Positions 1 to 64,000 of a stretch of 64,000 nt of DNA are shown one piece after another; positions within the stretch are counted from its first letter, which is position 1; each line of letters starts with the position of its first letter. Origin of the DNA: Elusimicrobiota bacterium (GTDB lineage Bacteria; Elusimicrobiota; Elusimicrobia; UBA1565); assembly GCA_041661185.1 (NCBI GenBank), contig JBAZUV010000001.1, forward strand, positions 224,721 through 288,720, read 5' to 3'. The position numbers were made by a program, and so were the translations under genes. Under the pieces are notes generated by a model. That model did not search any database, was not told the DNA's origin, and saw only the letters and a list, made by a program, of their open reading frames with translations.

Positions 1-1329
1 ATCGGCGGCGGGAGCGTCAACAGCGGCATGCTCTTTTTGACCTTGAAGCCCAAGGGGGAGCGCGTGCCGCTCAAGCCCGGAGGGCATAAGCCGAGCCAGC
101 AGGAATTCATGAATTACGTCCGCAAATCCATCAAGTCCACCGAAGGATTGGACCGTGTTTCCATACAGGATCCCTCGCAGTCCGGCTTCACGGCCAAGCG
201 CGGCTATCCCGTGGAGCTCAGCCTGCGCGGTCCGGACTGGGAGACGCTCAGCCGGCTGGACCAGGCTCTGATGAAGCGCATGAACGACTCAGGCAAGATG
301 GTGGACGTGGACACCGATTACCAGGCCGGCATGCCCGAGGTCCAAGTCCTGCCGGATCGGGAAAAGGCCGCGGCGCATGGGGTCAATATCGCGTCCATCG
401 GCGACGCCGTCAACGCCATGATCGGCGGAGTGCGCGTGGGCAAGTTCACCAAGAACGGCAAGCGCTACGACATACGCCTGCGCTTGGTGGACAAGAACCG
501 CAAGACTCCGGGCGACATCGGAAAGATCTGGGTGCGCAACAATCGCGGAGAGCTCGTTCGCCTCTCGGAAGTCATGAAGATCGTGGAGAAGCCCACCCTG
601 CTGTCCATCTCGCGGCGCAATCGGGAGCGCGCCATCGGCATCTTCGCCAACCCGGCGCCGGGAGTCTCCCAGGCCGAGGCCCTTGCGCAGGTCCAGCGCG
701 ATGCCAAGGAGCTCCTGCCGGAGGGCTACCGGATCGTGCTCTCGGGGAGTTCGCAGACCTTCAAGGACTCCACAGGCAGCCTGCTCATGGCGCTGGTCTT
801 CGGCATCTTCGTGGCGTACATGGTGCTCGCCTCGCAGTTCAACAGCTTCATCCACCCCGTGACCGTGCTCCTGGCCCTTCCCTTCAGCATCACGGGCGCC
901 TTCGTGGCCCTGCTCGTGGGGCGGCAGTCGCTCAACATCTACAGCATGATCGGGCTGATCCTGCTCATGGGCATCGTCAAGAAGAACTCCATCCTCCTGG
1001 TGGAATTCACCAACAACAGGCGCCGTACCAAGGGGATGGGGGTCCACGACGCCCTGCTGGAGGCCTGTCCCATACGCTTGCGGCCCATCCTGATGACCTC
1101 GTTTGCCACGGTCGCGGCCGCCATCCCGCCGGCGCTGGGCCTGGGTCCTGGGGCGGAGACGCGCGTTCCCATGGCCCTGGTGGTCATCGGAGGGGTGCTC
1201 TTCTCGACCTTTCTGACCCTGCTGGTCGTGCCCTGCGCCTACAGCCTGCTCTCTTCTCTGGAAAGCACCCGCCACAAGGCGGACCTCAAGAAGGCGCTCC
1301 AGGAGCTGGGAGAGCTTCCTCTTGATTGA
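1..1329 (+). CDS. RND efflux transporter permease (AcrB/CzcA family), C-terminal part; 5' end lies outside the window
   Basis: Open frame from nt 1. The translation has the transmembrane and periplasmic-loop pattern of the C-terminal half of RND pumps (LMALVFGIFVAYMVLASQFNSF, ILLVEFTN). Confidence 0.85.
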   Translation: MGGGSVNSGMLFLTLKPKGERVPLKPGGHKPSQQEFMNYVRKSIKSTEGLDRVSIQDPSQSGFTAKRGYPVELSLRGPDWETLSRLDQALMKRMNDSGKMVDVDTDYQAGMPEVQVLPDREKAAAHGVNIASIGDAVNAMIGGVRVGKFTKNGKRYDIRLRLVDKNRKTPGDIGKIWVRNNRGELVRLSEVMKIVEKPTLLSISRRNRERAIGIFANPAPGVSQAEALAQVQRDAKELLPEGYRIVLSGSSQTFKDSTGSLLMALVFGIFVAYMVLASQFNSFIHPVTVLLALPFSITGAFVALLVGRQSLNIYSMIGLILLMGIVKKNSILLVEFTNNRRRTKGMGVHDALLEACPIRLRPILMTSFATVAAAIPPALGLGPGAETRVPMALVVIGGVLFSTFLTLLVVPCAYSLLSSLESTRHKADLKKALQELGELPLD

Positions 1330-1402
1330 AGGCAGTCTTGCGCGGCGCGCCGGTTTGCCAGTTCCCGGCATTTTCAGGGCGCGGAAATCTCCCATAGAGA
1401 CA

Positions 1403-1422
1403 TGCGTAGAATTCCGTATAGC
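1403..1422 (+). promoter_or_regulatory. recurrent motif tGCGTAtAATTCCGtATAG (direct repeats CGTATA-N5-CGTATA), instance a, upstream of bfr
   Basis: Five instances on the + strand upstream of + strand genes: 1403-1422, 12782-12801, 24752-24771, 24997-25016, 25851-25870. Confidence 0.5.
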
Positions 1423-1470
1423 GACCCAAGGCGCAGGAAGTATAATGTAAGACGTTGACTGGAGGGACAA

Positions 1471-1941
1471 ATGAAAGGTGATGCGAAACTGATCGGTACG
1501 CTCAATTCTCTTCTGGCCGACGAACTCACGGCCATCAGCCAGTATATGGTCCATGCCGAGATGTGCGAGAACTGGGGCTACGGCAAGCTCCATGATCATT
1601 TCAGGAAGCGCTCCATCGACGAGATGAAGCATGCCGAGCGGCTCATCGCGCGCATCCTCTTCCTGGAGGGGACTCCCGTCGTCAGCGAGCTTCGCGCGAT
1701 GAAGATCGGCGCAGAGGTCCCGCAGATGTTCGGCGGCGACCATTTTCTGGAGTTGGGCGCCATCAAGGCCTACAACGCCGCCATCGCCCAGGCCGTCGCG
1801 GCCAAGGACAACGCCACGCGGGAGATGCTCGAGGATATCCTCAAGGATGAGGACCGCCACATCGACCACATCGAGGAGCGCCGGGACCAGATATCGCAGA
1901 TGGGCATCCAGAATTTCCTCAGCGAGCAGACCAAGGATTAA
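1471..1941 (+). CDS. bfr: bacterioferritin
   Basis: 156 aa. MKGDAKLIGTLNSLLADELTAISQYMVHAEMCENWGY matches the bacterioferritin ferroxidase-site pattern. A -10-like TATAAT lies about 25 nt upstream. Confidence 0.9.
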   Translation: MKGDAKLIGTLNSLLADELTAISQYMVHAEMCENWGYGKLHDHFRKRSIDEMKHAERLIARILFLEGTPVVSELRAMKIGAEVPQMFGGDHFLELGAIKAYNAAIAQAVAAKDNATREMLEDILKDEDRHIDHIEERRDQISQMGIQNFLSEQTKD

Positions 1942-2047
1942 CCTGAGGTAGGGGATCGTCGAATTTGTTAAAATAGGACGTCGGCCGAGGGCGTTCGCAT
2001 CCAGCAGGCCGCTGAGAAGTTCCTCGTGAGCAAGCCTTCTGCTCTTC

Positions 2048-3166
2048 GTGGTGGTGCCAGGTGTCATTTTTGGCGCCATGATCCAAATAGCAGGAGGAGT
2101 ATTGAGTCCGTCTCGCATCACAGAGATGAAGCCTGAACTGTCTATGGATGAACCTGCCGCTTTTTGCGGACTCCTCTCCTGTGCCCTGGAACGCCGCGCC
2201 GATCTGCTGAGCCGGCTGCATGCTGAAGAGACCGACGCCTATCGGCTCTTCCACGGCACCGCGGAAGGACGGCCGGGCCTGACCGTGGACCGCTACGGCG
2301 GCTTGCTGCTGGTGCAGAGCTTCCATTCCCCTTTGCCGCAGCCGGAACTCGCGGCGCTGGAAGCCTTCTATGCCGGGGTCTTTCCGGGCCTGAGCGTCGT
2401 CTACAACGACCGCAGCCGGCCCAATTCCCGCATCCTCAACGAGCTTTCGCCCGAGTCCGTGGCCGCTGCCGTTGAGCCGCGCCAGGCGCGGGAGCTGGGC
2501 GTGCGCTACCGCATCCAGGGGCGGCACGCGGGCCAGGATCCGTGGCTCTTCCTCGACCTGCGCGCCGCGCGCCGCCGCGTGATGCAGGAAGCGGCGGGCA
2601 AATCCCTGCTCAACGTGTTCGCCTATACCTGCGGGGTGGGCATCGCCGCGGCCAAGGCCGGCGCGAGTTCCGTGATGAACGTGGATTTCTCGCGCACCTG
2701 GCTCGACGTGGGCGAGGAGAACGCGCGGCTCAATGAACTGTCCTCTCCGGTGAGCTTCGTTCACTGCGACGCGTTCGCGGCATTGCGCCAGCTTTCCGGA
2801 CTGGGTCAGCCGCGCTTCGTGCGCCGCAAGCGGCTGCCGGACTTTCCTGAGCTTGGAAAGCGGCAGTTCGACCGGGTGTTCTTGGATCCGCCCCGCTATG
2901 CGAAGAGTCCCTTCGGCGTGGTGGACGTCGTTAATGACTATGCGGCGATGTTCAAGCCTGCCTGGCTCTGCACGGCCGAGGGCGGAACGCTCATCTGCTG
3001 CAACAATGCGGCGCAGGCCGAGCGGGAGACGTGGCTGGACCAGCTGGAGCGCAGCGCCCGCAAAGCCGGCCGCCCGATCCGCGAGGCGGAATGGATCTCG
3101 CCGGAAAGCGACTTTCCAAGCATCGACGGACGGCCGCCCTTGAAGATCGTTCTTTTAAGGCCGTAA
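2048..3166 (+). CDS. class I SAM-dependent rRNA methyltransferase (RlmI/YccW-like)
   Basis: Motifs LFHGTAEGRPGLTVDRYGGLLLVQSF and LDPPRYAKS (SAM methyltransferase motif IV-like). The start is uncertain; M at 2123 is possible. No N-terminal PUA domain is evident. Confidence 0.7.
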   Translation: MVVPGVIFGAMIQIAGGVLSPSRITEMKPELSMDEPAAFCGLLSCALERRADLLSRLHAEETDAYRLFHGTAEGRPGLTVDRYGGLLLVQSFHSPLPQPELAALEAFYAGVFPGLSVVYNDRSRPNSRILNELSPESVAAAVEPRQARELGVRYRIQGRHAGQDPWLFLDLRAARRRVMQEAAGKSLLNVFAYTCGVGIAAAKAGASSVMNVDFSRTWLDVGEENARLNELSSPVSFVHCDAFAALRQLSGLGQPRFVRRKRLPDFPELGKRQFDRVFLDPPRYAKSPFGVVDVVNDYAAMFKPAWLCTAEGGTLICCNNAAQAERETWLDQLERSARKAGRPIREAEWISPESDFPSIDGRPPLKIVLLRP

Positions 3167-3190
3167 CAGACGATAAACGGAGGACGCACC

Positions 3191-4579
3191 ATGGGCTTCT
3201 CTTCTTTCAACTTCGATCCTAAGATCACCGCGGGCATACACGCGCTCGGCTACACGAAGCCGACGCCCATACAGGCGCAGGCCATCGGGCCCGTCATGCA
3301 GGGCCGCGATGTGATGGGTTTGGCCCAGACCGGCACCGGCAAGACCGCGGCTTTCGCCCTGCCCATACTCCAGCGCCTGCTCAAGGGCCCCCGCAGCGTC
3401 ACGCGCGCCCTGATCCTGGCGCCCACGCGCGAGCTGGCCGACCAGATCCAAGAGGCCTTCCGCGGCCTGGGCCGCCAGACCGGGCTGCGCAGCCTGACGG
3501 TCTACGGCGGGGTGGGCTTCGGGCCGCAGGTCAGCGGCCTCAGGAACGGCATGGAGATCGTGGTGGCCTGTCCGGGCCGCCTGCTCGTCCATCTTCAGAA
3601 CGGCATCTTCAAGCCCGCGCATGTGGAGGTCCTCGTCATCGACGAGGTCGACCGCCTCTTCGACATGGGCTTCATGCCGGATATCCGAAAAATACTCAAG
3701 CGCCTTCCGCCGCATCGGCAGACCTTGCTCTTCTCGGCCACGATGCCCGAGGATATCCGCAAGCTCTCGCACGAGGTCCTGCGCCAGCCGGTCACCGTGC
3801 AGGTCGATCACGCCGTTCCGCTGGCCACCGTGTCCCATGCCCTCTACCCCGTGGCCGAGCACTTGAAGACCGCCCTGCTCTCCAAGCTCCTGGCGCAGGA
3901 CGGCAAGTCCTCCGTTCTGATCTTCACGCGCACCAAGCACCGCGCCAAGCGCCTCTTCGAGCGCCTGCAGGAGCAGGGTTTGGCCGCGACGTGCCTTCAG
4001 GGGAATCTCTCTCAGAGCCGGCGCAAGTCCTCGCTCGACGGATTCCGGGAGGGCCGCTACAACATCATGGTCGCGACCGACATCGCCTCGCGCGGCATCG
4101 ACATCTCGCAGATCACGCATGTGATCAATTTCGACGTGCCGGATACGACCGAGGCCTACACCCACCGCATCGGCCGCACGGGCCGCGCCGCCAAGACCGG
4201 GGATGCCTTCACGTTCGTCACGCCGCAGGACGAGGGCATGGTGCGCGACATCGAGCGCGTCATGCGCAAGAAGCTCGAACGCCGCCAGCTCAAGGATTTC
4301 GATTATTCGGCCAAGCAGTCCGCCGCGCCCGCGCACGCGTCCCATGCGCCGCATCATCAGGGTCATGGGCATGCGCCCCATCATGCTCATCATGGAGGGC
4401 ATGCAGCCGGCCATCCGCACCCCAAGGCTTCCCACGCCGGGCACCACGCCCGACCGGCGCACTCTTCGGGAGCGTCAGGACAGCCTGGACAGTCTGAGCA
4501 GGGGAAGAAGCCCGCGGGAGGCTTCCACGGTTACGGACGCTTCAGTCGATTCCATTCCCGCGCGCGCCGCCCCCGCTGA
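3191..4579 (+). CDS. DEAD-box ATP-dependent RNA helicase with His-rich low-complexity C-terminal tail
   Basis: Q-motif and motif I (TPIQAQAIGPVMQGRDVMGLAQTGTGKTAAF), DEVD, SAT and HRIGRTGR motifs are present. The tail is rich in H, G, A and P. Confidence 0.9.
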   Translation: MGFSSFNFDPKITAGIHALGYTKPTPIQAQAIGPVMQGRDVMGLAQTGTGKTAAFALPILQRLLKGPRSVTRALILAPTRELADQIQEAFRGLGRQTGLRSLTVYGGVGFGPQVSGLRNGMEIVVACPGRLLVHLQNGIFKPAHVEVLVIDEVDRLFDMGFMPDIRKILKRLPPHRQTLLFSATMPEDIRKLSHEVLRQPVTVQVDHAVPLATVSHALYPVAEHLKTALLSKLLAQDGKSSVLIFTRTKHRAKRLFERLQEQGLAATCLQGNLSQSRRKSSLDGFREGRYNIMVATDIASRGIDISQITHVINFDVPDTTEAYTHRIGRTGRAAKTGDAFTFVTPQDEGMVRDIERVMRKKLERRQLKDFDYSAKQSAAPAHASHAPHHQGHGHAPHHAHHGGHAAGHPHPKASHAGHHARPAHSSGASGQPGQSEQGKKPAGGFHGYGRFSRFHSRARRPR

Positions 4580-4835
4580 AGCGGGGAGAGGCGGCTGATT
4601 CGTCGGAGCCGTTTGCCTGTCTGAGCGAGAGGCGCACGAAGGTCTTGCTGGCGCCTGTTTCACCCGCGACCTTGTCGATCAGTTCCGCCTGGCTCAGGCC
4701 CCGGCCGATGGAGCGGCCGTAATGGTTGTGGGCGCGCCAGCGCTGGATGCTCGCCCGGAGGATCTTTTGATTCTCCCGGTTCTGCGTGAAGGCTCCGGAG
4801 GGCTCATGGGCTTCGACGTTTTTTTGGGTTGCCAT
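4542..4835 (-). CDS. hypothetical small protein with an HU/IHF-like helix (LSQAELIDKVAGETGASKTF)
   Basis: ATG sits 4 nt after the stop of the upstream small ORF, suggesting translational coupling. The 3' end overlaps the convergent helicase by about 38 nt. Weak call. Confidence 0.3.
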   Translation of the reverse strand: MATQKNVEAHEPSGAFTQNRENQKILRASIQRWRAHNHYGRSIGRGLSQAELIDKVAGETGASKTFVRLSLRQANGSDESAASPRFSGGGARGNGID

Positions 4836-4839
4836 GGGT

Positions 4840-5127
4840 TTATCCCCGCCGCTGCTTCTTCTTCGAGGGAGGGCGGCTGATCGGGCGGCGCGAGGCGTCC
4901 GAGCTGCACGCGCTCTTGCTCCCGAAACGGAAGATGGTGACCTGCTTCTTGTGCTGCAGCTGGGCGTAGAGCTCGTAGAGGAGATTTCCAAGGTCCTCCC
5001 ATCGCCGCAGCTCCGGCTCGGAGGATGTCGCGCAGAGGCGGTGGATGAGCCGGATCTGGTCTTGGATGTCCGGCAGACCCACGACGATTTTCGGATGCGG
5101 ACCTCGGGAAGCGTTCGTGCCGGCCAT
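4840..5127 (-). CDS. hypothetical small basic protein
   Basis: 95-aa ORF from an internal ATG, with GGAG seven nt upstream. Basic tail SKKKQRRG. No recognisable domain. Confidence 0.4.
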   Translation of the reverse strand: MAGTNASRGPHPKIVVGLPDIQDQIRLIHRLCATSSEPELRRWEDLGNLLYELYAQLQHKKQVTIFRFGSKSACSSDASRRPISRPPSKKKQRRG

Positions 5128-5308
5128 GTCTATCTCCTTGCGGCCGGCAGTCCGTGAAAAAAGCCTATCGGGGACTGCCGGGAAGGCGCCGCGCTGCATT
5201 CGATGGCGTCGGATTCAGTATAACAGTTATAAGGCGCCGGGCACCGTTGTCAGACGGGGTTGCATTTCGAATTCGAAAACGGCACACTGAAACACAGGAG
5301 AAAACAGC

Positions 5309-6370
5309 ATGCACATGGCGGATGCCCTGATCTCCCCGGCGGTCGGGGGGGCGATGTGGGCGGTTTCGGGCGGGCTCATCGGCTACGGCGCTAAAAAAGT
5401 GCGGGAAGAGGCCGATGATCGGAAGATCCCGCTGATGGGCGTGCTGGGCGCGTTCATCTTCGCCGCGCAGATGATCAATTTCTCCATCCCCGGCACCGGG
5501 TCGAGCGGGCATCTCGGCGGAGGGATGATCCTTTCCATCCTGCTCGGGCCGCATGCGGCGTTCCTCGTCATGGCCTCCGTGCTCACGGTGCAGGCCTTGT
5601 TCTTCGCGGACGGGGGGCTGCTGGCGCTGGGCTGCAACATCTTCAATATGGGCTTCTTCACCTGCTTCATCGCCTATCCGCTGATCTATCGGAAGCTGGT
5701 CTGCGGCAGTCTCGATAAGAAGCGGGTGCTGCTGGGCGCCGTCCTGGCCGGCATCGTCGGCCTGCAGTTGGGGGCTTTCAGCGTGGTGCTGGAGACGGTG
5801 TTCTCCGGCGTTTCCGAACTGCCTTTCAAGACCTTCGTCTTCTTGATGCAGCCGATACACTTGGCCATAGGACTTGTGGAGGGGCTGGTCACCGCGGGGG
5901 TGGTATCCTTTGCGACGGCCGCCCGTCCGGAGATCCTGACCGCCGCCGCGGAGCGGACTCCGCTGGGCGGCAGCGTTAAAAAGGCCGCGCTGGGCATTGC
6001 CGGGGCGGCGATCCTCATTGGGACAGGGCTGAGCTGGTTCGCTTCGGCGGACCCGGACGGCCTCGAATGGGCCATGCTCAGGACCTCCGGCCAGGAGGCG
6101 CTTGAAAGCCGCGGTAAACTCCGCGGCGTTCTGGCTTCCTGGCAGGAGAAGACCGCCTTTCTGCCGGATTACAGTTTTAAAAAAGATGTCTCTGCGGCAG
6201 AGGCTGTTCTTGCCGGGAAAGCCGCGGCCGAGCCGGGCGCCGGGGGGAAGTCCGCTTGGCCCGCGGTCGATTCCGGAACCTCCGCGGCCGGGCTTGTGGG
6301 CGGCGTGATGACGCTGCTGCTGGCCGCGCTCATCGGGATCGCTTTGAAAAAACGGAACGCCGCCGCATGA
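5309..6370 (+). CDS. cbiM: ECF transporter substrate-specific component CbiM fused to a C-terminal PDGLE (CbiN-like) domain
   Basis: N-terminal MH. CbiM-like transmembrane core, then C-terminal ADPDGLEWAM. Followed by the CbiQ and CbiO genes. Confidence 0.85.
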   Translation: MHMADALISPAVGGAMWAVSGGLIGYGAKKVREEADDRKIPLMGVLGAFIFAAQMINFSIPGTGSSGHLGGGMILSILLGPHAAFLVMASVLTVQALFFADGGLLALGCNIFNMGFFTCFIAYPLIYRKLVCGSLDKKRVLLGAVLAGIVGLQLGAFSVVLETVFSGVSELPFKTFVFLMQPIHLAIGLVEGLVTAGVVSFATAARPEILTAAAERTPLGGSVKKAALGIAGAAILIGTGLSWFASADPDGLEWAMLRTSGQEALESRGKLRGVLASWQEKTAFLPDYSFKKDVSAAEAVLAGKAAAEPGAGGKSAWPAVDSGTSAAGLVGGVMTLLLAALIGIALKKRNAAA

Positions 6371-6374
6371 GCGC

Positions 6375-7187
6375 ATGAACAAGCTCGGGAAAAACCTCGT
6401 GGATATCGGCTACATGGACACTCTGTCCGCGGGCCGGAGCTTCCTGCACAAGCTCGATGCGCGCGCCAAGCTTTTGACGACCGTGCTTTTCATGGCGGCC
6501 GTGGTTTCCCTGGATAAATACCAGGTTTCCGCGATGATCCCGTTCTCCTTGTATCCGATATTCTTGATCGGCGCCGGGAACCTGCCTGCAGGATATATAC
6601 TCAGGAAGACGGCGGTGGTGGCGCCCTTCGCTGTTTTTGTGGGGATGTTCAATCCGCTTTTAGACCGGCAGATATTGTTCCACCTCGGCTCATTCGGAGT
6701 CTCGGGGGGCTGGGTTTCTTTCCTGTCCATACTGATCCGCTTCTCGCTGACGGTTTCCGCCGCCCTGGCGCTGCTTTGCGTCACGGGCATCAACGCCCTT
6801 TGCGAGGCGCTGGTGAGGGCGGGCGTTCCCAAGCCGTTCGCGGTCCAGCTGTTGTTCCTGAACCGATACCTGTTCGTGCTCACGGGAGAAGCCGAGCGCA
6901 TGACCCGAGCCCGCCGGCTGCGCTCCTGCGACCGGGGAGCGACGGCTCCGCGCGCATTCATCCAGATCGTCGGGCACCTGCTCCTGCGCACCATGGACCG
7001 CGCCGAGCGCGTTTACCGGGCCATGCTCTGCCGCGGCTTCGACGGGCATGTGCGCGTCGTCCGGTTTTCAAGGATCGGCCGCGCTGAGCTGGCGTTCATC
7101 CTCGGCTGGGCGGCCTTGTTCGCGGTCTTCAGATCCGTAAATCTCCCGGTCATCCTGGGACAAGCGGTCGCGGGAGCATGGAAATGA
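6375..7187 (+). CDS. cbiQ: ECF transporter transmembrane (T) component CbiQ
   Basis: 270-aa polytopic membrane protein between cbiM and cbiO. It has the conserved C-terminal R-rich motif of T components. Confidence 0.85.
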   Translation: MNKLGKNLVDIGYMDTLSAGRSFLHKLDARAKLLTTVLFMAAVVSLDKYQVSAMIPFSLYPIFLIGAGNLPAGYILRKTAVVAPFAVFVGMFNPLLDRQILFHLGSFGVSGGWVSFLSILIRFSLTVSAALALLCVTGINALCEALVRAGVPKPFAVQLLFLNRYLFVLTGEAERMTRARRLRSCDRGATAPRAFIQIVGHLLLRTMDRAERVYRAMLCRGFDGHVRVVRFSRIGRAELAFILGWAALFAVFRSVNLPVILGQAVAGAWK

Positions 7188-7915
7188 GCCACCACATCAT
7201 CGAAGCCGATGCGATACGATACTCTTACCCCGACGGCACGGCCGCGCTCGGCGGCGTCTCATTTAGGATAAGCCACGGGGAATCCGTCGCGCTGGTGGGG
7301 GAGAACGGGGCGGGAAAATCCACCTTGCTGCAGCATTTCACCGGCTGCCTTTTTCCTGAGTCCGGGAGCCTGAGCATCGGCGGGGTCCCTGTGTCGAAGC
7401 AGAACCTCTTGGCCGTGCGCCGGGCCGTGGGCATGGTCTTCCAGAATCCCGACGACCAGCTCTTCATGCCCACGGTCTTCGAGGACGTGGCCTTCGGCCT
7501 GCTGAACCTGGGCGTGCCCGAGGCGGAGCTGGAAGGGAAGGTCATGGCTGCGCTGGAAACGGTCGGCGCGCCGCATCTGCGGGCTCGGCCGCCCTACAGG
7601 CTTTCGCAGGGGGAGAAAAGGGCCGTTTCGATCGCCGGGGTCCTGGCCATGTCTCCGGATATCCTCGTCATGGACGAGCCGACCTCGAACCTGGATCCCC
7701 TCTCGCGCAGGCGCCTCATCGGCCTCCTGAGGACCTTTCAGCACACCAAGATCATCGCCACGCACGACTTGGATTTCGCCCTGGAGCTGTGCGAAAGGAC
7801 GCTCGTCATCCACAAAGGGAGCATCACCGCCGACGGCCCGACCCGGGAGATATTCCGCGACGAGCAGCTGCTCATGCGCAGCAGTCTGGAAAAGCCGTTG
7901 TCGCTCGGCTCCTGA
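7178..7915 (+). CDS. cbiO: ECF transporter ATPase CbiO
   Basis: Walker A GENGAGKST, ABC signature LSQGEKRAVSIAG, Walker B ILVMDEPTS. Overlaps cbiQ. Confidence 0.9.
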   Translation: MEMSHHIIEADAIRYSYPDGTAALGGVSFRISHGESVALVGENGAGKSTLLQHFTGCLFPESGSLSIGGVPVSKQNLLAVRRAVGMVFQNPDDQLFMPTVFEDVAFGLLNLGVPEAELEGKVMAALETVGAPHLRARPPYRLSQGEKRAVSIAGVLAMSPDILVMDEPTSNLDPLSRRRLIGLLRTFQHTKIIATHDLDFALELCERTLVIHKGSITADGPTREIFRDEQLLMRSSLEKPLSLGS

Positions 7916-7957
7916 GCGCGGAGTACGGCGCCATCATAAAATTGGCATAATCAGGGA

Positions 7958-8638
7958 ATGGCTGGAGAGAAGATCCTTATCGTCGAAGATGAGAAGCCCC
8001 TCGTCAAAGTCCTCAAATACAATCTCGAGAAGGAAGGCTATCGCGTTGCCGCGGCTTTCGACGGAGAGGCCGGGCTGCTGATGTGGCGTCAGGAGCGGCC
8101 GGATCTCATCATCCTCGACCTCATGCTCCCCAAAGTTGACGGCTTTGATTTCTGCAAGACGCTCCGCCGGGATTGCCAGACTCCCATATTGATGCTGACC
8201 GCCAGGAAAGAAGAAGTCGACCGCGTCTTGGGCTTGGAACTCGGGGCCGACGACTATGTCACCAAGCCTTTCAGCGTGAGGGAGGTCCTGGCGCGCATCA
8301 AGGCCATCCTCAAGCGCGCCTCAGGGAAGTCTTCTCCCGGCATCGTCCGCGCGGGCGCGCTCGAGGCGGACCTGGAACGCTATGAGACGCGGGTCAACGG
8401 CAAGCCGGTTTCCTTGAGCCCCAGGGAGTTCATGTTCTTGCGATGCCTCTTCGAGGCCGATGGGAAGGCTTTGTCTCGGGACCAGCTTCTGGAGAAGGTC
8501 TGGGGCTGCGACAAGTCCATGGACATCGACACGCGCACCATCGATCAGCATGTCGCGCGCATGCGGGAGAAGCTGGGGCCGGAAAGCAAGAGGATCGTCA
8601 CGGTCAAGGGCGTGGGCTACCGGATCAAGCTGGATTGA
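7958..8638 (+). CDS. OmpR/PhoB-family response regulator
   Basis: Receiver domain (ILIVEDE, DLIILDLMLP, K at KPF) plus a winged-helix C-terminal domain. Confidence 0.9.
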   Translation: MAGEKILIVEDEKPLVKVLKYNLEKEGYRVAAAFDGEAGLLMWRQERPDLIILDLMLPKVDGFDFCKTLRRDCQTPILMLTARKEEVDRVLGLELGADDYVTKPFSVREVLARIKAILKRASGKSSPGIVRAGALEADLERYETRVNGKPVSLSPREFMFLRCLFEADGKALSRDQLLEKVWGCDKSMDIDTRTIDQHVARMREKLGPESKRIVTVKGVGYRIKLD

Positions 8639-9570
8639 TGCATAGATACTGCTTCATCGAGGTCCTGCTGGGAGCTGCGGCGAGCGCGGTCCTGGCGTTC
8701 TTCTGGCTTCGCCGTTCCATGAGCCGCCCCATCGCCGAGATCGCGGCTGCCGCGGAAAGACTGGCGCGAGGAGAGCATGACGCCCGGGTGAGGCTGCCGC
8801 CGACCACGCGGTTGGGCCGCTTGGGCGCGACCCTGAACCTCTTGGCCGAACGATTCCAGCACGATATCAGCGAGCTGCACCGGCTCGAGCATGTGCGCAA
8901 GGAGTTCGTGGCCAATGTCTCGCACGAACTGCGCACTCCGCTGGCCACGATCAAGGCTTATGCCGAGACCCTTCGCGAGGGCGCCCTGGAAGATGCGGAG
9001 AACCGCCTGGAGTTCATTTCGGAGATCGAAAAGAACGCGGAGCGCATGACAAGGCTCGTAGACGACCTTCTCACCATTTCGGCCCTGGAGTCGGGCAAGA
9101 TGCCTCCGGTCTTCGAGCCGGTGGACCTCATGGATATCGCGCGCGAAGTCGTCGTCGGGATGATGGCGTTGGCGCAGAAGAAGCAGGCCATCATCCGCCT
9201 GGAGACGTTTCAGGGCATTGCGCGGGTCCGGGCCGACAAGAACCAGCTCAAGCAGGTCTTGACCAATCTCATCGAAAACGCCGTCAAATACACCGGAGAG
9301 AAAGGGATCATCAGCGTCTCGGCTTCCATGCAGGAGGGCCGGCCCGCCGTCTCGGTCCGGGACAACGGCTGCGGCATCCCTGCGGAGTCCATTCCCCGCA
9401 TTTTCGAGCGCTTCTACCGCGTAGACAAGAACCGATCCCGCGAGTCCGGAGGCACCGGCTTGGGCCTGGCGATCGTCAAGCATATCGTCGAGGTCCACGG
9501 CGGCTCGGTGAGCGTCGAGAGCACGCTCGGCGAAGGCTCGGTCTTCCGCTTCACGCTCCCCGCCGCATGA
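8638..9570 (+). CDS. sensor histidine kinase (one TM + HAMP + HisKA + HATPase); no extracytoplasmic sensor domain
   Basis: ATG overlaps the response-regulator stop (TGATG). H-box HELRTPLATI and N/G boxes are present. Confidence 0.85.
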   Translation: MHRYCFIEVLLGAAASAVLAFFWLRRSMSRPIAEIAAAAERLARGEHDARVRLPPTTRLGRLGATLNLLAERFQHDISELHRLEHVRKEFVANVSHELRTPLATIKAYAETLREGALEDAENRLEFISEIEKNAERMTRLVDDLLTISALESGKMPPVFEPVDLMDIAREVVVGMMALAQKKQAIIRLETFQGIARVRADKNQLKQVLTNLIENAVKYTGEKGIISVSASMQEGRPAVSVRDNGCGIPAESIPRIFERFYRVDKNRSRESGGTGLGLAIVKHIVEVHGGSVSVESTLGEGSVFRFTLPAA

Positions 9571-9652
9571 ATCGTCCCCCCGGCGAAAGCCGGGGCCCAG
9601 GAATTGCTGGATCCCGGCTTCCGCCGGGATGACGGACATCCCGTTTCCCGGG

Positions 9653-9670
9653 CTGTCACGCCGTTGTCAC
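9653..9670 (+). promoter_or_regulatory. Pho-box-like direct repeat CTGTCAC-GCCG-TTGTCAC upstream of the DUF47-pit operon
   Basis: Two 7-bp repeats with 11-bp periodicity. Consensus Pho box is CTGTCAT-N4-CTGTCAT. Adjacent to the phoB/phoR-like genes. Confidence 0.5.
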
Positions 9671-9726
9671 ATACCTTTTACTTCGTCGCTATCGGATGCG
9701 CGCGGCTTTGCGCGTATCATCTTCGC

Positions 9727-10353
9727 ATGGCATTCACATTGATCCCGAAAGAAGAGAAGTTCTTCGCCTTGTTCGATGCGCAGGCCGCGCACGGAGTCGC
9801 GGCGGCCAAGGCTTTCCGAGAGCTGGTGCTGAACTGGGAGCCGCAGTCCCCGCTCATTGAGAAGCTCCATGAGATCGAGCATGAAGCGGATCTCTCCACC
9901 CACGAGATCAAGGACAAGATCAACCGGACATTCATCACCCCGTTCGATCGGGAAGACATCCACCTGCTCGCCAGCGAACTCGACGACATCGTGGACATCA
10001 TCAATGCCACGGCCGTGCGCATGAGCCTCTATCGCTTGTCCGAATGCCGGCCGCAGCTCTGCGGGCTTGCCGATATCCTCTGCCAAGCCGCGGAGTCGAT
10101 TCAAAAAGCGATCGCCTGCCTGTCGGATCCCGCAAAGAGCCGACGCCTCATGGACTGCTGCATCGAGACCAACCGACTCGAGAATGAAGGCGACAAGCTC
10201 CTGGCCCAGGCCATCGAGGAGCTCTTCCGCGCTCCCACGGACCCCATCGAGGTCATCAAATGGGAGCGGATATATGAGGCGACCGAGGCGGCCATAGACA
10301 AGTGCGAACATGCGGCCCATACTCTCGAAGCCGTGCTCGTCAAACAGGGCTGA
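9727..10353 (+). CDS. DUF47/PhoU-like phosphate transport regulator
   Basis: MAFTLIPKEEKFFALFD... of about 208 aa, the family typically encoded upstream of pit. Start chosen at the internal ATG after the Pho-box-like site. Confidence 0.8.
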   Translation: MAFTLIPKEEKFFALFDAQAAHGVAAAKAFRELVLNWEPQSPLIEKLHEIEHEADLSTHEIKDKINRTFITPFDREDIHLLASELDDIVDIINATAVRMSLYRLSECRPQLCGLADILCQAAESIQKAIACLSDPAKSRRLMDCCIETNRLENEGDKLLAQAIEELFRAPTDPIEVIKWERIYEATEAAIDKCEHAAHTLEAVLVKQG

Positions 10354-10356
10354 GCC

Positions 10357-11346
10357 ATGGAGATATCCGTCATCCTCGTCATCGCCCTGGCCTTGGCATT
10401 CGACTTCATCAACGGCTTCCACGACTCGGCCAACTCCATCGCCACCGTGGTCTCCACCCGGGTCCTCTCGCCAAGGTCCGCGGTCCTATGGGCCGCATTC
10501 TTCAACTTCATCGCCTTCCTTATGTTCAAGCTGCACGTGGCCGCCACGATCGGGAAAGGCATCATAGACCCCGGCATCGTGGACATCCGGGTCATTGCCG
10601 CGACCTTGATCGGCGCCGCGCTATGGGACCTTGCCACATGGCACTGGGGCCTGCCCTCAAGCTCGTCTCACGCCCTCATCGGGGGGTTCATCGGCGCGGC
10701 TTTGGTCAAGGCCGGCACATCGGCCCTGATCTGGGAAGGCATCATCAGGACCGTGGTGTTCATGGTCATCGCGCCGGTGTTGGGCATCGTCTTGGGCTCG
10801 GCGATCGGAGTGGCGGTCTACTGGATATTCCGGCATGTGATGCCGGGGCGTATCGAGGGGATCTTCCGCAGAGGGCAGCTCGTTTCCGCGGCTCTTTATA
10901 GTTTGGGCCACGGCGGCAACGACGCACAGAAGACCATGGGAATCATCTCGGTACTGCTTTTTTCAACCGGCTACCTGGGAGGGGAGTTCCATGTCCCGAC
11001 ATGGGTCGTGCTCTCCTGCCATGCGGCCATGGGCTTGGGCACGCTCTTCGGCGGCTGGCGCATCGTCAAGACCATGGGCCAGAAGGTGGCCAAACTCCGG
11101 CCCGTGGACGGCTTCTGCGCGGAGACCGGCGGGGCCATGACGCTCTACTTGGCCTCGGCCTTGGGCGTGCCGGTGAGCACCACGCATACCATCACCGGAG
11201 CCATCATGGGAGTGGGCTCTCTTCGGCGTTTGACTGCGGTGCGCTGGGGCGTGAGCGGCAATATCGTCCTGGCCTGGCTGCTCACCATCCCCGCGGCCGC
11301 CCTGGTCTCAAGCCTCTCCTATTGGCTGATGACCCTTCTGAAATAA
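10357..11346 (+). CDS. pit: inorganic phosphate transporter, PiT family
   Basis: Contains the GFHDSANSIATVVSTRVL and GNDAQKTMGII signature repeats. Confidence 0.9.
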   Translation: MEISVILVIALALAFDFINGFHDSANSIATVVSTRVLSPRSAVLWAAFFNFIAFLMFKLHVAATIGKGIIDPGIVDIRVIAATLIGAALWDLATWHWGLPSSSSHALIGGFIGAALVKAGTSALIWEGIIRTVVFMVIAPVLGIVLGSAIGVAVYWIFRHVMPGRIEGIFRRGQLVSAALYSLGHGGNDAQKTMGIISVLLFSTGYLGGEFHVPTWVVLSCHAAMGLGTLFGGWRIVKTMGQKVAKLRPVDGFCAETGGAMTLYLASALGVPVSTTHTITGAIMGVGSLRRLTAVRWGVSGNIVLAWLLTIPAAALVSSLSYWLMTLLK

Positions 11347-11355
11347 CCGTCTTTT

Positions 11356-12090
11356 TTATTCCTTCTTTTTTCCGAACAATCCCTGGACCATGCCGGCTGC
11401 GGCTTTTCCCGCGTCCGAGATATCCTTCGTCCCGCTTTTGAGGAAGCTGCCTGTGCCCGACGCGGCCTTGATCGCGGACCCGGTAAGCGCGCCGAACATC
11501 TCCTTTGCGGCCTCTGCGATCGTGGCGCCGCCGGATTTGCGGCCGATATCGCGCAGTTCGATGTCCGGGAGAGGGACGCTCAGACTCTCGCTTCCGAACG
11601 CGCTCAGGTTCACCTTGCCGTTGGTCGCCTTGAAGAGGCCGATCTCGACCTTCGTCTCTTTCCGAGGCTTCTCGCTCTTGGGCGAGGAGGGGAAGAAGGA
11701 CTCCGCGTTCTTTTGGATGCGCGAGAGGTTGCTGCCGGATAAGCTTCCCTCAAGGGTGACTTCCAGACCGTCCACCACGATCTCCCGGATGACCACTCTG
11801 TCGGAGCCCAGGGACTTGAGGTCCACGGATAGGCGCACGGATCTGAACTCGAAGGCGCCGGGGGTCTTATAGCCGGCGGGATTCCCGATGAAGAGGCCGC
11901 GGATGCGTCCGCTCCCGGAGAACGGAGAAAGGACTACAGAATTGAGGCGCACTTCGGTCCGGGTCACTTTGGGACCCAGAGTCTCCACTGCGGTCTTCAC
12001 GATGGAGCCCAGCTTGATGTAAATGACGGCGGCCGCGATGATGAAGACCGCCAGGCAGCCTCCGGCGCAATAGAGCAGTATCTTTTTCAT
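11356..12090 (-). CDS. AsmA-like/DUF748-like membrane-anchored protein (short)
   Basis: MKKILLY start with an N-terminal transmembrane helix, followed by AsmA-like beta-rich repeats (SVDLKSLGSDRVVIREIVVDGLEV). Confidence 0.55.
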   Translation of the reverse strand: MKKILLYCAGGCLAVFIIAAAVIYIKLGSIVKTAVETLGPKVTRTEVRLNSVVLSPFSGSGRIRGLFIGNPAGYKTPGAFEFRSVRLSVDLKSLGSDRVVIREIVVDGLEVTLEGSLSGSNLSRIQKNAESFFPSSPKSEKPRKETKVEIGLFKATNGKVNLSAFGSESLSVPLPDIELRDIGRKSGGATIAEAAKEMFGALTGSAIKAASGTGSFLKSGTKDISDAGKAAAGMVQGLFGKKKE

Positions 12091-12115
12091 GCGGGGATTA
12101 GAGCATTTTCCCATT

Positions 12116-12725
12116 CTCGACCTCACCCACTTTTTAGAACAGTCGCGCAGGGGAGACTCTCTCCCTTCCCCCGCGCCCCTGGGAACCAGTTCCCACCCAC
12201 CTGTCGCACCCCGCGCATTCTGCTCGGGGCCTGAAGGCCGACGCGAGAGAGGTTTCATTTCTCGCGCCGGTGCTCCCCAAGGGGCTTACGCCCCTATGGC
12301 GCCGTCGGGATGCTTTGCATCCCAGGACGGCTGTTACCCCATTAAGGTGCGCGGGCCATGCCGCGCATCTTAATAGGGGCCCCCCTCTACGGGAGCGGGA
12401 GAGAGTCTCCCCTGCGCTCCTTGCGTTCTTCAGGGTGAGGTCGAGTCTGGAGATAGGGGCTGTTCGTTGAGGAAAGCCTCAGTCAAGACGTTTCCATCAC
12501 CCGGGGATACGGAAGTTTCAACAACGGCTTTCCTTGAGTCCGCTTCACGCGTTAACACTCGACATCACCCTAAGAAACGGCGGGTGGAGCAGAGGGGAAA
12601 CACCCTCCCGCTCCCGTGAAGGGGGCCCCGTAGCTTGGGGGGAACTGGTTCCCAGGGGCGCCGGGGGAAGGGAGGGTGTTTCCACTCTGCTCCAGGACCC
12701 GCTAGAAAAAGTGGGTGAGGTCGAG
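12116..12725. repeat. Non-coding region with three copies of an about 80-bp hairpin-rich unit (forward 12116-12194; reverse 12375-12446 and 12641-12725) plus long-range complementarity (12433-12446 with 12556-12570)
   Basis: Read directly from the sequence: ctcgacctcacccacttttt...gggaaccagttccc recurs in inverted orientation. Small stem-loops GGGAGA-CTC-TCTCCC and GGGAAC-CA-GTTCCC. No ORF with protein-like composition. Confidence 0.6.
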
Positions 12726-12781
12726 TTTCCCATTCCCTTGCATCTTGGCATCCTCTCGGTAAGGAGTTTTACCTAGGGTCC

Positions 12782-12801
12782 TGCGTATAATTTCTTATAG
12801 G
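12782..12801 (+). promoter_or_regulatory. same motif, instance b (TGCGTATAATTTCTTATAGG) upstream of tal-xfp
   Basis: Seen directly in the sequence. Confidence 0.5.
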
Positions 12802-12850
12802 CAGGATATGGGCAGGCGGCTAGGATGATATCTGGAAAGGAGACAAGAGC

Positions 12851-13972
12851 ATGAAGGACAATCCGTTGAAGCAATTAGGAAGGCTCGGCCAATCCCTCTG
12901 GCTGGACTATATCCGGAGAGATCTGATGGCGGGCGGCGGGCTCCGGCGCCTGATCGAGGAGGATGGATTGCGGGGGATGACCTCGAATCCGGCCATCTTC
13001 GAGAAAGCGATCGCGGACAGCAGCGATTACGACGAAGACATCCAAGCCATGGCGCTGAAGGGGAAGAGCGTCGGCGCGATTTATGAAGCCCTCAGCCGGC
13101 GCGACGTGCAGAGCGCCGCCGACGAGTTCCGGCCTCTCTACGACAGGACCGACGGCAAGGACGGCTATGTCAGCCTGGAGGTCAATCCCCACTTGGCGCA
13201 CGACACCCGCGGCACGCTGGATGAAGCCCGCCGGTTGTGGAGCGCCTTGAACAGGCCCAATGTCTTCATCAAGGTCCCGTCCACGGACGAAGGACTGCCC
13301 GCCATCCAGCAGCTCATCAGCGAAGGGATCAATGTCAACGTCACGCTGCTCTTCGGACTGCCCCGCTACCGGCAGGTCGCGCAAGCCTACATCGCCGGCA
13401 TCGAAGCCCGTCTGGCCCAGGGAAAGGCTGTAAGGCGGGTGGCTTCAGTGGCCAGCTTTTTTTTGAGCCGCATCGATACGCTGGCCGATCCGCCGCTGGG
13501 CAGGCTTGCCGCGCAAGGCGGCAAGGATGCAGACCTCGCGAAAAAAGCGCGCGGGCAAGTCGCCGTCGCCAGCGCGAAGCTGGCCTATCAGATATACAAG
13601 GAGATCTTCGGCAGCGATCGGTTCAAGAGGCTGGCGGCTCAGGGCGCTCTGGTCCAGCGGCTGCTCTGGGCCAGCACCGGCACTAAGAATTCCGACTATA
13701 GCGACGTGAAATACGTCGAGGAGATCATCGGGCCCGACACGATCAATACGGTCCCGCTGGAAACCCTTGAGGCCTATCGCGACCATGGAGAGCCGAAAGC
13801 CCGGCTCGAACAAGATTTCCAGGAAGCCTGCCGGGTGCTGGAGCGGCTGCCGGAACTGGGCCTCAGCATCGACGCCATAACGCAGCAGCTGGAGGACGAA
13901 GGGGTCGCGAAATTCAACAAGCCGTTCGACAAACTGATGGAGACCTTGGCGCAAAGGTCCTCCCGGAAATGA
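12851..13972 (+). CDS. tal: transaldolase (long Tal subfamily)
   Basis: [22 protein letters not shown] and active-site-Lys context. Overlaps xfp with ATGA. Confidence 0.9.
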
Positions 13973-16341
13973 ATACAAAGACTCTTGACCCGGAATCGCT
14001 CCGAAAGCTGGATGCTTATTGGCGCGCCGCCAACTATCTGTCGGTCGGCCAGATCTATCTTCGCGACAATCCTCTGCTGAAGCGTCCGCTGATGCCGACG
14101 GATGTGAAGCGCATGCTGCTGGGGCACTGGGGCACGACCCCCGGGCAGAACTTCATTTACGCGCACTTGAACCGGGCCATTAAAAAGTACGGCCTCGACA
14201 TGATCTACGTGTCCGGCCCCGGACACGGCGGCCCGGCCGTCGTGTCCAACACCTACCTGGAGGGCACTTACAGCGAGATTTATCCCGACATCAGCCAAGA
14301 TGAGGCCGGGCTGCGGAAGCTCTTCATTCAATTTTCGTTTCCCGGAGGCATTCCCAGCCACGCATCGCCGGAGTGCCCGGGCTCGATCCACGAGGGCGGC
14401 GAGTTGGGCTATTCGCTCAGCCATTCGTTCGGGGCGGCGTTCGATAACCCCGGACTCATCGTCGCCTGCGTCGTCGGCGACGGAGAGGCGGAGACCGGAC
14501 CGCTGGCCGCGGCGTGGCATTCCAATAAATTCCTCGATCCGGCAGCCGACGGCGCGGTGCTGCCGATCCTGCATCTCAACGGCTACAAGATCTCCAACCC
14601 GACTCTCCTCGCGCGCATCACCCGCGAGGAATTGGAGCAGTTCCTCCGCGGCTGCGGGTGGACGCCCTTCTTCGTCGAGGGCCATGAGCCCGGGCTGATG
14701 CATGAGGCTATGGCCGCGGCCCTTGACGCGGCGGTGGAGCGGATCAAACAGCTCCAGCAGAACGCCCGAGTCCACGGCGACCTTGCGCGTCCGCGCTGGC
14801 CGATGATCGTTCTCGCGTCGCCCAAAGGCTGGACGGGGCCGAAGAAGGTCGACGGGCTGCAGGTCGAAGGCGCCTTCCGTTCTCACCAGGTGCCGCTCTC
14901 CGACCCGGCCGCCCGCCCCGAACACCTCAAGCTGTTGGAAGATTGGCTGAGGAGCTACCGGCCGGAGGAGCTTTTCGACGCGCAGGGCCGCCTGAAGCCT
15001 GAACTGGCCGAACTTGCGCCCAAGGGCGAAGGGCGCATGGGCGCCAATCCCCATGCCAACGGCGGCCTGCTGCTGCGCGATCTGCGGCTGCCTGATTTCC
15101 GCGGCTATGCGGTGGACGTGCCCTCGCCGGGAGTGCGCGGCATCGGCGACACGCGCGTGCTCGGGCTGTTCCTGCGCGATGCGGTGAAGCTCAACAGCGA
15201 GCAGCGGAATTTCCGGGTCTTCGGCCCTGACGAGACCCTCTCCAACGGTCTGGGGGCTCTGTTTGAGGCGACCGTCCGACAATGGAACGCCGCGACGCTG
15301 CCCAACGACGAATTCCTCGCTCCGTCCGGGCGCGTGCTGGACTCGATGCTCAGCGAACACCAATGCGAGGGCTGGCTCGAGGGCTACCTGCTCACCGGGC
15401 GGCATGGACTCTTCAACTGCTACGAGGCCTTCATCCACATCATCGACTCGATGTTCAACCAGCACGCCAAGTGGCTGAAGGTCTCCTCGCAGCTGCCGTG
15501 GCGGCGGAAGATCGCCTCGCTGAACTACCTGCTGGCCTCGCATGTCTGGCGCCAGGATCACAACGGCTTCACGCATCAGGATCCCGGCTTCATCGACCAT
15601 GTCATGAACAAGAAGGCCGAGGTGGTGCGGGTCTACCTTCCGCCGGACGCCAACTGCCTGCTCTCGGTGATGGACCATTGCCTGCGAAGCCGCCATTACG
15701 TCAACGTCGTGATCGCGGGCAAGCACCCGGCGCCGCAGTGGCTGACGATGAGCGCCGCGGCCGAACACTGCGCCCGGGGCATCGGCATCTGGGAGTGGGC
15801 CGGCAGCGGCCGGGGCTCCGAGCCCGACGTGGTCATGGCCTGCTGCGGCGACGTGCCCACGCTGGAGACGCTCGCCGCCGTCTCCATCATGCGCGAGCAT
15901 CTGCCCGGCCTGAAGATCAGGGTGGTCAACGTCGTCGACCTTATGAAGCTCCAGCCGCAGACCGAGCATCCGCACGGGTTGAGCGACGCGGATTTCGACG
16001 AGCTCTTCACCCGGGACAAGCCGGTCATCTTCGCCTTCCATGCCTACCCGTGGCTGATCCACCGGCTCACCTATCGCCGCGCCAACCACGAAAACATCCA
16101 TGTTCGCGGCTACAAGGAAGAGGGCACCATCACCACGCCCTTCGACATGACGGTGCTCAACGACCTGGACCGCTTCCACCTCGTGATGGACGCCGTCGAC
16201 CGCCTGCCGCAGACCGGCGAGAAGGGCCGTTGCCTGAAGCAGCGGCTCAAGGACAAGCTCATCGAGCACAAGCGCTACATCGTCAAGCACGGCGAAGATC
16301 TGCCGGAAATAAGCGGCTGGAAGTGGGGCAGCTCCCAATGA
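13969..16341 (+). CDS. xfp: xylulose-5-phosphate/fructose-6-phosphate phosphoketolase
   Basis: 790 aa. GHWGTTPG and EGGELGY thiamine-diphosphate motifs typical of phosphoketolase. Confidence 0.95.
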
Positions 16342-16404
16342 ATCCCGTCGGCTTTGCACGCAACGGGTGAGTCGGCGGGCAGCGGACGCAGTTTTTCGAA
16401 ACGG

Positions 16405-19400
16405 CTATTTCGGCGACGCGTTTTGCGGCAGGGCTTCTCCCATCACCAGCTTTACCGCGTGGGCCGCTCCGTCGTCGACCAGCGCGATGGCGCTCGGATC
16501 GGCCGGCTTGCCGTCGAGCTCCGCGGAAACGACCCCTCGGCAGCGGTGTCCCGGGTTAGACACCGAGATCACGTAGCGCGTCCGGCCGAAGAGCCACGAG
16601 ATCTCATACTCGGACCAGGAAGAAGGGATGCAGGGGTCCAGTTCGAAGGCCGCGCCGCGGCGCTTGAGTCCCAGGATGCTCTCGAGCCCTGCGCGGTACA
16701 TCCAGCCCGCCGAACCGGTGTACCAGGTCCAGCCGGCTCGGCCGGAATGGTCGGGGTGCGCCAAGACGTCGCCGGCGAGGACGTAGGGCTCGCCCTTGTA
16801 GCGGCCGACGTCCGCGGCGCTGCGCGTGTGGTTGATGGGGTTGAGCATGTGGAAGAGCTCGGCGGCCTCGTCGCCGCAGCCCTGCTTGGCCAGGGCCATG
16901 ACGATCCAGGCGGCCGCGTGCGTGTATTGGCCGCCGTTCTCGCGCGCGCCGGGCGGGTAGCCCTTGATGTAGCCGGGCGACTGCTCCGAGCGGTCGAAGG
17001 GCGGCGTGAGCAGGAGGATGAGCCCGGCTCCGCGGCGGACGAGGTGGGTCCGCACCGCGTCCATCGCGCGCTCCGCCAGGCGCGGCGGGGCCGCGCCGGA
17101 AAGCACGGCCCAGGCCTGCGAGATCGAGTCGATCTGGCACTCGGGGCTTTGCGCCGAGCCCAGAGCGACGCCGTCGTCGTCGTAAGCGCGCCGGTACCAC
17201 TCGCCGTCCCACGACTGCTCGAGCACCGCCGCCAGGCGGCTCGCTTCGGCTCGGCAGCGCTCGGCTCGGGGGGAGTCTCCGCGGGACTCGCACAGGGGCG
17301 CGAAGTCGCCGAGCACTGCATATAGGAAAAAGCCGAGCCAGACGCTTTCGCCCCGTCCTTCACGTCCCACGCGGTTCATGCCGTCGTTCCAGTCGCCGTT
17401 GCCCATCAGCGGCAGGCCGTGCGCGCCCGAGGTGAGTCCGCGGTCGAGCGCGCGCGTGCAGTGCTCGAAGAGCGAGGCTCTTTCTGCACAGACGCTCGGC
17501 CGGCAATAGCTTTCCTGCTCGCCGGGCGCCAGCAGCGGGGACTCCAGGAACGGGACGCTCTCGTCGAGTATCCCGGAGTCTCCCGTCGTCTTCACGTAGT
17601 GCGCGACGGCGTAGGGAAGCCAGAGAAGGTCGTCGGAGCAGCGGGTGCGCGTGCCCCGGCCGCTGGGCGGATGCCACCAATGCTGGACGTCGCCCTCCAG
17701 GAACTGACGGGCGGCCGCGCGCAGGAGGTGCTCCCTCGCCAGGTCCGGCCGGGCCAGCATGAGAGCCAGCGCATCCTGAAGCTGGTCGCGAAATCCAAAG
17801 GCGCCGCCGGGCTGGGAGTAGCCGGTCCGCGCCCAGAGGCGGCAGCCGAGGTTCTGATAGAGCAGCCAGCGGTTCATCAGGAGATCGAAGGAGTCATCGG
17901 GCGTTTTGACCTGCACCGCACCGAGGGTATTCTCCCAGCCTTGGCGCACGCTCTCGAGCGCCGCGCGCGCCGCCGGGACGCCGCCGTGTCGGACGATCAA
18001 TTCACGGGCGTGCGCCGCGTCCTTTCCCTGGCCGAGGAGGAAGACCATGCGGCGCGTTTCGCCCGGCAGGAGCTTCACCGGGACCTGCAGCGCCGCGCAC
18101 GGATCGAGGCCGGCCCCGAAGCGTCCCGAGAGCGTTTCCCGGAATAGCGCCGCCGGACGGGAGAGCGAGCCGTTTCGCCCGAGGAAGGAGGTCCGGTCGC
18201 CCGAAGACGACTTCACCGCGTCGCTGGAATGGAGGAAGGCCGTTCGTCCCGCGAAGTCGTTGTTCCAGGCGTTGGAGGCCAGGATCGCCCCGGTCTGCGC
18301 GTCTCGCTGGGTTAGGACGTTCAGGTGCCGGCCGTCCTGAGGAGGCCCCAGCGACCACTCGTTGTAGGCGAAGATGCTCAATGCGCAGGGCGAGCCGCTC
18401 TCATTGCTCAGCGTCAGGAGAGAGAATTTCACGGGGTCCGCCGCGTCCACGAAGATCTCCAGGCGATGACGGATCCCGTGGACGGCGCGGTCGAAGCTCG
18501 TGACTCCGGCCGCGTGGCGGATCACGAAGCGGCCGCCTTCGCTCGTCCGGGGCAGCGGGCCCGGCGTCGGAGACCAGACCGCGCCCGTTTTGTCGTCGCG
18601 GACGAAGATCGCCTCGGAGGTCGGGTCGCAGACCGGGTCGTTGGCGAAGGGCGTGAGCCGATTCTCCCGGCTGTTTTCGGACCAAGTGTATGACGAGCCC
18701 GATTCCGTGACGACGGTTCCGAAAGCCGGGCCGGCGAGGACGTTGGCCCAGGGCAGCGGCGTCCCCTGGGCGCCTTCGAGGACGATGGCGTACTCGCGTC
18801 CGCCTTCCGTGAAGCCGCCCAGACCGTTGGCCATGACCATCGGCGGCGCCTCCGGCGGCATGCAGGGCTTGCCGTTTCGCGGGGCCCGCCGCGTCGGGGG
18901 CGCGGGCTCGCGGGACGCGCGCACGGTCCAATCCGGCGAGGGCCGGTCGAGCTGCTGCGAGAGGCCTCCGCGGTCGCTGCTGAGGATGGCCCGCGCGACG
19001 GCCTGGAGCAGGAGGCGTTCGGCTTCGGGCATGCGGTCCGCGCGGAGCAGGTATGCGCCGCCGGGCCGGTGCTTCCACGTCCGCCAGGGACCGTTGTCGA
19101 GCAGCGCCGTCAGCTGGGCGTGGACCTCGTCGTAATAGCTCACGGGATGCTCGTTGAGGATCACGACGTCCGCGAGCAGGCCCTTGAGCCGCCAGTACTC
19201 CTGGGCCTGGAGGATCTGGCGCGCGAGCGCGAGCCCGTCCTGCGAGAGGACGCGCACCAGCACGATCGGCAGGTCGCCCGAGATTTCGTGCGGCCAGAGT
19301 CCCGATTGGCCCAGCGTGCTGCGCGTCATGACCTCGGGAGCGGCGCGCAGAGAGGCGTCGTGGTAGAGGACGCGCGAGGCGAGGCGGTCGAAAAGGAGCG

Positions 19401-22400
19401 TTTCCTCGATCGAAAGGCCGAGGTGGCGCCGGTTGCTCTGGGCGTGCGCGAAGGCCATGGCGAAGGTGCGCGCCGCGGCGCTGGGATCGCGGTAGCGCTG
19501 GACGAGCGCCAGGGCCATCTCCCGGCTCGACGCCGCGCCCGTGGCGAAGGAGAGCCTCGCGACGGCGCCTGGCGCCAGGAGGATGCGCCGGCGCAGGCTG
19601 ACGATGGGATCGAGCAGGACGCCGGTCGTTCCGGTCAGCGGGCGCCCATCGAGCGCCTGCGGGTCCTCGGGACCGCGTCCGCGTCCGAGGAAGCGGGCCC
19701 GATCGCTCTCCCACTCCATGGGGCCTTGCGCGCGTCCGTCGAGACTAAGGACATGGACGGCCCATGCCGGCGCGTCTTCCGGAGAGCGCGATCGTCGCCG
19801 GCAGAGCAGCGCGCCGGCGTCGGCCAGATATTCCGACTCCACGAAGAGCTTGCCGAACGCCGGATGAGCGAGATCGTCGGCCGGCGGAGCCAGGACGATC
19901 TCGGCATAGCTCGTGACCTCGAGCTCGCGTGTCCGCTCGTCGTGGTTGGTCACCGTGAGGCGGCGGACCTCGACGTCGTCCTCGGGAGAGACGGCGATCT
20001 CCAGCTGGGTGGCGATTCCGTCGTCGCGGCGAAGGTAGGTCGCCTTGTCGATGGAGAAGGTGACGAGGGGGTTTTCTCCCTCCGTGCCGATCGGATGATG
20101 CGCCGTCGACCAGACGCGGCCGCTGCGCACGTCGCGCAGGTAGAGGAACTGGCTGCCGGGGTCGCGCGTCGCGTCCGAGCGCGTCCGGGTGATCGCTCGT
20201 CCCGCGCAGAAGCTGGCGCCGCCGCCCGCGTTGGTGACCACCACGGTGTATCGGCCGTTCGAGAGGAACTGGGCGTGAGGGAAGGTCGTGTAGGCGGAGC
20301 GGAATCTGCGCACCGCCGCCGCGGACACGGGCGCGGATATCCGCGTTCCGTCGTCCGGCCGCGGGCGGATGATCAGCGCGTGGCGCGGCGCGCGCTCCTG
20401 CAGGAGGAGCTCGGTGGCCCGCACGCGAGGATCGGCGTGGAATCGCTCCACCATCCGCCTTCCGTCGAGGACGTTGGCGATGGCGGTCAGCGCCATGCCC
20501 TGGTGATGGGCCATGTACGTCTTCACGATCGCGCCGGGAGGTCCGCGCCGGTCCGGGATCCGCGCGGTCGGCTCGTCGCTGCCGCGCGGGGTGTAGTCGA
20601 CGGCATCGAAATAGCCGTATTCGCCCTCGAGTCCCTCCGCTTTCAGGCGCCGCAGGTTGCCGGCGGCCGCCGCGGGGTCGACCAGGGCGGCCAGCGCCGC
20701 GGCGTAGGGCGCGATCACCAGTTCGTCGCCGAGGCCGCGCTTGAGGCCCAGGCCGGGCACGCCGAAGGCCTTGTATTGATAGTTGTCGTGGCGGTCGACG
20801 AGCGTGTAGGCGCATTCGGAGATCCCCCACGGCACGCCGCGCGCCTTCGCGTAGTCCTGCTGAGCGCGCACCGCCATCCGGCACGACTCATCGAGCAGGG
20901 TTCCCGGATATCTGCGCATCACGAGCAGCGGCATCAGATATTCGAACATCGTCGCGCTCCAAGACAGCAGCGTCGGCGTGCCGTGCACGTTCGTCACGGA
21001 GCGTCCCAGGTGGAACCAGTGCGCTTCCGGCAGGTCTCCCTTGGCGATGGCCAGGAAGCTCGCCAGACGCGCCTCCGAGGCGAGCAGATCGTACGCGGCG
21101 ACGTCGAGCTTTCCCGGCCCCTCCGCGTCCGCCGCGCGATACCCGATCGCGAGCAAGCGCCGCTGGGGGTCATAGAGGAAGCGGAAATTCATCGCGTCGC
21201 CGAACGCGGCGGCGCGCGCCGCCAGGCTCTCGAGCTTCGCGCGCGCGTCGAGGGGTTCGAGGGTCGCGGAGGGATCCAGGCGCGCGAGCTCCCGGAGCCC
21301 TTCGGCCAGGGCGATGAGCGCGCCGTAGAGATTCCCGCTGTCGACGCTGGAGACGTAGCGGGGAGTGAGCGCGGCCAGACTGCGCGTGTCGTACCAGTTG
21401 AACAGGTGGCCCTCGATGCGCTCGAGGCCCTCCATCGTCGTCAGCGCCGCGTCGATCTTCTCCAGCAATTCCGGGGTCTTGATGAAGCCGAGATCGTGCG
21501 CCGCGAGCGTCGAAAGCAGGCCGAAGCCGATATTGGTGGGAGAGGTCCGGTGCGCGAGCTTCGGCTCGGGAGAGAGCTGATAGTTGTCCGGCGGCAGGCC
21601 GTGGTCTTCCGGTCCCATGAAAGCCGCGAAATAGCCCCAGGTCTTGCGGGCCGCGGCGCGCAGGAACTCCCGGTCCTCCTCGCCGAGCTCGGCGTCCTCC
21701 CGCAAGATCGGCCGGCTCAGCACGCACGCGATCATCGGCGCGGCGGCCCACAAGACGAGCAGCGGCGCGGCCGCGGGCAGGGCACAGGGCCGGAGGATCG
21801 CGACCAGGGCCGCGCCGGCCAGCGCGATGATCGGACTCGCCGCCATCGCGATGAAGAACGACCGGGCGGCGGATGCTCCGGCGGGGCTCACGCCGCGCGC
21901 GGCGCTTGCGGCGGAGGTCTCCCACTCGAGCAGTCCTTGATGCGTGATCAGGACCCGCGCGAGCGTGACCAGGACGGCGTTGGCCGCCTCATGCGCCTGG
22001 TCGGCCAGCAAAACGAGCTGGAGCGCGATCCGCGCCAGGACGCATGCCGCATCTTCCCAGAACACGCGAAGGAAGCCTTGCCACGACTGCCGCGGCCTCG
22101 GGCCGTTGAGCGTCTCGATGGAAAGCAGGTACAACGGGAACGCGATGGCCGCAATGACGGCCGCGGTCCAGCGTCCGGGGCTTCCCGGCAGGAGCGTCCA
22201 CGCGAAGAGGAGAAGGGCGAGTGTCGCGGGAGCGACGAGGCTTCGGCGAAGGTTGTCGAGGATCTTCCACCGGGCGATCGGCGAGAGGCGGTTTCGCCGC
22301 AGGCCGGTGCGCGTCGGGACGAAGGGGAAGAGCCATGCCAGGAGCTGCCAGTCGCCGCGCATCCAGCGGCGCGCGCGGCGCGCGTACGCCGGATAGGTCG

Positions 22401-24714
22401 AGGGATAATCGTCGACGACCTCCACGTCGGTCACCAGCGCCGTGCGCGCATGAAGCCCTTCGAAAAGGTCGTGGGACAGGAGCGCATTCTCGGGCACGCG
22501 GCCGTTGAGCGCCGCTGTGAAGGCGTCGACGTCGTAGAGCCCCTTGCCGGTGAATATCCCTTCGCCGAAGAGGTCCTGATAGGCGTCCGAGACGGCCGTG
22601 GTGTAGGGATCGACGCCGGTGTGGCCGGCGTAGAGGCGCGCGAAGCGCGAGCCGGCGGCGCTGGAGCTGGTTACGCTGACGCGCGGCTGGAGGATCGCGT
22701 AGCCTTCAGTGATCCGTCCGAGCTTTTCATCGTAGTGCGGCCGGTTGAGCGGGTGCGCGATGATGCCGATGAGTTTTTTTGCCGCGTCGCGCGGCAGGCG
22801 CGTATCGGAGTCGAGGGTGATGCAGCAGCGCACGCGCGGGAGCGCCGACAAGTCCCCCGTCTGGACGGTGAAGCCCGTGTCCTTCGCCCCGCGCAGGAGG
22901 GCATTGAGCTCCTCGAGCTTGCCGCGCTTGCGCTCCCAGCCCATCCAGGACCCTTCGCCGGGGTTCCAGCGGCGCTCGCGATGGAGCAGGAAGAAGCGGT
23001 CTCCCCGCCCTTCGCTCAGGCGCGCGTTGAGTTCCGCGATGCCGCTGCGGGCGGCGTCCAGGATGGCGTCGTCGTCCGGCGTTTCTTTCGCGTCCGCGTC
23101 CGTGAAGTCGCTGAGGATCGCGAAATGGATCCGGGGATCGAGGTTGCCCAGAGCAAGGACCTCGATATGCTCGACGAGCTCCCGGGTTCCCTCGACGCTC
23201 GTCAGAAGGGTGGGCACCACGACGAGGGTCCGAGCGTCATCGGGGATCCCCGCCAGGAGGTCCAGGCGCGGCAGGCGCCGCGGCGGCGCGAACCACGCGG
23301 CGAGGCGCTGGATGAGGGCGATGGCCGCATCGCTGGCCGGCAGGAGCAGCAGCGCCGCGAGGACGAGCCGCATGCGGATCGAGCCTCCGTCGCTTCCGAC
23401 AAAAGAGAGCGCGGCCGCGATCAGCGCGCCGGTCGTCAGCGAGATCGCGCTCAGATAGACGAACCCGGCGTGGGCGAACGCCGCGCGCCTCAAGCGCTGC
23501 AGCGGGCCGGGATGCCAGGCTACGTCCTCTTCAAGGGTGCGGCGGCCCTTTCCGATCAGGTGCCAGCCCACGTGCGCGGCGCGCGCGGACGGCCCCCCGG
23601 TCTCGGCCGCCAGGCGGGCGCTTTCGACGGTCCTCAGGGCCACGCGCACCTGGGCTTCCGCGGCGGGCTCGGCCAGTTCCTCGATGGACTGCCGGTAGCG
23701 GTCCCGGCTCAAGAAATCCATGCGCGGGTAGATGCCGGCGGGATCGCGCCTGAGGACGCGCTCGACGAGACTCACGGCCTCGACGTACTCGCTCCAGTCC
23801 AAGGCGGAGACCAGGCGCATGCTGGTGATGACGTTGGCCGTGGAGACCTGGGAGACGGCCTCTCGCTGGTGTTCGCAGCGGATCGCTTCCTCGGGCGTCA
23901 TCGGCAAGGCGGCCAGATGCGCGTCGAGGCCTGCGCGAACGGCTTCAAGGCGGGGCCCATACTCCCGCACGCGCTGGAGGAGCTGCACGATCTGCGCGAG
24001 ATGGAGCTCTCGGGGCAGCGGCGGCGGGACTCCCTTGCCCGCCGCGTCGATCCGGGCCACATACGCGTCCGCGGCCCGCCGCGCCGCGCGGGCGGCCAGG
24101 ATCTCCTCGGTCAGGCGCCGCAGGTTCTCGATGAGGGCCAGCTTCAGCATGCTCGGCCATGCCCAGAGCTCTCCGATCGTCAGCGGGGCGACGGTCTGGA
24201 AGCTGTCCAGGAAGCGCACGAGCTGAGGGCGGTCCAGGCGGCTGTCGCTGTGGCGGATGAGCTCTACGGCCAGGGCGTAGACGCGGGCGTGGCCGGCAAG
24301 CTCGCGCGAGGCGAGCTTGGGCAGCTCGCGGTAGTAGGCGCGCGGGAGGTTTTGGTGCACTTCCCGGATCTCGGAGACCGCCAGGTAAAAATTATCCAGG
24401 AGCCACTCCGCCGCCGGAGTGACGAACTCGCCTTGGTGCACGTCGTCGGCGAGCGTGCGGTAGGCCTCGCGCAGGAGGCGGGCGTTGTCCTCGAAACGAG
24501 GGAAGACGCTGCGCGCCGCGCCTCCGGAGGGGTCCACCGTGAACCGGGCCGCCAGCGCGCGGGCCCGCTCCTCCAGGCGCTCGATGCTGAGCAGTTCATC
24601 GCGCAGAGGCTTCTCGGCCCTGGGGGCGGAGCGGAACCTTCCGCCGAAAGATCCTGAGGTGAACGCTGCGAAGAAGGAGTTCTCAATCCGACCAAAGTCA
24701 GAGTTTCGCAGCAT
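16405..24714 (-). CDS. cyclic beta-1,2-glucan synthase (Cgs/NdvB/ChvB-like: N-terminal membrane GT84 domain + C-terminal GH94 phosphorylase-like domain)
   Basis: 2769 aa. DSDTRLP and RRWMRGDWQ glycosyltransferase motifs, multiple transmembrane blocks, and a C-terminal GH94-type [13 protein letters not shown]. Codon bias produces long antisense shadow ORFs. Confidence 0.85.
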
Positions 24715-24996
24715 TCCTTTCAGTGTATCTTTATAATCCTTCCTTCAGGTATGCGTAATACTCCGTATAGCCGTTTATGATGCACGCGGATTCATGCGAA
24801 GATCCCGCATTTGGGCGGCTGTTCCGGGATATCGTCGAGCAGGGCGCAGACGTCATGATCCAGACCAATACCCCCGGCGCCGTGCAGTCGCTCATAGACG
24901 AAAGACGCCGGTAGCGGAAGGGAGCGGAGATTCCCTCGTCGCTAGGCGGCGTCATGACTTCCGGCCGCGGGGCTCTCAGTAATTCTCCCTCCAGGA

Positions 24997-25016
24997 TCGC
25001 GTATAATTCCGAATAG
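24997..25016 (+). promoter_or_regulatory. same motif, instance d (TCGCGTATAATTCCGAATAG), about 65 nt upstream of wrbA; instance c at 24752-24771
   Basis: Seen directly in the sequence. Confidence 0.5.
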
Positions 25017-25078
25017 ATTCGCTTGGGACAGGAATATACCATGCGCATCAGTAGAGGCGTTGTTATAAGGGGGAATCG

Positions 25079-25702
25079 ATGAAAATCCTCGTTGCCTATT
25101 ATTCGATGTACGGGCACGTCTACAAGCTGGCGCAGGCCGCCGCCGAGGGCGCCTCGGGCGTGAAAGGCGCGCAGGTTTCTCTCAAACGCATACCTGAGAC
25201 CCTTCCAAAAGAAGCGCTTGAAAAAATGGGAGCGCTGGATGCGCAGAAGGAGCAGGAGAAAGTGCCGGTATGCGCCGTTGACGACCTTGCGGCGGCCGAC
25301 GCCGTCATCTTCGGCACGCCTACGCGCTTCGGGAACATGTGCGGCCAGATGAGGCAGTTCCTTGACGCCACAGGCGGGCTCTGGCTCAAAGGCGCCATGG
25401 TGGGCAAGGTCGGCAGCGTGATAACCAGCTCCGCCACCCAGCATGGGGGGCAGGAATCCACGCTCCTCTCTTTCCACATCACGCTCCTGCACCAAGGCAT
25501 GGTGGTCGCCGGGCTGCCTTACGCCTTCCAAGGCCAGATGGGCACGGCTGAGATGACCGGAGGTTCGCCCTACGGCGCGTCGACCATCGCCGGTGCGAAG
25601 GGCGAGCGGATGCCGAGCCGGAATGAGCTTGCGGGCGCGAAGTTTCAAGGCAGGTACGTCGCCCTGTTGGCCGAACGCCTCGCGGGGATAAAGATCGGCT
25701 GA
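25079..25702 (+). CDS. wrbA: NAD(P)H:quinone oxidoreductase WrbA (flavodoxin-like)
   Basis: [20 protein letters not shown] and [12 protein letters not shown]-binding motifs. Confidence 0.9.
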
Positions 25703-25718
25703 CGTCGGCGAGCAAAAA

Positions 25719-25753
25719 CGCCCCCCGGCTCTTCAAGGCCGGGGGGCGCTTTC
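25719..25753 (+). terminator. stem-loop GCCCCCCGGC...GCCGGGGGGC after wrbA
   Basis: 10-bp GC stem directly downstream of the stop. The U-tract is weak (GCTTTCG). Confidence 0.5.
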
Positions 25754-25850
25754 GTGATCGTCGGGGCGCACGCCGCGGCCTTCTCCCGGCAGGCTGGCTT
25801 CCCTCAAGAAATAGCTCCTTTGGCTGCCTGCGGAGTTTTACTTCCTGCCT

Positions 25851-25870
25851 TGCGTATAATTCCGCATTGG
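25851..25870 (+). promoter_or_regulatory. same motif, instance e (TGCGTATAATTCCGCATTGG) upstream of the AAA ATPase gene
   Basis: Seen directly in the sequence. Confidence 0.5.
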
Positions 25871-25962
25871 CACAATATGGGTGTAGTAAATGGCAAGAAA
25901 TGCTTATAAATCAAGTAGCATATTGACTTTGAGCAAATTTGCTCATTATAATGAGTTAAATT

Positions 25963-27168
25963 ATGACATTGCCTAAATTCAACCGCCCCATCCTTAAAAA
26001 AATACGAACACGGCTGCAGGAAGATCGTAGATTCATCCAAGTCCTGATCGGCCCGCGTCAAGTGGGAAAGACCACGCTGGTCCGACAATTCCTGGAGGAC
26101 GCTGATATTGCGCACCACTACGCATCCGCGGACGAACCATCACTGCACGACCGGACGTGGATCGAAGCGCAGTGGGAGATCGCTCGCTTGCGGGCCAAGC
26201 ATGCGGACAAGCGCGGCGCGCTGTTTGTTTTGGACGAGGCGCACAAGACGACGCATTGGTCGGAAGCGGTCAAGCGGCTCTGGGATGAGGATACCGCTTC
26301 GGGCATGAATCTTAAAGTCGTTCTGCTCGGGTCATCTCCTCTGCTGATACAAAAGGGTTTGACGGAGAGCCTTGCCGGCCGCTTTGAACTCATCCGAGTT
26401 CCGCATTGGTCGTTTGCCGAAATGAAGGAGGCTTTCGGCTGGAGTCTGGATCAATATCTCTATTTCGGCGGTTATCCAAGCTGCGCGGAGCTCGCCGCGG
26501 ACGAGGAGCGCTGGCGCCGATATCTGCAGGATTCGTTGGTGGAGACGACGCTGTCTCGGGACATCCTGCTGCAGACTCGCGTCGATAAACCGGCATTGCT
26601 GCGGCAGCTTTTCCGCCTGGGCTGCGACTACTCGGGACAGATACTCTCCTATCAAAAGATGTTGGGACAACTGCATGATGCCGGGAATACGGTCACGCTG
26701 GCGCACTACCTCGAGCTGCTCTCAGGCGTCGGCATGCTCACGGGACTGCAAAAATATTCCGGAACCCGTTTGCGGCAGCGAGGCTCCAGCCCAAAATTCC
26801 TCGTGCTCAATACGGCCCTCATGACGAGCGGCGCCGACCAAACCTATGGCGCGGCTCGCGAGAATCGCGACGTATGGGGAAGGCTCGTGGAATCGGCGGT
26901 GGGCGCGCATCTGGTCAATGGCCTTTCAGGAACAGGCACGGAAGTGTTCTATTGGCGCGAAGGCAATCGCGAGGTGGATTTCGTGCTGAAAGGGCACGGC
27001 CGCGTCACGGCCGTTGAGGTCACCAGTTCGCGCCGCAAGGATTCCTTGCCCGGCATGGCGGCGTTCGCCGAGGAGTTCCATCCGCAGAGGCAGCTTCTGG
27101 TCGGCGGGCAAGGGATCCCGCTTGAGGAATTCTTGTCGGCTCCCGTCGAGAAATGGGTGGCGCCTTGA
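25963..27168 (+). CDS. AAA+ ATPase (AAA_14 + DUF4143 architecture)
   Basis: Walker A GPRQVGKTT, Walker B VLDEAH. AT-rich start region; first gene of the lower-GC segment. Confidence 0.8.
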   Translation: MTLPKFNRPILKKIRTRLQEDRRFIQVLIGPRQVGKTTLVRQFLEDADIAHHYASADEPSLHDRTWIEAQWEIARLRAKHADKRGALFVLDEAHKTTHWSEAVKRLWDEDTASGMNLKVVLLGSSPLLIQKGLTESLAGRFELIRVPHWSFAEMKEAFGWSLDQYLYFGGYPSCAELAADEERWRRYLQDSLVETTLSRDILLQTRVDKPALLRQLFRLGCDYSGQILSYQKMLGQLHDAGNTVTLAHYLELLSGVGMLTGLQKYSGTRLRQRGSSPKFLVLNTALMTSGADQTYGAARENRDVWGRLVESAVGAHLVNGLSGTGTEVFYWREGNREVDFVLKGHGRVTAVEVTSSRRKDSLPGMAAFAEEFHPQRQLLVGGQGIPLEEFLSAPVEKWVAP

Positions 27169-27257
27169 CGGCTGCCGGGCACGCATAAGCGAGTTTATCG
27201 ATTCCAGCAGTAAACTCGCCATATTTGATGGGCTGGAAGGTCGACCGCAAGTTAAAA

Positions 27258-27294
27258 GGAGAACCGGAAGCATTCGCTTCCGGTTCTCCTTTTG
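27258..27294 (+). terminator. rho-independent terminator (14-bp perfect stem GGAGAACCGGAAGC/GCTTCCGGTTCTCC + TTTT)
   Basis: Seen directly in the sequence downstream of the AAA ATPase gene. Confidence 0.8.
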
Positions 27295-27501
27295 AGTTAT
27301 CAGATAAACTGGCGGGCCCGATGGGGGCAATTTCCTACTGGTTTGAAGCGGTATATTGTTCCTTTGGTCCAGGAAGTGCATTTTATCCCTTCTCTGACTT
27401 TGTCTTGGCCCATCGAATTGAAGCGCATCCCCAATGGCGAAAAGGTCATCGTTGAGGTCTTGACTTGCCCTGTCCCTCAATTTGAGGTAGTCCTTATGTG
27501 A
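27292..27501 (+). CDS. AbrB/MazE-like (swapped-hairpin) small protein, paralog of 32775..33071
   Basis: PIELKRIPNGEKVIVEV resembles the AbrB looped-hinge motif and aligns with PVRLRRITNGEKVIWQT in the second copy. Confidence 0.35.
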   Translation: MSYQINWRARWGQFPTGLKRYIVPLVQEVHFIPSLTLSWPIELKRIPNGEKVIVEVLTCPVPQFEVVLM

Positions 27502-27505
27502 AAAG

Positions 27506-27545
27506 TTTCCAATCCCGTCGTCCCCTAAGACGATGGGGGCAATTG
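27506..27545 (+). repeat. att-like repeat R2 (tRNA-Asp 3'-end-like TTCCAATCCCGTCGTCCCC + TAAGACGATGGGGGCAATT)
   Basis: Matches 18 of 20 nt of the sense 3' end of tRNA-Asp (TTCGAATCCCGTCGACCCC). Other copies: R1 (partial) 27313-27332, R3 33006-33044, R4 33158-33193. Confidence 0.5.
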
Positions 27546-27564
27546 CGCTAAAAGGGGGTATGCC

Positions 27565-28008
27565 GTGACTAAGCCGAAGGCGGGCCAGGATTATCTTACG
27601 ACTACTGGATTGCCGGTCCGTTTCCTGAAACGGGACAGCGGATGCATGCTTTTGCAGAGTCTTTGGACGGATAATCGGTTTCTTGTTCCTGAGACCTATC
27701 CGCTTAAGCCCTTGAAAGAGAAGCCGTCTGGCCCGGATCTGCGCTCCACTCCGTACAAGGAGTCCACACGGCCGACGCCGGAGGAGAGGAATCGGCCACT
27801 GGCCCCTGTCATTGATGCTCTGCTGATGGAGGGCAGGTTGACCATGAAAGGCCTCGCGAGAGAGGTCAGGCGGCGGGCCAGTGCGGCGTGTTGGGGGAAG
27901 GACGTGCGGGCCAATATTCGATCCCGGATAAGCTGGTTGCAGAAGCGGGGGATGGAATTCCTCCGAGACGGTGGCGGCCGGCTTTGTATTCAGCGGAAGT
28001 GCGAATAG
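27565..28008 (+). CDS. hypothetical protein (possible winged-helix regulator)
   Basis: 147-aa ORF in the island. No confident domain. Confidence 0.35.
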   Translation: MTKPKAGQDYLTTTGLPVRFLKRDSGCMLLQSLWTDNRFLVPETYPLKPLKEKPSGPDLRSTPYKESTRPTPEERNRPLAPVIDALLMEGRLTMKGLAREVRRRASAACWGKDVRANIRSRISWLQKRGMEFLRDGGGRLCIQRKCE

Positions 28009-28055
28009 CTGACTATATTAAGGCGTGCTGGTTAGGTTCTCGAATCTGGAATATT

Positions 28056-29339
28056 CTACTTCTCGCCACGCTTGAAGTTAAGATATTCCAGATCATAAGC
28101 ATCTTGGATGTTCTCGCCCTTCGTGAATTTTCGCAAGATTGCCTTAAATGCCGAATCAGTGGTTCCGAACCAGTGTAAGTAGTATCGCGACTTGATGACG
28201 CTTAGGGCTGATTGGCCCAGCGGATTGTAGTGTAGTCGGCACCAAAGCGCATGATGGAAAGTCAGTCCAGTATGCGCCAAGTTATCGCTTTTCCACTGAG
28301 ATATGATGATCAGATTCTGGTAATGGAAGAAATTCACTGAAGCAAGAAGATTTTTCGTGCGAATGTATTTCACCACGGAGAACGGTCGACTGGTATTGGG
28401 TGCCACATCTGGAGCATCCGTAGCCCGCAAATCCTCAAACGAAGGTGGATAGTTAAAAAATACATGGTAAAGAGAATGCCCGACGGCTGTTGCCTGGCCA
28501 AGATTTTTTATTTCAAAAGGGATGTCAAAACGGTGGGATTCGTTTTTCCACTCGGCTTGAACGGGTGCTGCCGCCGGAATTACATCCAAAATTGGGCGTT
28601 GTGAGTAGAGATATACATAAAGGGAACTCGCAACACCGACGATTGCTGCGACGTATCCCCAGGCTTTGGAATGAAAGAGGGAGATGAATTTGTCACATAA
28701 GCCGCCCTGCTTGGTAGGACTTCTGGAATACTTTTTGGCTTCCTGGAGTGCTGATATCCATTTGGCATATTGGCACCGAAGGAGCTTTATGCCCACAGTT
28801 TCATCGCCAACCTTAATCTCGGCTTTTCTGGAAACCTCCTCAAGTAGTTTGCTTTCTCTACCGCAGTAGCGTTCGATGAGGGCAATAACCTTAATGCGAT
28901 AGCTGCCCACAATCCCAATCTCATCTTTTACATCCCGATATGAGGATGATTGCTCCCTGGTGAGTTCACGTATCAAGTCATCGATTTCGGACGGGGGTTG
29001 GGACGCCTTGCCCGGGAGTGCCTCTAGATTTGTGCGGATCAAAGCGAGGCATCTATCAATAGCGTTTCCAAGAGGGCGAAACTGTGCGAGCGTGAAGTAT
29101 CCCCTGCCTTGAAAATCGGTTGTCCCGCTGCTTTGCGGGATTTCTAAATTCTCTATATCCCCAAAAAGATGGGGATCAAGTTCTTTTAGGCGTGCTATTG
29201 TTCGGATCGCTCTTTCAAAAAAAGGCCTGTGCGAATCGGGATCAAAGTACCTTCCACCAGAGCCGAACACTTGTCCAGAGAGATGGCGGTGTAATGTGTC
29301 AAGCTCTGGAAGATGCTTTTGGGCAATTTCGCTATTCAC
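28056..29339 (-). CDS. hypothetical protein with one central TM helix; last gene of the defense-like operon
   Basis: 427 aa, GTG start 4 nt after the DGQHR gene stop. TM segment WGYVAAIVGVASSLYVYLY. Low GC. Confidence 0.5.
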   Translation of the reverse strand: MNSEIAQKHLPELDTLHRHLSGQVFGSGGRYFDPDSHRPFFERAIRTIARLKELDPHLFGDIENLEIPQSSGTTDFQGRGYFTLAQFRPLGNAIDRCLALIRTNLEALPGKASQPPSEIDDLIRELTREQSSSYRDVKDEIGIVGSYRIKVIALIERYCGRESKLLEEVSRKAEIKVGDETVGIKLLRCQYAKWISALQEAKKYSRSPTKQGGLCDKFISLFHSKAWGYVAAIVGVASSLYVYLYSQRPILDVIPAAAPVQAEWKNESHRFDIPFEIKNLGQATAVGHSLYHVFFNYPPSFEDLRATDAPDVAPNTSRPFSVVKYIRTKNLLASVNFFHYQNLIIISQWKSDNLAHTGLTFHHALWCRLHYNPLGQSALSVIKSRYYLHWFGTTDSAFKAILRKFTKGENIQDAYDLEYLNFKRGEK

Positions 29340-29343
29340 GAAT

Positions 29344-30891
29344 CTATTCTCTGAAAAGTGGATGTGTCTTTTTGATCTCCGCGACCATTTCTCGATGGAA
29401 TCTCTTCCAGCCCTGAGAGCCTGTGTAGTTCTGTTGGAGCTTGCTGGTTTCCCAGTTCTTCCATCCTGTTTTTAGGGGTTGGAGGTAGCTCTTAATTGTT
29501 TCGTGATCGAGAGTCCCGCCATGTGTCCGCAGCATAGACTTCAGGAGTTTTAGGAAAGCAGATATCCCCCGGTTAGTAGCTATGATGTAACGGTTGGGAT
29601 CTGCCCATTCCTTTTTGAACAAGCTTTGAATTGTTGAGAAATAAGTGCGAAGAGCCGTGTTGTATTCATCGGCGGTATTTGCGGTATAGTGCTTTCTTAG
29701 CAAGCCGCGGGGGCCCAAGAGTCCTTTGAGATCGTAGCCAGCGAAGCCTTTAAGCGTAATACGCTGGTCGCCGACATCTAATAGTCTAATGGCCTTCTTG
29801 AAGGGGCTGATCTTGTTGAGTTCTACGACGACGCGGATGGCCATGAGTTCATTGTCCGCTTGGCAGAGGACATCATCCTTGGTGTATTTGAGATATGCGA
29901 CAAGATTTGCATCCATCCTTCGGGAGTTGTCATTGATCGCGATAAACGCATCGCGCTTTTGTGAGTCGTCTAACTCGCGAAGCCCAGTCACAAGAACGCC
30001 GTAATTGCGCTGGGTTATCTCATCGCAATGGCTGAAGCCAAAAATCCGATGTTGGCCATCAATAATCTCCATCGAGGCATATTCGAGCGGGATGCTGAGT
30101 GCGACAAATCGCGAATCGCATCTGGAAAAATTGACAGGGTTGTCATGTTCGTTTTTGAACCTATCAGCATTCTTGAGATTATGGGAGACAACCTGTGGGC
30201 TTAGATGAAGCACGACGTTTGTTGGAAGGATAGAGTCTCTTTGAGAAAGAAATTTGGCAATGCTTGGCAACCGCTTGGTCGATAGCATGCGCTGGTAGGC
30301 ATTTGCGTCGCCTTGAGCTCGGCGAAATATGGCGCAGGTTTTGAGGAGCTTTTCAGCAGGCATTGAGAAGAGGAAGAGTTCGGTGGTTGAGTGCTTATTG
30401 GGTTGGGTAAGTCGGACAGCCGGGACCGTGAGTGTGGCTTTCTCCTCTCTTGTTGTTATGCCTAGGGAATGAATGATTTCATATCTGGACCACTTCCCAA
30501 TAGCGTTTGCGATGGCCTCGAAATATGCCAGCTCATCGAGCCCCCAAACCGTATCACCATTTTCTCTGGCGAACTGCCGATCTGCTTCGGTAATCTCGTG
30601 TTCTGTTGAAATAAATAGGACGGCATCCGCTTTCAGTTTCTTTTTGATAACGTCGTAATCGTGAACATGAGTCGAAAAAGACTCTTTGAGTTCCTTCCGT
30701 GCCTTATTCCACCCTACGATAGATATATCGAGTTCCTCTTCGGTAGCAAAAAGGTCGAGAGTCCGTTTCTTGCCACGAATATCCACCTCCTTTTCTGCGG
30801 GGTCGCTGGAGTGCGGCTGAGTTTTGAATCCGGCTTTGGAGAAAAGTTGCCACACGCGTTTGTTTAGGTGCGAACCTTTATTAATTGGCAT
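29344..30891 (-). CDS. DGQHR-domain (DndB-like, ParB/Srx superfamily) protein with N-terminal nuclease-like region
   Basis: Literal DGQHR motif (MEIIDGQHRIFGF). 515 aa. Lies 5 nt downstream of the restriction endonuclease gene. Confidence 0.7.
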   Translation of the reverse strand: MPINKGSHLNKRVWQLFSKAGFKTQPHSSDPAEKEVDIRGKKRTLDLFATEEELDISIVGWNKARKELKESFSTHVHDYDVIKKKLKADAVLFISTEHEITEADRQFARENGDTVWGLDELAYFEAIANAIGKWSRYEIIHSLGITTREEKATLTVPAVRLTQPNKHSTTELFLFSMPAEKLLKTCAIFRRAQGDANAYQRMLSTKRLPSIAKFLSQRDSILPTNVVLHLSPQVVSHNLKNADRFKNEHDNPVNFSRCDSRFVALSIPLEYASMEIIDGQHRIFGFSHCDEITQRNYGVLVTGLRELDDSQKRDAFIAINDNSRRMDANLVAYLKYTKDDVLCQADNELMAIRVVVELNKISPFKKAIRLLDVGDQRITLKGFAGYDLKGLLGPRGLLRKHYTANTADEYNTALRTYFSTIQSLFKKEWADPNRYIIATNRGISAFLKLLKSMLRTHGGTLDHETIKSYLQPLKTGWKNWETSKLQQNYTGSQGWKRFHREMVAEIKKTHPLFRE

Positions 30892-30896
30892 AGGGG

Positions 30897-31442
30897 CTAT
30901 ACGTCAATTAGGATGACCTTAACGGGCACGGCCGGGAAGTGGCGCTTGAGGCGTTCAATGTCGTAAATCAGTTGCTCGCCATAGGAGACGCCCGTGGACA
31001 TCTGCTTATGCATCGCATGGCAGGGCACGATCTCAATGCCGACATCTGCCTTGTTCTCATTGAAGAAATACTGAAACTTGGCCATGTCGTAGAACATGAA
31101 CGCATACTTTCCGAACTGAACCTCGACGAGGACTCGATTCTTGACGAAGTCTACCTGCTTGAAGGCCCCCTCCACACGTATGGGGTAGTTCGGAAGCTCA
31201 ATGGTGTAAGTGTCGCGAAGCTCCTTGTAGCCTCTGGCGTGGAACGCGGAATGAAACAGCGCGTTGATCTCCTTCGGGCTATAGAGGAGTTCGCCCGGCA
31301 TGGTCTTCTCTTTGCTGACCTTCGATTTCTTGAGATTCTTGATGCTAGCAATGACGTCGTCGATTTCTTTCTCAAGTTTCGGATAGCGCACCTTTAGAAT
31401 TTCGCTACCTCCCAGGTGGGAGTACTCGTAGGCTTTATGCAC
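30897..31442 (-). CDS. type II restriction endonuclease, BglII-like
   Basis: VLVEVQFGKYAFMF matches the BglII catalytic-core pattern (TLVEVQFSNYPFLL). Overlaps the methyltransferase gene by 8 nt. Confidence 0.65.
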   Translation of the reverse strand: MHKAYEYSHLGGSEILKVRYPKLEKEIDDVIASIKNLKKSKVSKEKTMPGELLYSPKEINALFHSAFHARGYKELRDTYTIELPNYPIRVEGAFKQVDFVKNRVLVEVQFGKYAFMFYDMAKFQYFFNENKADVGIEIVPCHAMHKQMSTGVSYGEQLIYDIERLKRHFPAVPVKVILIDV

Positions 31443-32463
31443 AGATTATCTCCTTGAGCAGTTTCTTGCCCGCTCGACTCCGTTTGCCATCCAGGAGGAA
31501 TAATTGGTCGAGCTTGTCCTTCCCATTGCCATAGGTGGTCTCTGGCGGCAATGATAGGCGCGAGCTCTTTGGGTCGTAGATCGGGCGGTTCATGGGTCGG
31601 GTACGGAGCTTCCCACTGGCCGCAAGCATGATGCGGTCTCTCGCGACCTTGATGTAGTTGGGCATGATGTCCGCACCAGCGGCCTTGCGGCCGTGCCGGA
31701 TCGCGGCTACGGCTGTCGTGCCCACACCCAGGAATGGGTCTAGGACTCTGTCTCCGGGGTTGGTCATCGAAAGCACTAGGCGCTCGATCAGTTCCACCGG
31801 GAACTGGCAGGGATGGATCGTCTTCTCTACATGGTTGTGCTTTACGTTTGGGATGACCCAAAGGTCTCCGGGATTCTTTCCGAGTGGGTTGCAGGAAAGC
31901 TGTCCCGCTTTCGGCCCCTTGAAGTATTTCTTGCCGGGATATTTCTGGGGGATTCGGACGGGATCCACGTTGAAGATGTAGTCGGAGGACTTGGTGAACC
32001 AGTTGATCGTTTCGTAGCGCCCGGAGAATCTTTTTGAGCAGTGCAGGCCATGCTCGAAGTGCCATATGATCCGATTGCGCATGCGCAGGCCAAGCTTGGC
32101 GAATATCGTGTAAAGTGGGATATCCAGCGGAACGATTTCGTCCTTGCCGATGTAATTGCCGACTTGCCAGCAGATGCTGCCATTGTTCGACAAGACCCGG
32201 ACACACTCCTTTATGACTGATTCCTGTTGCGCTAGATACTTCTCCAGCGAAACGCGTTTCTCATAGGACTTCCCGATGTTGTAGGGCGGTGAAGTGACGA
32301 TGAGCTGGACAGAGCTAGCGGGCATCGAAGCCAGCAGGTCTAAGCAGCTTCCTTGGAAGAGTACTACGTCGGCTTGGGGCTCATAGGACGAAGATATGCC
32401 GGGACCATTGGTTTCCCGGACGAGATGGTGGCCTTTGCGGCGTGGAATGCGATATTTAGTCAT
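31435..32463 (-). CDS. DNA methyltransferase (beta-class N4-cytosine/N6-adenine; SPPY motif)
   Basis: LIVTSPPYNIGK motif IV and a C-terminal FxGxG-like AdoMet motif (DPFLGVGTT). Confidence 0.85.
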   Translation of the reverse strand: MTKYRIPRRKGHHLVRETNGPGISSSYEPQADVVLFQGSCLDLLASMPASSVQLIVTSPPYNIGKSYEKRVSLEKYLAQQESVIKECVRVLSNNGSICWQVGNYIGKDEIVPLDIPLYTIFAKLGLRMRNRIIWHFEHGLHCSKRFSGRYETINWFTKSSDYIFNVDPVRIPQKYPGKKYFKGPKAGQLSCNPLGKNPGDLWVIPNVKHNHVEKTIHPCQFPVELIERLVLSMTNPGDRVLDPFLGVGTTAVAAIRHGRKAAGADIMPNYIKVARDRIMLAASGKLRTRPMNRPIYDPKSSRLSLPPETTYGNGKDKLDQLFLLDGKRSRAGKKLLKEIICA

Positions 32464-32656
32464 TGACCTTTCTGAGCAAGCGGCTCAGCTCCCTGCGATC
32501 ATAGAGACGGTACTGGTTCACGGGGTGTCGCCGACACACAAGTTTCCCGCTGCGATCCCATCTCCTTAATGTAAGAGCGGACACCCCTAAAAGTTCCGCA
32601 GCATCTTTTACCGTCATGAATTCTCGAAAAGTTTTCATTGCGGTCACCTTAATCAA
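32456..32656 (-). CDS. small HTH DNA-binding protein (MerR/excisionase-like); possible R-M controller
   Basis: MTVKDAAELLGVSALTLRRWDRSGKL helix-turn-helix. Overlaps the methyltransferase start. Confidence 0.55.
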   Translation of the reverse strand: MIKVTAMKTFREFMTVKDAAELLGVSALTLRRWDRSGKLVCRRHPVNQYRLYDRRELSRLLRKVND

Positions 32657-32774
32657 CGTTAATCATTCTACTAAGCATCAGCGATCGGGTCAAATTTCTC
32701 ATGCATGAACGGACTTGAGCTGTGCCGGAAACGAAGGTAGCTTGGGGTTGCCCTATAGGGCAAGGAGGCTACAG

Positions 32775-33071
32775 ATGCTTAATGAATCGAATCCGCAGTC
32801 TGATACACCGAAGGTTCTGCGGATCACACTGGCCATGCCGGTCCGCTTGCGGCGCATCACTAACGGCGAGAAGGTCATCTGGCAGACCGGGCCCGATGAC
32901 TGTGGAGTTGAGATCGTCGACGTGACAGACGACGCGCGTGCCCGACTTCAGGAGCTACTTAGAATTCTCGACGACGCCGAGCGTCAGCTACGCAAGCGGC
33001 GAAAAGTTCAAATCCCGTCGGGCCCTAAGACGACGGGGGCAATTACCCACCACAAGAACGAAGGCAAGTAG
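32775..33071 (+). CDS. AbrB/MazE-like small protein (paralog of 27292..27501)
   Basis: LAMPVRLRRITNGEKVIWQTGPDDCGVEIVDV. The 3' end contains the att-like repeat. Confidence 0.4.
   Translation: MLNESNPQSDTPKVLRITLAMPVRLRRITNGEKVIWQTGPDDCGVEIVDVTDDARARLQELLRILDDAERQLRKRRKVQIPSGPKTTGAITHHKNEGK
33006..33044 (+). repeat. att-like repeat R3 (GTTCAAATCCCGTCGGGCCC + TAAGACGACGGGGGCAATT)
   Basis: Same unit as R2. Contains the hairpin CCCGTCG...CGACGGG. Confidence 0.5.
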
Positions 33072-33157
33072 TCGGTAAGCGGGATGTGCGATTTGTGGAA
33101 TTATTCGGAAGCGCCTCGGTGTCCTCGACGAGAAAAATGGGATTGCGCTCCGTCGAG

Positions 33158-33193
33158 AAGTTCAAATCCCATCGTGAGGTGCAGTCGGGGGCA
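33158..33193 (+). repeat. att-like repeat R4 (degenerate: GTTCAAATCCCATCGTGAGG...GGGGGCAA)
   Basis: Degenerate third copy, 70 nt before tRNA-Asp. Confidence 0.35.
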
Positions 33194-33260
33194 AAAAAAC
33201 ACCGGCGCAATTTCTCTTATTATTCCTAGAGAAATTGCGCCGGGTTATCGCCAGAAGAGC

Positions 33261-33339
33261 TGGCGGGGTCGACGGGATTCGAACCCGCGGTCTCCGCCTT
33301 GACAGGGCGGCGTGTTAAACCAGGCTACACCACGACCCC
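33261..33339 (-). tRNA. tRNA-Asp (anticodon GTC), CCA encoded
   Basis: Reverse complement folds as a cloverleaf: acceptor GGGGTCG/CGACCCC, anticodon loop CTGTCAA, T-loop GTTCGAATC. Confidence 0.9.
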
Positions 33340-33433
33340 AAGAAATGAATCTTCCTGAAGTCGATTATAGCACATCCCGGCCCGGGCTTCCTCAAAAAGC
33401 GGGGCGCGATTTCCGCGCCGCCGGCGAAAAGCG

Positions 33434-33616
33434 CTAACGTTCTTTTTGGTCGTCGCGATCCATCATCTCAACGAGTTCGGAAAAGTCCGAGCTGAGGGTG
33501 CTGAAGCGTTCCTCGAGATGCTCCCATTCGGGGTCCGCATCCTTCACTTGGACCTTCTTTGTCGACGAGCGGACGGATTTTTTCGCCGGCTTCGCCGCTT
33601 TTTTCTTGATCGGCAT
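33434..33616 (-). CDS. hypothetical small basic protein
   Basis: 60-aa ORF; lysine-rich N-terminus. Confidence 0.25.
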   Translation of the reverse strand: MPIKKKAAKPAKKSVRSSTKKVQVKDADPEWEHLEERFSTLSSDFSELVEMMDRDDQKER

Positions 33617-33666
33617 AACCTTAGTATAGACCCCGGATAAAATTTCCGCCAGGGGGGACCTGCTTT

Positions 33667-34170
33667 TTACGGCAGGAGGTCCGCATAGGCTCCTTCAAGA
33701 AGGTCTTGACGCCGGATGCCCAGTTCCTTTATAAAACCTTCAGCAATGGCGCGGCCTTGCTCAGGGCTCTGGTCCGGCCGCAGGCAGACTTCGATCTCAA
33801 TGAAGCGGCCCATGGACTCGACCTCATCGAAGTGGATGCGCGTCTGTCCGCACAGGAAAAGGGTCCGCTCTTTGCGCACGACCTTGCCCTGGCCCAAGGC
33901 TTGGGCGAGCAGTCTTCGCATGCCTGCGGCATCGGCCACGGACGACATCTCGAAGGAGGACTGCTTCGGACCCGCGGTGTCGGGCCGCCGGTAGAAGATC
34001 ATATAGCTTTGCGCGTCTTGGCCCAGATCGCGGAGCTTGAGGCGTCCGCGGGAGCATTCGAAGAAGGTGTCTTCCTGCCGAAGCTTCTCCTCGCGGTCGG
34101 CCAAGGCGCGGGCGCGCGCTTGCTGGGCGTCCCAGTCCGCGGCGCGGGCCTTGATCTCGATGTTGGTCAT
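33667..34170 (-). CDS. CYTH-domain protein (class IV adenylate cyclase / triphosphatase-like)
   Basis: MTNIEIKARA start (ExExK CYTH signature). About 167 aa. Confidence 0.75.
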   Translation of the reverse strand: MTNIEIKARAADWDAQQARARALADREEKLRQEDTFFECSRGRLKLRDLGQDAQSYMIFYRRPDTAGPKQSSFEMSSVADAAGMRRLLAQALGQGKVVRKERTLFLCGQTRIHFDEVESMGRFIEIEVCLRPDQSPEQGRAIAEGFIKELGIRRQDLLEGAYADLLP

Positions 34171-34180
34171 GGGGAAAGTG

Positions 34181-34252
34181 TGGGCAGTGCAGGGTTCGAA
34201 CCTGCGACCCCCTCCTTGTAAGGGAGGTGCTCTACCGCTGAGCTAACTGCCC
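34181..34252 (-). tRNA. tRNA-Val (anticodon TAC), CCA not encoded
   Basis: Reverse complement: GGGCAGTTAGCTCAGCGGTAGAGCACCTCCCTTACAAGGAGGGGGTCGCAGGTTCGAACCCTGCACTGCCCA. All four stems pair. Confidence 0.85.
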
Positions 34253-34349
34253 GAAGCGTCCGTGCGTCCCGTCCCGCATATTATCTCAGATTTACAGACC
34301 CCTTGACGAACGGCTCCCCGCAGTCTATAACTTGACGGGTAACCGAACC

Positions 34350-34703
34350 ATGAAAAAAACAAAGAAGACCTCATGCCGCAAACCGAAGGCCAAGCCGTCG
34401 AGAACGGGTGCGGCGCGCGCGAAGAGCTCGTCGAAGAGCGCCGCGAAGTCTGGCGCTTTAGACGCGCCGGAGGCCGCGTTCAATCCCGAGGAGTTCCGCG
34501 TCGAGGAGGCGGCCCCGCGCGCGGAGCCGCGCTGGATCGAGGTGAGGTGTCCCTACTGCGACGAGCCCTTCGATATCCGCGTGGATCCTTCCGCGGAGGA
34601 AGGGCAGAGCATGGTGCAGGATTGCCAGGTCTGCTGCAAGACTATCCAGATCTCGGTGGACATCGAGGATGGAGAGATCTCCGTCTTCGCATCCCGCTCC
34701 TGA
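34350..34703 (+). CDS. CPXCG-type cysteine-rich small protein
   Basis: CPYCDEP...CQVCC motif. Lys-rich N-terminus. Confidence 0.55.
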   Translation: MKKTKKTSCRKPKAKPSRTGAARAKSSSKSAAKSGALDAPEAAFNPEEFRVEEAAPRAEPRWIEVRCPYCDEPFDIRVDPSAEEGQSMVQDCQVCCKTIQISVDIEDGEISVFASRS

Positions 34704-34715
34704 GCGCCGCGGTCG

Positions 34716-35078
34716 TTAACGAAGCTCTTCCAGGGTGAATTCCGTGCCCAGGTCGATGCGCGAGGAGGCCTCGGCCAGGGCGCGTTGAATGCGGCTTAGG
34801 CGCAAGTTCTTCTTTTTCGCCACGGTCAGGGACAGCGTGGGGGTCTCCTCGTCGAAGGAGGCCTCCTCTATTTCCGGCAGTTTGCGAAGCTCCCGGAGGA
34901 TGGCGCGCTTGCAGGCCTCGCAGAGTATTCCTCGCAATTTCGCGGTGTGCCGTCCTGGGGCCAGGGTCTTGGGCAGGATCGCTTCCACGGCCTTCGGCGC
35001 GGGGTCGGCTGCGAGAACCGAAACTGGGCTCGCAAAGGACAGGAATAAGGCGGCTAAGAAGATATGCATGACGGCCAC
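34716..35078 (-). CDS. secreted HMA-like (heavy-metal-associated fold) small protein
   Basis: Signal peptide, then GILCEACKRAILRELRKLPEIEE, which resembles the GMxCxxC HMA motif. Confidence 0.45.
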   Translation of the reverse strand: MAVMHIFLAALFLSFASPVSVLAADPAPKAVEAILPKTLAPGRHTAKLRGILCEACKRAILRELRKLPEIEEASFDEETPTLSLTVAKKKNLRLSRIQRALAEASSRIDLGTEFTLEELR

Positions 35079-35176
35079 CGTATCATAAAGGAAGGCGCTC
35101 CCTCCAGTTTTAATAGTAAACTCTGGTCGGGCCGATGAAGCGCGATTGCGGCCTGGGATATTCGGCGGAGGGTTCG

Positions 35177-35743
35177 ATGCGTGTTCTCAACGGTTGTGCA
35201 ATATGCGGATCCGGCGTATGGGCGCAAGTCCCTTCGTTGTTCCGTGCTTGCGGGTTGGACGTGCTGGCTTTCAGCCTGTTGACCGCGCTCGCGGCGCAGG
35301 CTGCCGTGCATCTTCCTTTTTCTCCGGTGCCCGTGACCGGGCAGACGCTCATGGTGCTTCTGGCCGGCGCGCTTCTGGGCCGCAAGCGCGGGGCCGCTGC
35401 CATGGCTGCGTACTTGGCCGAGGGGGCGTGCGGCCTGCCGGTGTTCGCGGCCGGCGCCTTCGGCATCCCGCATCTTCTGGGGCCGGCGGCCGGGTATCTG
35501 CTGGCCTTCCTGCCGGCGGCCTGGGTCGTGGGCGCGCTCGTGGAGAAAGGATGGGACCGGGGCCTGCGCGCGGCTGCGGCGTTCTTTATGGGGAGCATGC
35601 TCCTCCTTTCTTGCGGAAGCCTGGGGCTTCTGCGCTTCATGCCGCTTTCCGCTTGTTTGTGGTCCGGCTTCCTGCTCTTTGTGACGGGCGAAGTCCTCAA
35701 GATAGGCGCCGCGGTCTCAACCCTGGCTGTTTTCCGCAAGTAA
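35177..35743 (+). CDS. bioY: biotin transporter BioY (ECF S component)
   Basis: VPVTGQTLMVLLAGALLG and other BioY-typical transmembrane segments. Start uncertain. Confidence 0.8.
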   Translation: MRVLNGCAICGSGVWAQVPSLFRACGLDVLAFSLLTALAAQAAVHLPFSPVPVTGQTLMVLLAGALLGRKRGAAAMAAYLAEGACGLPVFAAGAFGIPHLLGPAAGYLLAFLPAAWVVGALVEKGWDRGLRAAAAFFMGSMLLLSCGSLGLLRFMPLSACLWSGFLLFVTGEVLKIGAAVSTLAVFRK

Positions 35744-35792
35744 GACCCACACCCCAACTCGGCATCACCGAAGGGAACAGCGGGTGGCGGAG

Positions 35793-35863
35793 GGGACGCA
35801 GACCTTCTTCCCGCTCCATTCGTGCGGGTGGAGGGTATGGGGCGGGAAGAAGGTCTGCGTCCC
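35793..35863. promoter_or_regulatory. 22-bp perfect inverted repeat GGGACGCAGACCTTCTTCCCGC / GCGGGAAGAAGGTCTGCGTCCC separated by 27 nt
   Basis: Seen directly in the sequence, 50 nt downstream of bioY. No U-tract. Confidence 0.5.
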
Positions 35864-35915
35864 AGGCCGCCAGGACCCGCCATGAAAATGGGTGAGGCCG
35901 TGATTAAAATTCCCA

Positions 35916-35944
35916 TTGACAGAGTTGCAGAGTTCCGTTAAACT
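35916..35944 (+). promoter_or_regulatory. sigma70-like promoter TTGACA-17nt-TAAACT upstream of the CHASE2 kinase gene
   Basis: Consensus -35 hexamer, 17-nt spacer, TAAACT -10. About 50 nt before the ATG. Confidence 0.55.
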
Positions 35945-35995
35945 CCCAAGATACGCTTTGGCGCACCCGTTTGCGCTGAGGGACGTGTTTTGCCG

Positions 35996-38900
35996 ATGAA
36001 AAAGACTTGGATACTCGACGTGCTGCTCGGACTCGCCGTGTCCCTTTTCGTGGGGGGCTCCTATGTGATGCAGGGAGCTTTCCTGGAGAGCCTGGAACTC
36101 AAGGCTTACGACGCGCGCGCGAAGTTCCGTCAGAGCCTGGAGCCGCCCACGGACGTGGTGCTCATCGCTATCGACGACGACTCCATCGCGCGCATGGGCC
36201 GCTGGCCCTGGCCGCGCACGCGCATCGCCGAGATGCTGGACCTGCTCGTTGCGGCCAAGCCCAAGGTCATCGGCTTGGACATCCTCTACAGCGAGCCCGA
36301 GGTCAACCCCGCCATCGCGGAGCTTGAGAATCTCAAGACGCGCTACGGGGAACTCCTTCAAGGCCGCAACATCGTCCAGAAGAAGGGCGTGGATTTCCAG
36401 AACGAGTTCTCCTCCATGGCGGTCCGTCTGGATACGGACTCCCGCCTGCTGGCCTCGCTGACCACGGCGCAGAACGTGGTCCTGCCCATGTTCTTCTCCG
36501 GCGGCGGCCTGCTGGGCGCCAAGCCCGAGGAGCTCCCGCCCGCGCTCTCGAGCGCGGCGCTCACCGCGCGCGTGACGCGCGCCGAGGCCGGGTTCCAGGA
36601 CGTCGAGGGCGGAAAGCCCGTGTATCCGATCCTTCCCTTCCTTAAAGCTTCGGCCGGCGTGGGACACGTGAGCATCTATCCGGATCTCGACGGCGTGGTT
36701 CGCCGCGAGGTGCCCGCGGTCAAGTACGGCGCGTCCTATTTCCCGTCCTACGCCCTGGCGCTCACGGCCCGCTACCTGGGCATCAAACCCGACGAGATCC
36801 TTGTGACTCCCGGCAGTTCCATCGAGCTGGGCAAGCTCAAGATCCCGCTCGACGAGCAGCAGTCCATGCTGGTCACCTTCAACGGTCCGGACCATACCTT
36901 CCGCTATTATTCCTTCCACGAGGTGCTCAACGGCAAGGTGTCCATGGACGTGTTCAAGGACAAAATCGTCATCCTGGGGCCCTCGGCCGCGGGCATCGCC
37001 ACGCTTTACGTGACGCCCGTGGCGCAGTCCCTGCCTTCCGTGGAGTTCATCGCCAACGTCATCGAGAACATACTGGGCCAGCGCTTCCTCGTGCGTCCGC
37101 CGTGGGCCGTGCGCCTGGAACTGGGGCTCATCGCTTTCTGCGCATTCTTCGTCATGTTCCTCCTTCCGCGCCTGAAGGCCTTGGGCGGCGCGATCATCAC
37201 GGCCCTGCTCTTGGCCGCGGCCATGGGCGCGGGCGGCTGGCTCTTCGTGGAGCGCGGGGAGTGGATCAAGGTCATCTATCCCTGCTTCCTGCTGGCCGCG
37301 GGCTACGTCGTCATCGTGACCAAGCGATTCCTCGTCACGGAGAAGGGCAAGGAGCTCGTGGAGGCCTCTGCCATCGAGACCAACAAGATGCTCGGGCTTT
37401 CCTTCCAGGGCCAGGGCATGTTCGACCTTGCGTTCGAGAAGTTCCGGCTCTGCCCGGTCGACGACAACATGAAGGAGACGCTCTACAGCCTGGCTCTGGA
37501 CTTCGAGCGCAAGCGCCAGTACGGGAAGGCCGTCAACGTCTACAAGCACGTTTCGGCGCACGATCCCAAATATAAGGATATCGTCGAGAAGATCAAGACC
37601 CTTTCTGCCGCGGCCGAAGGCGCGGTGTTCGGCGGCATCGGCCAGAAGGGCGGGGAAGGCACGGTGATGGTGACCGCGGGCGCCACCAAGCCCATGCTCG
37701 GCCGCTACGAGATCATCAAGGAACTCGGCCGCGGAGCCATGGGCATCGTCTATCTCGGCAAGGACCCCAAGATCAACCGGCAGGTGGCAATCAAGACCCT
37801 CATGCTCGAGGAGGGCGGCACTCCCGAGGAGACAAAGCAGATCAAGGAGCGCTTCTTCCGCGAGGCCGAGAGCGCGGGCACGCTGAATCATCCGAACATC
37901 GTGCGCATCTACGACGCGGGCGAGGAGCAGGACATCTGCTACATCGCCATGGAGCTGCTCGACGGCCATGATCTGACGCGCTACTGCGGCAAGGAGAACC
38001 GGCTCGATGCGCTGACGGCCATGGAGTACGTTGCCCGCGTGGCCGAGGGGCTCGACTACGCGCACAACCAGGGCATCATCCACCGCGACATCAAGCCCGC
38101 CAACATCATGCTGCTCAATGACGGCTCCGTGCGCGTGGCGGACTTCGGCATCGCGCGCATCGCGGCCTCCTCGAAGACCGCCACCGGCACGGTGATGGGC
38201 ACTCCTTCCTATATGAGCCCGGAGCAGATCGCTGGACGCAAGGTGGACGGCCGCTCGGACCTCTTCAGCCTGGGAGTGACCCTTTTCGAACTGCTTACGG
38301 GCGAGAAGCCTTTCAAGGGCGGAGACGGCATCGGCACGCTGCTCTTTCAGATCGCCAACGAGCCGGAGCCGGAGCCTTTGCAGATCGAGCCCAAGCTGCC
38401 GCGGCGCGTGAGCGCCATCGTGCATAAGGCGCTCAAGAAGAACGCGGACGAACGCCACCAGAAGGGCTCGGAGTTGGCCGCACAACTGCGGGCCTGCATC
38501 GAGGCCGTCAAGAGCGGCGCCGGCGATGAGGCGCAGACCGAGGAGGTCACGGCTGCGGCGGTTGTTCCTATCGTGGAGGCTGCGCCTGTCGTTGAGCCTG
38601 CGGCCGTCGAAGCTCCAGTTCCTGTCGTGGAGGCCGTGCCGGAGCCGGTCGTCGAAGCTTCTGTTTCGGAATCCACGATCGTTGAGTCTCCCGTGCCGGA
38701 ACCGGCAGCGACTTTTGAGATCCCTGTTCCCGTGCAGGAGACCGCGGCCGTTGACGCTCCCGTTTCGGAAGCCGCGGTCATGTCCGCGCCTGTCCAGGAG
38801 TCCACGTTCGTGGAGGCTCCTGCTCCTGAGCCCACGGTGGTCGAGGCTCCTGCGCCGGAGCCGCAGATCCATCTGCAGCCCTTCGATGTCCCTGCGGACT

Positions 38901-39205
38901 CCGAGCATACAATCGTCTTGGAACTCCCGCCCGTGCCTGCGGCTTCCGCTGAACCCGCGGCCGCGCCGGCGCCGCAGCCCGAGTCCGGCGCGGAGCATCA
39001 TTTCACTTTCGAGACGGACCCTATCCCGCCGCCTTCCGCGGAGATCGAGCTGGGTCCCAGGCCGGGAGGCGGTCTTGTCCGGCCGCGCACGCCCGGAGAG
39101 ATCGCCGCGGCTCTGCCCGGCGAGCCGCCGGCTTCCGCCGCGCCCGAGGAGCCCTTGGATCCGGATGCGACCATCCGGCTCGATCCGCCCGGGAGGAGCG
39201 CGTGA
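35996..39205 (+). CDS. CHASE2 sensor + TM + TPR-like + Ser/Thr protein kinase with Pro/Ala/Val/Glu-rich repetitive C-terminal tail
   Basis: CHASE2 motifs (VVLIAIDDDSIARMGRWPWPR). Kinase motifs GRGAMGIVY, AIK, HRDIKPANIML, DFG and SPE. Tail is (V/A)EAPxPEP-like repeats. Confidence 0.85.
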   Translation: MKKTWILDVLLGLAVSLFVGGSYVMQGAFLESLELKAYDARAKFRQSLEPPTDVVLIAIDDDSIARMGRWPWPRTRIAEMLDLLVAAKPKVIGLDILYSEPEVNPAIAELENLKTRYGELLQGRNIVQKKGVDFQNEFSSMAVRLDTDSRLLASLTTAQNVVLPMFFSGGGLLGAKPEELPPALSSAALTARVTRAEAGFQDVEGGKPVYPILPFLKASAGVGHVSIYPDLDGVVRREVPAVKYGASYFPSYALALTARYLGIKPDEILVTPGSSIELGKLKIPLDEQQSMLVTFNGPDHTFRYYSFHEVLNGKVSMDVFKDKIVILGPSAAGIATLYVTPVAQSLPSVEFIANVIENILGQRFLVRPPWAVRLELGLIAFCAFFVMFLLPRLKALGGAIITALLLAAAMGAGGWLFVERGEWIKVIYPCFLLAAGYVVIVTKRFLVTEKGKELVEASAIETNKMLGLSFQGQGMFDLAFEKFRLCPVDDNMKETLYSLALDFERKRQYGKAVNVYKHVSAHDPKYKDIVEKIKTLSAAAEGAVFGGIGQKGGEGTVMVTAGATKPMLGRYEIIKELGRGAMGIVYLGKDPKINRQVAIKTLMLEEGGTPEETKQIKERFFREAESAGTLNHPNIVRIYDAGEEQDICYIAMELLDGHDLTRYCGKENRLDALTAMEYVARVAEGLDYAHNQGIIHRDIKPANIMLLNDGSVRVADFGIARIAASSKTATGTVMGTPSYMSPEQIAGRKVDGRSDLFSLGVTLFELLTGEKPFKGGDGIGTLLFQIANEPEPEPLQIEPKLPRRVSAIVHKALKKNADERHQKGSELAAQLRACIEAVKSGAGDEAQTEEVTAAAVVPIVEAAPVVEPAAVEAPVPVVEAVPEPVVEASVSESTIVESPVPEPAATFEIPVPVQETAAVDAPVSEAAVMSAPVQESTFVEAPAPEPTVVEAPAPEPQIHLQPFDVPADSEHTIVLELPPVPAASAEPAAAPAPQPESGAEHHFTFETDPIPPPSAEIELGPRPGGGLVRPRTPGEIAAALPGEPPASAAPEEPLDPDATIRLDPPGRSA

Positions 39206-40011
39206 GCGCTTTGGAACTGGCCGGCCGCACGGACACCGGCTGCGTGCGCGAGCGCAACGAGGATTCCCTGGCCGTGGAATTCGACATCGGCCTTCTGGTG
39301 GTGGCCGACGGCATGGGCGGACATAATTCCGGCGAGGTAGCCAGCCGCACGGCCGTGGACACCATCGTGGGGAACGCCCGGAAGATGCTGGGCGGCAGCC
39401 AGATCGTGGTCCCCGAGGGCGGCGAGCCGGGGCGTTCCGTGCGCGCGCGCCAGCTCGAATATCTTCTTAAGCTGGCCAACACCGTGATCTTCGAGAAGGC
39501 CCGCGCTTTCCCCAAGGACCACGGCATGGGCACGACCGTGGTCGCGGTCCTGGCCGATGAAAAGTCCTTGACCGTGGCGCACGTGGGCGACAGCCGCCTC
39601 TATCTGCGCCGAGGCGGGACGCTCCAGCAGCTTACCGAGGACCATTCGCTGGTCATGGAGCAGGTCCGCCACGGCCTGATCACCCGCGAGCAGGCCGAGG
39701 CCTCCAATCTGCAGAACATCCTGACCAGGGCCCTGGGCACCGACGAGCAGGTGCAGATCGACGTCTCCGAGCATCCTCTGCTTGCCGGGGACACGTTCCT
39801 GATCTGCTCCGACGGCCTGACCAAGATGGTCTCGGAGGCCGACATCTCCGATATCCTGGCCGCTGCTTCGAGCGCGGACGATGCGGTCGAACGCCTCATC
39901 GCTTCCGCCCGCGAGGCAGGGGGAGCCGACAACATCACGGCCGTCGTGGCGCGCCTATCGGGTCCGCATGAAGGGATCCGGGGATTCTTCTCAAGGCTTT
40001 TCGGAGGGTAG
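39202..40011 (+). CDS. PP2C-family Ser/Thr phosphatase
   Basis: RTDTGCVRERNEDS and VADGMGGH motifs. GTG start overlaps the kinase stop. Confidence 0.9.
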   Translation: MSALELAGRTDTGCVRERNEDSLAVEFDIGLLVVADGMGGHNSGEVASRTAVDTIVGNARKMLGGSQIVVPEGGEPGRSVRARQLEYLLKLANTVIFEKARAFPKDHGMGTTVVAVLADEKSLTVAHVGDSRLYLRRGGTLQQLTEDHSLVMEQVRHGLITREQAEASNLQNILTRALGTDEQVQIDVSEHPLLAGDTFLICSDGLTKMVSEADISDILAAASSADDAVERLIASAREAGGADNITAVVARLSGPHEGIRGFFSRLFGG

Positions 40012-40016
40012 TCAGC

Positions 40017-40721
40017 ATGCCCAAACTCCTGCTCAAGTTCAATGCCGCGGTCATCAAGGAGATCCCGATCGATAAGACCGCGATCACCGTGGGCCGCAAG
40101 CCCGACAACGACGTGGTCATCGACAATCCGGCCGTGAGCGGGCACCACTGCCGCGTCCTGCTTTCCGGAGATACGTTCTTCGTGGAGGACTTGGATTCCA
40201 CCAACGGCACCTTCGTCAACGAGAAGCGCGTCATGAAGTCCGGCCTGCACCACAACGACGTCATCGGCGTGGCTAAGCACGCGCTCGTTTTCGTCAACGA
40301 GCAGGAGGCTGCGCAGGCCGCCGGGAATAAGCCCACGCCCGAGCCCGAGGCCACGGTGATGCTCTCGGCCAAAGCGCAAGAGGATATGGCCAAGGCCTCG
40401 GCCGAGGCGGCTCCCGGCAAACTGGGGGCTCTGCGGGTGCTCAAGGGGCTGGTGGCGGAGGCTGAGTACGAGCTCAAGGGCCTTTCCACCTATATCGGCA
40501 AGTCCGACCGCGTGCAGGTCCCCATCAAGGGCTCCGGGCTCTTCGGCTCCGCGCCCGAGGTTGCGGCCTCCGTTCACCGCAAGCCCGAGGGCTATGTGCT
40601 GGTGGCGGTCAAGGACGGCTATCCCGTGCTCAACGGCCAGAGCGTCTCAGGGCAGGTCCCTCTCAAGGACGGCGATATCATCGAAGTCGGCTCCACCACC
40701 CTGCAGTTCTATTTGAAATAA
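40017..40721 (+). CDS. protein with two FHA domains
   Basis: ITVGRKPDNDVVIDNPAVSGHHCRV...STNGTFVN and a second FHA-like C-terminal half. Confidence 0.85.
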   Translation: MPKLLLKFNAAVIKEIPIDKTAITVGRKPDNDVVIDNPAVSGHHCRVLLSGDTFFVEDLDSTNGTFVNEKRVMKSGLHHNDVIGVAKHALVFVNEQEAAQAAGNKPTPEPEATVMLSAKAQEDMAKASAEAAPGKLGALRVLKGLVAEAEYELKGLSTYIGKSDRVQVPIKGSGLFGSAPEVAASVHRKPEGYVLVAVKDGYPVLNGQSVSGQVPLKDGDIIEVGSTTLQFYLK

Positions 40722-40741
40722 GCCTCATTCGTTTAAAAAAA

Positions 40742-40780
40742 GAGCGGCCGCGTATTTCGCGGCCGCTGCTCTTTTCGTTT
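40742..40780. terminator. bidirectional rho-independent terminator (A-run, GAGCGGCCGCG stem, T-run) between convergent FHA gene and korB
   Basis: aaaaaaAGAGCGGCCGCGtatttCGCGGCCGCTgCTCttttcgttt. Confidence 0.75.
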
Positions 40781-40866
40781 CGTCATTCCGGCGGAAGCCG
40801 GAATCCAGGAACTGCTGTTGAATCGTACGCCTGGGTCCCGGGTCAAGCCCGGGATGACGACTTATG

Positions 40867-41891
<1,025 letters not shown>

Positions 41892-41895
<4 letters not shown>

Positions 41896-43778
41896 CCTTT
41901 CTTTGAACGGAGTATCTCGATGATGCGCTCGCGGATCTCATTGACGCTGAAGGGCTGTCCTTTGACCTTGTGCAGTCCTTCGACCGGGAGCATGTATTGG
42001 GAGCGCAGGATCATTTGGAGCTGGCCCAAGTTGAGTTCCGGGATCAGGACGCGCTCGAAGCGCTTGAGTATGCCGCCTAAGTCCGGCGGCAGGGGATGGA
42101 TGTGGCGCAGATGCACGCTGGAGACGCTCTCCCCGGCGGCCTGCAGCTCCTGCACCGCGGAGGTGATCATGCCGTAGGTGGAGCCCCAGCCGACTACCAG
42201 GAGCTTGCCCGAGTCCTTGCCTACGATCTTCGTGGGCGGGATATCGGAGGCCGCGCGGGCGATCTTCTCGGCGCGCTGCTGGGTCATGTGCTGGTGGTTG
42301 TCCGGGTCATAGCTCACGAAGCCCGTGACGTCCTGCTTTTCCAGGCCGCCGATGCGGTGTTCGTAGCCCGCGGTTCCCGGCGCCACCCAGGGCCGCGAGA
42401 GGGTCTTGGGGTCTCGGCGGTAGGGCGCGAAGGAGGCGGATTCCGGAATCGAGGCGGTCTCGAACGCCGGGAGTTCTTCCAGCTTGGGGATGCGCCAGGG
42501 CTCGGAGCCGTTGGCCAAGTAGCCGTCGCTGAGCAGGCAGACCGGGGTCATGTACTTGACCGCCAGGCGGCAGGCTTCCATGGTCATGTCGAAGCAGTCC
42601 GCAGGCGTGGCCGCGGCCAGAATGATGAGGGGGGACTCTCCATTGCGGCCGAAGGCGATCTGAAGGAGGTCGGATTGCTCGGTCTTTGTCGGCAAGCCCG
42701 TGGAGGGGCCGCCGCGCTGGACATTGACCACGACCAAGGGCAGCTCCGCGATGACCGCCAAGCCCAAGGCCTCGGATTTGAGCGCCAAGCCCGGGCCGCT
42801 CGTGCCCGTGGCCGCAAGGGCGCCGGCAAATGAGGCGCCGATAGTCGAGCAGACGGCCGCGATCTCATCCTCAGCCTGGAACACTTTCACGCGTTGGGCC
42901 TTCAGGCCCGAGAGCACCTGCAGGATCTCTGAAGCCGGCGTGATGGGATAGGAGCCGTAGAAGAGTTCCCGGCCCGCCCGCTTGGCTGCCGCGACCAGGC
43001 CCAGGGCCGCGGCTTCGTTGCCCGTGATGTTGCGGTAGCGGCCCGGACGGATAGGCGCTTTTCGCACGCGGTAGTGGTGTTCGAATATCTCGGTGGTCTC
43101 GGCAAAGGCATGGCCGGCCTGCAGGGCGCGCAGGTTGGCTTCCACGAGCTTCGGGTCCTTCTTGAACTTGGCGCGGATCCAGTGCTCCGTGGGCGTCAGG
43201 GACCGCTCGTACATCCAGTACATAAGGCCCAGGGCGAAGAAGTTCTTGCAGCGCTCGACCTGCTTGGGCGGGAGCTGGAGTTCGGCCAGGGCGCGGTCCG
43301 TGAGCGTGTTCATCTCGATGGGGATGACGCGGTAGCCCGAGAGGCTTCCGTCTTCCAGGGGGTTCTTCTCGTAGGCGGCTTTCTGGAGATTGGCGGGCTT
43401 GAAGGTGTCCGTGTTGGCGATGATGATGCCGCCGGGTTCCAGGGCCTTGAGATTGACCTTGAGGGCGGCCGGGTTGAAGGCCACCAGCACCTGGGGCCGG
43501 TCCCCGGGGGTGAGGACTTCCTTGGAGGAGAACTGGATCTGGAAGCCGCTCACGCCCGCGAGAGTGCCGGCAGGGGCGCGGATCTCGGCCGGGTAGTCGG
43601 GCAGGGTGCTCAGATCATTGCCTGCCGAGGCTGTTGTCGAGGTGAATTGACTGCCGGTCAGCTGGACCCCGTCGCCGGAGTCTCCGGCGAAGCGGATGGT
43701 GACCGCGTCGATCTCCGAGACCGGCTTGCGGGACGGCGGATTTTTCCCTGATTTTCCTTCTTTGGCTTGAGTGGACAT
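41892..43778 (-). CDS. korA: 2-oxoacid:ferredoxin oxidoreductase alpha subunit (fused gamma/alpha domains)
   Basis: 628 aa; pyruvate/2-oxoglutarate:ferredoxin oxidoreductase domain I-III pattern. Overlaps korB. Confidence 0.9.
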
Positions 43779-43857
43779 GGTTTATCTCATGGGGAGCGTC
43801 TGTGTGGGTATAATAATATAAAATCAACCTTAGCGCGTTTAGCGAAGGAGCGGCTCC

Positions 43858-45030
43858 ATGAAACTGCTCGAATACGAAGCAAAATCCATTTTCAGCGGTT
43901 ACGGCATCCCGGTGCCGCGCACCGGCGGGGTGATCACCAAGCTCGGACAGCTTCCAGCGGCTCTTCGTCGGGCGGGCAAGGGTCCCTGGGTGCTCAAGGC
44001 CCAGGTGCTGGCCGGCGGCCGGGGCAAGGCCGGGGGCGTCAAAGTGGTGAAGACCCCGGCGGATGCCCGCGCGGCCGCGCAGGCCATGCTGGGCATGAGG
44101 ATCGCCACGCACCAGACCCACGGCGCGGCCCTGACCGTGCGCGAGGTCTTGATCGACCAAGCCAGCCGCATCAGCCGTGAGATTTATCTGTCCGTGGTCC
44201 TGGACCGCCGCGAGGCCTGCCCCGTGGTCATCGCCTCCGCCGAGGGGGGGATGCAGATCGAGGAATTGGCCAAGTCCAAGCCCGAGGCCATATTAAAGGA
44301 AGCGGTGGATCCTTCGCGCGGCCTTGAAAGCTTCCAGGCCCGGCGCTTGGCCTTCCGCTTGCGCATCCCGGGCCCGCAGATCCCGGCCTTTGTCCGGCTC
44401 GCTCAGTCCCTTGCGCGCGTGTTCCTGGACTACGACGCCTCTTTAGTCGAGGTCAACCCTCTGGTCATCACCGGCTCCGGCGAGCTCGTCGCTCTGGATG
44501 GAAAGATCGTCGTCGACGACAACGCCCTCTTTAGGCAGAAGACCCTGGCCGGCCGCAAAGACGGTGAAGCCAGCGCCTTGGAGCTGCAGGCCAAGAAGGT
44601 CGGCATCTCCTACATCGGTTTGGACGGAGACATCGGCTGCATGATCAACGGCGCGGGCCTGGCCATGGGCACCATGGACACCGTGGCCCTGGCCGGCGGC
44701 TCGCCCGCGAACTTTCTTGACGTGGGCGGCGGCGCGACCGCCAAGCAGGTGACCGCGGCTTTCAAGATCCTGCTCAAGGACCGCAAGGTCAAGGCCGTGC
44801 TGGTCAACATCTTCGGCGGCATCATGCGCTGCGATGTGATCGCCCAGGGCGTGCTCGAAGCGCTCAAGAACGTGAACATGAAGGTCCCCCTGGTGGTGCG
44901 CTTGGAAGGCACCAACGTCGAAGAAGGGAAACGACTGCTCAAGGAATCCAGGGTGCGCCTGACCCTGGCCGACACTCTTTGGGACGCCGCGCAGAAGGCC
45001 GTGACAGCGGCTAAAGGGGCTGGCAAGTAA
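43858..45030 (+). CDS. sucC: succinyl-CoA synthetase beta subunit
   Basis: [23 protein letters not shown]-grasp N-terminus. RBS AAGGAG; TATAAT upstream. Confidence 0.95.
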
Positions 45031-45178
45031 CAATATGACCGATTGGCCAAGGGTGCTATCGGGCTGCGACTTCGTCTCTCGTCACTCACATACCGCAGAG
45101 GGTATGCTCGTTCCTCGATCCTCGTCTCGCTCCAATAGCACATTGTCCGATCAGTCATATTGTTACTTGTCAGCCCCT
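45016..45178 (+). promoter_or_regulatory. sucC-sucD intergenic structured element: about 43-nt imperfect inverted arms (45016-45060 / 45135-45177) enclosing a 74-nt loop with an inner hairpin
   Basis: Left arm GGGGCTGGCAAGTAACAATATGACCGATTGGCCAAGGGTGCTAT. Reverse complement of the right arm is GGGGCTGACAAGTAACAATATGACTGATCGGACAATGTGCTAT. The sucD RBS AGGAGG starts right after the right arm. Confidence 0.6.
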
Positions 45179-45191
45179 AGGAGGGCGCTTA

Positions 45192-46091
45192 ATGAGTATT
45201 CTTCTTAATAGGGACAGCCGCATCGTGGTGCAGGGATTCACCGGCGAGACCGGGACTTTCCATGCCAAGCAGTGCATGGAGTACGGCTCCCTCATCGTTG
45301 CCGGGGTCACTCCGGGCAAGGGCGGGACGCGGCATTTAGACGTTCCTGTCTTCGACACGGTCTCGGATGCGGTGAAGGAGACCCGCGCGGACGCTTCCCT
45401 CATCTTCGTGCCCCCGTCTTTTGCCGCGGACGCGATCCTGGAGGCCGCGGAGGCAGGCGTGCGCGTGATCATCTGCATTACCGAGGGCATCCCGGTGCTG
45501 GACATGGCGCGGGTCAAGCGCGTCCTTGCGCAGCGCGAGGCCGCGGGCCAGAGCGTGCGCTTGGTCGGTCCCAACTGTCCCGGAGTCATCACGCCCGGAC
45601 AGTGCAAGGCCGGCATCATGCCCGGCTATATCCATAAGTCCGGGCCCGTGGGCGTGGTGTCGCGTTCCGGCACCCTGACCTATGAGGCCGTCTGGCAGTT
45701 GACCCAGCGGGGCATCGGGCAGTCCACGGTCGTGGGCATCGGCGGAGACCCTATCGCGGGCTCGAACTTCACGGACATCCTCAAGCTTTACGAGGCCGAT
45801 GATGAGACTAAGGCCGTGGTGCTCATCGGCGAGATCGGCGGTTCCTCCGAGGAGGAGGCCGCGGAGTTTTACCGCCGCAGCATGAATAAGCCGGTCTTCG
45901 CCTTCATCGCCGGCAAGACGGCCCCGCCCGGCAGGCGCATGGGCCACGCGGGCGCCATCATCGAGGGCGGCTCGGGAACGCATGCCTCCAAGGTGGAAGC
46001 CTTGCGCAAGGTGGGCATCCGCGTCATCGAGAACTTAAGCGGCATCGGCGCGGCCGTGGCCGAGGCCATGCCCACCGCGGCGGCGCGATGA
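45192..46091 (+). CDS. sucD: succinyl-CoA synthetase alpha subunit
   Basis: [12 protein letters not shown] and SRSGTLTYE motifs; phosphohistidine loop. Confidence 0.95.
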
Positions 46092-46786
46092 ATCTGGCCA
46101 TTGCCTTCGGCGCGGGCCTGGCCAGCTTCCTCTCGCCCTGCGTCCTGCCCATCATCCCGCTCTATCTGGCGTATCTGTGCGGGACTTCCTATCAGAACCT
46201 GCTGGCTCAGACGGATAAGCGGACGACGCTGCTGCATTCGTTCTGCTTCGTGCTGGGCTTCTCGCTGGTCTTCATCGCTCTGGGCGCCTCGGCCTCGGCC
46301 TTAGGCGCCGGTCTTTTGCAGTGGCGCGGGGTCGTCGAGCGCATCGGGGGGCTGGTGCTCATCCTCCTGGGGCTCTGGATGGTCGGCCTGCTCAAGGCCG
46401 GCTTCCTGTATCACGAGGCGCGCTTTCACTTCCACGACAAACCCGTGGGATTCGCGGGTTCCGTGATAGTGGGCGCGGCCTTTGCCGCGGGCTGGACTCC
46501 CTGCGTGGGGCCCGTGCTGGCCGGCATCCTGATCATGGCCTCCCGCGAGGACTCGGTGCTCAAGGGCGTGCTGCTCTTGACGGCGTATTCCGCAGGCTTC
46601 GCCCTGCCCTTTTTGGCCTGCGCCTTGGCCATCGATCGGGCCACCCAGCTTATCCGAAAGCTCTCTCCGTACCTGTCCAAATTGGAGAAGTTCGTGGGCG
46701 GCCTGCTCGTGCTCATGGGCTGCATGCTGGCCGCCGGCCGCTTCGGTCAGTTCTCGTCGTGGATGTTCTCCCTCATCGTCCGCTAG
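46088..46786 (+). CDS. ccdA: cytochrome c-type biogenesis / thiol-disulfide transporter CcdA (DsbD core)
   Basis: LSPCVLP and TPCVGP cysteine motifs in transmembrane helices. ATGA overlap with sucD. Confidence 0.8.
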
Positions 46787-46787
46787 C

Positions 46788-46850
46788 CTGGATCCCGGCT
46801 TTCGCCGGGATGACATCCATCGTCATTCCGGCGGAAGCCGGAATCCAGGG
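46788..46850. repeat. REP/BIME-like palindromic element pair (cctggatcccggctttcgccgggatgac + gtcattccggcggaagccggaatccagg)
   Basis: Same family at 9609-9635, 40782-40858, 56060-56129 and 58484-58510. Each unit is an 8-bp-stem hairpin; the two unit types are reverse-complement variants. Confidence 0.75.
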
Positions 46851-46952
46851 GGAGTCTTTTGGGCCTAGTATAGGCTAGGTCCTTTATTGGTTCTTCCCTA
46901 GGTCCTCGACCTCAGTACCTTGCTGGGGGCTTTCCGATAAAATCCGCATGGA

Positions 46953-48647
46953 GTGAGTTCCAGATACCGACTCTTCTTCGCGGGGCTGATGCTTTGGCCT
47001 TGCTGCGCTTGGCCGCAGGCGGTCGTTGCGCCGGTGCCCGGCAGCGCGTTCGCGCCTCTTGGCGCGGCGGCAGGAGCGGCTGCGATCGCGCCCTTGAGCG
47101 TTGCCGCGCCGGCGGTTCTGCCGACGGCTCTGCCTGCGCTCAGCGGCGACTTGCGATTGGCCCAGCGCGTCATCGAGACCTTGGGCTCGGACCGCTTCGA
47201 GGGACGGGCTCCGGGTACGCGGGGAGGGGAGCTCGCCGAAGCCTATGTCCGGGACTTCTACAAGCGCTACGGCATGGCGCCCGAGAAGGGCAAGGACTAT
47301 CTTCAGCCCGTGAAGCTCAAGGGCTACACCGCCCAGGGCTTCTCCATCGACGACGGCCGGCAGACCCTGGAGTTCGAGAAGGACGTGGCCGGCACCTATG
47401 CCGCTGATGAGAAAGAGTTCGATCTCTCGGCCGAGGCGGTGTTCGTGGGCTTCGGGATCAAGACTCCGATATGGGACTGGGACGATTTCAAGGACGCGGA
47501 CGTGAAGGGCAAGCTCATCATCGCGCGGGTCAATGATCCCGGCCTCTACGATGAGACGATCTTCGAGGGCAAGACGCTGACGTATTTCGGCCGCTGGACC
47601 TATCACGTCGAGGAGGCCCTGCGCAGGGGCGCGGCCGGCATCCTGCTCATTCATACCGATGCGACCGCGGGCTACGGCTGGGAAGTGGTCAAGAACTCCT
47701 GGGGAGCGGAGGCCCTGCTTCTGCCCGAGGACGCGAACAATCCCCTGAAGTTCCGAGGCTGGGTGCAGGAGAAGAGCCTGGAGCGGATGCTTTCGGCGCA
47801 CGGCGTCGATCTGCAGAAGCTCTACGAAGCGTCGAGTTCCAGGGATTTCAGGCCCGTTCCCTTGGGCTTCTCCCTGCGCGTGAAGGGAAAGCAGGCTCTC
47901 CGGGAGCTGACCGCGCACAACGTGGTCGCCGAGATCCCGGGCAAGGTGAAGGAGCGCATCGTGCTCAGCGCGCATATAGACCATCTGGGCAAGAAGGGCG
48001 ACAAGATCTTCAACGGCGCCATCGACAACGGCTCGGCTGTGGCGGCCATGCTCATGCTGGCCAAGGAACTCCAGGAACATCAGAAGGACCTGTACTACAC
48101 GGTCACGGTCCTGGCCTCCGAGGCCGAGGAGGCAGGGCTCCTGGGCAGCCGGCAGTATGCACGCTCCACGGACAGGGACACGGTCGTGGCGAACATCAAT
48201 TTCGAGTCCACGCCCGTCTGGGAGAAGGCGAAGAGCATCATGGGCGTGGGCGCGCGCTATTCCACGCTGGAGGATTCGCTGAAATCCGTGGCAAGCAAGC
48301 GCGGCTGGGACTATTCCGAGTTTTCCTTGGTCGACCAGGGCTTCTTCTACCGCGCCGACCAGTTCTCATTCGCCCGCGCCGGGATCCCTTCGCTCTGGAT
48401 CAGCGCCGGGGAGGATGATCTCTCCGGCCAGCGCAAGTATTCCAAGTTCTGGAAGACCGATTACCACACGCCCAAGGACCGCTTCGACCCCCAATGGCCG
48501 TTGGGCGGCCTGGAGCAGACCGTCGAGGCCGCCCAATCCCTCATCGACGAACTCGGACGCACGCACATCCGCCCCCAGTGGAAAGGCGAGCCCCCCTTCC
48601 CCATGGATGGGGTTGGAATTAAGATGGATTCTGTCCGAACGCCATAG
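46953..48647 (+). CDS. secreted M28-family peptidase with PA domain
   Basis: Signal peptide, then HIDHLGKKGDKIFNGAIDNGSAVAAML zinc-ligand region. GTG start assumed. Confidence 0.8.
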   Translation: MSSRYRLFFAGLMLWPCCAWPQAVVAPVPGSAFAPLGAAAGAAAIAPLSVAAPAVLPTALPALSGDLRLAQRVIETLGSDRFEGRAPGTRGGELAEAYVRDFYKRYGMAPEKGKDYLQPVKLKGYTAQGFSIDDGRQTLEFEKDVAGTYAADEKEFDLSAEAVFVGFGIKTPIWDWDDFKDADVKGKLIIARVNDPGLYDETIFEGKTLTYFGRWTYHVEEALRRGAAGILLIHTDATAGYGWEVVKNSWGAEALLLPEDANNPLKFRGWVQEKSLERMLSAHGVDLQKLYEASSSRDFRPVPLGFSLRVKGKQALRELTAHNVVAEIPGKVKERIVLSAHIDHLGKKGDKIFNGAIDNGSAVAAMLMLAKELQEHQKDLYYTVTVLASEAEEAGLLGSRQYARSTDRDTVVANINFESTPVWEKAKSIMGVGARYSTLEDSLKSVASKRGWDYSEFSLVDQGFFYRADQFSFARAGIPSLWISAGEDDLSGQRKYSKFWKTDYHTPKDRFDPQWPLGGLEQTVEAAQSLIDELGRTHIRPQWKGEPPFPMDGVGIKMDSVRTP

Positions 48648-48757
48648 CGACATTTTGACACTTGAAAGACTTTCCGGTTAGGTCTTTTGGGGTCCTGAAC
48701 AAGACCCGATAGACCCAGGTAATTTTACCGCACGAGGATTATCCTGTACGGAATCGG

Positions 48758-50557
48758 ATGGATTCTAGGATACTCGACGTTCTTTTCCTGCGGCCGGGCG
48801 GACGATTTCCGACGGTCGATCATGATATCGGTTCCGCTTGGGATGCGGTGTCTTGCGGATCGCATCAAGTGCGCAGGCACGACTCGAATTATATTTTTTG
48901 GAAGATCCTGTTATCGTGTCGAGCGAGTGAGTATTTTTTCGGGCGAGGCTTGGCTTCCTTTGCATTGCGATGGGTATTCAAAAAGACTTTTGGGGTTTCT
49001 ATCGAGGAGAGCGCGAGTCGTGCCGAATATTGTTCGGGAATGCTCCAGGATGAATGCACGTATCGTTCGGCGGATGGATATCTCGCCGCAGTCTGCGGCA
49101 TGATCGCTCATCTGAAGAGACTCAATGCCAGCCAGAAAGAATATGCCTTTTCCTTGGGGGCGGGCGTCTGCGTGAATCTCGTCGACTATCGGAAAAGCGA
49201 CAGCATCGTTGAATATGCTCGACGGGCATTTAAAGAGAAGAATTTCTTGTCGCTGCTTGCGGAGTCTTCTTTGGACGGGGCGGGGGATGCCGCTGATCTG
49301 GTTTTCCTTTCGGCGCATTCTCCTGAAGAGCTGCTTTTCGCGGCGCTTTTGGCGCTGCATTTGAAGGCGAGGAATCCGCGTGCATATATTTGCCTTTATG
49401 AGCATGGATATGAAAATTTCTCGCTTCAGCCTCATCTGAGCGAACTTGAGAGGAATCGTCATTTCCTCGGCATTTTTGAGAGCATATTGGTGGGGCCTGC
49501 GGATGTCCCGGAGATGACTGCCGGCATCGTGAAGTGCGCTTCTTCGGACGTCTATCCTTGCGGCATTCTTCGGCGGGCCGATGTCCCAGGTCTTGGGACG
49601 GCCCCCCAGGAGAAGGGGGCGTTCCCTCGCTCGCGGCCGCTACCGACTTTTTCGCCGATGCCTATCCTGTGGACGCGTTTGAATCAGGAACGTTGTTATT
49701 GGGGGCGATGCTCATTTTGCGTCCAGAACCATAAACATGGGGGAGGGCCGGTCGGAGGATCCGGCGGGATGGAAGATTCGTTGAGGAGGCTTCAGACTGC
49801 TCGGGAGGCGGGCTATCGGCATGTCATACTTTCCGACGAGGCCTTGTCTCCTGGAAGATTCAGGGAATTGTCGGCAAGGCTTCTGCTGCTGAAGCTGGAT
49901 CTGCGATGGGCGTGCCGAATCCGGTTCGATGGAGAATTTCGGAGGGAGGATTTCTTCCGGGCAAAAGAGGCGGGCTGTTTCGAGGCCCTTTTGGGGCTCG
50001 AGAGCGTCTCTCCACGAGTCCAGCGGCTTATGAATAAGTATCCCGAGAATCTCGAGCGGAAGCATATCGAGGATATGCTGGCGTGGATGCGTGAGGCGGG
50101 GCTCGGGAGTCATGTGAATATTTTGGGAGGGTTTCCAGGCGAGACGGTCCAGGAGCTTGAGGATACCGTCGGCTTCGTTGCCGCTCATGCGAAAGTGACG
50201 CCGAATATGACGCTTACCTGCAACTGTTTCGAGCTTTTCCCTGGATCGGAGGTCGCGGAGGATCCCAATCGCTATGGGATAGAGGTAAGGCCTTTCTCTG
50301 GGGATGTCGCCCGGGGGCTTTCATTCTCCGTGCGGGGAGAAGGGAACGGCGGCTCGCGGGACCAGCGTCCCTATGTGGATGAGATGCGGCAGCGATTGTT
50401 TTCAGAGGCTGGCTGGGGGACTTTGCTGAATACCGAAGAGGGTATGGCTGCGCTCGGTTTATATATGGATTCCGGCCACGGAGCGGTATTCAAATCCATG
50501 CTGGACAATGTATTCGAAGCCTCAATAAAGGGGAGCGCATGCCGACGATCCTCTTGA
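48758..50557 (+). CDS. B12-binding-domain radical SAM protein (class B-like)
   Basis: CYWGRCSFC cluster (RCSFC context; CX4CX2C spacing) and ILGGFPGET motif. N-terminal Rossmann-like region. Lower GC than the flanks. Start uncertain. Confidence 0.65.
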   Translation: MDSRILDVLFLRPGGRFPTVDHDIGSAWDAVSCGSHQVRRHDSNYIFWKILLSCRASEYFFGRGLASFALRWVFKKTFGVSIEESASRAEYCSGMLQDECTYRSADGYLAAVCGMIAHLKRLNASQKEYAFSLGAGVCVNLVDYRKSDSIVEYARRAFKEKNFLSLLAESSLDGAGDAADLVFLSAHSPEELLFAALLALHLKARNPRAYICLYEHGYENFSLQPHLSELERNRHFLGIFESILVGPADVPEMTAGIVKCASSDVYPCGILRRADVPGLGTAPQEKGAFPRSRPLPTFSPMPILWTRLNQERCYWGRCSFCVQNHKHGGGPVGGSGGMEDSLRRLQTAREAGYRHVILSDEALSPGRFRELSARLLLLKLDLRWACRIRFDGEFRREDFFRAKEAGCFEALLGLESVSPRVQRLMNKYPENLERKHIEDMLAWMREAGLGSHVNILGGFPGETVQELEDTVGFVAAHAKVTPNMTLTCNCFELFPGSEVAEDPNRYGIEVRPFSGDVARGLSFSVRGEGNGGSRDQRPYVDEMRQRLFSEAGWGTLLNTEEGMAALGLYMDSGHGAVFKSMLDNVFEASIKGSACRRSS

Positions 50558-51441
50558 CGGGAGGGACAGGCAATGCCGGCAGCCATGTTGCACGGCAGCT
50601 TCTTGCCCATGGATATGAAATTCTTGCCGTGTCCCGGAGCAAACCGGATTTCCATTGCCGTCATCTTCGTCGAGACCTTCGCGATTTAGAGGGGATTTCT
50701 TCCGAGATCGAATCGACTGATGGGATCATTCATTTGGCGAGTCCGCGCAGCCAAGACGCGAGGGTTACGGTGGAGGAGGATGTCCTTTCTTTTCATATTA
50801 TCTGCCGATACTGGCGAAAAGGCAGCCTGATCTTTGCCAGTAGTCAAGTGGTTTATGGCGTTGCAGTCGGGGACATATGTGAGGACTCGGCGTACCATCC
50901 TTGCGGATGGTACGATTTGGGCAAGATCATTAATGAGCTCCAACTGCAGATGGCGTGCATGGAATCCGGTCGCGGGGCGGGAGTAAGTTTGAGGATACCG
51001 ATCCTCTTCTCTACTGGGAGGAGGAGAACGGATCGTCAGTTCATGACAGATATTCTGGAGCACTGCCGCAAGGGCGGATCATTCGCTTTTGAGAGTGAAG
51101 CGGACTTATATGCGAATGGGACCTCTTTTATTGGGGAAGAGGATTTCGCAGCGGCCGCCGTTGCTGCTCTGCGTATCGACCGGACAGGCGAGTATAATCT
51201 CGCCGGAGGATTTTGCACGTGGAAAGAACTTATCGAATGCGCGCACCGTTTTCTGGGTTCGAGGCCGCGTTTTATTCTTCGCAGGGGGGGGTATAGCATG
51301 CCGGATGAGCTGCGCCTCCCTAGTTCGCGTGCGCGGTTGGACTGCTCGAAATTTCAGAGGGCAGCAAATTGGATCCCGAAAGAAGCGTTAGATATGCTTG
51401 TCGCCCGCTATTTCCAGGAAGATCAGCTGGAGAATGGATGA
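50539..51441 (+). CDS. NAD-dependent epimerase/dehydratase family (SDR) protein
   Basis: ILLTGGTGNAGSHV Rossmann motif. Confidence 0.75.
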   Translation: MPTILLTGGTGNAGSHVARQLLAHGYEILAVSRSKPDFHCRHLRRDLRDLEGISSEIESTDGIIHLASPRSQDARVTVEEDVLSFHIICRYWRKGSLIFASSQVVYGVAVGDICEDSAYHPCGWYDLGKIINELQLQMACMESGRGAGVSLRIPILFSTGRRRTDRQFMTDILEHCRKGGSFAFESEADLYANGTSFIGEEDFAAAAVAALRIDRTGEYNLAGGFCTWKELIECAHRFLGSRPRFILRRGGYSMPDELRLPSSRARLDCSKFQRAANWIPKEALDMLVARYFQEDQLENG

Positions 51442-51478
51442 GTCTTGCGGGATGTTTGGGCGGAAGGGGATAAAACGC

Positions 51479-52885
51479 ATGTTGCTGAGATCGAAATGGG
51501 TCCATCATTATCAGCGAGGGAGCGATGTCGTCTTGTTTCATGCGCTGACCGGGGAGGCTCTATTTGGGAGTTCAGCGCTGCTGTGTTTGTTCCATTCTTT
51601 CCCGGGTCAGGATGTCCTGTCTCAGGGACATCCCGGATTTAAGAGAGGGGAGAGCGATGCTGTCGTCGGTCGGTTGTGTTCTAAGAAAATGCTTGTCCTT
51701 TCGCCTTCGGAAGATGATGGGATGGCGGATTCGTTGCTGGAGAAGGCTGATGGATTTTTCAAAGGGAGGAATAGGCTGTCCCTTCTTTCTACGGATGCAT
51801 GCAATCTTCGGTGCAGATATTGCTATGTGCGCAATAAGGATCACTCGCCGACATTGATGACGGTGGATACTGCGAGGCGTACGGTCGATTACTTCTTCCG
51901 TTTGACAGGGCGACAGGGGGATGAGCGAGAACTGCACTTTCACGGCGGAGAGCCATTGCTCAATCTCCCGGCGGTATTCGCCGCTGCCGATCGCGCGCTG
52001 GAATTGCAGGGGGAGGAGTTCTCGGCGGGGCTGTCGCTTTCCCTGACGACGAACGGGGTCTTGTTGGATGAGGAGGCGGCGCGTCAGTTTGCGAAAAGGG
52101 GGGTCCGAATCTCTGTTTCACTCGATGGGCCTCCCGATGTTCATGACGTATATCGGCGCTCGAAGGAGGGGCAAGGCAGCTGCGAGCAGGCAAGACGCGC
52201 GATAGAGCTCTTGCGTGCTGAGGGGGTTGACGTGCAGATTGCATGCACGTTGACGCCGGAGGTCCTCTCGAGTTGGGACAGGGTCGTGAGCTATTTTGTC
52301 GATGAGGTGGGCGTCGATTCTGTAATAATAGGGACGCTATTGCTGTCTTCTTCCGGAGAGAAAGGAATGTCTTCGGAGATGTCCGAGGGGAGGTCTGCGG
52401 GGGCGGCCATTCGGAGCGTCATCGGTGCGGCCGAGAAGAATCGCTTCGAGGATATAGATATTCTGCCTCGGATTAGAGCGTTTTCGAAGAAAAGGGTTTA
52501 TTTGAAATCGTGCGCGGCGACCGGCGGACAGATGGCTGTCGATCCCGCCGGGAATATAGGGCCGTGCCATGGGTTGTTGGGGGAGTCTCGGTATTTCCCG
52601 CGGAATGTTTTCCGAGACTATGATGAGGATATCGGCGCAAACGAAATGTTTGTAGAATGGAGTCGTCGTAGTCCGTTGCGCTTTCCTGTTTGTCGGCGAT
52701 GTCCAGCCATCGGCATCTGCGGCGGAGGATGTCCTGCATCTGCTTTGCGGGACAGCGGGGATATTTGGGCGGTCGATCGCAGGACATGCTGGTTGGTCAA
52801 GCCGCTTCACGAGTGGCTTATGTGGCGTGTCTTCGATCAAGACGAGAGGCGTTCTGAGGGCGACGTTCGATTGGGAAGGAAATGA
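51479..52885 (+). CDS. radical SAM/SPASM-domain enzyme with N-terminal PqqD-like RRE (peptide-maturase-like)
   Basis: CNLRCRYC (CX3CX2C). C-terminal CHGLL...CRRCPAIGICGGGC auxiliary cluster motifs. N-terminal KWVHHYQRGSDVVLFHALTGEALF resembles a RiPP recognition element. Start could be 51398 or 51452. Confidence 0.75.
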   Translation: MLLRSKWVHHYQRGSDVVLFHALTGEALFGSSALLCLFHSFPGQDVLSQGHPGFKRGESDAVVGRLCSKKMLVLSPSEDDGMADSLLEKADGFFKGRNRLSLLSTDACNLRCRYCYVRNKDHSPTLMTVDTARRTVDYFFRLTGRQGDERELHFHGGEPLLNLPAVFAAADRALELQGEEFSAGLSLSLTTNGVLLDEEAARQFAKRGVRISVSLDGPPDVHDVYRRSKEGQGSCEQARRAIELLRAEGVDVQIACTLTPEVLSSWDRVVSYFVDEVGVDSVIIGTLLLSSSGEKGMSSEMSEGRSAGAAIRSVIGAAEKNRFEDIDILPRIRAFSKKRVYLKSCAATGGQMAVDPAGNIGPCHGLLGESRYFPRNVFRDYDEDIGANEMFVEWSRRSPLRFPVCRRCPAIGICGGGCPASALRDSGDIWAVDRRTCWLVKPLHEWLMWRVFDQDERRSEGDVRLGRK

Positions 52886-52907
52886 GCATAGCCGGATAGG
52901 AGGTCTT

Positions 52908-53117
52908 ATGACGAAGGCGCAAAAATTGGTGTTCTTGCCGCTGCTGCAGGTCCTGATGTCGTTTGTCGGAGGCGCTCGGCCCGTGATGGCCGCTGATTTG
53001 CAGGTGCGGGAGCCTTCTGATAATGCGTATCTCACAGTCATATCGGTCGCGCATGCAGGAGAAGAAGGGTCGCGGCCTATCGGTCGACCGTGTGCGGTTA
53101 CAGGGGTTCGCGGCTGA
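52908..53117 (+). CDS. small ORF encoding signal peptide + about 40-aa peptide (possible product or precursor of the radical SAM cluster)
   Basis: Strong RBS TAGGAGGTC 5 nt before the ATG. MTKAQKLVFLPLLQVLMSFVGGARPVMAADL is signal-peptide-like. Terminator immediately downstream. Confidence 0.4.
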   Translation: MTKAQKLVFLPLLQVLMSFVGGARPVMAADLQVREPSDNAYLTVISVAHAGEEGSRPIGRPCAVTGVRG

Positions 53118-53132
53118 TCTTTTAATGCAGGA

Positions 53133-53169
53133 TGCGCCCCGCCTTTTCCAGGCGGGGCGCATCTTTTTT
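53133..53169 (+). terminator. rho-independent terminator GCGCCCCGCC-loop-GGCGGGGCGC + ATCTTTTTT
   Basis: Seen directly in the sequence; closes the radical SAM gene cluster. Confidence 0.8.
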
Positions 53170-53331
53170 ATGCAGACTTCCTTTGCCCGAATCGTCCGAT
53201 CTCAGACTTGCCATAAATCATCTCGACGAATGGCATGCTGAAAAACTGTATGAGGAGTTGTGGGGGCAGGATTCCTCAGGTCCATCGAGTACTGTTACAG
53301 GGATTGACAGTATTGAAGTACAATACTCACT

Positions 53332-55410
53332 ATGAGCGACAAAGCGAAGGCGAAGGGATCGAGATTCCCATTTTATTTTTCGGTGATTTTCACGATTATT
53401 CTTGTGCTTTTGCAGGCTGTCGGGTTGTTCGCTCCGGCGGACAACCGTTGGCAGGATAATCTGTATCGTTGGCGCGGGATGGTTCAGGGAGATCCTCGTA
53501 TAATTTTCGTGGCGATCGATGACCGATCCATTCAGTCGGTCGGACAGTACCCGTGGCCTCGCAGTAAATATACAAAACTGGTCGATGAAATTTTCCGGAA
53601 TGGAGCGAAGGTCGTCGGTATAGATATCCTTTTTGTGGATCCTTCCCAGCCGCAAGAGGATGATGCGCTCATCGCACTTACACGGAAATATGGTGAAAGG
53701 ATTGTTCATTCGATGGCTTCGGATCCGTCCTTTCAAAATGAGATTCGTTTCATGCGTCCCTTTCCACGTTTGGCTGCCGTCACTCGTTCATTGGGGATGG
53801 TCAAACAGGAGCCTGAGGATGATGGGCAGGTGCGAAAGCTTCCGTTATTCATGGGGAAAAGCGTTTATTACGATGATTGGTTGTCCGATCCGGACCGAGT
53901 CCCAGGATTCGGTTTGAAATTGCTGTCGCTTTATGAGGGCAAATCTCCGAAAAGCTATTTGGAGCGTTTTCCGAACTGGATCAGGATCAATATTCGCGGG
54001 AAGACGAAGAGAGTCATCGGGAAGACTGTCGATGCCAAGGGTGAGACTATAGAGATCGAACAGGAGGTTTTTGGCATCGCACGCATCCCTGCTTGGAAGC
54101 TGCTCTCGAATTCCTTGAGCGCCGATGAACGCAAGAGGTTCAAGGGGGCGATCGCCATCGTGGGTTCTTCCACGGTCGGGGCATTCGACCATTATCCTAC
54201 GGCATTCGATTCAATGTCTCCGGGTGCGGAAGTGTATGCGAACTTCATCGATAACCTTTTGCACGACAGCTATTTCCGATCGGCATCAGGGTATGCCATT
54301 TGTTTGCTCATAATTCTTTTTGTGAGTGCAGTTTGTTTCTTAAGCGTACGGCTGAGTCCGTTCTATACGGCTCTTTCCTTTTTGGGTATGGCCGTGGGTT
54401 GGCTTGCCGTGTCTTGGATATCCTTTCAGCATCTCTATATCCTTGCGTTCGTGGGGCCGATGCTGGCCATCGCGGGAACATTCAGCGTGCTGCTCATCCA
54501 TCGCGCGCTGATGGAAGAGCAGCAGAAGCGCGAGGTGCGGCGGATGTTCGGGCAGTACGTCTCGCCCGAGGTCGTGGACATCCTGGTGCAGGATCCCTCG
54601 AAGATCCGGCTCGGCGGAGACCGGCGGGATATGACGGTGTTCTTCCTCGACATCGCGCACTTCACCACCATCTCGGAGAAGATGTCGCCTGAGAAGCTCA
54701 TCAAGTTCCTCAACAGTTATCTTACGGAGCTCACTGATATCATCCTCAAGAACCACGGGGTCGTGGACAAGTACATCGGCGACTGCATCATGGCCTTCTG
54801 GAATGCGCCCCTGGAGGTCCCGGGGCACCGCGTGCACGCTTGCGTCGCGGCCGTGGAGTGCATCGCGGCCATCGAGAAGCTCAACCGCGAGTACGTGGAC
54901 CCCACCATCCCGGAGAGGCCCTCCGTGCGCATCGGCCTCAACGCGGGAGAGGTGGTCGTGGGCAACACGGGCTCGGCGCGCAAGCTGGCCTACACCGTGC
55001 TGGGCGACGACGTGAACCTAGCCAGCCGCTTGGAAGGCGCCAACAAGTTCTTCGGCTCCACTATCATGGTCAGCGAGAACGTCTACAAGGAAGCTGCCGG
55101 AGTGGTGGAAGCCCGCGAGTTGGGCCGCGTGCGCGTGGTGGGCAAGGCCATCCCCATCCGCGTCTACGAGCTCCTGGCCAAGAAGGGCGCTCTTTCCGAG
55201 CATTGGCAGCAGGCCCTGCCCGAGTATTCCAAGGGAGTGGAGCTCTACAACGCGAAAGATTTCAGCGGCGCTCTCTCTCACTTCGAGAAGGCGCTCAAGG
55301 TCCTGCCTGAGGACAAGCCCTCCAAGCTCTACGCCGAGCTCTGTAAAGGCTATCAGAAGTCTCCGCCTGCCGCGGATTGGGACGGGGTCTTCAACCTGAC
55401 GTCGAAATAA
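53332..55410 (+). CDS. CHASE2 sensor + TM + class III adenylate/guanylate cyclase + C-terminal TPR-like region
   Basis: CHASE2 (IIFVAIDDRSIQSVGQYPWPR). Cyclase motifs DIAHFTTISE and GDCIMAFWNAP. Confidence 0.85.
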   Translation: MSDKAKAKGSRFPFYFSVIFTIILVLLQAVGLFAPADNRWQDNLYRWRGMVQGDPRIIFVAIDDRSIQSVGQYPWPRSKYTKLVDEIFRNGAKVVGIDILFVDPSQPQEDDALIALTRKYGERIVHSMASDPSFQNEIRFMRPFPRLAAVTRSLGMVKQEPEDDGQVRKLPLFMGKSVYYDDWLSDPDRVPGFGLKLLSLYEGKSPKSYLERFPNWIRINIRGKTKRVIGKTVDAKGETIEIEQEVFGIARIPAWKLLSNSLSADERKRFKGAIAIVGSSTVGAFDHYPTAFDSMSPGAEVYANFIDNLLHDSYFRSASGYAICLLIILFVSAVCFLSVRLSPFYTALSFLGMAVGWLAVSWISFQHLYILAFVGPMLAIAGTFSVLLIHRALMEEQQKREVRRMFGQYVSPEVVDILVQDPSKIRLGGDRRDMTVFFLDIAHFTTISEKMSPEKLIKFLNSYLTELTDIILKNHGVVDKYIGDCIMAFWNAPLEVPGHRVHACVAAVECIAAIEKLNREYVDPTIPERPSVRIGLNAGEVVVGNTGSARKLAYTVLGDDVNLASRLEGANKFFGSTIMVSENVYKEAAGVVEARELGRVRVVGKAIPIRVYELLAKKGALSEHWQQALPEYSKGVELYNAKDFSGALSHFEKALKVLPEDKPSKLYAELCKGYQKSPPAADWDGVFNLTSK

Positions 55411-55412
55411 GG

Positions 55413-56012
55413 ATGGTTCCCGTGAGAACTAAGGCTATTTCGTCCAAGCAGACTCCTCTTGAGGAGGTCTCTTTCTGCTTCGTGGACACGGAGACCACGG
55501 GAATCTCTCCCGCGCGGGGCAGCCGGGTCTGCGAGCTGGCGATCCTGCGCGTGCGCAACGGGCAGGTCGAAGGCGAGCTCAACGCCTTGGTCGATCCTCA
55601 GTCGCCCATCGACCCTTATGCGCAGGCCGTGCATGGGATCACGGACGCCATGGTGGCCGGCCAGCCGACTTTTGAGGCGTTCGTTCCGAAGGTGGAGACC
55701 CTGTTCTCCGGTGCGGTGTTCGTAGGCCACAATGCGAACTTCGACGTGAGCTTCCTTCGCTCGGAGTTCGAGCGCGCCGGGCGCGGCCTTCCGGAGCTGA
55801 CCGTGCTGGACACCCTGCGCTGGGCCCGACGGCACTACAAGTTCCCGTCGAACCGGCTGGGGGCATTGGCCGAGGGCTTCGGCTTCGACACCCAGGGCGC
55901 GCACCGCGCGGGCCGCGACGTGGAGCTGCTCAAGCGCGTCTTCGACCGCTTCGTCGAAGATTTTCGGACCAAGAAAAAGATCCATACATTGGAGGGGCTC
56001 ATCACGCTTTGA
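55413..56012 (+). CDS. DnaQ-like 3'-5' exonuclease (DEDDh)
   Basis: FVDTETTG (Exo I), HNANFD (Exo II), HRAGRD (Exo III). Confidence 0.8.
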   Translation: MVPVRTKAISSKQTPLEEVSFCFVDTETTGISPARGSRVCELAILRVRNGQVEGELNALVDPQSPIDPYAQAVHGITDAMVAGQPTFEAFVPKVETLFSGAVFVGHNANFDVSFLRSEFERAGRGLPELTVLDTLRWARRHYKFPSNRLGALAEGFGFDTQGAHRAGRDVELLKRVFDRFVEDFRTKKKIHTLEGLITL

Positions 56013-56173
56013 CGTCTAGTGCGGCACAATTCCCTTTGCGTTCGTCGTCCTGGGCCTGACCTGACGGCCGTCATTCCGGCGGAAGCCGGAATCCAGGATT
56101 GCGACGGAGTTCCTGGGTCCCGGCTTTCGCCGGGACGACGAAGAGGGATGAGCGTGCCCCGCAGGAGGAGACA

Positions 56174-57838
<1,665 letters not shown>

Positions 57839-57850
57839 AGCTCTCGAAAA

Positions 57851-57883
57851 AGCCCCTCGCTCTGATAGAGCGGGGGGCTTTTC
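57851..57883. terminator. bidirectional terminator hairpin between hutU and rubrerythrin (aaaaAGCCCCTCGCTC-tgata-GAGCGGGGGGCTtttcg)
   Basis: Seen directly in the sequence. Confidence 0.7.
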
Positions 57884-57909
57884 GTTGGTCGTTTGCGGGA
57901 CTTTTTAGG

Positions 57910-58422
57910 TCAGTCGATGCGTTGGTACTTCTCGGCCGGGAGATTGCAAATGGGGCATTTGGCCGAGGGCTTGCCGATCTCGAGGTTGCCGCAGACCGGG
58001 CAGAGATAAATCTCGGAGGAGGCCAGGTCCTTTCCCGCGGCTACGGCTTCCAGGGCTTTCTTGTAGAGGTTCGCGTGAACCTCTTCGGCTTTGAGGGCCC
58101 AGGCGAACATGGTCTTGGCGCGGTGCCCTTCCTTCACGGCCTCTTCCAGCATGGGCGGATACATCTTCGTGAACTCGTAGGTCTCGCCTTCGACGGCGGA
58201 CTTGAGGTTGTCCGCGGTGGAGTTGATGCCTCCCATGGCGGCCAGGTGCCCGAGCGCATGGATCGTCTCCGCCTCGGCGGCGGCCTTGAAGAGCTTGGCG
58301 ACTTGCGGAAAGCCGTCCTTCTCAGCCTTGCGGCTGAAGGCCAGGTACTTGCGGTTGGCCTGGCTCTCTCCCGCGAAGGCGGTCTTGAGGTCTTCCAGGG
58401 TGCTCGACGTGGTGTTGGGCAT
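57910..58422 (-). CDS. rbr: rubrerythrin (diiron ferritin-like domain + C-terminal rubredoxin-like CPVCG...CPIC)
   Basis: Start at the internal ATG with AGGAGG RBS. E...EXXH diiron motifs and a CxxC-x12-CxxC C-terminus. Confidence 0.85.
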   Translation of the reverse strand: MPNTTSSTLEDLKTAFAGESQANRKYLAFSRKAEKDGFPQVAKLFKAAAEAETIHALGHLAAMGGINSTADNLKSAVEGETYEFTKMYPPMLEEAVKEGHRAKTMFAWALKAEEVHANLYKKALEAVAAGKDLASSEIYLCPVCGNLEIGKPSAKCPICNLPAEKYQRID

Positions 58423-58686
58423 GGGCGTCCTCCTGTGAAGTCTCCGGCTGATGCGAAGATTATATCTTACTGCGTATCGGCTGGACCCCGGCTTCCGCCG
58501 GAATGACGGCGGGAGCTTCAACCGGCTGACCTGTTGCCATTTGCTTTGGCGGATGGGTCTTAGGGCCCACATTTATATGGGTCCAAATAGTCGTGTCCCC
58601 CGTCATAAAAAAGCCCTTGCAGAAACGGAACCCTTCGCCAATACTTATTATTACTGCCTGCATAACGTATGCAGGCATCAATAAGA

Positions 58687-61600
58687 ATGGAAAAAATGCG
58701 CCGTCGCTCTGCGCTGTTTCGAGGCATCGCTCTCCTGCTTTCCATCTGCATCCCGGCAGGGAGCATGGCTCCCTTGTGGGCCCAGTCCGGAGCCGCTGCG
58801 CAGGCCGCTTCAGGCGAAGCCGTTGCCCCTGTCAACGTCCAAGGAGTCGGTTCCGTTGTCGACGCCGTTCAACCGGTTCCTCTCGATCTCGGCCTCGGCC
58901 TCCAACCCGGAGCGGTCCTTCCGGTCTCGGCGCTCAAGATTCTCGCAACACAGGCCCTCCAGCCGGCCGCATCCAAGAAAGGGCTGGCCTTGCCCGCTGC
59001 TTCGATCCTGAAGACGGCGCAGCAGCCGTCGGAGACCGGCCGTGCGCAGGAGACGGATGCCGCGGATGCTCAGCCGATGGACAGCCCTCACCGCGTGAAA
59101 ACAGGAGCAGGCAAGTCCGCAGCAAAGAAGCGGAACGCTTCGCACGCGGCAACGATGCCGGCGGGTAGGGACCAACAGCCTGCGCCGGCAGAGGCGCAGC
59201 CGGGTCATAAGCCCGCGTCCGGGCTGGAACTTCTGACCCAGGCGGTGAATGCCCTCGCCGGCGCAGCCAAGAGTCCCTCCTCCATGGCCGGGAAGGCCCT
59301 TTTAGACGAGACGTTCGCGGGAGAGCGGCGTCAAACCGCCGAGCTCGACGGCATCCCCGGTTTCATCGACGGCGCGCAGCTTAAGTCTCTACTTCTCCCG
59401 AGCGCCCGCGTCCAGGACCCCGAAACAAAGGCCGTCCTTGAAACGCTGGGCCTGACGCGCGCGCGCTTCAAGCAATTGGCCAGGGCCCAGGCCGATTTCC
59501 ATCAGGCGATGCTCAAAGAGGAGCCCTCTCTCCAGGAAACGGGGTACTCGCTCAGGACGCAGAAGCGCTTTTCCAGGGCCGTTCTCGCGCTGGCCCGCCG
59601 GCTCGCGCAGGAAGGCGTCGGCGACCCTCTCGGGAAAGCCCTTCTGCTCTCCTGCCAGAGCTATTACGGCGACCCTGTCGATTCCGGCGTCTTGCTTCAT
59701 AAGCGCGAGCGTTTCCTGATGCTGATCAAGAGGCACTTCGGCGGCTTCATCTCAGCCGCGAATATCGCGACGGTCGAGCGTTTCAGCCGGACGATGACGG
59801 CGGCCCAGGAGAGCGTCTTGGGCATCCCGGCCGCCTCTTTCTCCGGCTCGCCCGTCTTGATGCGGGCGGCCCGCGCGCTGATGACCGCCAATCCCGTCCT
59901 GCTCAAACCGGCCTCGGGCAGCGATGCGGCGCTCATGGACGCCTTGCGTTCGGTGAGCAAAAGCCTCGGCATCGAGCTCTCGACCTTCTGGTGTCATCCG
60001 CTTGAAGAGCAGCAGCTCGTGGGCTACAAGGTCCCCCGGAGCGATTCGGAAGGCTGGGTGTTCGGTCAGGCCGAACTCATCCGGCTCATCGCCAAGGCGC
60101 GAAGGGAGCCCGGCAAGCGCTTTGCCATGCTCATCAAGAACGTGGAGGCCATGGACCCCGGCCTGCGGCTCTCCCTGCAGGAGGCCTTGAACATGGGAGA
60201 GCTCAACGACCGCGAGCTCGGCGTCGTCGAGATCCCCTCGAACCTCCAGTTCATCTTCACCATGAACGAAGGCGCGGATCTTTCGGATGAATCCTTCCAG
60301 GACAGGGTCTCGGTCAAGAGCATCCAAGCCGGAGCGAATGCGAAGCTTGCGGTCCCGGTCTTCCAGCTGCCCAAGGGGGTGACGGAATCGAACTACCTCG
60401 ACCATATCTCGATCGGACAGGCGGCCGGCGCCTGGCCGGTTCTCTCGCTGGCCGGCTACGACCTGCTGCTGGCCCCGGAGTTCTCGGATCAATATCTCAT
60501 CACTCGGAATAGTGTCCAGGATCGGCTCTTCCAGAAGGCCGGCTTGGTCCTCGATTTCGAGACGTTCCGCCTGCTCGCGGCCATGGCCTGGGCGCGGAAG
60601 AAGCATCTTCCCATCCTCCGCATCGAAGGGCCCACGGGTTCGCGCAAGACCTTCTCCGCGGCCTCGCTGGCCCGGCTCACGGGCAGCCGCTTCTTCTCCA
60701 ACCCCGTCAATGTGGATACGGGGCTCAGCGATTGGATCGGACGCTTCAAGCAGGACAAGAGCGGACGCTACCGCTTCCACGCGGAGACCGCTTTCAAGGA
60801 GCGCGTCGAGAGCGGCGGCGTGGTCGCCTTGAGCGAGCTCAACACCTTGACCGACCACAACGACAAGGCCGGCTTGGCGTGGTGGCTGACCCAGATCGCG
60901 GAGACCGAGCCCGACGCCGACGGCTATAGGACGATCCGATTGACGGACATCCCCGCGGCCGAGGGAGAAGAGGTCCCGGTCATCCGCGTCCATCCGCAGA
61001 CGCTCATCGTCGTGGACGTCAATCCTGAGGGCGAGTACAGCGTCCGAGGCGCGATGCCCGAGGTCTTCAAGGAGCATACGCCTTCCTTGACCGTTTCCCC
61101 GCTGGTCAGCGGGCTCGACGCGCGCAGGGAGGCGGAGAAAACGGCGCTCAACCTGCACGCGGAGATGAATCTCAAGCACGGCTGGACTCCCAGGTCTGGA
61201 GGGGAGAAGATCCCCGGCTTGAAGGATGCGGCGCAGCGCAAGGCCTTGGCCAAGCGCCTCGTGGACGTCTTCTACCGCGTCTCTGTCGGCCAGGTCCGGG
61301 GGGAGTTCGGCTGGGGCGAGCACCGGGTCTTCTCGATCAGGGAGTTCAAGCGGATGTGCCAGGACGTGCTCTCCGGCTTGCGCCAGGGACGGACCGAGGA
61401 CCAGGCGCTGGCCCAGGCGGCCTATACCCATCTGGCTTCAGGCTGGGAATCTCCCCAGGACCGCGGCCGCGTGCTCGAACTCCTCGAATCCGAATTCAAG
61501 CTCAAGGCCGTGCAGCCCGATATGGTCGCCGCGGTGCAGGATCAGCTCATGGAGAAGGGCCGGCCGCTTCATCTGCGCGTCGCGCCTGAGACCGATCTGC

Positions 61601-64000
61601 GCAGGGAGCTCGAAGCCCTTCGCGCGGCCTTGCCCGACACGGACATCTCGCTGGTCACCTTCACCGATGAGACCGACCGCTTCCAGCTGGAAGGGGACCT
61701 TGTCCCGGTCGGAGACGGCAGCCGCCTGGATTTCGGGCACGGGATCTTCGGGCGGCTGATCCAAAAGGCCCTCGGCCGACCCGACCGGAAGGTCCTCTAC
61801 GTCTTCGACGACGCGCACAATCTCAAACCCGAGGAGATCGTTGCGGCCGACGAGTTCTTCCAGACCGGCGAGCTCCAGCCCGCTTCGCTGGGAAAGACCC
61901 TGCGCCTGCCGGCCAATGCGAACATGCTCTTCATCAGCCGGACCGATTCTCCGCTGCCATGGGCGGCCGCCGAGCGCTCGCGCTTCGTGGAGATGGTTCT
62001 TTCCAGGGACGAGGACTGGCTGGTCCGCACGGTCCGCGCCGCCTTCGAGCAGGCTTCCACGCATTGGCCCTCCGCCTTGGCGGACCTGCTTTCCCGGTGG
62101 ACGCTCGACCTTCCGGAGGGCTGGTCCGAGGCCAAGGTCTTCCGCTGGGTCCAGAACACGGTCCAGGCGCTCGGCAAGAGCGGGCGTGAAAACTTGGCCG
62201 AGGGGATCGAGGATGCTCTGCGCGACAACCTTCTGATGGCCGTGCCCTCCAGCATGAGGGAATCGATGCTTTGGCGATGCATGACGCCCATCCGGCGGCT
62301 TCTCGGAACGCAGGACGCAAAGAGGAGCGCTTCTCCTCTTCGGCGCTTGGCCGGCTTTCAGCAGGAGTCCGCGGCCGCCTCCGACAGGATGAGCCAAGCT
62401 CTGAGCAAGCTGCGGAGGCTGCTCGGTGCCGCCGCCGCGGACCCTGCCGGGCAGGAGACCGATGAGCCGGCTCTCAAGCCGGGCGATATCGTCGAGACCT
62501 ATGAGGATTCCGGAGCCCTGCCTTCCGGGATGCACGCCAAGGCCCTGGCCAGGACGCCGGACGGTCGGCACATTCTTCTGGCCGAGGAAGACAGGATCGA
62601 ACTCCTGCGCAAAGACGAGACAGGGGCCTTCCGGAAGGTTTGGAGCCATGAGGTGGAGAACGCCGATCTCGTGGCCCTGAGCGACGATGCGGGTATGCTG
62701 GTCGCGTCAGGGAGATTCAGCGGCTTCAAAGCCTTCAAACTCGAGGGAACCGATTATCGAATGATCAGCGACATGGGACACGGCAAAGGTCCGGTCACTG
62801 CATTGGCCCTCACCCCGGACGGCAAGACCCTTGCCGCGGGATTCTTCCACAAACTCATTCCGTATGCATGGGACGGGAACGGCTATAAGGAACTTCTTGA
62901 CAGCGGCCTTGGCAGCGGCGTGACTTCGGTCGGGATCACGGCGGACGGAGGGACCATCGTCGCCAGCGGGAAGTCGCATATGCTGTATGCCTTCCGGCGA
63001 AAAGGGGGCGATTTCGTCCACGACTGGCAGGATGAGTTGAGCGGCGAGCGGATGTCCACGGCGGTCTCTCCGGACGGGAAATATATCCTGAGCGGCAGCG
63101 GCGACGGGAGCGCGAGGCTCATGGTTCAGGATGAGTCCGGCCGACAGGCCGTCTGGGAGGAGGAGTCCGAGAGCAAGATCGTCCATGTCTCCCTCACTGC
63201 GGATGCCGGGCATCTCCTGCTCGTACATCTGGAGCCGGGCGGAAGCAGGATTCGGCTGCTGCGCTTTAAAGGCATCGAAGCGGGGCGACGCGTTTACGAG
63301 ACGATATGGGAAAAGCGGGTCTCAGGGTCCGTCCGGACGGCCAGTCTCGCTCCCGACGCCGGGAGCATCCTTATCGACGGAGAGGTTCGTCTATTCGAGC
63401 CCGGGCATGTGTTCATCAAGGATGAAGGAAGCGCCGTGCTCCTGGCTTCCGACGCCAATATCCGTCGGAACGAACTTCCTGTCAAGGGACTCCGAAAGCG
63501 CGGTTTTGAGGCGCGCGGCAAAGACTTGGAGGCTGCCCGCCAAGAGTATCTCTCGGCTTGGGCCGAACAGAGGAGCGCGCTTAAAGAGATGGGGAGCGTG
63601 CTCGAACGGGACGCGCAGGAATTCCTCTGGGAGCGGCGCAAGCCCGGCGAGCTCAAGCCCCTCGACGTCGCCAAGCCGATCGGCCCCGCCGTGCTCGTGG
63701 ACGTGATCGAACTCGGGCTCAAGCCTTCTCAACTGCGCATGTCCCCGGACGGCCTGCGCATCCTCGCGGCAGTGGAAAAGACGCTCTACCTCTTTGAGAG
63801 GGCCCGGACGGGGCTGCCTTTCAAGGAAATGTGGCGCAAGGATTTTCCCGAAGAGATCGGCGCGATCGCCATGACGTCGGACGGCCGGACCCTCCTGGCG
63901 GGCATCAATCCCAAGAAGGACGCCTGGAGCAACAAGCACAGCAAGGCCTTTGCGTTCCTCCAGAGCGAAGGAGGCTACGAACAAGTCTGGGAGAAGGACT
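58687..64000 (+). CDS. giant secreted protein (more than 1770 aa; 3' end outside the window): signal peptide, disordered Ala/Pro/Gln-rich region, three tandem degenerate AAA_5 (MoxR/dynein/midasin-like) modules, WD40/beta-propeller repeats
   Basis: Hand translation is open from 58687 to the window end. It is absent from the ORF track only because no stop lies inside the window. Degenerate P-loop EGPTGSRKT; Walker-B-like ALSELN and VFDDAHN; sensor-like FIFTMNEG and LIVVDVNPEG. Repeats TPDGKTLAAG and SPDGKYILSGSGDGSARL. Confidence 0.7.
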   Translation, partial: MEKMRRRSALFRGIALLLSICIPAGSMAPLWAQSGAAAQAASGEAVAPVNVQGVGSVVDAVQPVPLDLGLGLQPGAVLPVSALKILATQALQPAASKKGLALPAASILKTAQQPSETGRAQETDAADAQPMDSPHRVKTGAGKSAAKKRNASHAATMPAGRDQQPAPAEAQPGHKPASGLELLTQAVNALAGAAKSPSSMAGKALLDETFAGERRQTAELDGIPGFIDGAQLKSLLLPSARVQDPETKAVLETLGLTRARFKQLARAQADFHQAMLKEEPSLQETGYSLRTQKRFSRAVLALARRLAQEGVGDPLGKALLLSCQSYYGDPVDSGVLLHKRERFLMLIKRHFGGFISAANIATVERFSRTMTAAQESVLGIPAASFSGSPVLMRAARALMTANPVLLKPASGSDAALMDALRSVSKSLGIELSTFWCHPLEEQQLVGYKVPRSDSEGWVFGQAELIRLIAKARREPGKRFAMLIKNVEAMDPGLRLSLQEALNMGELNDRELGVVEIPSNLQFIFTMNEGADLSDESFQDRVSVKSIQAGANAKLAVPVFQLPKGVTESNYLDHISIGQAAGAWPVLSLAGYDLLLAPEFSDQYLITRNSVQDRLFQKAGLVLDFETFRLLAAMAWARKKHLPILRIEGPTGSRKTFSAASLARLTGSRFFSNPVNVDTGLSDWIGRFKQDKSGRYRFHAETAFKERVESGGVVALSELNTLTDHNDKAGLAWWLTQIAETEPDADGYRTIRLTDIPAAEGEEVPVIRVHPQTLIVVDVNPEGEYSVRGAMPEVFKEHTPSLTVSPLVSGLDARREAEKTALNLHAEMNLKHGWTPRSGGEKIPGLKDAAQRKALAKRLVDVFYRVSVGQVRGEFGWGEHRVFSIREFKRMCQDVLSGLRQGRTEDQALAQAAYTHLASGWESPQDRGRVLELLESEFKLKAVQPDMVAAVQDQLMEKGRPLHLRVAPETDLRRELEALRAALPDTDISLVTFTDETDRFQLEGDLVPVGDGSRLDFGHGIFGRLIQKALGRPDRKVLYVFDDAHNLKPEEIVAADEFFQTGELQPASLGKTLRLPANANMLFISRTDSPLPWAAAERSRFVEMVLSRDEDWLVRTVRAAFEQASTHWPSALADLLSRWTLDLPEGWSEAKVFRWVQNTVQALGKSGRENLAEGIEDALRDNLLMAVPSSMRESMLWRCMTPIRRLLGTQDAKRSASPLRRLAGFQQESAAASDRMSQALSKLRRLLGAAAADPAGQETDEPALKPGDIVETYEDSGALPSGMHAKALARTPDGRHILLAEEDRIELLRKDETGAFRKVWSHEVENADLVALSDDAGMLVASGRFSGFKAFKLEGTDYRMISDMGHGKGPVTALALTPDGKTLAAGFFHKLIPYAWDGNGYKELLDSGLGSGVTSVGITADGGTIVASGKSHMLYAFRRKGGDFVHDWQDELSGERMSTAVSPDGKYILSGSGDGSARLMVQDESGRQAVWEEESESKIVHVSLTADAGHLLLVHLEPGGSRIRLLRFKGIEAGRRVYETIWEKRVSGSVRTASLAPDAGSILIDGEVRLFEPGHVFIKDEGSAVLLASDANIRRNELPVKGLRKRGFEARGKDLEAARQEYLSAWAEQRSALKEMGSVLERDAQEFLWERRKPGELKPLDVAKPIGPAVLVDVIELGLKPSQLRMSPDGLRILAAVEKTLYLFERARTGLPFKEMWRKDFPEEIGAIAMTSDGRTLLAGINPKKDAWSNKHSKAFAFLQSEGGYEQVWEKD

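What the first reader, a model, noticed from the sequence alone, without database searches (positions are those of the whole stretch)
48758..53169. Lower-GC four-gene cluster: B12-binding radical SAM + SDR epimerase + radical SAM/SPASM with RRE-like N-terminus + small signal-peptide ORF, closed by a strong terminator
Two different radical SAM enzymes flank an NAD-dependent epimerase. One has CYWGRCSFC and GFPGET, typical of B12-binding class B enzymes but with unusual CX4CX2C spacing. The other has CNLRCRYC plus a SPASM/twitch cysteine array, and its N-terminal 90 aa look like a PqqD-type RiPP recognition element. Directly downstream, a 69-aa ORF has a near-perfect RBS and encodes a Sec-type signal peptide plus about 40 residues, followed by a canonical terminator. 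I cannot match the combination to a known RiPP class such as sactipeptide, ranthipeptide or mycofactocin. It could be a new peptide- or small-molecule-modification pathway acquired horizontally. The adjacent CHASE2 adenylate cyclase may or may not be functionally linked.
Basis: partly seen in the sequence, partly recalled or inferred. Interest (0 to 1): 0.65.

Follow-up and report, generated by a model that had tools for sequence, protein, structure and literature searches.

The report
Secreted-peptide tail-modifying radical SAM gene cluster
The cluster is real and looks like an undescribed peptide-modification (RiPP-like) system, in which small, mostly secreted peptides ending in ...A-V-x-G-V-R-G sit beside an unusual radical SAM enzyme and a partner reductase in about 60 loci from many phyla; this genome adds a second, thioether-type peptide maturase.

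Summary
Four co-directional genes, a strong RBS, a strong terminator and a sharp compositional island are all present.

The four genes are not one conserved unit. The conserved core has three parts:
- a 599-aa radical SAM protein ("rSAM-A") with an invariant CX4CX2C motif and an AprD4/TsrM/OxsB-like fold;
- an NAD(P)-type extended SDR, fused to rSAM-A in 7 relatives;
- one or more small ORFs whose only conserved part is the C-terminal tail A-V-x-G-[VI]-[RK]-G-stop.

The window's 69-aa ORF ends CAVTGVRG. ORFs ending in this motif number 48 of 10,536 in 60 rSAM-A loci, against 1 of 20,691 in control loci. Most carry Sec-type signal peptides.

The second radical SAM is a CteB-like RRE + 7-Cys SPASM peptide maturase. 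It is an accessory found only here. One other locus carries a GrrM-type SPASM instead.

No NCBIfam model reaches its cutoff, and no paper was found. B12 binding is unproven.

The low-GC3 island ends inside the neighbouring cyclase gene, at the junction between the CHASE2 half and the catalytic domain. This hints that the CHASE2 sensor arrived with the cluster.

The chemistry is unknown. My best guess is radical oxidation or rearrangement of the C-terminal tail, followed by NADPH-dependent reduction.

The parts
48758..50557 (+). rSAM-A: 599-aa radical SAM protein with a CX4CX2C cluster motif (C313/C318/C321). It has a Rossmann-like N-terminal domain with a large helical insert, and a C-terminal helical bundle.
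   Evidence: ORF. Pfam Radical_SAM 45.5 bits. No NCBIfam model is near its cutoff. The family of 33 full-length relatives has invariant CYWxRCxxC, HGYENFSL and N-terminal PGRFPTV. The AF2 model has pLDDT 88. Its best PDB matches are AprD4, TsrM, MiaB, MgmA, OxsB, TokK and CysS.
50539..51441 (+). Extended SDR (NAD(P)-dependent epimerase/dehydratase family), the partner of rSAM-A. The gene overlaps the rSAM-A stop codon and is probably translationally coupled.
   Evidence: Pfam PF01370 68 bits. GxxGxxG (G8/G11/G14), S101/S102, Y125, K129 and R33 are at least 90% conserved in 23 relatives. It neighbours rSAM-A in at least 31 of 59 loci. It is fused to rSAM-A in 7 cluster representatives.
51479..52885 (+). 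CteB-like radical SAM/SPASM peptide maturase, 468 aa from the ATG at 51479 (the ORF is open from the TTG at 51398). It has an N-terminal RRE-like domain, CX3CX2C and a 7-Cys SPASM domain. It is an accessory tailoring enzyme specific to this locus.
   Evidence: NCBIfam best hits are FibroRumin 171 bits (cutoff 400) and PapB 162 bits (cutoff 340). The family alignment shows the invariant Cys. The AF2 model has pLDDT 87.8 with a beta-beta-beta-alpha-alpha-alpha topology at model residues 17-77. Foldseek best hit is CteB at E 3e-22 (TM-score up to 0.80 for chain 5why_A), followed by TigE and anSME. No homologue was found in other rSAM-A loci.
52898..52903 (+). Shine-Dalgarno AGGAGG, 4 nt upstream of the precursor start codon.
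   Evidence: Read directly from the sequence.
52908..53117 (+). Precursor peptide gene, 69 aa. It has a Sec-type signal peptide (MTKAQK / LVFLPLLQVLMSFVGG / ARPVMA|AD) and then about 41 residues ending in the family motif C-A-V-T-G-V-R-G-stop.
   Evidence: Translation. It is the only one of 1227 stop-to-stop segments in the window that ends in the motif. The same C-terminal motif occurs in small ORFs next to rSAM-A in more than 33 loci.
53129..53171 (+). Intrinsic terminator closing the four-gene operon.
   Evidence: 16-bp stem and T-run. Free energy -34.9 kcal/mol, z = -5.2.
53332..54450 (+). CHASE2 sensor and transmembrane half of the 692-aa CHASE2-adenylate/guanylate cyclase. It has island-like composition and is possibly functionally linked to the cluster.
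   Evidence: Pfam CHASE2 137 bits. GC3 is 0.42-0.75 up to about codon 370. A CHASE2 cyclase also lies downstream of rSAM-A in L020/L133 and in L090/L101.
54451..55410 (+). Cyclase catalytic domain and TPR tail of the same ORF. It has host-like composition.
   Evidence: Pfam Guanylate_cyc 78.6 bits. GC3 is 0.75-0.97. It is 54-56% identical to the cyclases of L020 and L090, against 25-28% for the CHASE2 half.

Best explanation
This is a RiPP-like peptide-modification operon built around a three-part core that recurs in many phyla but is not described in the libraries searched.

Core components:
1. A small precursor. Its N-terminus is usually a Sec signal peptide. Its only conserved part is the extreme C-terminal tail A-V-x-G-[V/I]-[R/K]-G-COOH.
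2. rSAM-A, a radical SAM enzyme with an AprD4/TsrM/OxsB-like architecture and a CX4CX2C cluster motif.
3. An NAD(P)H-type extended SDR.

Proposed mechanism:
- In the cytoplasm, rSAM-A recognises the C-terminal tail. This step is inferred. rSAM-A has no RRE, but it has a strongly conserved N-terminal domain.
- rSAM-A uses a 5'-deoxyadenosyl radical to abstract an H atom from a tail residue, giving an oxidised or rearranged intermediate such as a carbonyl, imine or dehydro species.
- The SDR then processes that intermediate with NAD(P)H. This is the same logic as the AprD4 (radical SAM) / AprD3 (reductase) pair. The step is inferred by analogy, and the actual chemistry is unknown.
- In this genome an extra CteB-like RRE-rSAM-SPASM enzyme acts on the same 69-aa peptide. 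Most likely it links its single Cys (position -8) into a thioether (inferred).
- The modified peptide is exported by Sec and cleaved after VMA, leaving a product of about 41 residues (inferred).

What is shown: gene content, folds, motif conservation, gene fusion and co-occurrence.
What is not shown: substrate identity, the chemistry, cobalamin use and export.
For: rSAM-A family:
- There are 33 full-length relatives at 30-37% identity, with invariant CYWxRCxxC.
- About 70 clusters at 50% identity match full-length among 1.84 billion representatives.

rSAM-A and SDR as a unit:
- The two are fused in P0147, P0151, P0152, P0160, P0168, P0173 and P0177.
- They are adjacent in at least 31 of 59 loci.
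- The SDR catalytic and cofactor residues are conserved.

Precursor family:
- ORFs ending [GA][VIT][RK]G-stop number 48 of 10,536 in rSAM-A loci. In control loci the count is 1 of 20,691, and in the window 1 of 1227.
- Positions that were not used for selection are also conserved: Val at -6 in 30 of 43 and Ala at -7 in 20 of 43.
- Some loci carry tandem copies: 4 in L094, 3 in L087, 2 in L019.
- At least 25 of 43 peptides have signal-peptide-like N-termini.

Other peptide- or protein-modifying genes are recruited to the same loci:
- a GrrM/OscB cyclophane maturase, 386 bits against a cutoff of 310, next to an ...AVAGVRG precursor in L106;
- a 2OG-Fe(II) oxygenase beside the PPPPPPPAVGAVRG precursors;
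- FkbM methyltransferase and PrsW protease.

SPASM enzyme:
- The model gives an RRE + rSAM + SPASM architecture matching CteB.
- Its relatives sit next to Cys-rich peptides (L131).
- Its closest relative (39% identity, L004) sits in a cluster with a GG-leader peptide ending CGVCGVRG.

Precedents: AprD4/AprD3 as a radical SAM plus reductase pair, and OxsB with CX4CX2C.
Against: - There is no biochemical evidence.
- rSAM-A has no recognisable RRE, and its nearest solved relatives act on small molecules (AprD4, OxsB, TsrM).
- The SDR belongs to the family that usually handles nucleotide sugars.
- About 40% of loci show no motif ORF. Many of these are short contigs, but some long ones also lack it: L012, L013/L110, L018, L121 and L126. 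A few sub-clades have differently ending small ORFs.
- Cytoplasmic modification of a Sec substrate requires that modification precede export.
- The window's peptide has only one Cys for the SPASM enzyme.
- The SPASM-peptide pairing rests on adjacency and on a single analogous locus (L004).
Confidence: 0.6

Rival explanations
1. rSAM-A and the SDR work on a non-peptide small molecule such as a sugar nucleotide, aminoglycoside-like compound or lipid, as AprD4/AprD3 do. The AVxGVRG proteins would then be co-regulated secreted proteins (for example acceptors, carriers or binding proteins) and not the enzymes' substrate.
For: The closest solved structures and sequences are AprD4, TsrM and OxsB, all small-molecule enzymes. 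The SDR hits NDP-sugar epimerase/dehydratase families. rSAM-A has no RRE. Some loci lack a detectable motif ORF.
Against: No sugar-activation, glycosyltransferase or transporter genes are conserved in these neighbourhoods. The only universally recurring partners are the SDR and the motif peptides. Those peptides occur in tandem arrays and share only a terminal octapeptide, which is the pattern expected of an enzyme recognition or modification site. Accessory genes in the loci are peptide- or protein-modifying: SPASM maturases, a prolyl-hydroxylase-like 2OG oxygenase next to poly-Pro precursors, and PrsW protease.
Confidence: 0.15
2. The system makes a peptide-derived small molecule or cofactor, as in mycofactocin or PQQ. 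The conserved C-terminal residues (V-R-G) would be cross-linked or oxidised by rSAM-A/SDR and then excised, and the rest of the peptide would be a disposable scaffold.
For: Conservation is confined to the extreme C-terminus, as in MftA (...GVY) and PqqA (established knowledge of those pathways). A radical SAM plus redox enzyme core is present. The upstream peptide region is hypervariable in length and sequence.
Against: Most precursors carry Sec signal peptides, implying export of the whole peptide. No conserved peptidase accompanies the core, and PrsW is present in only about 5 loci. Several divergent precursors per locus and Cys pairs just upstream of the tail suggest that the peptide body matters. 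The mycofactocin markers are absent: the precursor ends GVRG and not GVY, and no mftB/D/E/F-type genes were called in the region.
Confidence: 0.1
3. Only the SPASM enzyme and the 69-aa ORF form a RiPP pair (a sacti- or ranthipeptide-like product). rSAM-A and the SDR would be an unrelated pair that merely shares the operon.
For: The SPASM gene and peptide gene are adjacent, 22 nt apart. The SPASM enzyme has an RRE and CteB-like architecture. The peptide has a Cys near the C-terminus.
Against: In more than 30 loci that have no SPASM gene, peptides with the same tail still sit next to rSAM-A/SDR. The tail motif therefore tracks rSAM-A and not the SPASM family. The SPASM homologues in L005, L006, L131 and L132 have no such peptide.
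Confidence: 0.08
4. The small ORFs are chance reading frames, and the cluster is just a set of orphan enzymes.
For: Many of these small ORFs are unannotated, including the window's 69-aa ORF in the NCBI record. BLAST finds no homologues of the 69-aa product.
Against: The motif ending is roughly 90-fold enriched over control loci, with 48 of 10,536 against 1 of 20,691. There is strand bias, 44 on the rSAM-A strand against 3 on the other, and one of those 3 is a real precursor in a divergent operon. Positions -6 and -7, which were not selected for, are conserved. The window ORF has a strong RBS and a terminator.
Confidence: 0.02

Closest known systems
AprD4 / AprD3 (apramycin C3'-deoxygenation: radical SAM diol dehydratase plus NADPH-dependent reductase)
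   Same: AprD4 is the best structural match (Foldseek E 9e-11) and the best sequence match (E 2e-7) to rSAM-A. Both are two-enzyme systems of a radical SAM protein with a Rossmann-like N-domain plus a nicotinamide-dependent partner.
   Different: Identity is only about 15%. The NCBIfam AprD4 model scores 15 bits against a cutoff of 500. AprD4 acts on an aminoglycoside. Here the conserved neighbour is a peptide, and there are no aminoglycoside genes.
OxsB and other class B (cobalamin-dependent) radical SAM enzymes (TsrM, TokK, CysS, MgmA)
   Same: The overall architecture is shared. OxsB also has the rare CX4CX2C cluster motif. NCBI names two relatives 'B12-binding domain-containing radical SAM protein'.
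   Different: No Pfam B12-binding hit was found in any of the 33 family members. There is a large helical insertion in the Rossmann-like domain. Cobalamin binding is untested. No methyltransferase family model is near its cutoff.
CteB / SCIFF-, PapB- and FibroRumin-type radical SAM/SPASM thioether maturases (sactipeptides, ranthipeptides)
   Same: The window's second radical SAM has the same RRE + rSAM + 7-Cys SPASM architecture. It sits directly upstream of a Cys-containing peptide gene.
   Different: It scores below every equivalog cutoff: 171 vs 400, 162 vs 340 and 111 vs 425. The precursor has a single Cys and a Sec signal peptide, not a Cys-rich core with a classical leader.
Mycofactocin (MftA/MftC) and PQQ (PqqA/PqqE)
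   Same: A radical SAM enzyme would act on a short motif at the very C-terminus of a small peptide whose remainder is poorly conserved.
   Different: The enzyme family is different (not SPASM, no PqqD/MftB partner). The motif is different (GVRG, not GVY). The precursors carry signal peptides. The other pathway genes are absent.
GrrM/OscB triceptide (three-residue cyclophane) systems
   Same: In related locus L106 a GrrM-family maturase above its cutoff sits in one operon with an ...AVAGVRG precursor and the SDR. This shows that the core combines with known RiPP maturases.
   Different: The window has no GrrM homologue. Its SPASM enzyme belongs to another sub-family.
TigE-type cyclopropylglycine synthases
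   Same: TigE is the fourth-best structural match to the SPASM enzyme (E 4e-21). These enzymes act on Val/Ile, and the conserved tail has two Val residues.
   Different: The defining Gly-Tyr-Trp motif that ligates auxiliary cluster I is absent from the window protein.

Membership tests
Radical SAM superfamily (rSAM-A) | A Cys triad binding the SAM-cleaving [4Fe-4S] cluster within a partial TIM barrel | tested here: met
   Pfam PF04055 45.5 bits against a cutoff of 29.5. C313/C318/C321 are invariant in 33 sequences, but spaced CX4CX2C. The barrel is modelled with high confidence.
Class B, cobalamin-dependent radical SAM | N-terminal Rossmann-like cobalamin-binding domain | tested here: inconclusive
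   The fold resembles TsrM, OxsB, TokK and CysS. The best match is AprD4; that AprD4's equivalent domain does not bind cobalamin is recalled from memory, not checked here. Pfam PF02310 is not detected in any family member, although it is detected in the B12-type rSAMs of L004.
Class B, cobalamin-dependent radical SAM | Actual cobalamin binding or dependence | not testable with these tools
   No cobalamin riboswitch or other Rfam family reached its gathering score in the 48300-53600 region searched. This is only weak negative evidence.
PhpK / AprD4 / HpnJ / RiPP C-methyltransferase NCBIfam families | Score at or above the curated cutoff | tested here: not met
   Scores against cutoffs: 58.4 vs 600, 15.1 vs 500, 24.7 vs 578, 25.6 vs 282.
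Extended SDR (NAD(P)-dependent epimerase/dehydratase) | GxxGxxG dinucleotide fold and the S...YxxxK catalytic residues | tested here: met
   PF01370 68 bits. G8/G11/G14, S101/S102, Y125 and K129 are at least 90% conserved. The conserved R33 after beta-2 suggests NADP(H) (the cofactor preference is an inference).
Radical SAM/SPASM RiPP maturase (CteB/SCIFF/PapB type) | CX3CX2C plus a C-terminal SPASM domain with 7 Cys | tested here: met
   CNLRCRYC is present. C372, C414, C417, C423, C427 and C446 are invariant and C354 is at least 90% conserved in 40 sequences. The structural match to CteB has TM-score 0.80.
Radical SAM/SPASM RiPP maturase (CteB/SCIFF/PapB type) | N-terminal RiPP recognition element (PqqD-like winged helix) | tested here: met
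   The AF2 model shows three beta-strands then three helices at model residues 17-77, pLDDT 66-96 by 10-residue block, mostly above 90. The alignment to RRE-containing CteB spans the full length. Pfam PqqD itself does not hit.
Radical SAM/SPASM RiPP maturase (CteB/SCIFF/PapB type) | Membership of a named equivalog (FibroRumin, PapB, SCIFF, nif11, DynA, anSME and others) | tested here: not met
   All hits are below cutoff: 171 vs 400, 162 vs 340, 111 vs 425, 133 vs 519, 125 vs 450 and 96 vs 349.
Cyclopropylglycine synthases (TigE/TvgB type) | Gly-Tyr-Trp motif providing the Tyr ligand to auxiliary cluster I | tested here: not met
   The motif is described in PMC10878394. There is no GYW in the 468-aa sequence.
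Mycofactocin system | MftA ending in ...GVY, plus MftB/C/D/E/F | tested here: not met
   The precursor ends GVRG. No mycofactocin-pathway proteins were called in the region, and the mycofactocin maturase model is not among the window SPASM protein's 25 best NCBIfam hits.
Proposed AVxGVRG-tail precursor family (defined here) | A small ORF next to rSAM-A ending A-V-x-G-[VI]-[RK]-G-stop | tested here: met
   The window peptide ends C-A-V-T-G-V-R-G. The family profile is and the enrichment.
Sec-type signal peptide | Positive n-region, hydrophobic h-region, small-x-small cleavage site | tested here: inconclusive
   By inspection the pattern is MTKAQK / LVFLPLLQVLMSFVGG / ARPVMA-AD. No dedicated predictor was available. 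A crude regex classed 25 of 43 family members as SP-like and missed this one because of a Gln in the h-region.
CHASE2-domain nucleotide cyclase | CHASE2 and class III cyclase domains above Pfam cutoffs | tested here: met
   CHASE2 137 bits against 26.3, and Guanylate_cyc 78.6 bits against 21.9.

The most novel reading that the evidence does not exclude
The AVxGVRG-tail peptides would be a new class of exported, radical-SAM-modified peptide signals. In this genome the mature peptide would be the extracytoplasmic ligand of the CHASE2 sensor domain that arrived on the same island and was recombined in-frame onto a resident adenylate-cyclase catalytic domain. The result would be a self-contained circuit in which a modified peptide controls cAMP output. 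It would also supply a first ligand type for the CHASE2 domain; that the CHASE2 ligand is still unknown is recalled from memory, not checked here.
Probability: 0.12. Interest if true: 0.9.

Novelty: new variant of a known kind. Interest (0 to 1): 0.7.

Why it matters
If the peptides are the substrates, this defines a new RiPP-like class with several unusual features:
- recognition through a C-terminal octapeptide and not a leader;
- Sec signal peptides in place of classical leaders;
- a class-B-like CX4CX2C radical SAM enzyme obligatorily paired with, and sometimes fused to, an NAD(P)H SDR.

That enzyme pairing has so far been known from aminoglycoside deoxygenation and not from peptide chemistry, so a new post-translational modification is likely.

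The family is small (about 70 clusters at 50% identity) but spans many lineages, including Elusimicrobia, Alpha-, Beta- and Gammaproteobacteria, Terriglobia, Binataceae and Bacillota.

It gives a directly testable system: a 69-aa peptide plus two or three enzymes. The compositional breakpoint inside the CHASE2 cyclase also suggests a testable link between a secreted modified peptide and cAMP signalling.

Tried and rejected
- **tblastn with the small ORF.** My first tblastn query for the small ORF was mis-framed by one base (52909 instead of 52908), so that negative result is void. The same error affected the GC3 value for the peptide. The corrected search and the 5.8-billion-protein search still find nothing significant. 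The family is visible only as a C-terminal motif.
- **A precursor upstream of rSAM-A (48648-48757).** There is no plausible ORF there.
- **Cobalamin riboswitch or other RNA element in 48300-53600.** Only sub-threshold hits on the terminator were found.
- **The SPASM enzyme as a conserved partner of rSAM-A.** Rejected. It is absent from 59 other loci, except for an unrelated GrrM-type enzyme in L106.
- **The SPASM enzyme as a cyclopropyl synthase.** Rejected because there is no GYW motif.
- **The SPASM enzyme as an anaerobic sulfatase maturase.** It scores 96 bits against a cutoff of 349, and no sulfatase gene is nearby.
- **Contexts of SPASM homologues** (L005, L006/7, L131, L132). They are heterogeneous and contain no VRG peptides. 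Only L004 has one.
- **Literature searches.** Searches for GVRG + radical SAM, for CX4CX2C, and for rSAM + SDR + RiPP found no description of this system.
- **Nitrospira/Nitrospina hits from the genome scan (L023-L086).** These are a different, wider CX4CX2C clade. I used them only as controls.
- **Identity of the organism.** Not established beyond the assembly accession GCA_041666825.1.

Full report
**1. What is in the window**

The region 48.7-53.2 kb carries four co-directional genes.
- rSAM-A, 48758-50557, 599 aa.
- An extended SDR, 50539-51441, 300 aa, overlapping the rSAM-A stop by 19 nt.
- A radical SAM/SPASM protein. Its ORF is open from 51398. The best start is the ATG at 51479, preceded by GGAAGGGGA. 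This gives 468 aa and matches the NCBI gene call.
- A 69-aa ORF, 52908-53117, with AGGAGG 4 nt upstream.

A perfect 16-bp hairpin plus T-run follows at 53129-53171 (-34.9 kcal/mol, z = -5.2). The window is contig JBAYGF010000001.1 of the MAG GCA_041666825.1. That record does not annotate the 69-aa gene.

The four genes have GC3 of 0.56-0.61, against 0.83-0.92 for the flanking sucCD, DsbD-like, M28 peptidase, RNase T-like and hutU genes.

**2. rSAM-A and the SDR form a conserved and sometimes fused pair**

rSAM-A has no NCBIfam assignment. Its best score is the PhpK family at 58 bits against a cutoff of 600.

A search of 5.8 billion proteins returned 32 full-length relatives at 30-37% identity. 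They also share HGYENFSL and a conserved N-terminal PGRFPTV...W motif.

A profile search of 1.84 billion representatives finds about 70 clusters matching over the full length. It also finds a much wider set (1239 at E below 1e-30) that shares only the core.

Seven representatives are rSAM-A-SDR fusion proteins. In unfused loci an orthologous SDR lies next to rSAM-A in at least 31 of 59 loci. The SDR keeps GxxGxxG, the Ser/Tyr/Lys catalytic residues, and a conserved Arg after beta-2 that suggests NADP(H).

The AF2 model of rSAM-A (pLDDT 88) matches several solved structures:
- AprD4, the best match, at E 9e-11;
- TsrM;
- MiaB/RimO;
- MgmA;
- OxsB;
- TokK and CysS.

These share a Rossmann-like N-domain plus a radical SAM barrel.

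Pfam's B12-binding model hits none of the family, although it does hit the B12-type rSAMs in L004. I therefore call the architecture class-B-like and leave cobalamin use open.

OxsB is a published precedent for CX4CX2C (PMC9204698). AprD4 works with an NADPH-dependent reductase partner, AprD3 (PMC5461906). That is the closest functional analogy to a radical SAM + SDR pair.

**3. The small ORF is conserved, but only at its tail**

BLAST and HMMER find no relatives of the 69-aa product.

Reading the neighbours of rSAM-A in other loci showed small ORFs that all end the same way.
- Window: ...RPCAVTGVRG
- L087: ...ICTGILGVRG and ...TQVAFGVRG
- L090: ...GCIVIGIRG
- L009: ...PRPTAVGGVRG
- L094: four tandem genes ending ...TAVTGVRG, ...DTVAGVRG (twice) and ...PAVAGVRG
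- Alphaproteobacterial loci: ...PPPPPPPAVGAVRG
- L134: ...PPQACTGVRG
- L106: ...CSAVAGVRG

Across 60 rSAM-A loci (519 kb), 48 of 10,536 stop-to-stop segments of at least 25 codons end [GA][VIT][RK]G. In 878 kb of control loci the count is 1 of 20,691. In the 64-kb window it is 1 of 1227, and that one is the 69-aa ORF.

The hits lie on the rSAM-A strand 44 to 3. One of the three opposite-strand hits is a genuine precursor in a divergent operon.

Positions that were not part of the search pattern are also conserved: Val at -6 in 30 of 43, Ala at -7 in 20 of 43, and Pro at -9 and -8. The family signature is therefore A-V-x-G-[VI]-[RK]-G-COOH.

At least 25 of 43 peptides have signal-peptide-like N-termini. 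The true number is higher, since the crude test missed obvious cases including the window's. Many have a Cys pair just before the tail.

A few sub-clades differ.
- Some have non-secretory leaders (L019, L123).
- Some have precursors of about 125-190 aa ending ...GGVMGIKG (L089, L114, L130).
- Some long loci show no motif ORF at all (L012, L013/L110, L018, L121, L126).

**4. Other genes recruited to these loci also act on peptides or proteins**

- A 2OG-Fe(II) oxygenase and DUF6065 sit beside the poly-proline precursors.
- An FkbM-type methyltransferase is present in about 10 loci.
- A PrsW intramembrane protease is present in about 5 loci.
- In L106, a GrrM/OscB cyclophane maturase above its NCBIfam cutoff (386 against 310) sits in one operon with an AVAGVRG precursor and the SDR.

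This argues that the small proteins are the objects of modification.

**5. The second radical SAM is a locus-specific accessory**

Its best NCBIfam hits are all peptide maturases, and none reaches its cutoff:

| Model | Score (bits) | Cutoff (bits) |
|---|---|---|
| FibroRumin | 171 | 400 |
| PapB | 162 | 340 |
| nif11 | 133 | 519 |
| DynA | 125 | 450 |
| SCIFF | 111 | 425 |
| Anaerobic sulfatase maturase | 96 | 349 |

Forty relatives share the CX3CX2C triad and seven SPASM cysteines.

The AF2 model (pLDDT 87.8) has an N-terminal beta3-alpha3 domain. It aligns over its full length with the RRE-containing thioether synthase CteB (E 3e-22 for the best chain; TM-score 0.80 for chain 5why_A). TigE, anSME, ChlB and SuiB follow.

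It is not a cyclopropyl synthase by the published criterion, because it has no GYW motif.

No homologue occurs in any other rSAM-A locus. Its relatives sit in varied contexts. One is next to a very Cys-rich 106-aa peptide and a B12 rSAM (L131). The closest relative (39% identity) lies in a multi-rSAM cluster whose GG-leader peptide ends ...SCGVCGVRG (L004).

I infer that in this genome it adds a modification, most likely a thioether from the single Cys at -8, to the same precursor.

**6. The cyclase**

GC3 along the 692-codon CHASE2-cyclase ORF jumps from 0.42-0.75 to 0.82-0.97 at about codon 370-380, near position 54450. That is the junction between the CHASE2/transmembrane half and the catalytic domain. 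The compositional island therefore runs from about 48.7 to 54.45 kb and ends inside this gene. This is what one would expect if the island recombined with a resident cyclase.

A CHASE2 cyclase also lies two genes downstream of rSAM-A, after a secreted HEAT-repeat protein, in an Elusimicrobia MAG (L020/L133) and in the related metagenome locus L090/L101. These two loci represent one additional lineage, so the support is modest.

A functional link is plausible but unproven. It would mean the secreted peptide is sensed by the CHASE2 domain.

**7. Mechanism and confidence**

*Shown:* gene content, folds, motifs, fusions and co-occurrence.

*Inferred:*
- The precursor's C-terminal tail is the recognition and modification site of rSAM-A.
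- rSAM-A starts a radical oxidation or rearrangement, and the SDR completes it with NAD(P)H, following the AprD4/AprD3 logic.
- The SPASM enzyme adds a cross-link.
- The product is exported by Sec and cleaved after VMA.

I put 0.6 on this overall picture.

*Rivals:*
- a small-molecule substrate for rSAM-A/SDR (0.15);
- a mycofactocin-like excised product (0.10);
- a SPASM-only RiPP with an unrelated rSAM-A/SDR pair (0.08);
- chance ORFs (0.02).

The actual chemical change is unknown. Candidates include C-terminal Gly oxidation or amidation, dehydrogenation followed by stereo-inverting reduction of Val or Arg, and B12-dependent methylation. These are speculation.

**8. Novelty**

No NCBIfam (June 2026) or Pfam model captures rSAM-A, the precursor or the system. 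Full-text searches found no description.

It is a new variant within a known kind, radical-SAM-modified ribosomal peptides. Its distinctive features are tail recognition, signal-peptide precursors and an obligate rSAM-SDR pair.

Noticed in passing
window 53332-55410 (breakpoint near 54440-54470): There is a sharp GC3 step inside the CHASE2-cyclase ORF. The CHASE2/TM half has island-like GC3 of about 0.42-0.75 and the catalytic half has host-like GC3 of 0.82-0.97. This suggests an in-frame recombination junction between a transferred sensor domain and a resident catalytic domain.
   Followed up: partly
L106 1172-3889 (- strand) and 3948-5654 (+): This is a second combination of the core with a SPASM maturase. 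An ...AVAGVRG precursor, a GrrM/OscB-family cyclophane maturase (386 bits, above its cutoff) and the SDR form one operon, and rSAM-A is transcribed divergently.
   Followed up: partly
L004 (Logan SRR18502801 contig), 530-13275: This is a multi-radical-SAM cluster with three B12-type rSAMs, three SPASM-type rSAMs (including the closest relative of the window's SPASM, 39% identity), a further radical SAM protein without a B12-binding hit that is a weak (23%) rSAM-A relative, and a rotamase. It also has a 76-aa GG-leader peptide ending ...SCGVCGVRG. The same tail motif is used here with a classical leader and without the SDR.
   Followed up: partly
L010, L014, L017, L088, L116, L011/L122: An alphaproteobacterial sub-type has precursors ending PPPPPPPAVG[AG]VRG. 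They are accompanied by a 2OG-Fe(II) oxygenase (possibly a prolyl hydroxylase), DUF6065 and an FkbM methyltransferase. Several of these loci have no SDR.
   Followed up: partly
L035 7071-8969 and 8991-10952 (also L023-L086): Nitrospira, Nitrospina and Nitrospirales genomes carry tandem pairs of 632/653-aa class-B-like radical SAM proteins with RGCYWGRC[ET]FC, which is also CX4CX2C. They belong to a much wider clade with the same unusual spacing (1239 representatives at E below 1e-30). Their function is unknown.
   Followed up: no
P0212, P0214, P0215: These are giant proteins of 2.0-2.3 thousand aa. P0212 carries five radical SAM domains, four B12-binding domains and a SPASM domain in one polypeptide.
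   Followed up: no
window about 36000-40720 (L001 1-1964): A second CHASE2 protein lies about 9 kb upstream of the cluster. It is a 1069-aa CHASE2-Ser/Thr kinase, followed by a PP2C phosphatase and an FHA-domain protein. Its CHASE2 domain is about 30% identical to that of the cyclase over 152 residues.
   Followed up: no
window 52908-53117 and 53332-55410 vs NCBI record (L001): The public annotation of GCA_041666825.1 omits the 69-aa precursor gene. It calls only a 362-aa C-terminal fragment of the cyclase, plus a 72-aa ORF on the opposite strand, although the 692-codon frame is intact.
   Followed up: no
L131 4105-4425: A 106-aa extremely Cys-rich peptide (…CDCSTCACDACSCNCACNACGACYCDCSCSD…) lies directly upstream of a SPASM homologue (32% identity to the window's) and a B12 rSAM. 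It is probably an uncharacterised thioether RiPP.
   Followed up: no
L013 and L110 (8001-11637 / 6001-9681), L104: This sub-clade has two tandem rSAM-A paralogues, no SDR, and a 53-56-aa membrane-anchored small ORF ending ...GQGSLA or ...MYGGC instead of the VRG tail.
   Followed up: no

Follow-up and report, generated by a model that had tools for sequence, protein, structure and literature searches.

A putative single-chain bacterial AAA+ machine with six modules and a midasin-like architecture

Introduction

Single-chain rings of six AAA+ modules, namely dynein, midasin and RNF213 (mysterin), have been treated as eukaryotic inventions derived from the one-module bacterial MoxR. In RNF213, ATP is bound by a minority of the AAA modules only. 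RNF213 is described as a giant E3 ligase whose six-AAA core is dynein-like (PMC7311170). The substrates Ytm1 and Rsa4 and the partner Rix1 of midasin belong to the maturation of the eukaryotic pre-60S ribosome (PMC6286127). In Rea1, a helical N-domain precedes AAA1 and the small domain of AAA6 is missing; AAA2 to AAA5 are functional ATP sites, while AAA1 and AAA6 lack Walker B (PMC6286127).

In prokaryotes, the MoxR/vWA pairs (NorQ-NorD, CbbQ-CbbO, and RavA-ViaA) have AAA_5-type modules with helix-2 and pre-sensor-1 hairpins and a MIDAS-bearing vWA partner. The MoxR-vWA-TGL (YebA-type) operon has a transglutaminase-like third component (PMC3495828). All these MoxR systems have one AAA module per chain, form homohexamers, and keep the vWA and TGL proteins separate. 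The ternary conflict systems are encoded by several genes and combine effector domains with a single MoxR component (Kaur et al. 2020, PMC7159879).

Here I describe a giant protein of an Elusimicrobiota bacterium, half of which had been read from the sequence alone as three tandem AAA_5-type modules with WD40 repeats. I consider it about 75% probable that the protein is an AAA+ machine whose single chain has the midasin (Rea1/MDN1) architecture. The N-terminal 49% of the gene lies in the window, i.e. the whole stretch of 64,000 nucleotides that was analysed.

Results

The gene and its full-length product

As had been claimed, the frame starting at position 58687 stays open for more than 5.3 kb to the window end. 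It consists of 1,771 codons without a stop, and the nearest upstream stop of the frame is 7 codons away. The frame is absent from the list of open reading frames for the sole reason that it runs off the window end. The public contig JBAYGF010000001.1 is identical to the window over 15,305 nt and contains the rest of the gene, whose stop lies at virtual coordinate 69540. Since this contig continues the frame uninterrupted, with neither an internal stop nor a frameshift, the frame is a real gene and a chance open frame is ruled out. The homologs found family-wide in an exhaustive profile search further support this. No promoter was found by scanning the intergenic region upstream.

The full-length product (P0002) has 3,614 aa, comes from an Elusimicrobiota MAG, and has "AAA family ATPase" as its sole annotation. 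It is 100% identical to the window frame over 1,768 aa. Its domain order is a signal-like N-terminus, a low-complexity spacer, a helical N-domain, AAA1-AAA2-AAA3, two 7-bladed beta-propellers, a small beta domain, AAA4-AAA5-AAA6, an acidic flexible linker of about 300 aa, and a C-terminal vWA domain with an intact MIDAS motif. The features of the window half are listed in Table 1. All the motifs picked out by the sequence-only reading were found in place: KPASGSDAA at residue 407, IKNVEAM at 483, FIFTMNEG at 522, GPTGSRKT at 648, ALSELN at 714, LIVVDVNPEG at 773, VFDDAHN at 1039, MLFISRTDSP at 1080, and SPDGKYILSGSGDGSARL at 1461.

Table 1. Features of the gene in the window half, in window coordinates.
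Feature	Position	Strand	Basis
Signal-peptide-like N-terminus (MEKMRRRSALFRGIALLLSICIPAGSMAPLWA, then QS)	58687..58782	+	hydropathy, N-flank net charge +3
Ala/Pro/Gln/Ser-rich low-complexity spacer	58783..59403	+	composition per 100-aa window
All-helical N-terminal domain before the ring, ~10 helices	59404..59850	+	AF2, homolog conservation
AAA1 large domain, class A	59851..60330	+	AF2, HMM, HHalign, motifs
Small beta-rich connector (GVTESNYL... motif) and helix into AAA2	60331..60522	+	AF2, conserved motif
AAA2 large domain, class B	60523..61095	+	Pfam AAA_5, midasin matches, motifs
AAA2 helical small (lid) domain	61096..61527	+	Pfam AAA_lid_7, AF2
AAA3 large domain, class A	61528..62010	+	AF2, HHalign, motifs
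AAA3 helical small (lid) domain	62011..62430	+	AF2 helices, model residues 872-1012
Helical prelude and beta-propeller A, 7 WD40-like blades	62431..63480	+	Pfam, PDB designs, blade map
[ST]xDG motifs of propeller A	62554, 62680, 62812, 62938, 63067, 63196, 63349		
Helical spacer/prelude before propeller B (…LEAARQEYLSAWAEQRSALKEM…LKPLDV)	63481..63720	+	read from sequence
Start of beta-propeller B, blades 1-2 of 7	63721..64000	+	blade map

Predicted structure of the half-rings

AF2 was run on two halves separately, i.e. the AAA1-3 core in the window and AAA4-6, which are separated by an insertion of about 800 aa. The window core was predicted with a pLDDT of 83.9 and a pTM of 0.78, and AAA4-6 with a pLDDT of 77.6 and a pTM of 0.78. 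Three beta-alpha-beta cores and their H2 and PS1 hairpins can be seen in the model of the window core, and the helix-2 and pre-sensor-1 beta-hairpins are present in the predicted secondary structure of both halves. In Foldseek, the best matches of the window core are dynein motor rings (E 5e-22, TM 0.5-0.58, about 1,200 columns), and its matches include the AAA2-4 sub-structure 7mi3. AAA4-6 matches dynein arcs (E 3e-27). Thus, the middle region of about 1,000 aa is supported as an AAA fold and is not mere low-complexity sequence. The three modules seen before are real, correctly placed AAA+ folds, but they are only AAA1 to AAA3 of six.

The helical N-domain (model residues 1-160) is predicted to be all helix, with a pLDDT of mostly 80-93, and is kept across 19 homologs. 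In the connector, strands at model residues 335-355 are followed by helices at 371-399, and the GVTE.NY motif is conserved. The lid of AAA2 has helices at model residues 572-717. After strand beta5 of AAA6, AF2 predicts a single short helix and then a disordered acidic region; AAA6 ends around residue 3065 and the acidic low-complexity sequence starts around 3075.

Six modules of two alternating classes

Six modules were mapped by HMM in 13 of the 13 full-length members of the family. In every one of them, the HMM of module 1 finds module 3 (E~1e-37) and module 5 (1e-5 to 1e-10), and that of module 2 finds modules 4 and 6 (1e-20 to 1e-36). Thus, the modules fall into two classes, A (AAA1/3/5) and B (AAA2/4/6). 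The HHalign probability is 96-98% within class A (98.4% for AAA3 against AAA1), 98.6-100% within class B, and less than 6% between the classes. Between module 2 and module 1 or 3, two-sequence HHalign found nothing, and deep alignments still stayed below 6%. Motif conservation was counted over 12 to 24 homologs. Class A lacks the P-loop and Walker B and has an invariant Arg just before strand beta5, while class B retains the Lys-Thr of the P-loop and the Walker B glutamate.

The P-loops and Walker B sites of modules 1 to 3 had been described as degenerate. This is true, as KPASGSDA and APETDLRR occupy the P-loop position after beta1 in the AF2 models of AAA1 and AAA3. However, the degeneracy has two different meanings: in modules 1 and 3 it is a conserved design of the family, while the Gly-to-Arg change of module 2 belongs to this protein alone. 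In AAA1, predicted as beta1-alpha-beta2...beta5 with H2 and PS1 hairpins, KN replaces Walker B (LIKNVEAM) and the SFxDR arginine is invariant. In AAA3, whose strands lie at model residues 722-726, 796-802, 839-846, and 862-865, the Walker B position reads YVFDDAHN (family consensus E/D-N) and the AExSR arginine is invariant. AAA2 has the P-loop GPTGSRKT (Arg codon CGC, 60643-60645), the Walker B sequence ALSELN (Ser-Glu), and the sensor-1 sequence DVNP. The AAA2 P-loop is GP[TS]G[VL]GKT in 22 of the 23 homologs compared, this protein being the single exception, and the Walker B Asp is changed to Ser in 23/23. AAA6 lacks the second P-loop Gly in 12/13 members. Judging from these sequences, the ATPase competence of the AAA2 and AAA6 sites is uncertain because of the Walker B Ser in AAA2 and the missing P-loop Gly in AAA6.

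Pfam AAA_5 is matched by AAA2 and AAA6, and AAA_lid_7, the "Midasin AAA lid domain", is matched on AAA2 with 23.3-24.7 bits (threshold 22.7). Modules 1 and 3 had no match when scanned as single sequences against Pfam and NCBIfam, and a pooled profile of modules 1 and 3 gave only marginal matches in the PDB to ClpB, ClpC, and midasin (E~0.02). Sequence scans are thus insufficient for class A, which is assigned to AAA+ because of AF2, Foldseek, and the midasin module profiles.

Comparison with midasin and dynein

In the PDB, the profile of AAA1-3 matches midasin and nothing else (E 7e-20). The profile of AAA4-6 matches midasin with E 3e-39 (138 bits) and NorQ, the next-best solved relative, with E 3e-5 (25.6 bits), and even the single sequence of AAA2 matches midasin (E 1.4e-6). 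In HHalign, class A modules match midasin modules with E 9e-10 to 3e-5 (AAA1 against midasin AAA1, 9e-10), and those of class B match every one of the six midasin modules (E 1e-8 to 1e-15). Together with the Foldseek arcs, these matches bear out the likeness to dynein and midasin that had been noticed from the motifs. By these comparisons, the protein is midasin-like, with midasin by far the nearest solved relative. Orthology is not claimed, because the linker of midasin is absent and HHalign reveals no one-to-one match of the modules.

Both proteins have, in one polypeptide, a helical N-domain and six tandem AAA_5-type modules, the sixth predicted to lack its small domain here, followed by an acidic flexible (D/E-rich) region and a C-terminal MIDAS domain. 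The modules of midasin itself also alternate, with HHalign scores of 217-277 for odd-odd, 227-329 for even-even, and 110-213 for odd-even pairs. In contrast, the helical linker of midasin (about 1,700 aa; stem, middle, and top) is absent from the bacterial protein, which has two beta-propellers between AAA3 and AAA4 and a signal-like N-terminus, and whose relatives have a transglutaminase-like domain. The ATP sites differ as well; they alternate in the bacterial protein, whose odd modules are without any P-loop.

Does the protein, then, belong to the midasin lineage, as a true prokaryotic member, as its sister, or as a relative of its ancestor that has survived, which would make the architecture older than the eukaryotes or a product of exchange with them? 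The closeness to midasin, the matching domain order, and the N-domain and missing AAA6 lid common to both (AF2; PMC6286127) speak for this, as does the odd/even alternation. In the 6x6 HHalign matrix against midasin AAA1-6, AAA1 and AAA3 prefer the odd modules of midasin. However, the matrix has no clean diagonal, AAA5 prefers even modules, and class B has no preference. The absent linker and the alternating ATP pattern, compared with the active AAA2-5 of Rea1 (PMC6286127), also stand against a midasin lineage, and scores summed over several modules may inflate the closeness. I regard descent within the midasin lineage as doubtful.

The alternative origin is an independent, convergent concatenation, in which a MoxR-vWA(-TGL) operon was fused and a dead-live pair of AAA modules was multiplied by three. 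The likeness to midasin would then be analogy on top of shared MoxR-clade ancestry. The likeness within classes is far above that between classes, as expected from the triplication of a pair. HHalign gave no one-to-one match with the modules of midasin; NorQ, GvpN, and McrB are among the weak matches, and the transglutaminase-like core of the relatives is typical of the prokaryotic MoxR-vWA-TGL triad (PMC3495828). On the other hand, midasin scores more than 100 bits above MoxR-class structures, and the loss of the AAA6 lid, the N-domain, and the alternation recur in midasin. I hold convergence tentatively, at somewhat less than even odds.

The dynein heavy chain is the top structural match of both half-rings, with TM 0.5-0.58. 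Its single-chain ring resembles the predicted one in combining active with degenerate AAA modules and in accommodating large insertions. However, the identity is 10-15%, Pfam scans matched no DHC family, and nothing like the stalk, the microtubule-binding domain, or the buttress can be seen; dynein, for its part, has no vWA domain. RNF213, set apart by its description, is eukaryotic and has an E3 ligase module instead of a MIDAS domain.

Propellers, acidic linker, and vWA domain

The WD40-like blades had been placed at the C-terminus. The repeats are supported (Pfam WD40, E 2.8e-10, 40.7 bits against a threshold of 27; Pfam propeller families; designed WD40 propellers in the PDB, E 1e-22), but they are internal, between AAA3 and AAA4. 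The blade map gives two sets of 7 blades with a period of about 43 aa. Among the homologs, the unit of prelude and propeller occurs in 1 to 6 copies.

The acidic segment of 321 aa contains G47, A42, E36, S32, and D28. In the vWA domain, the MIDAS residues D-x-S-x-S, G-T/N, and T-D-G are invariant in 13/13 members. The vWA profile matches I-domains (E 4e-7), and the MIDAS domain of midasin itself is not among its matches. Many relatives have a transglutaminase-like peptidase core, above the Pfam threshold, between AAA6 and the vWA domain; the segment that contains it is about 450-500 aa long. P0006 and P0013 have long N-terminal extensions and P0017 has a HExxH-containing slot, on none of which Pfam found anything.

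The protein shares with the MoxR/vWA pairs the hairpin-bearing AAA_5-type modules and the MIDAS-bearing vWA component. In contrast to those systems, it has six diverged modules, half of them pseudo-ATPases, and the vWA domain in one chain. Because relatives carry the transglutaminase-like core between AAA6 and vWA, the family is most readily understood as a prokaryotic MoxR-vWA(-TGL) remodelling or degradation system that has been fused and made six-fold.

Distribution, gene context, and a possible conflict system

The family is rare, and its members were found only in uncultured bacteria (Elusimicrobiota/Omnitrophota). A word-indexed homolog search retrieved one partial homolog, while the exhaustive profile search retrieved the family, which comprises about 50 clusters. 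One genome has two paralogs. The neighbouring genes encode rubrerythrin, urocanase, YajQ, and MotB/OmpA. The gene neighbourhood showed no conservation across the three loci compared, which left out the paralog P0008, and thus gives no functional clue.

MoxR-type AAA, vWA, and beta-propeller are also the three parts of the ternary conflict (immunity) systems (PMC7159879), and this protein might be a single-chain version of such a system as in Kaur et al. 2020 (PMC7159879). The varying number of propeller cassettes and accessory domains among relatives and the two paralogs in one genome would be consistent with this. However, the parts are in separate genes there and in a single gene here. Membership in a defence system was rejected, as PADLOC gave no match; none of the NCBIfam ternary-system models matched either. 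This protein has no recognisable effector domain, and the neighbourhood is neither mobile-looking nor conserved. A conflict system is thus very improbable.

N-terminus and localisation

The protein had been called secreted, with a signal peptide. At the N-terminus, MEKMRRR (flank net charge +3) is indeed followed by a 19-mer more hydrophobic than any other in the protein, and by hydropathy and charge the N-terminus has Sec-type features. Signal-like N-terminal segments recur in at least 9 family members, 6 of which have no further TM before the core. Secretion, however, is not established: it is doubtful because the start codon is ambiguous and export clashes with the conserved ATP sites. Three gene callers differ in the start (58687; 58696, NCBI; about 58774, ENA), the ENA call leaves the hydrophobic segment out, and GC3 of the first 20 codons does not discriminate between the start codons. 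The stretch that follows, described as Ala/Pro/Gln-rich and disordered, is indeed low-complexity by composition (Ala/Pro/Gln/Ser-rich, residues ~30-236) and is not conserved with the homolog P0001.

It is conceivable that the protein is an exported or secreted, largely ATP-independent scaffold. Its AAA modules would then be structural pseudo-ATPase units, while the propellers and the vWA domain would mediate adhesion outside the cell; in a variant of this reading, the protein is a giant effector that is delivered into another cell. The signal-like segments with a positive n-region in at least 9 members and the degenerate P-loops in the window half of this protein (3/3) agree with such a scaffold, and extracellular adhesins often contain vWA and beta-propeller domains. 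For Omnitrophota, giant genes have been linked to the degradation of cell walls by predatory bacteria (bioRxiv 10.1101/2023.11.21.568195). In contrast, the motifs of AAA4 (G.PG.GKT, DEG) and AAA6 (K-T, DEAN) are conserved throughout the family, this protein included, and thus imply that nucleotide use is under selection. The periplasm has no ATP. In addition to the ambiguous start, an N-terminal hydrophobic segment is lacking in the paralog P0008. In some members, the TM helices of the AAA3-AAA4 slot are even in number and TM blocks occur on both flanks, a pattern that fits a membrane-tethered protein better than a free secreted one. The positive-inside rule applied to the TM-bearing relatives gave small and contradictory net charges. 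I consider the secreted scaffold improbable. Still, it is odd that a machine apparently dependent on ATP should have a conserved signal-like N-terminus.

Discussion

If the protein is a single-chain AAA+ machine of midasin architecture, its six modules, predicted here as separate halves, may join up as a single ring that has three composite ATP sites, each of which would be made of a class B module and the Arg of the following class A module, in an alpha3beta3-like manner. R540 of AAA1, R1099 of AAA3, and the Arg of the FNRW motif in AAA5 would then complete the sites of AAA6, AAA2, and AAA4, respectively. AAA2 is probably crippled in this protein by the Gly-to-Arg change in its P-loop, and AAA4 and AAA6 would be the working sites. 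ATP-driven movements of the ring might be passed to the tethered MIDAS domain, which could grip a protein ligand by an acidic residue and pull on it or remodel it. The propellers may serve as a docking platform for a substrate or an adaptor.

In the literature searched, I found no published description of bacterial midasin-like or six-AAA proteins, nor of this architecture of six AAA+ modules, an acidic tether, and a MIDAS domain in a bacterium. If the midasin-lineage reading is true, it was in prokaryotes, and not "early in eukaryotic evolution", that the six-module ring originated together with its acidic tether and MIDAS domain. The ring would consist of three copies of an odd/even pair, and its helical N-domain would take the place of the AAA6 lid. 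The family would then be the first prokaryotic outgroup to root the origins of both dynein and midasin, since dynein is held to be the sister of midasin. For the origin of such rings, the bacterial family provides either a route that can be tested or a striking case of convergence. It is also a natural experiment on how few ATP sites a ring needs, with three alternating pseudo-modules that keep only the Arg. It may give a smaller, linker-less system in which to study how a tethered MIDAS domain is coupled to the movements of a ring.

Extent and surroundings of the giant gene

From position 58687, a reading frame stays open over 1,771 codons to the window end, and the nearest upstream in-frame stop lies seven codons before it. 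As the sequence-only reading had said, this frame of more than 5.3 kb is absent from the mechanical ORF list solely because it extends past the window; all nine motif strings that it quoted were located at the residues given. The rest of the gene was obtained from contig JBAYGF010000001.1 (GCA_041666825.1), which is identical to the window across 15,305 nt. On that contig, the gene spans 10,845 nt without internal stops, and the window carries only half of it. The best match, P0002 (3,614 aa), is the full-length version of the product (100% identity over 1,768 residues). Public annotation goes no further than "AAA family ATPase" at NCBI and "MoxR-like ATPase/WD40 repeat protein" at IMG. A paralog, P0008 (3,271 aa), is present in the same assemblies.

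Since the upstream rubrerythrin gene is divergently transcribed, the giant gene has its own intergenic region (264 bp), in which a simple sigma-70 scan found no promoter. The inverted repeat there (tgcctgcata-acg-tatgcaggca) is not followed by a T-run; it may act as an operator or form a hairpin at the 5′ end of the mRNA. Beyond rubrerythrin lie genes for urocanase, an RNase T-like exonuclease, a CHASE2 cyclase, and radical-SAM proteins. The gene neighbourhoods of family members at three loci have nothing in common. Several giant repeat proteins are encoded in the genome. Other features of the window are included in the table.

Features of the window and of the homologous loci L002 (carrying the P0002 gene) and L001 (carrying the P0001 gene)
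Feature	Position	Strand	Remarks
Cyclic beta-1,2-glucan synthase type ORF, 2,769 aa	16405-24714	-	By sequence, a known kind: GT2, glucoamylase-like, GH94 supersandwich and catalytic domains; 68-70% GC stretch
Low-GC stretch	28000-34000		48-55% GC vs ~63% elsewhere; could be an island adjoining tRNA genes
tRNA-Asp	33261-33339	-	In the low-GC stretch
tRNA-Val	34180-34252	-	Listed with the low-GC stretch
ORF, 1,078 aa	35765-39001	-	No Pfam match at E<=1e-4; overlapped by a 1,071-aa ORF on the + strand; either strand may be coding
Two radical-SAM genes and an epimerase	48758-52885		Lower GC (0.54), unusually strong GC skew (+0.19 to +0.20)
Inverted repeat, perfect, 10 bp	58655-58677		Ends 10 nt 5′ of the giant gene's first ATG
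Giant gene	58687-69540	+	Stop at a virtual window coordinate
Long inverted repeat GGGATGGAGATCCTCTTCCCGC … GCGGGAAGAGGATCTCCATCCC	L002 20846-20965		Outside the window, directly 3′ of the giant gene's stop; likely terminator hairpin
Kelch-type beta-propeller giant gene, 3,850 aa	L002 29159-30845		Same contig, ~8 kb downstream of the giant gene
Start region of the P0001 gene	L001 814-871		Called GTG start falls mid-way in a hydrophobic stretch

Domain order

The architecture was derived from the full sequence and profile mapping. A signal-like N-terminus and a low-complexity spacer are followed by a helical N-domain, AAA1, a small beta connector, and AAA2 and AAA3, each with a lid. Two 7-bladed propellers (A and B) follow, each behind a helical prelude, and then a small conserved beta domain (FKPRYGEKPYYFAAD…NFKGRWYPTRHKL), AAA4 and AAA5 with lids, AAA6 without a lid, a ~320-aa Gly/Ala/Glu/Ser/Asp-rich linker, and a vWA domain. 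The composition of residues ~30-236, rich in Ala/Pro/Gln/Ser, agrees with the Ala/Pro/Gln-rich stretch noted earlier. The window ends within blade 2 of propeller B, with AAA4-6 and the vWA domain beyond. Thus, the WD40-like blades, which had been placed at the C-terminus, are real but form an internal insertion between AAA3 and AAA4, and the three AAA_5-type modules of the earlier reading belong to a set of six.

The six modules, the pre-AAA4 motif, and the C-terminal vWA domain recur in every one of the 13 full-length family members. The metal-dependent (MIDAS) residues of the vWA domain, D-x-S-x-S, G-T/N, and T-D-G, are invariant (13/13). PDB matches of the family vWA profile are vWA domains and integrin I-domains (E 4e-7). 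The AAA3-AAA4 slot behaves as a site of variable cassettes. It is occupied by 2 or 4 TM-like helices in P0007 (2011-2053), P0010 (1077-1131), and P0011 (2139-2243), and by one to six "prelude + propeller" cassettes in other relatives.

AAA+ fold and two module classes

Within the window, Pfam supports module 2 alone (AAA_5, E 0.004; AAA_lid_7 "Midasin AAA lid", scoring 23.3 bits where the threshold is 22.7), through which a PDB sequence search of the product also matched midasin. Modules 1 and 3 are clear homologs of one another, for which HHalign gives 96% from two sequences and 98.4% from deep alignments. It detected no relation of either module to module 2, deep alignments included. The AAA+ identity of both is thus ambiguous from sequence alone, and structure prediction is decisive. 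An AlphaFold2 model of residues 240-1252, built with a 19-sequence alignment (mean pLDDT 83.9, pTM 0.78), shows three beta-alpha-beta cores; in each, the strands are ordered as in the MoxR/midasin/dynein clade and both beta-hairpin insertions of that clade are present; "KPASGSDA" and "APETDLRR" map exactly to the P-loop position after strand beta1. The top 50 Foldseek matches in the PDB are dynein motor domains (E 5e-22 to 2e-19, TM 0.49-0.58 across ~1,200 columns), including 7mi3, which reconstructs just the AAA2-AAA3-AAA4 part of dynein (TM 0.51/0.44). Since TM is that high across 1,013 residues, all three modules must superimpose as an arc. The AAA4-6 model (pLDDT 77.6, pTM 0.78) likewise matches dynein arcs (E 3e-27). 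With profiles of midasin AAA1-6 built from 14 eukaryotic midasins among the search hits, the P-loop-less modules were detected by sequence: AAA1 with midasin AAA1 (E 9e-10), AAA5 with midasin AAA2/4 (~3e-7), and AAA3 with midasin AAA1 (E 3e-5).

By profile HMMs and HHalign, the modules fall into two classes in alternating order, class A (AAA1/3/5; within-class scores 60-95) and class B (AAA2/4/6; 100-294), with between-class scores of 15-24. Motifs were counted over 12-24 homologs. Class A modules lack the Walker A lysine and the Walker B acidic pair (K-N in AAA1, E/D-N in AAA3, R-N in AAA5) and have an invariant arginine directly before strand beta5 (SFxDR 24/24, AExSR 23/23, F[NS]RW 13/13). 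This is the place of the arginine finger in AAA+ proteins, and the residue is a putative finger by its position in the predicted secondary structure. Class B modules retain the P-loop Lys-Thr and the Walker B glutamate. AAA2 has GP[TS]G[VL]GKT in 22/23, yet its Walker B site reads Ser-Glu in 23/23. AAA4 shows G.PG.GKT and DEG in 11/12. AAA6 shows GE[PT]G..KT, a P-loop whose second Gly is substituted in 12/13, together with DEAN in 13/13. In the ring geometry, the finger for site i is supplied by module i+1 (PMC6286127), so the sites of AAA2, AAA4, and AAA6 would be completed by the arginines of AAA3, AAA5, and AAA1, suggesting an alpha3beta3-like division of labour. The P-loops and Walker B sites of modules 1-3 are degraded, as read before. 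The Gly-to-Arg change in AAA2 (GPTGSRKT; Arg codon CGC, a single base from GGC) is confined to the window protein among family members, and its AAA2 is probably impaired. The protein keeps GDPGSGKT/VDEG in AAA4 and GKPGGIKT/LLDEAN in AAA6.

Relation to midasin and to MoxR systems

The family profiles match almost exclusively midasin in the PDB. For AAA1-3, midasin is found at E 7e-20 and nothing else below 0.004; for AAA4-6, at E 3e-39 (138 bits), with bacterial AAA6 aligned to Rea1 AAA3 over the full module, whereas NorQ, the best MoxR-class structure, reaches only E 3e-5 (25.6 bits). Midasin Rea1 also lacks the small domain of AAA6, the N-domain occupying that place (PMC6286127). The AlphaFold2 models show a helical N-domain and a lidless AAA6 in the bacterial protein too, and it shares the six modules, an acidic flexible region, and the MIDAS domain. 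In eukaryotic midasins among the hits (e.g., P0104), odd and even modules also alternate (HHalign odd-odd 217-277, even-even 227-329, odd-even 110-213). Thus, the comparison with dynein and midasin drawn at first was apt; the giant protein is midasin-like in architecture and probably in mechanism. However, orthology is not claimed: the protein has no counterpart of the ~1,700-aa midasin linker, its ATP-site pattern is a different one, the 6×6 matrix of bacterial against midasin modules has no diagonal, and summed multi-domain scores may overstate the closeness. Shared ancestry is possible but the less likely of two origins; an independent concatenation of modules is given a little less than an even chance (roughly 0.45).

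In many relatives, the segment from AAA6 to the vWA domain includes a transglutaminase-like (TGL) core (in P0003 and P0014, Pfam Transglut_core scores 28.5 bits, the threshold being 23). In P0017 and P0019, this slot carries an HExxH motif, for which Pfam gave no support. A widespread three-gene MoxR-vWA-TGL operon was predicted to be a membrane-proximal, ATP-dependent protein-processing system (Zhang & Aravind, PMC3495828), and the present family resembles that system in a fused and six-fold form. The window protein and P0008 have the acidic linker instead of the TGL segment. MoxR-vWA systems with beta-propellers have been described (Kaur et al., PMC7159879), but those are multi-gene with a single MoxR module. 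Neither NCBIfam nor PADLOC assigns the giant protein to a curated system.

Localisation

The localisation of the giant protein is its main unexplained feature. The first ~30 residues (MEKMRRRSALFRGIALLLSICIPAGSMAPLWA|QS) hold the most hydrophobic 19-mer of the protein after a positively charged start, as expected from the proposed signal peptide, but the start is ambiguous: three gene callers gave 3,617, 3,614, and 3,588 aa, the last beginning after this stretch, and GC3 did not discriminate among the start codons. The P0001 gene is called from a GTG; an in-frame ATG 19 codons upstream adds MRPNSPHPRLRQGMTLVLCVSLVLA and restores a signal-like N-terminus, and this start is probably mis-annotated. 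At least nine family members have such a segment with a net-positive flank, and six of them, including the window protein, have no further TM segment before the core; sequence rules predict export of these six, or anchoring with most of the chain outside. However, the conserved AAA4 and AAA6 motifs imply that nucleotide is used, and there is no ATP in the periplasm. Furthermore, P0008 lacks the segment, and other members have TM blocks flanking the core on both sides, and the 2 or 4 helices in the AAA3-AAA4 slot. An even number leaves both half-rings on one membrane side, which favours a machine tethered to the membrane over a soluble, secreted protein. The charge bias of the TM segments indicated no topology.

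Distribution and novelty

A word-indexed search of 5.8 billion proteins gave a single partial homolog, P0001 (Elusimicrobiota MAG, 43% identity). The family emerged from an exhaustive profile search over 1.84 billion representatives: 49 proteins score E≤1e-30, of which ~25 span the whole core, most being 3,000-6,900 aa. The invariant pattern GG[VL][VI]ALSE[LM]N occurs at 15 loci among 185,579 species-representative genomes, all in MAGs (Elusimicrobiota, Omnitrophota, two Planctomycetes-labelled bins, one Bacteroidota-labelled, and two unclassified). Giant relatives at a greater distance likewise come from Omnitrophota and Elusimicrobia, and eukaryotic midasins rank behind them. A full-text search found no published description of bacterial six-AAA midasin-like proteins, and two giant-gene papers on these phyla do not mention them; the six-module chain has been treated as a eukaryotic development (PMC3495828, PMC5100056). 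The giant gene is a real feature, and the core insight of the sequence-only reading was correct but incomplete. What is new is a bacterial form of the midasin/MoxR-vWA type, whose predicted ring, with strictly alternating pseudo and active modules, is unusual.
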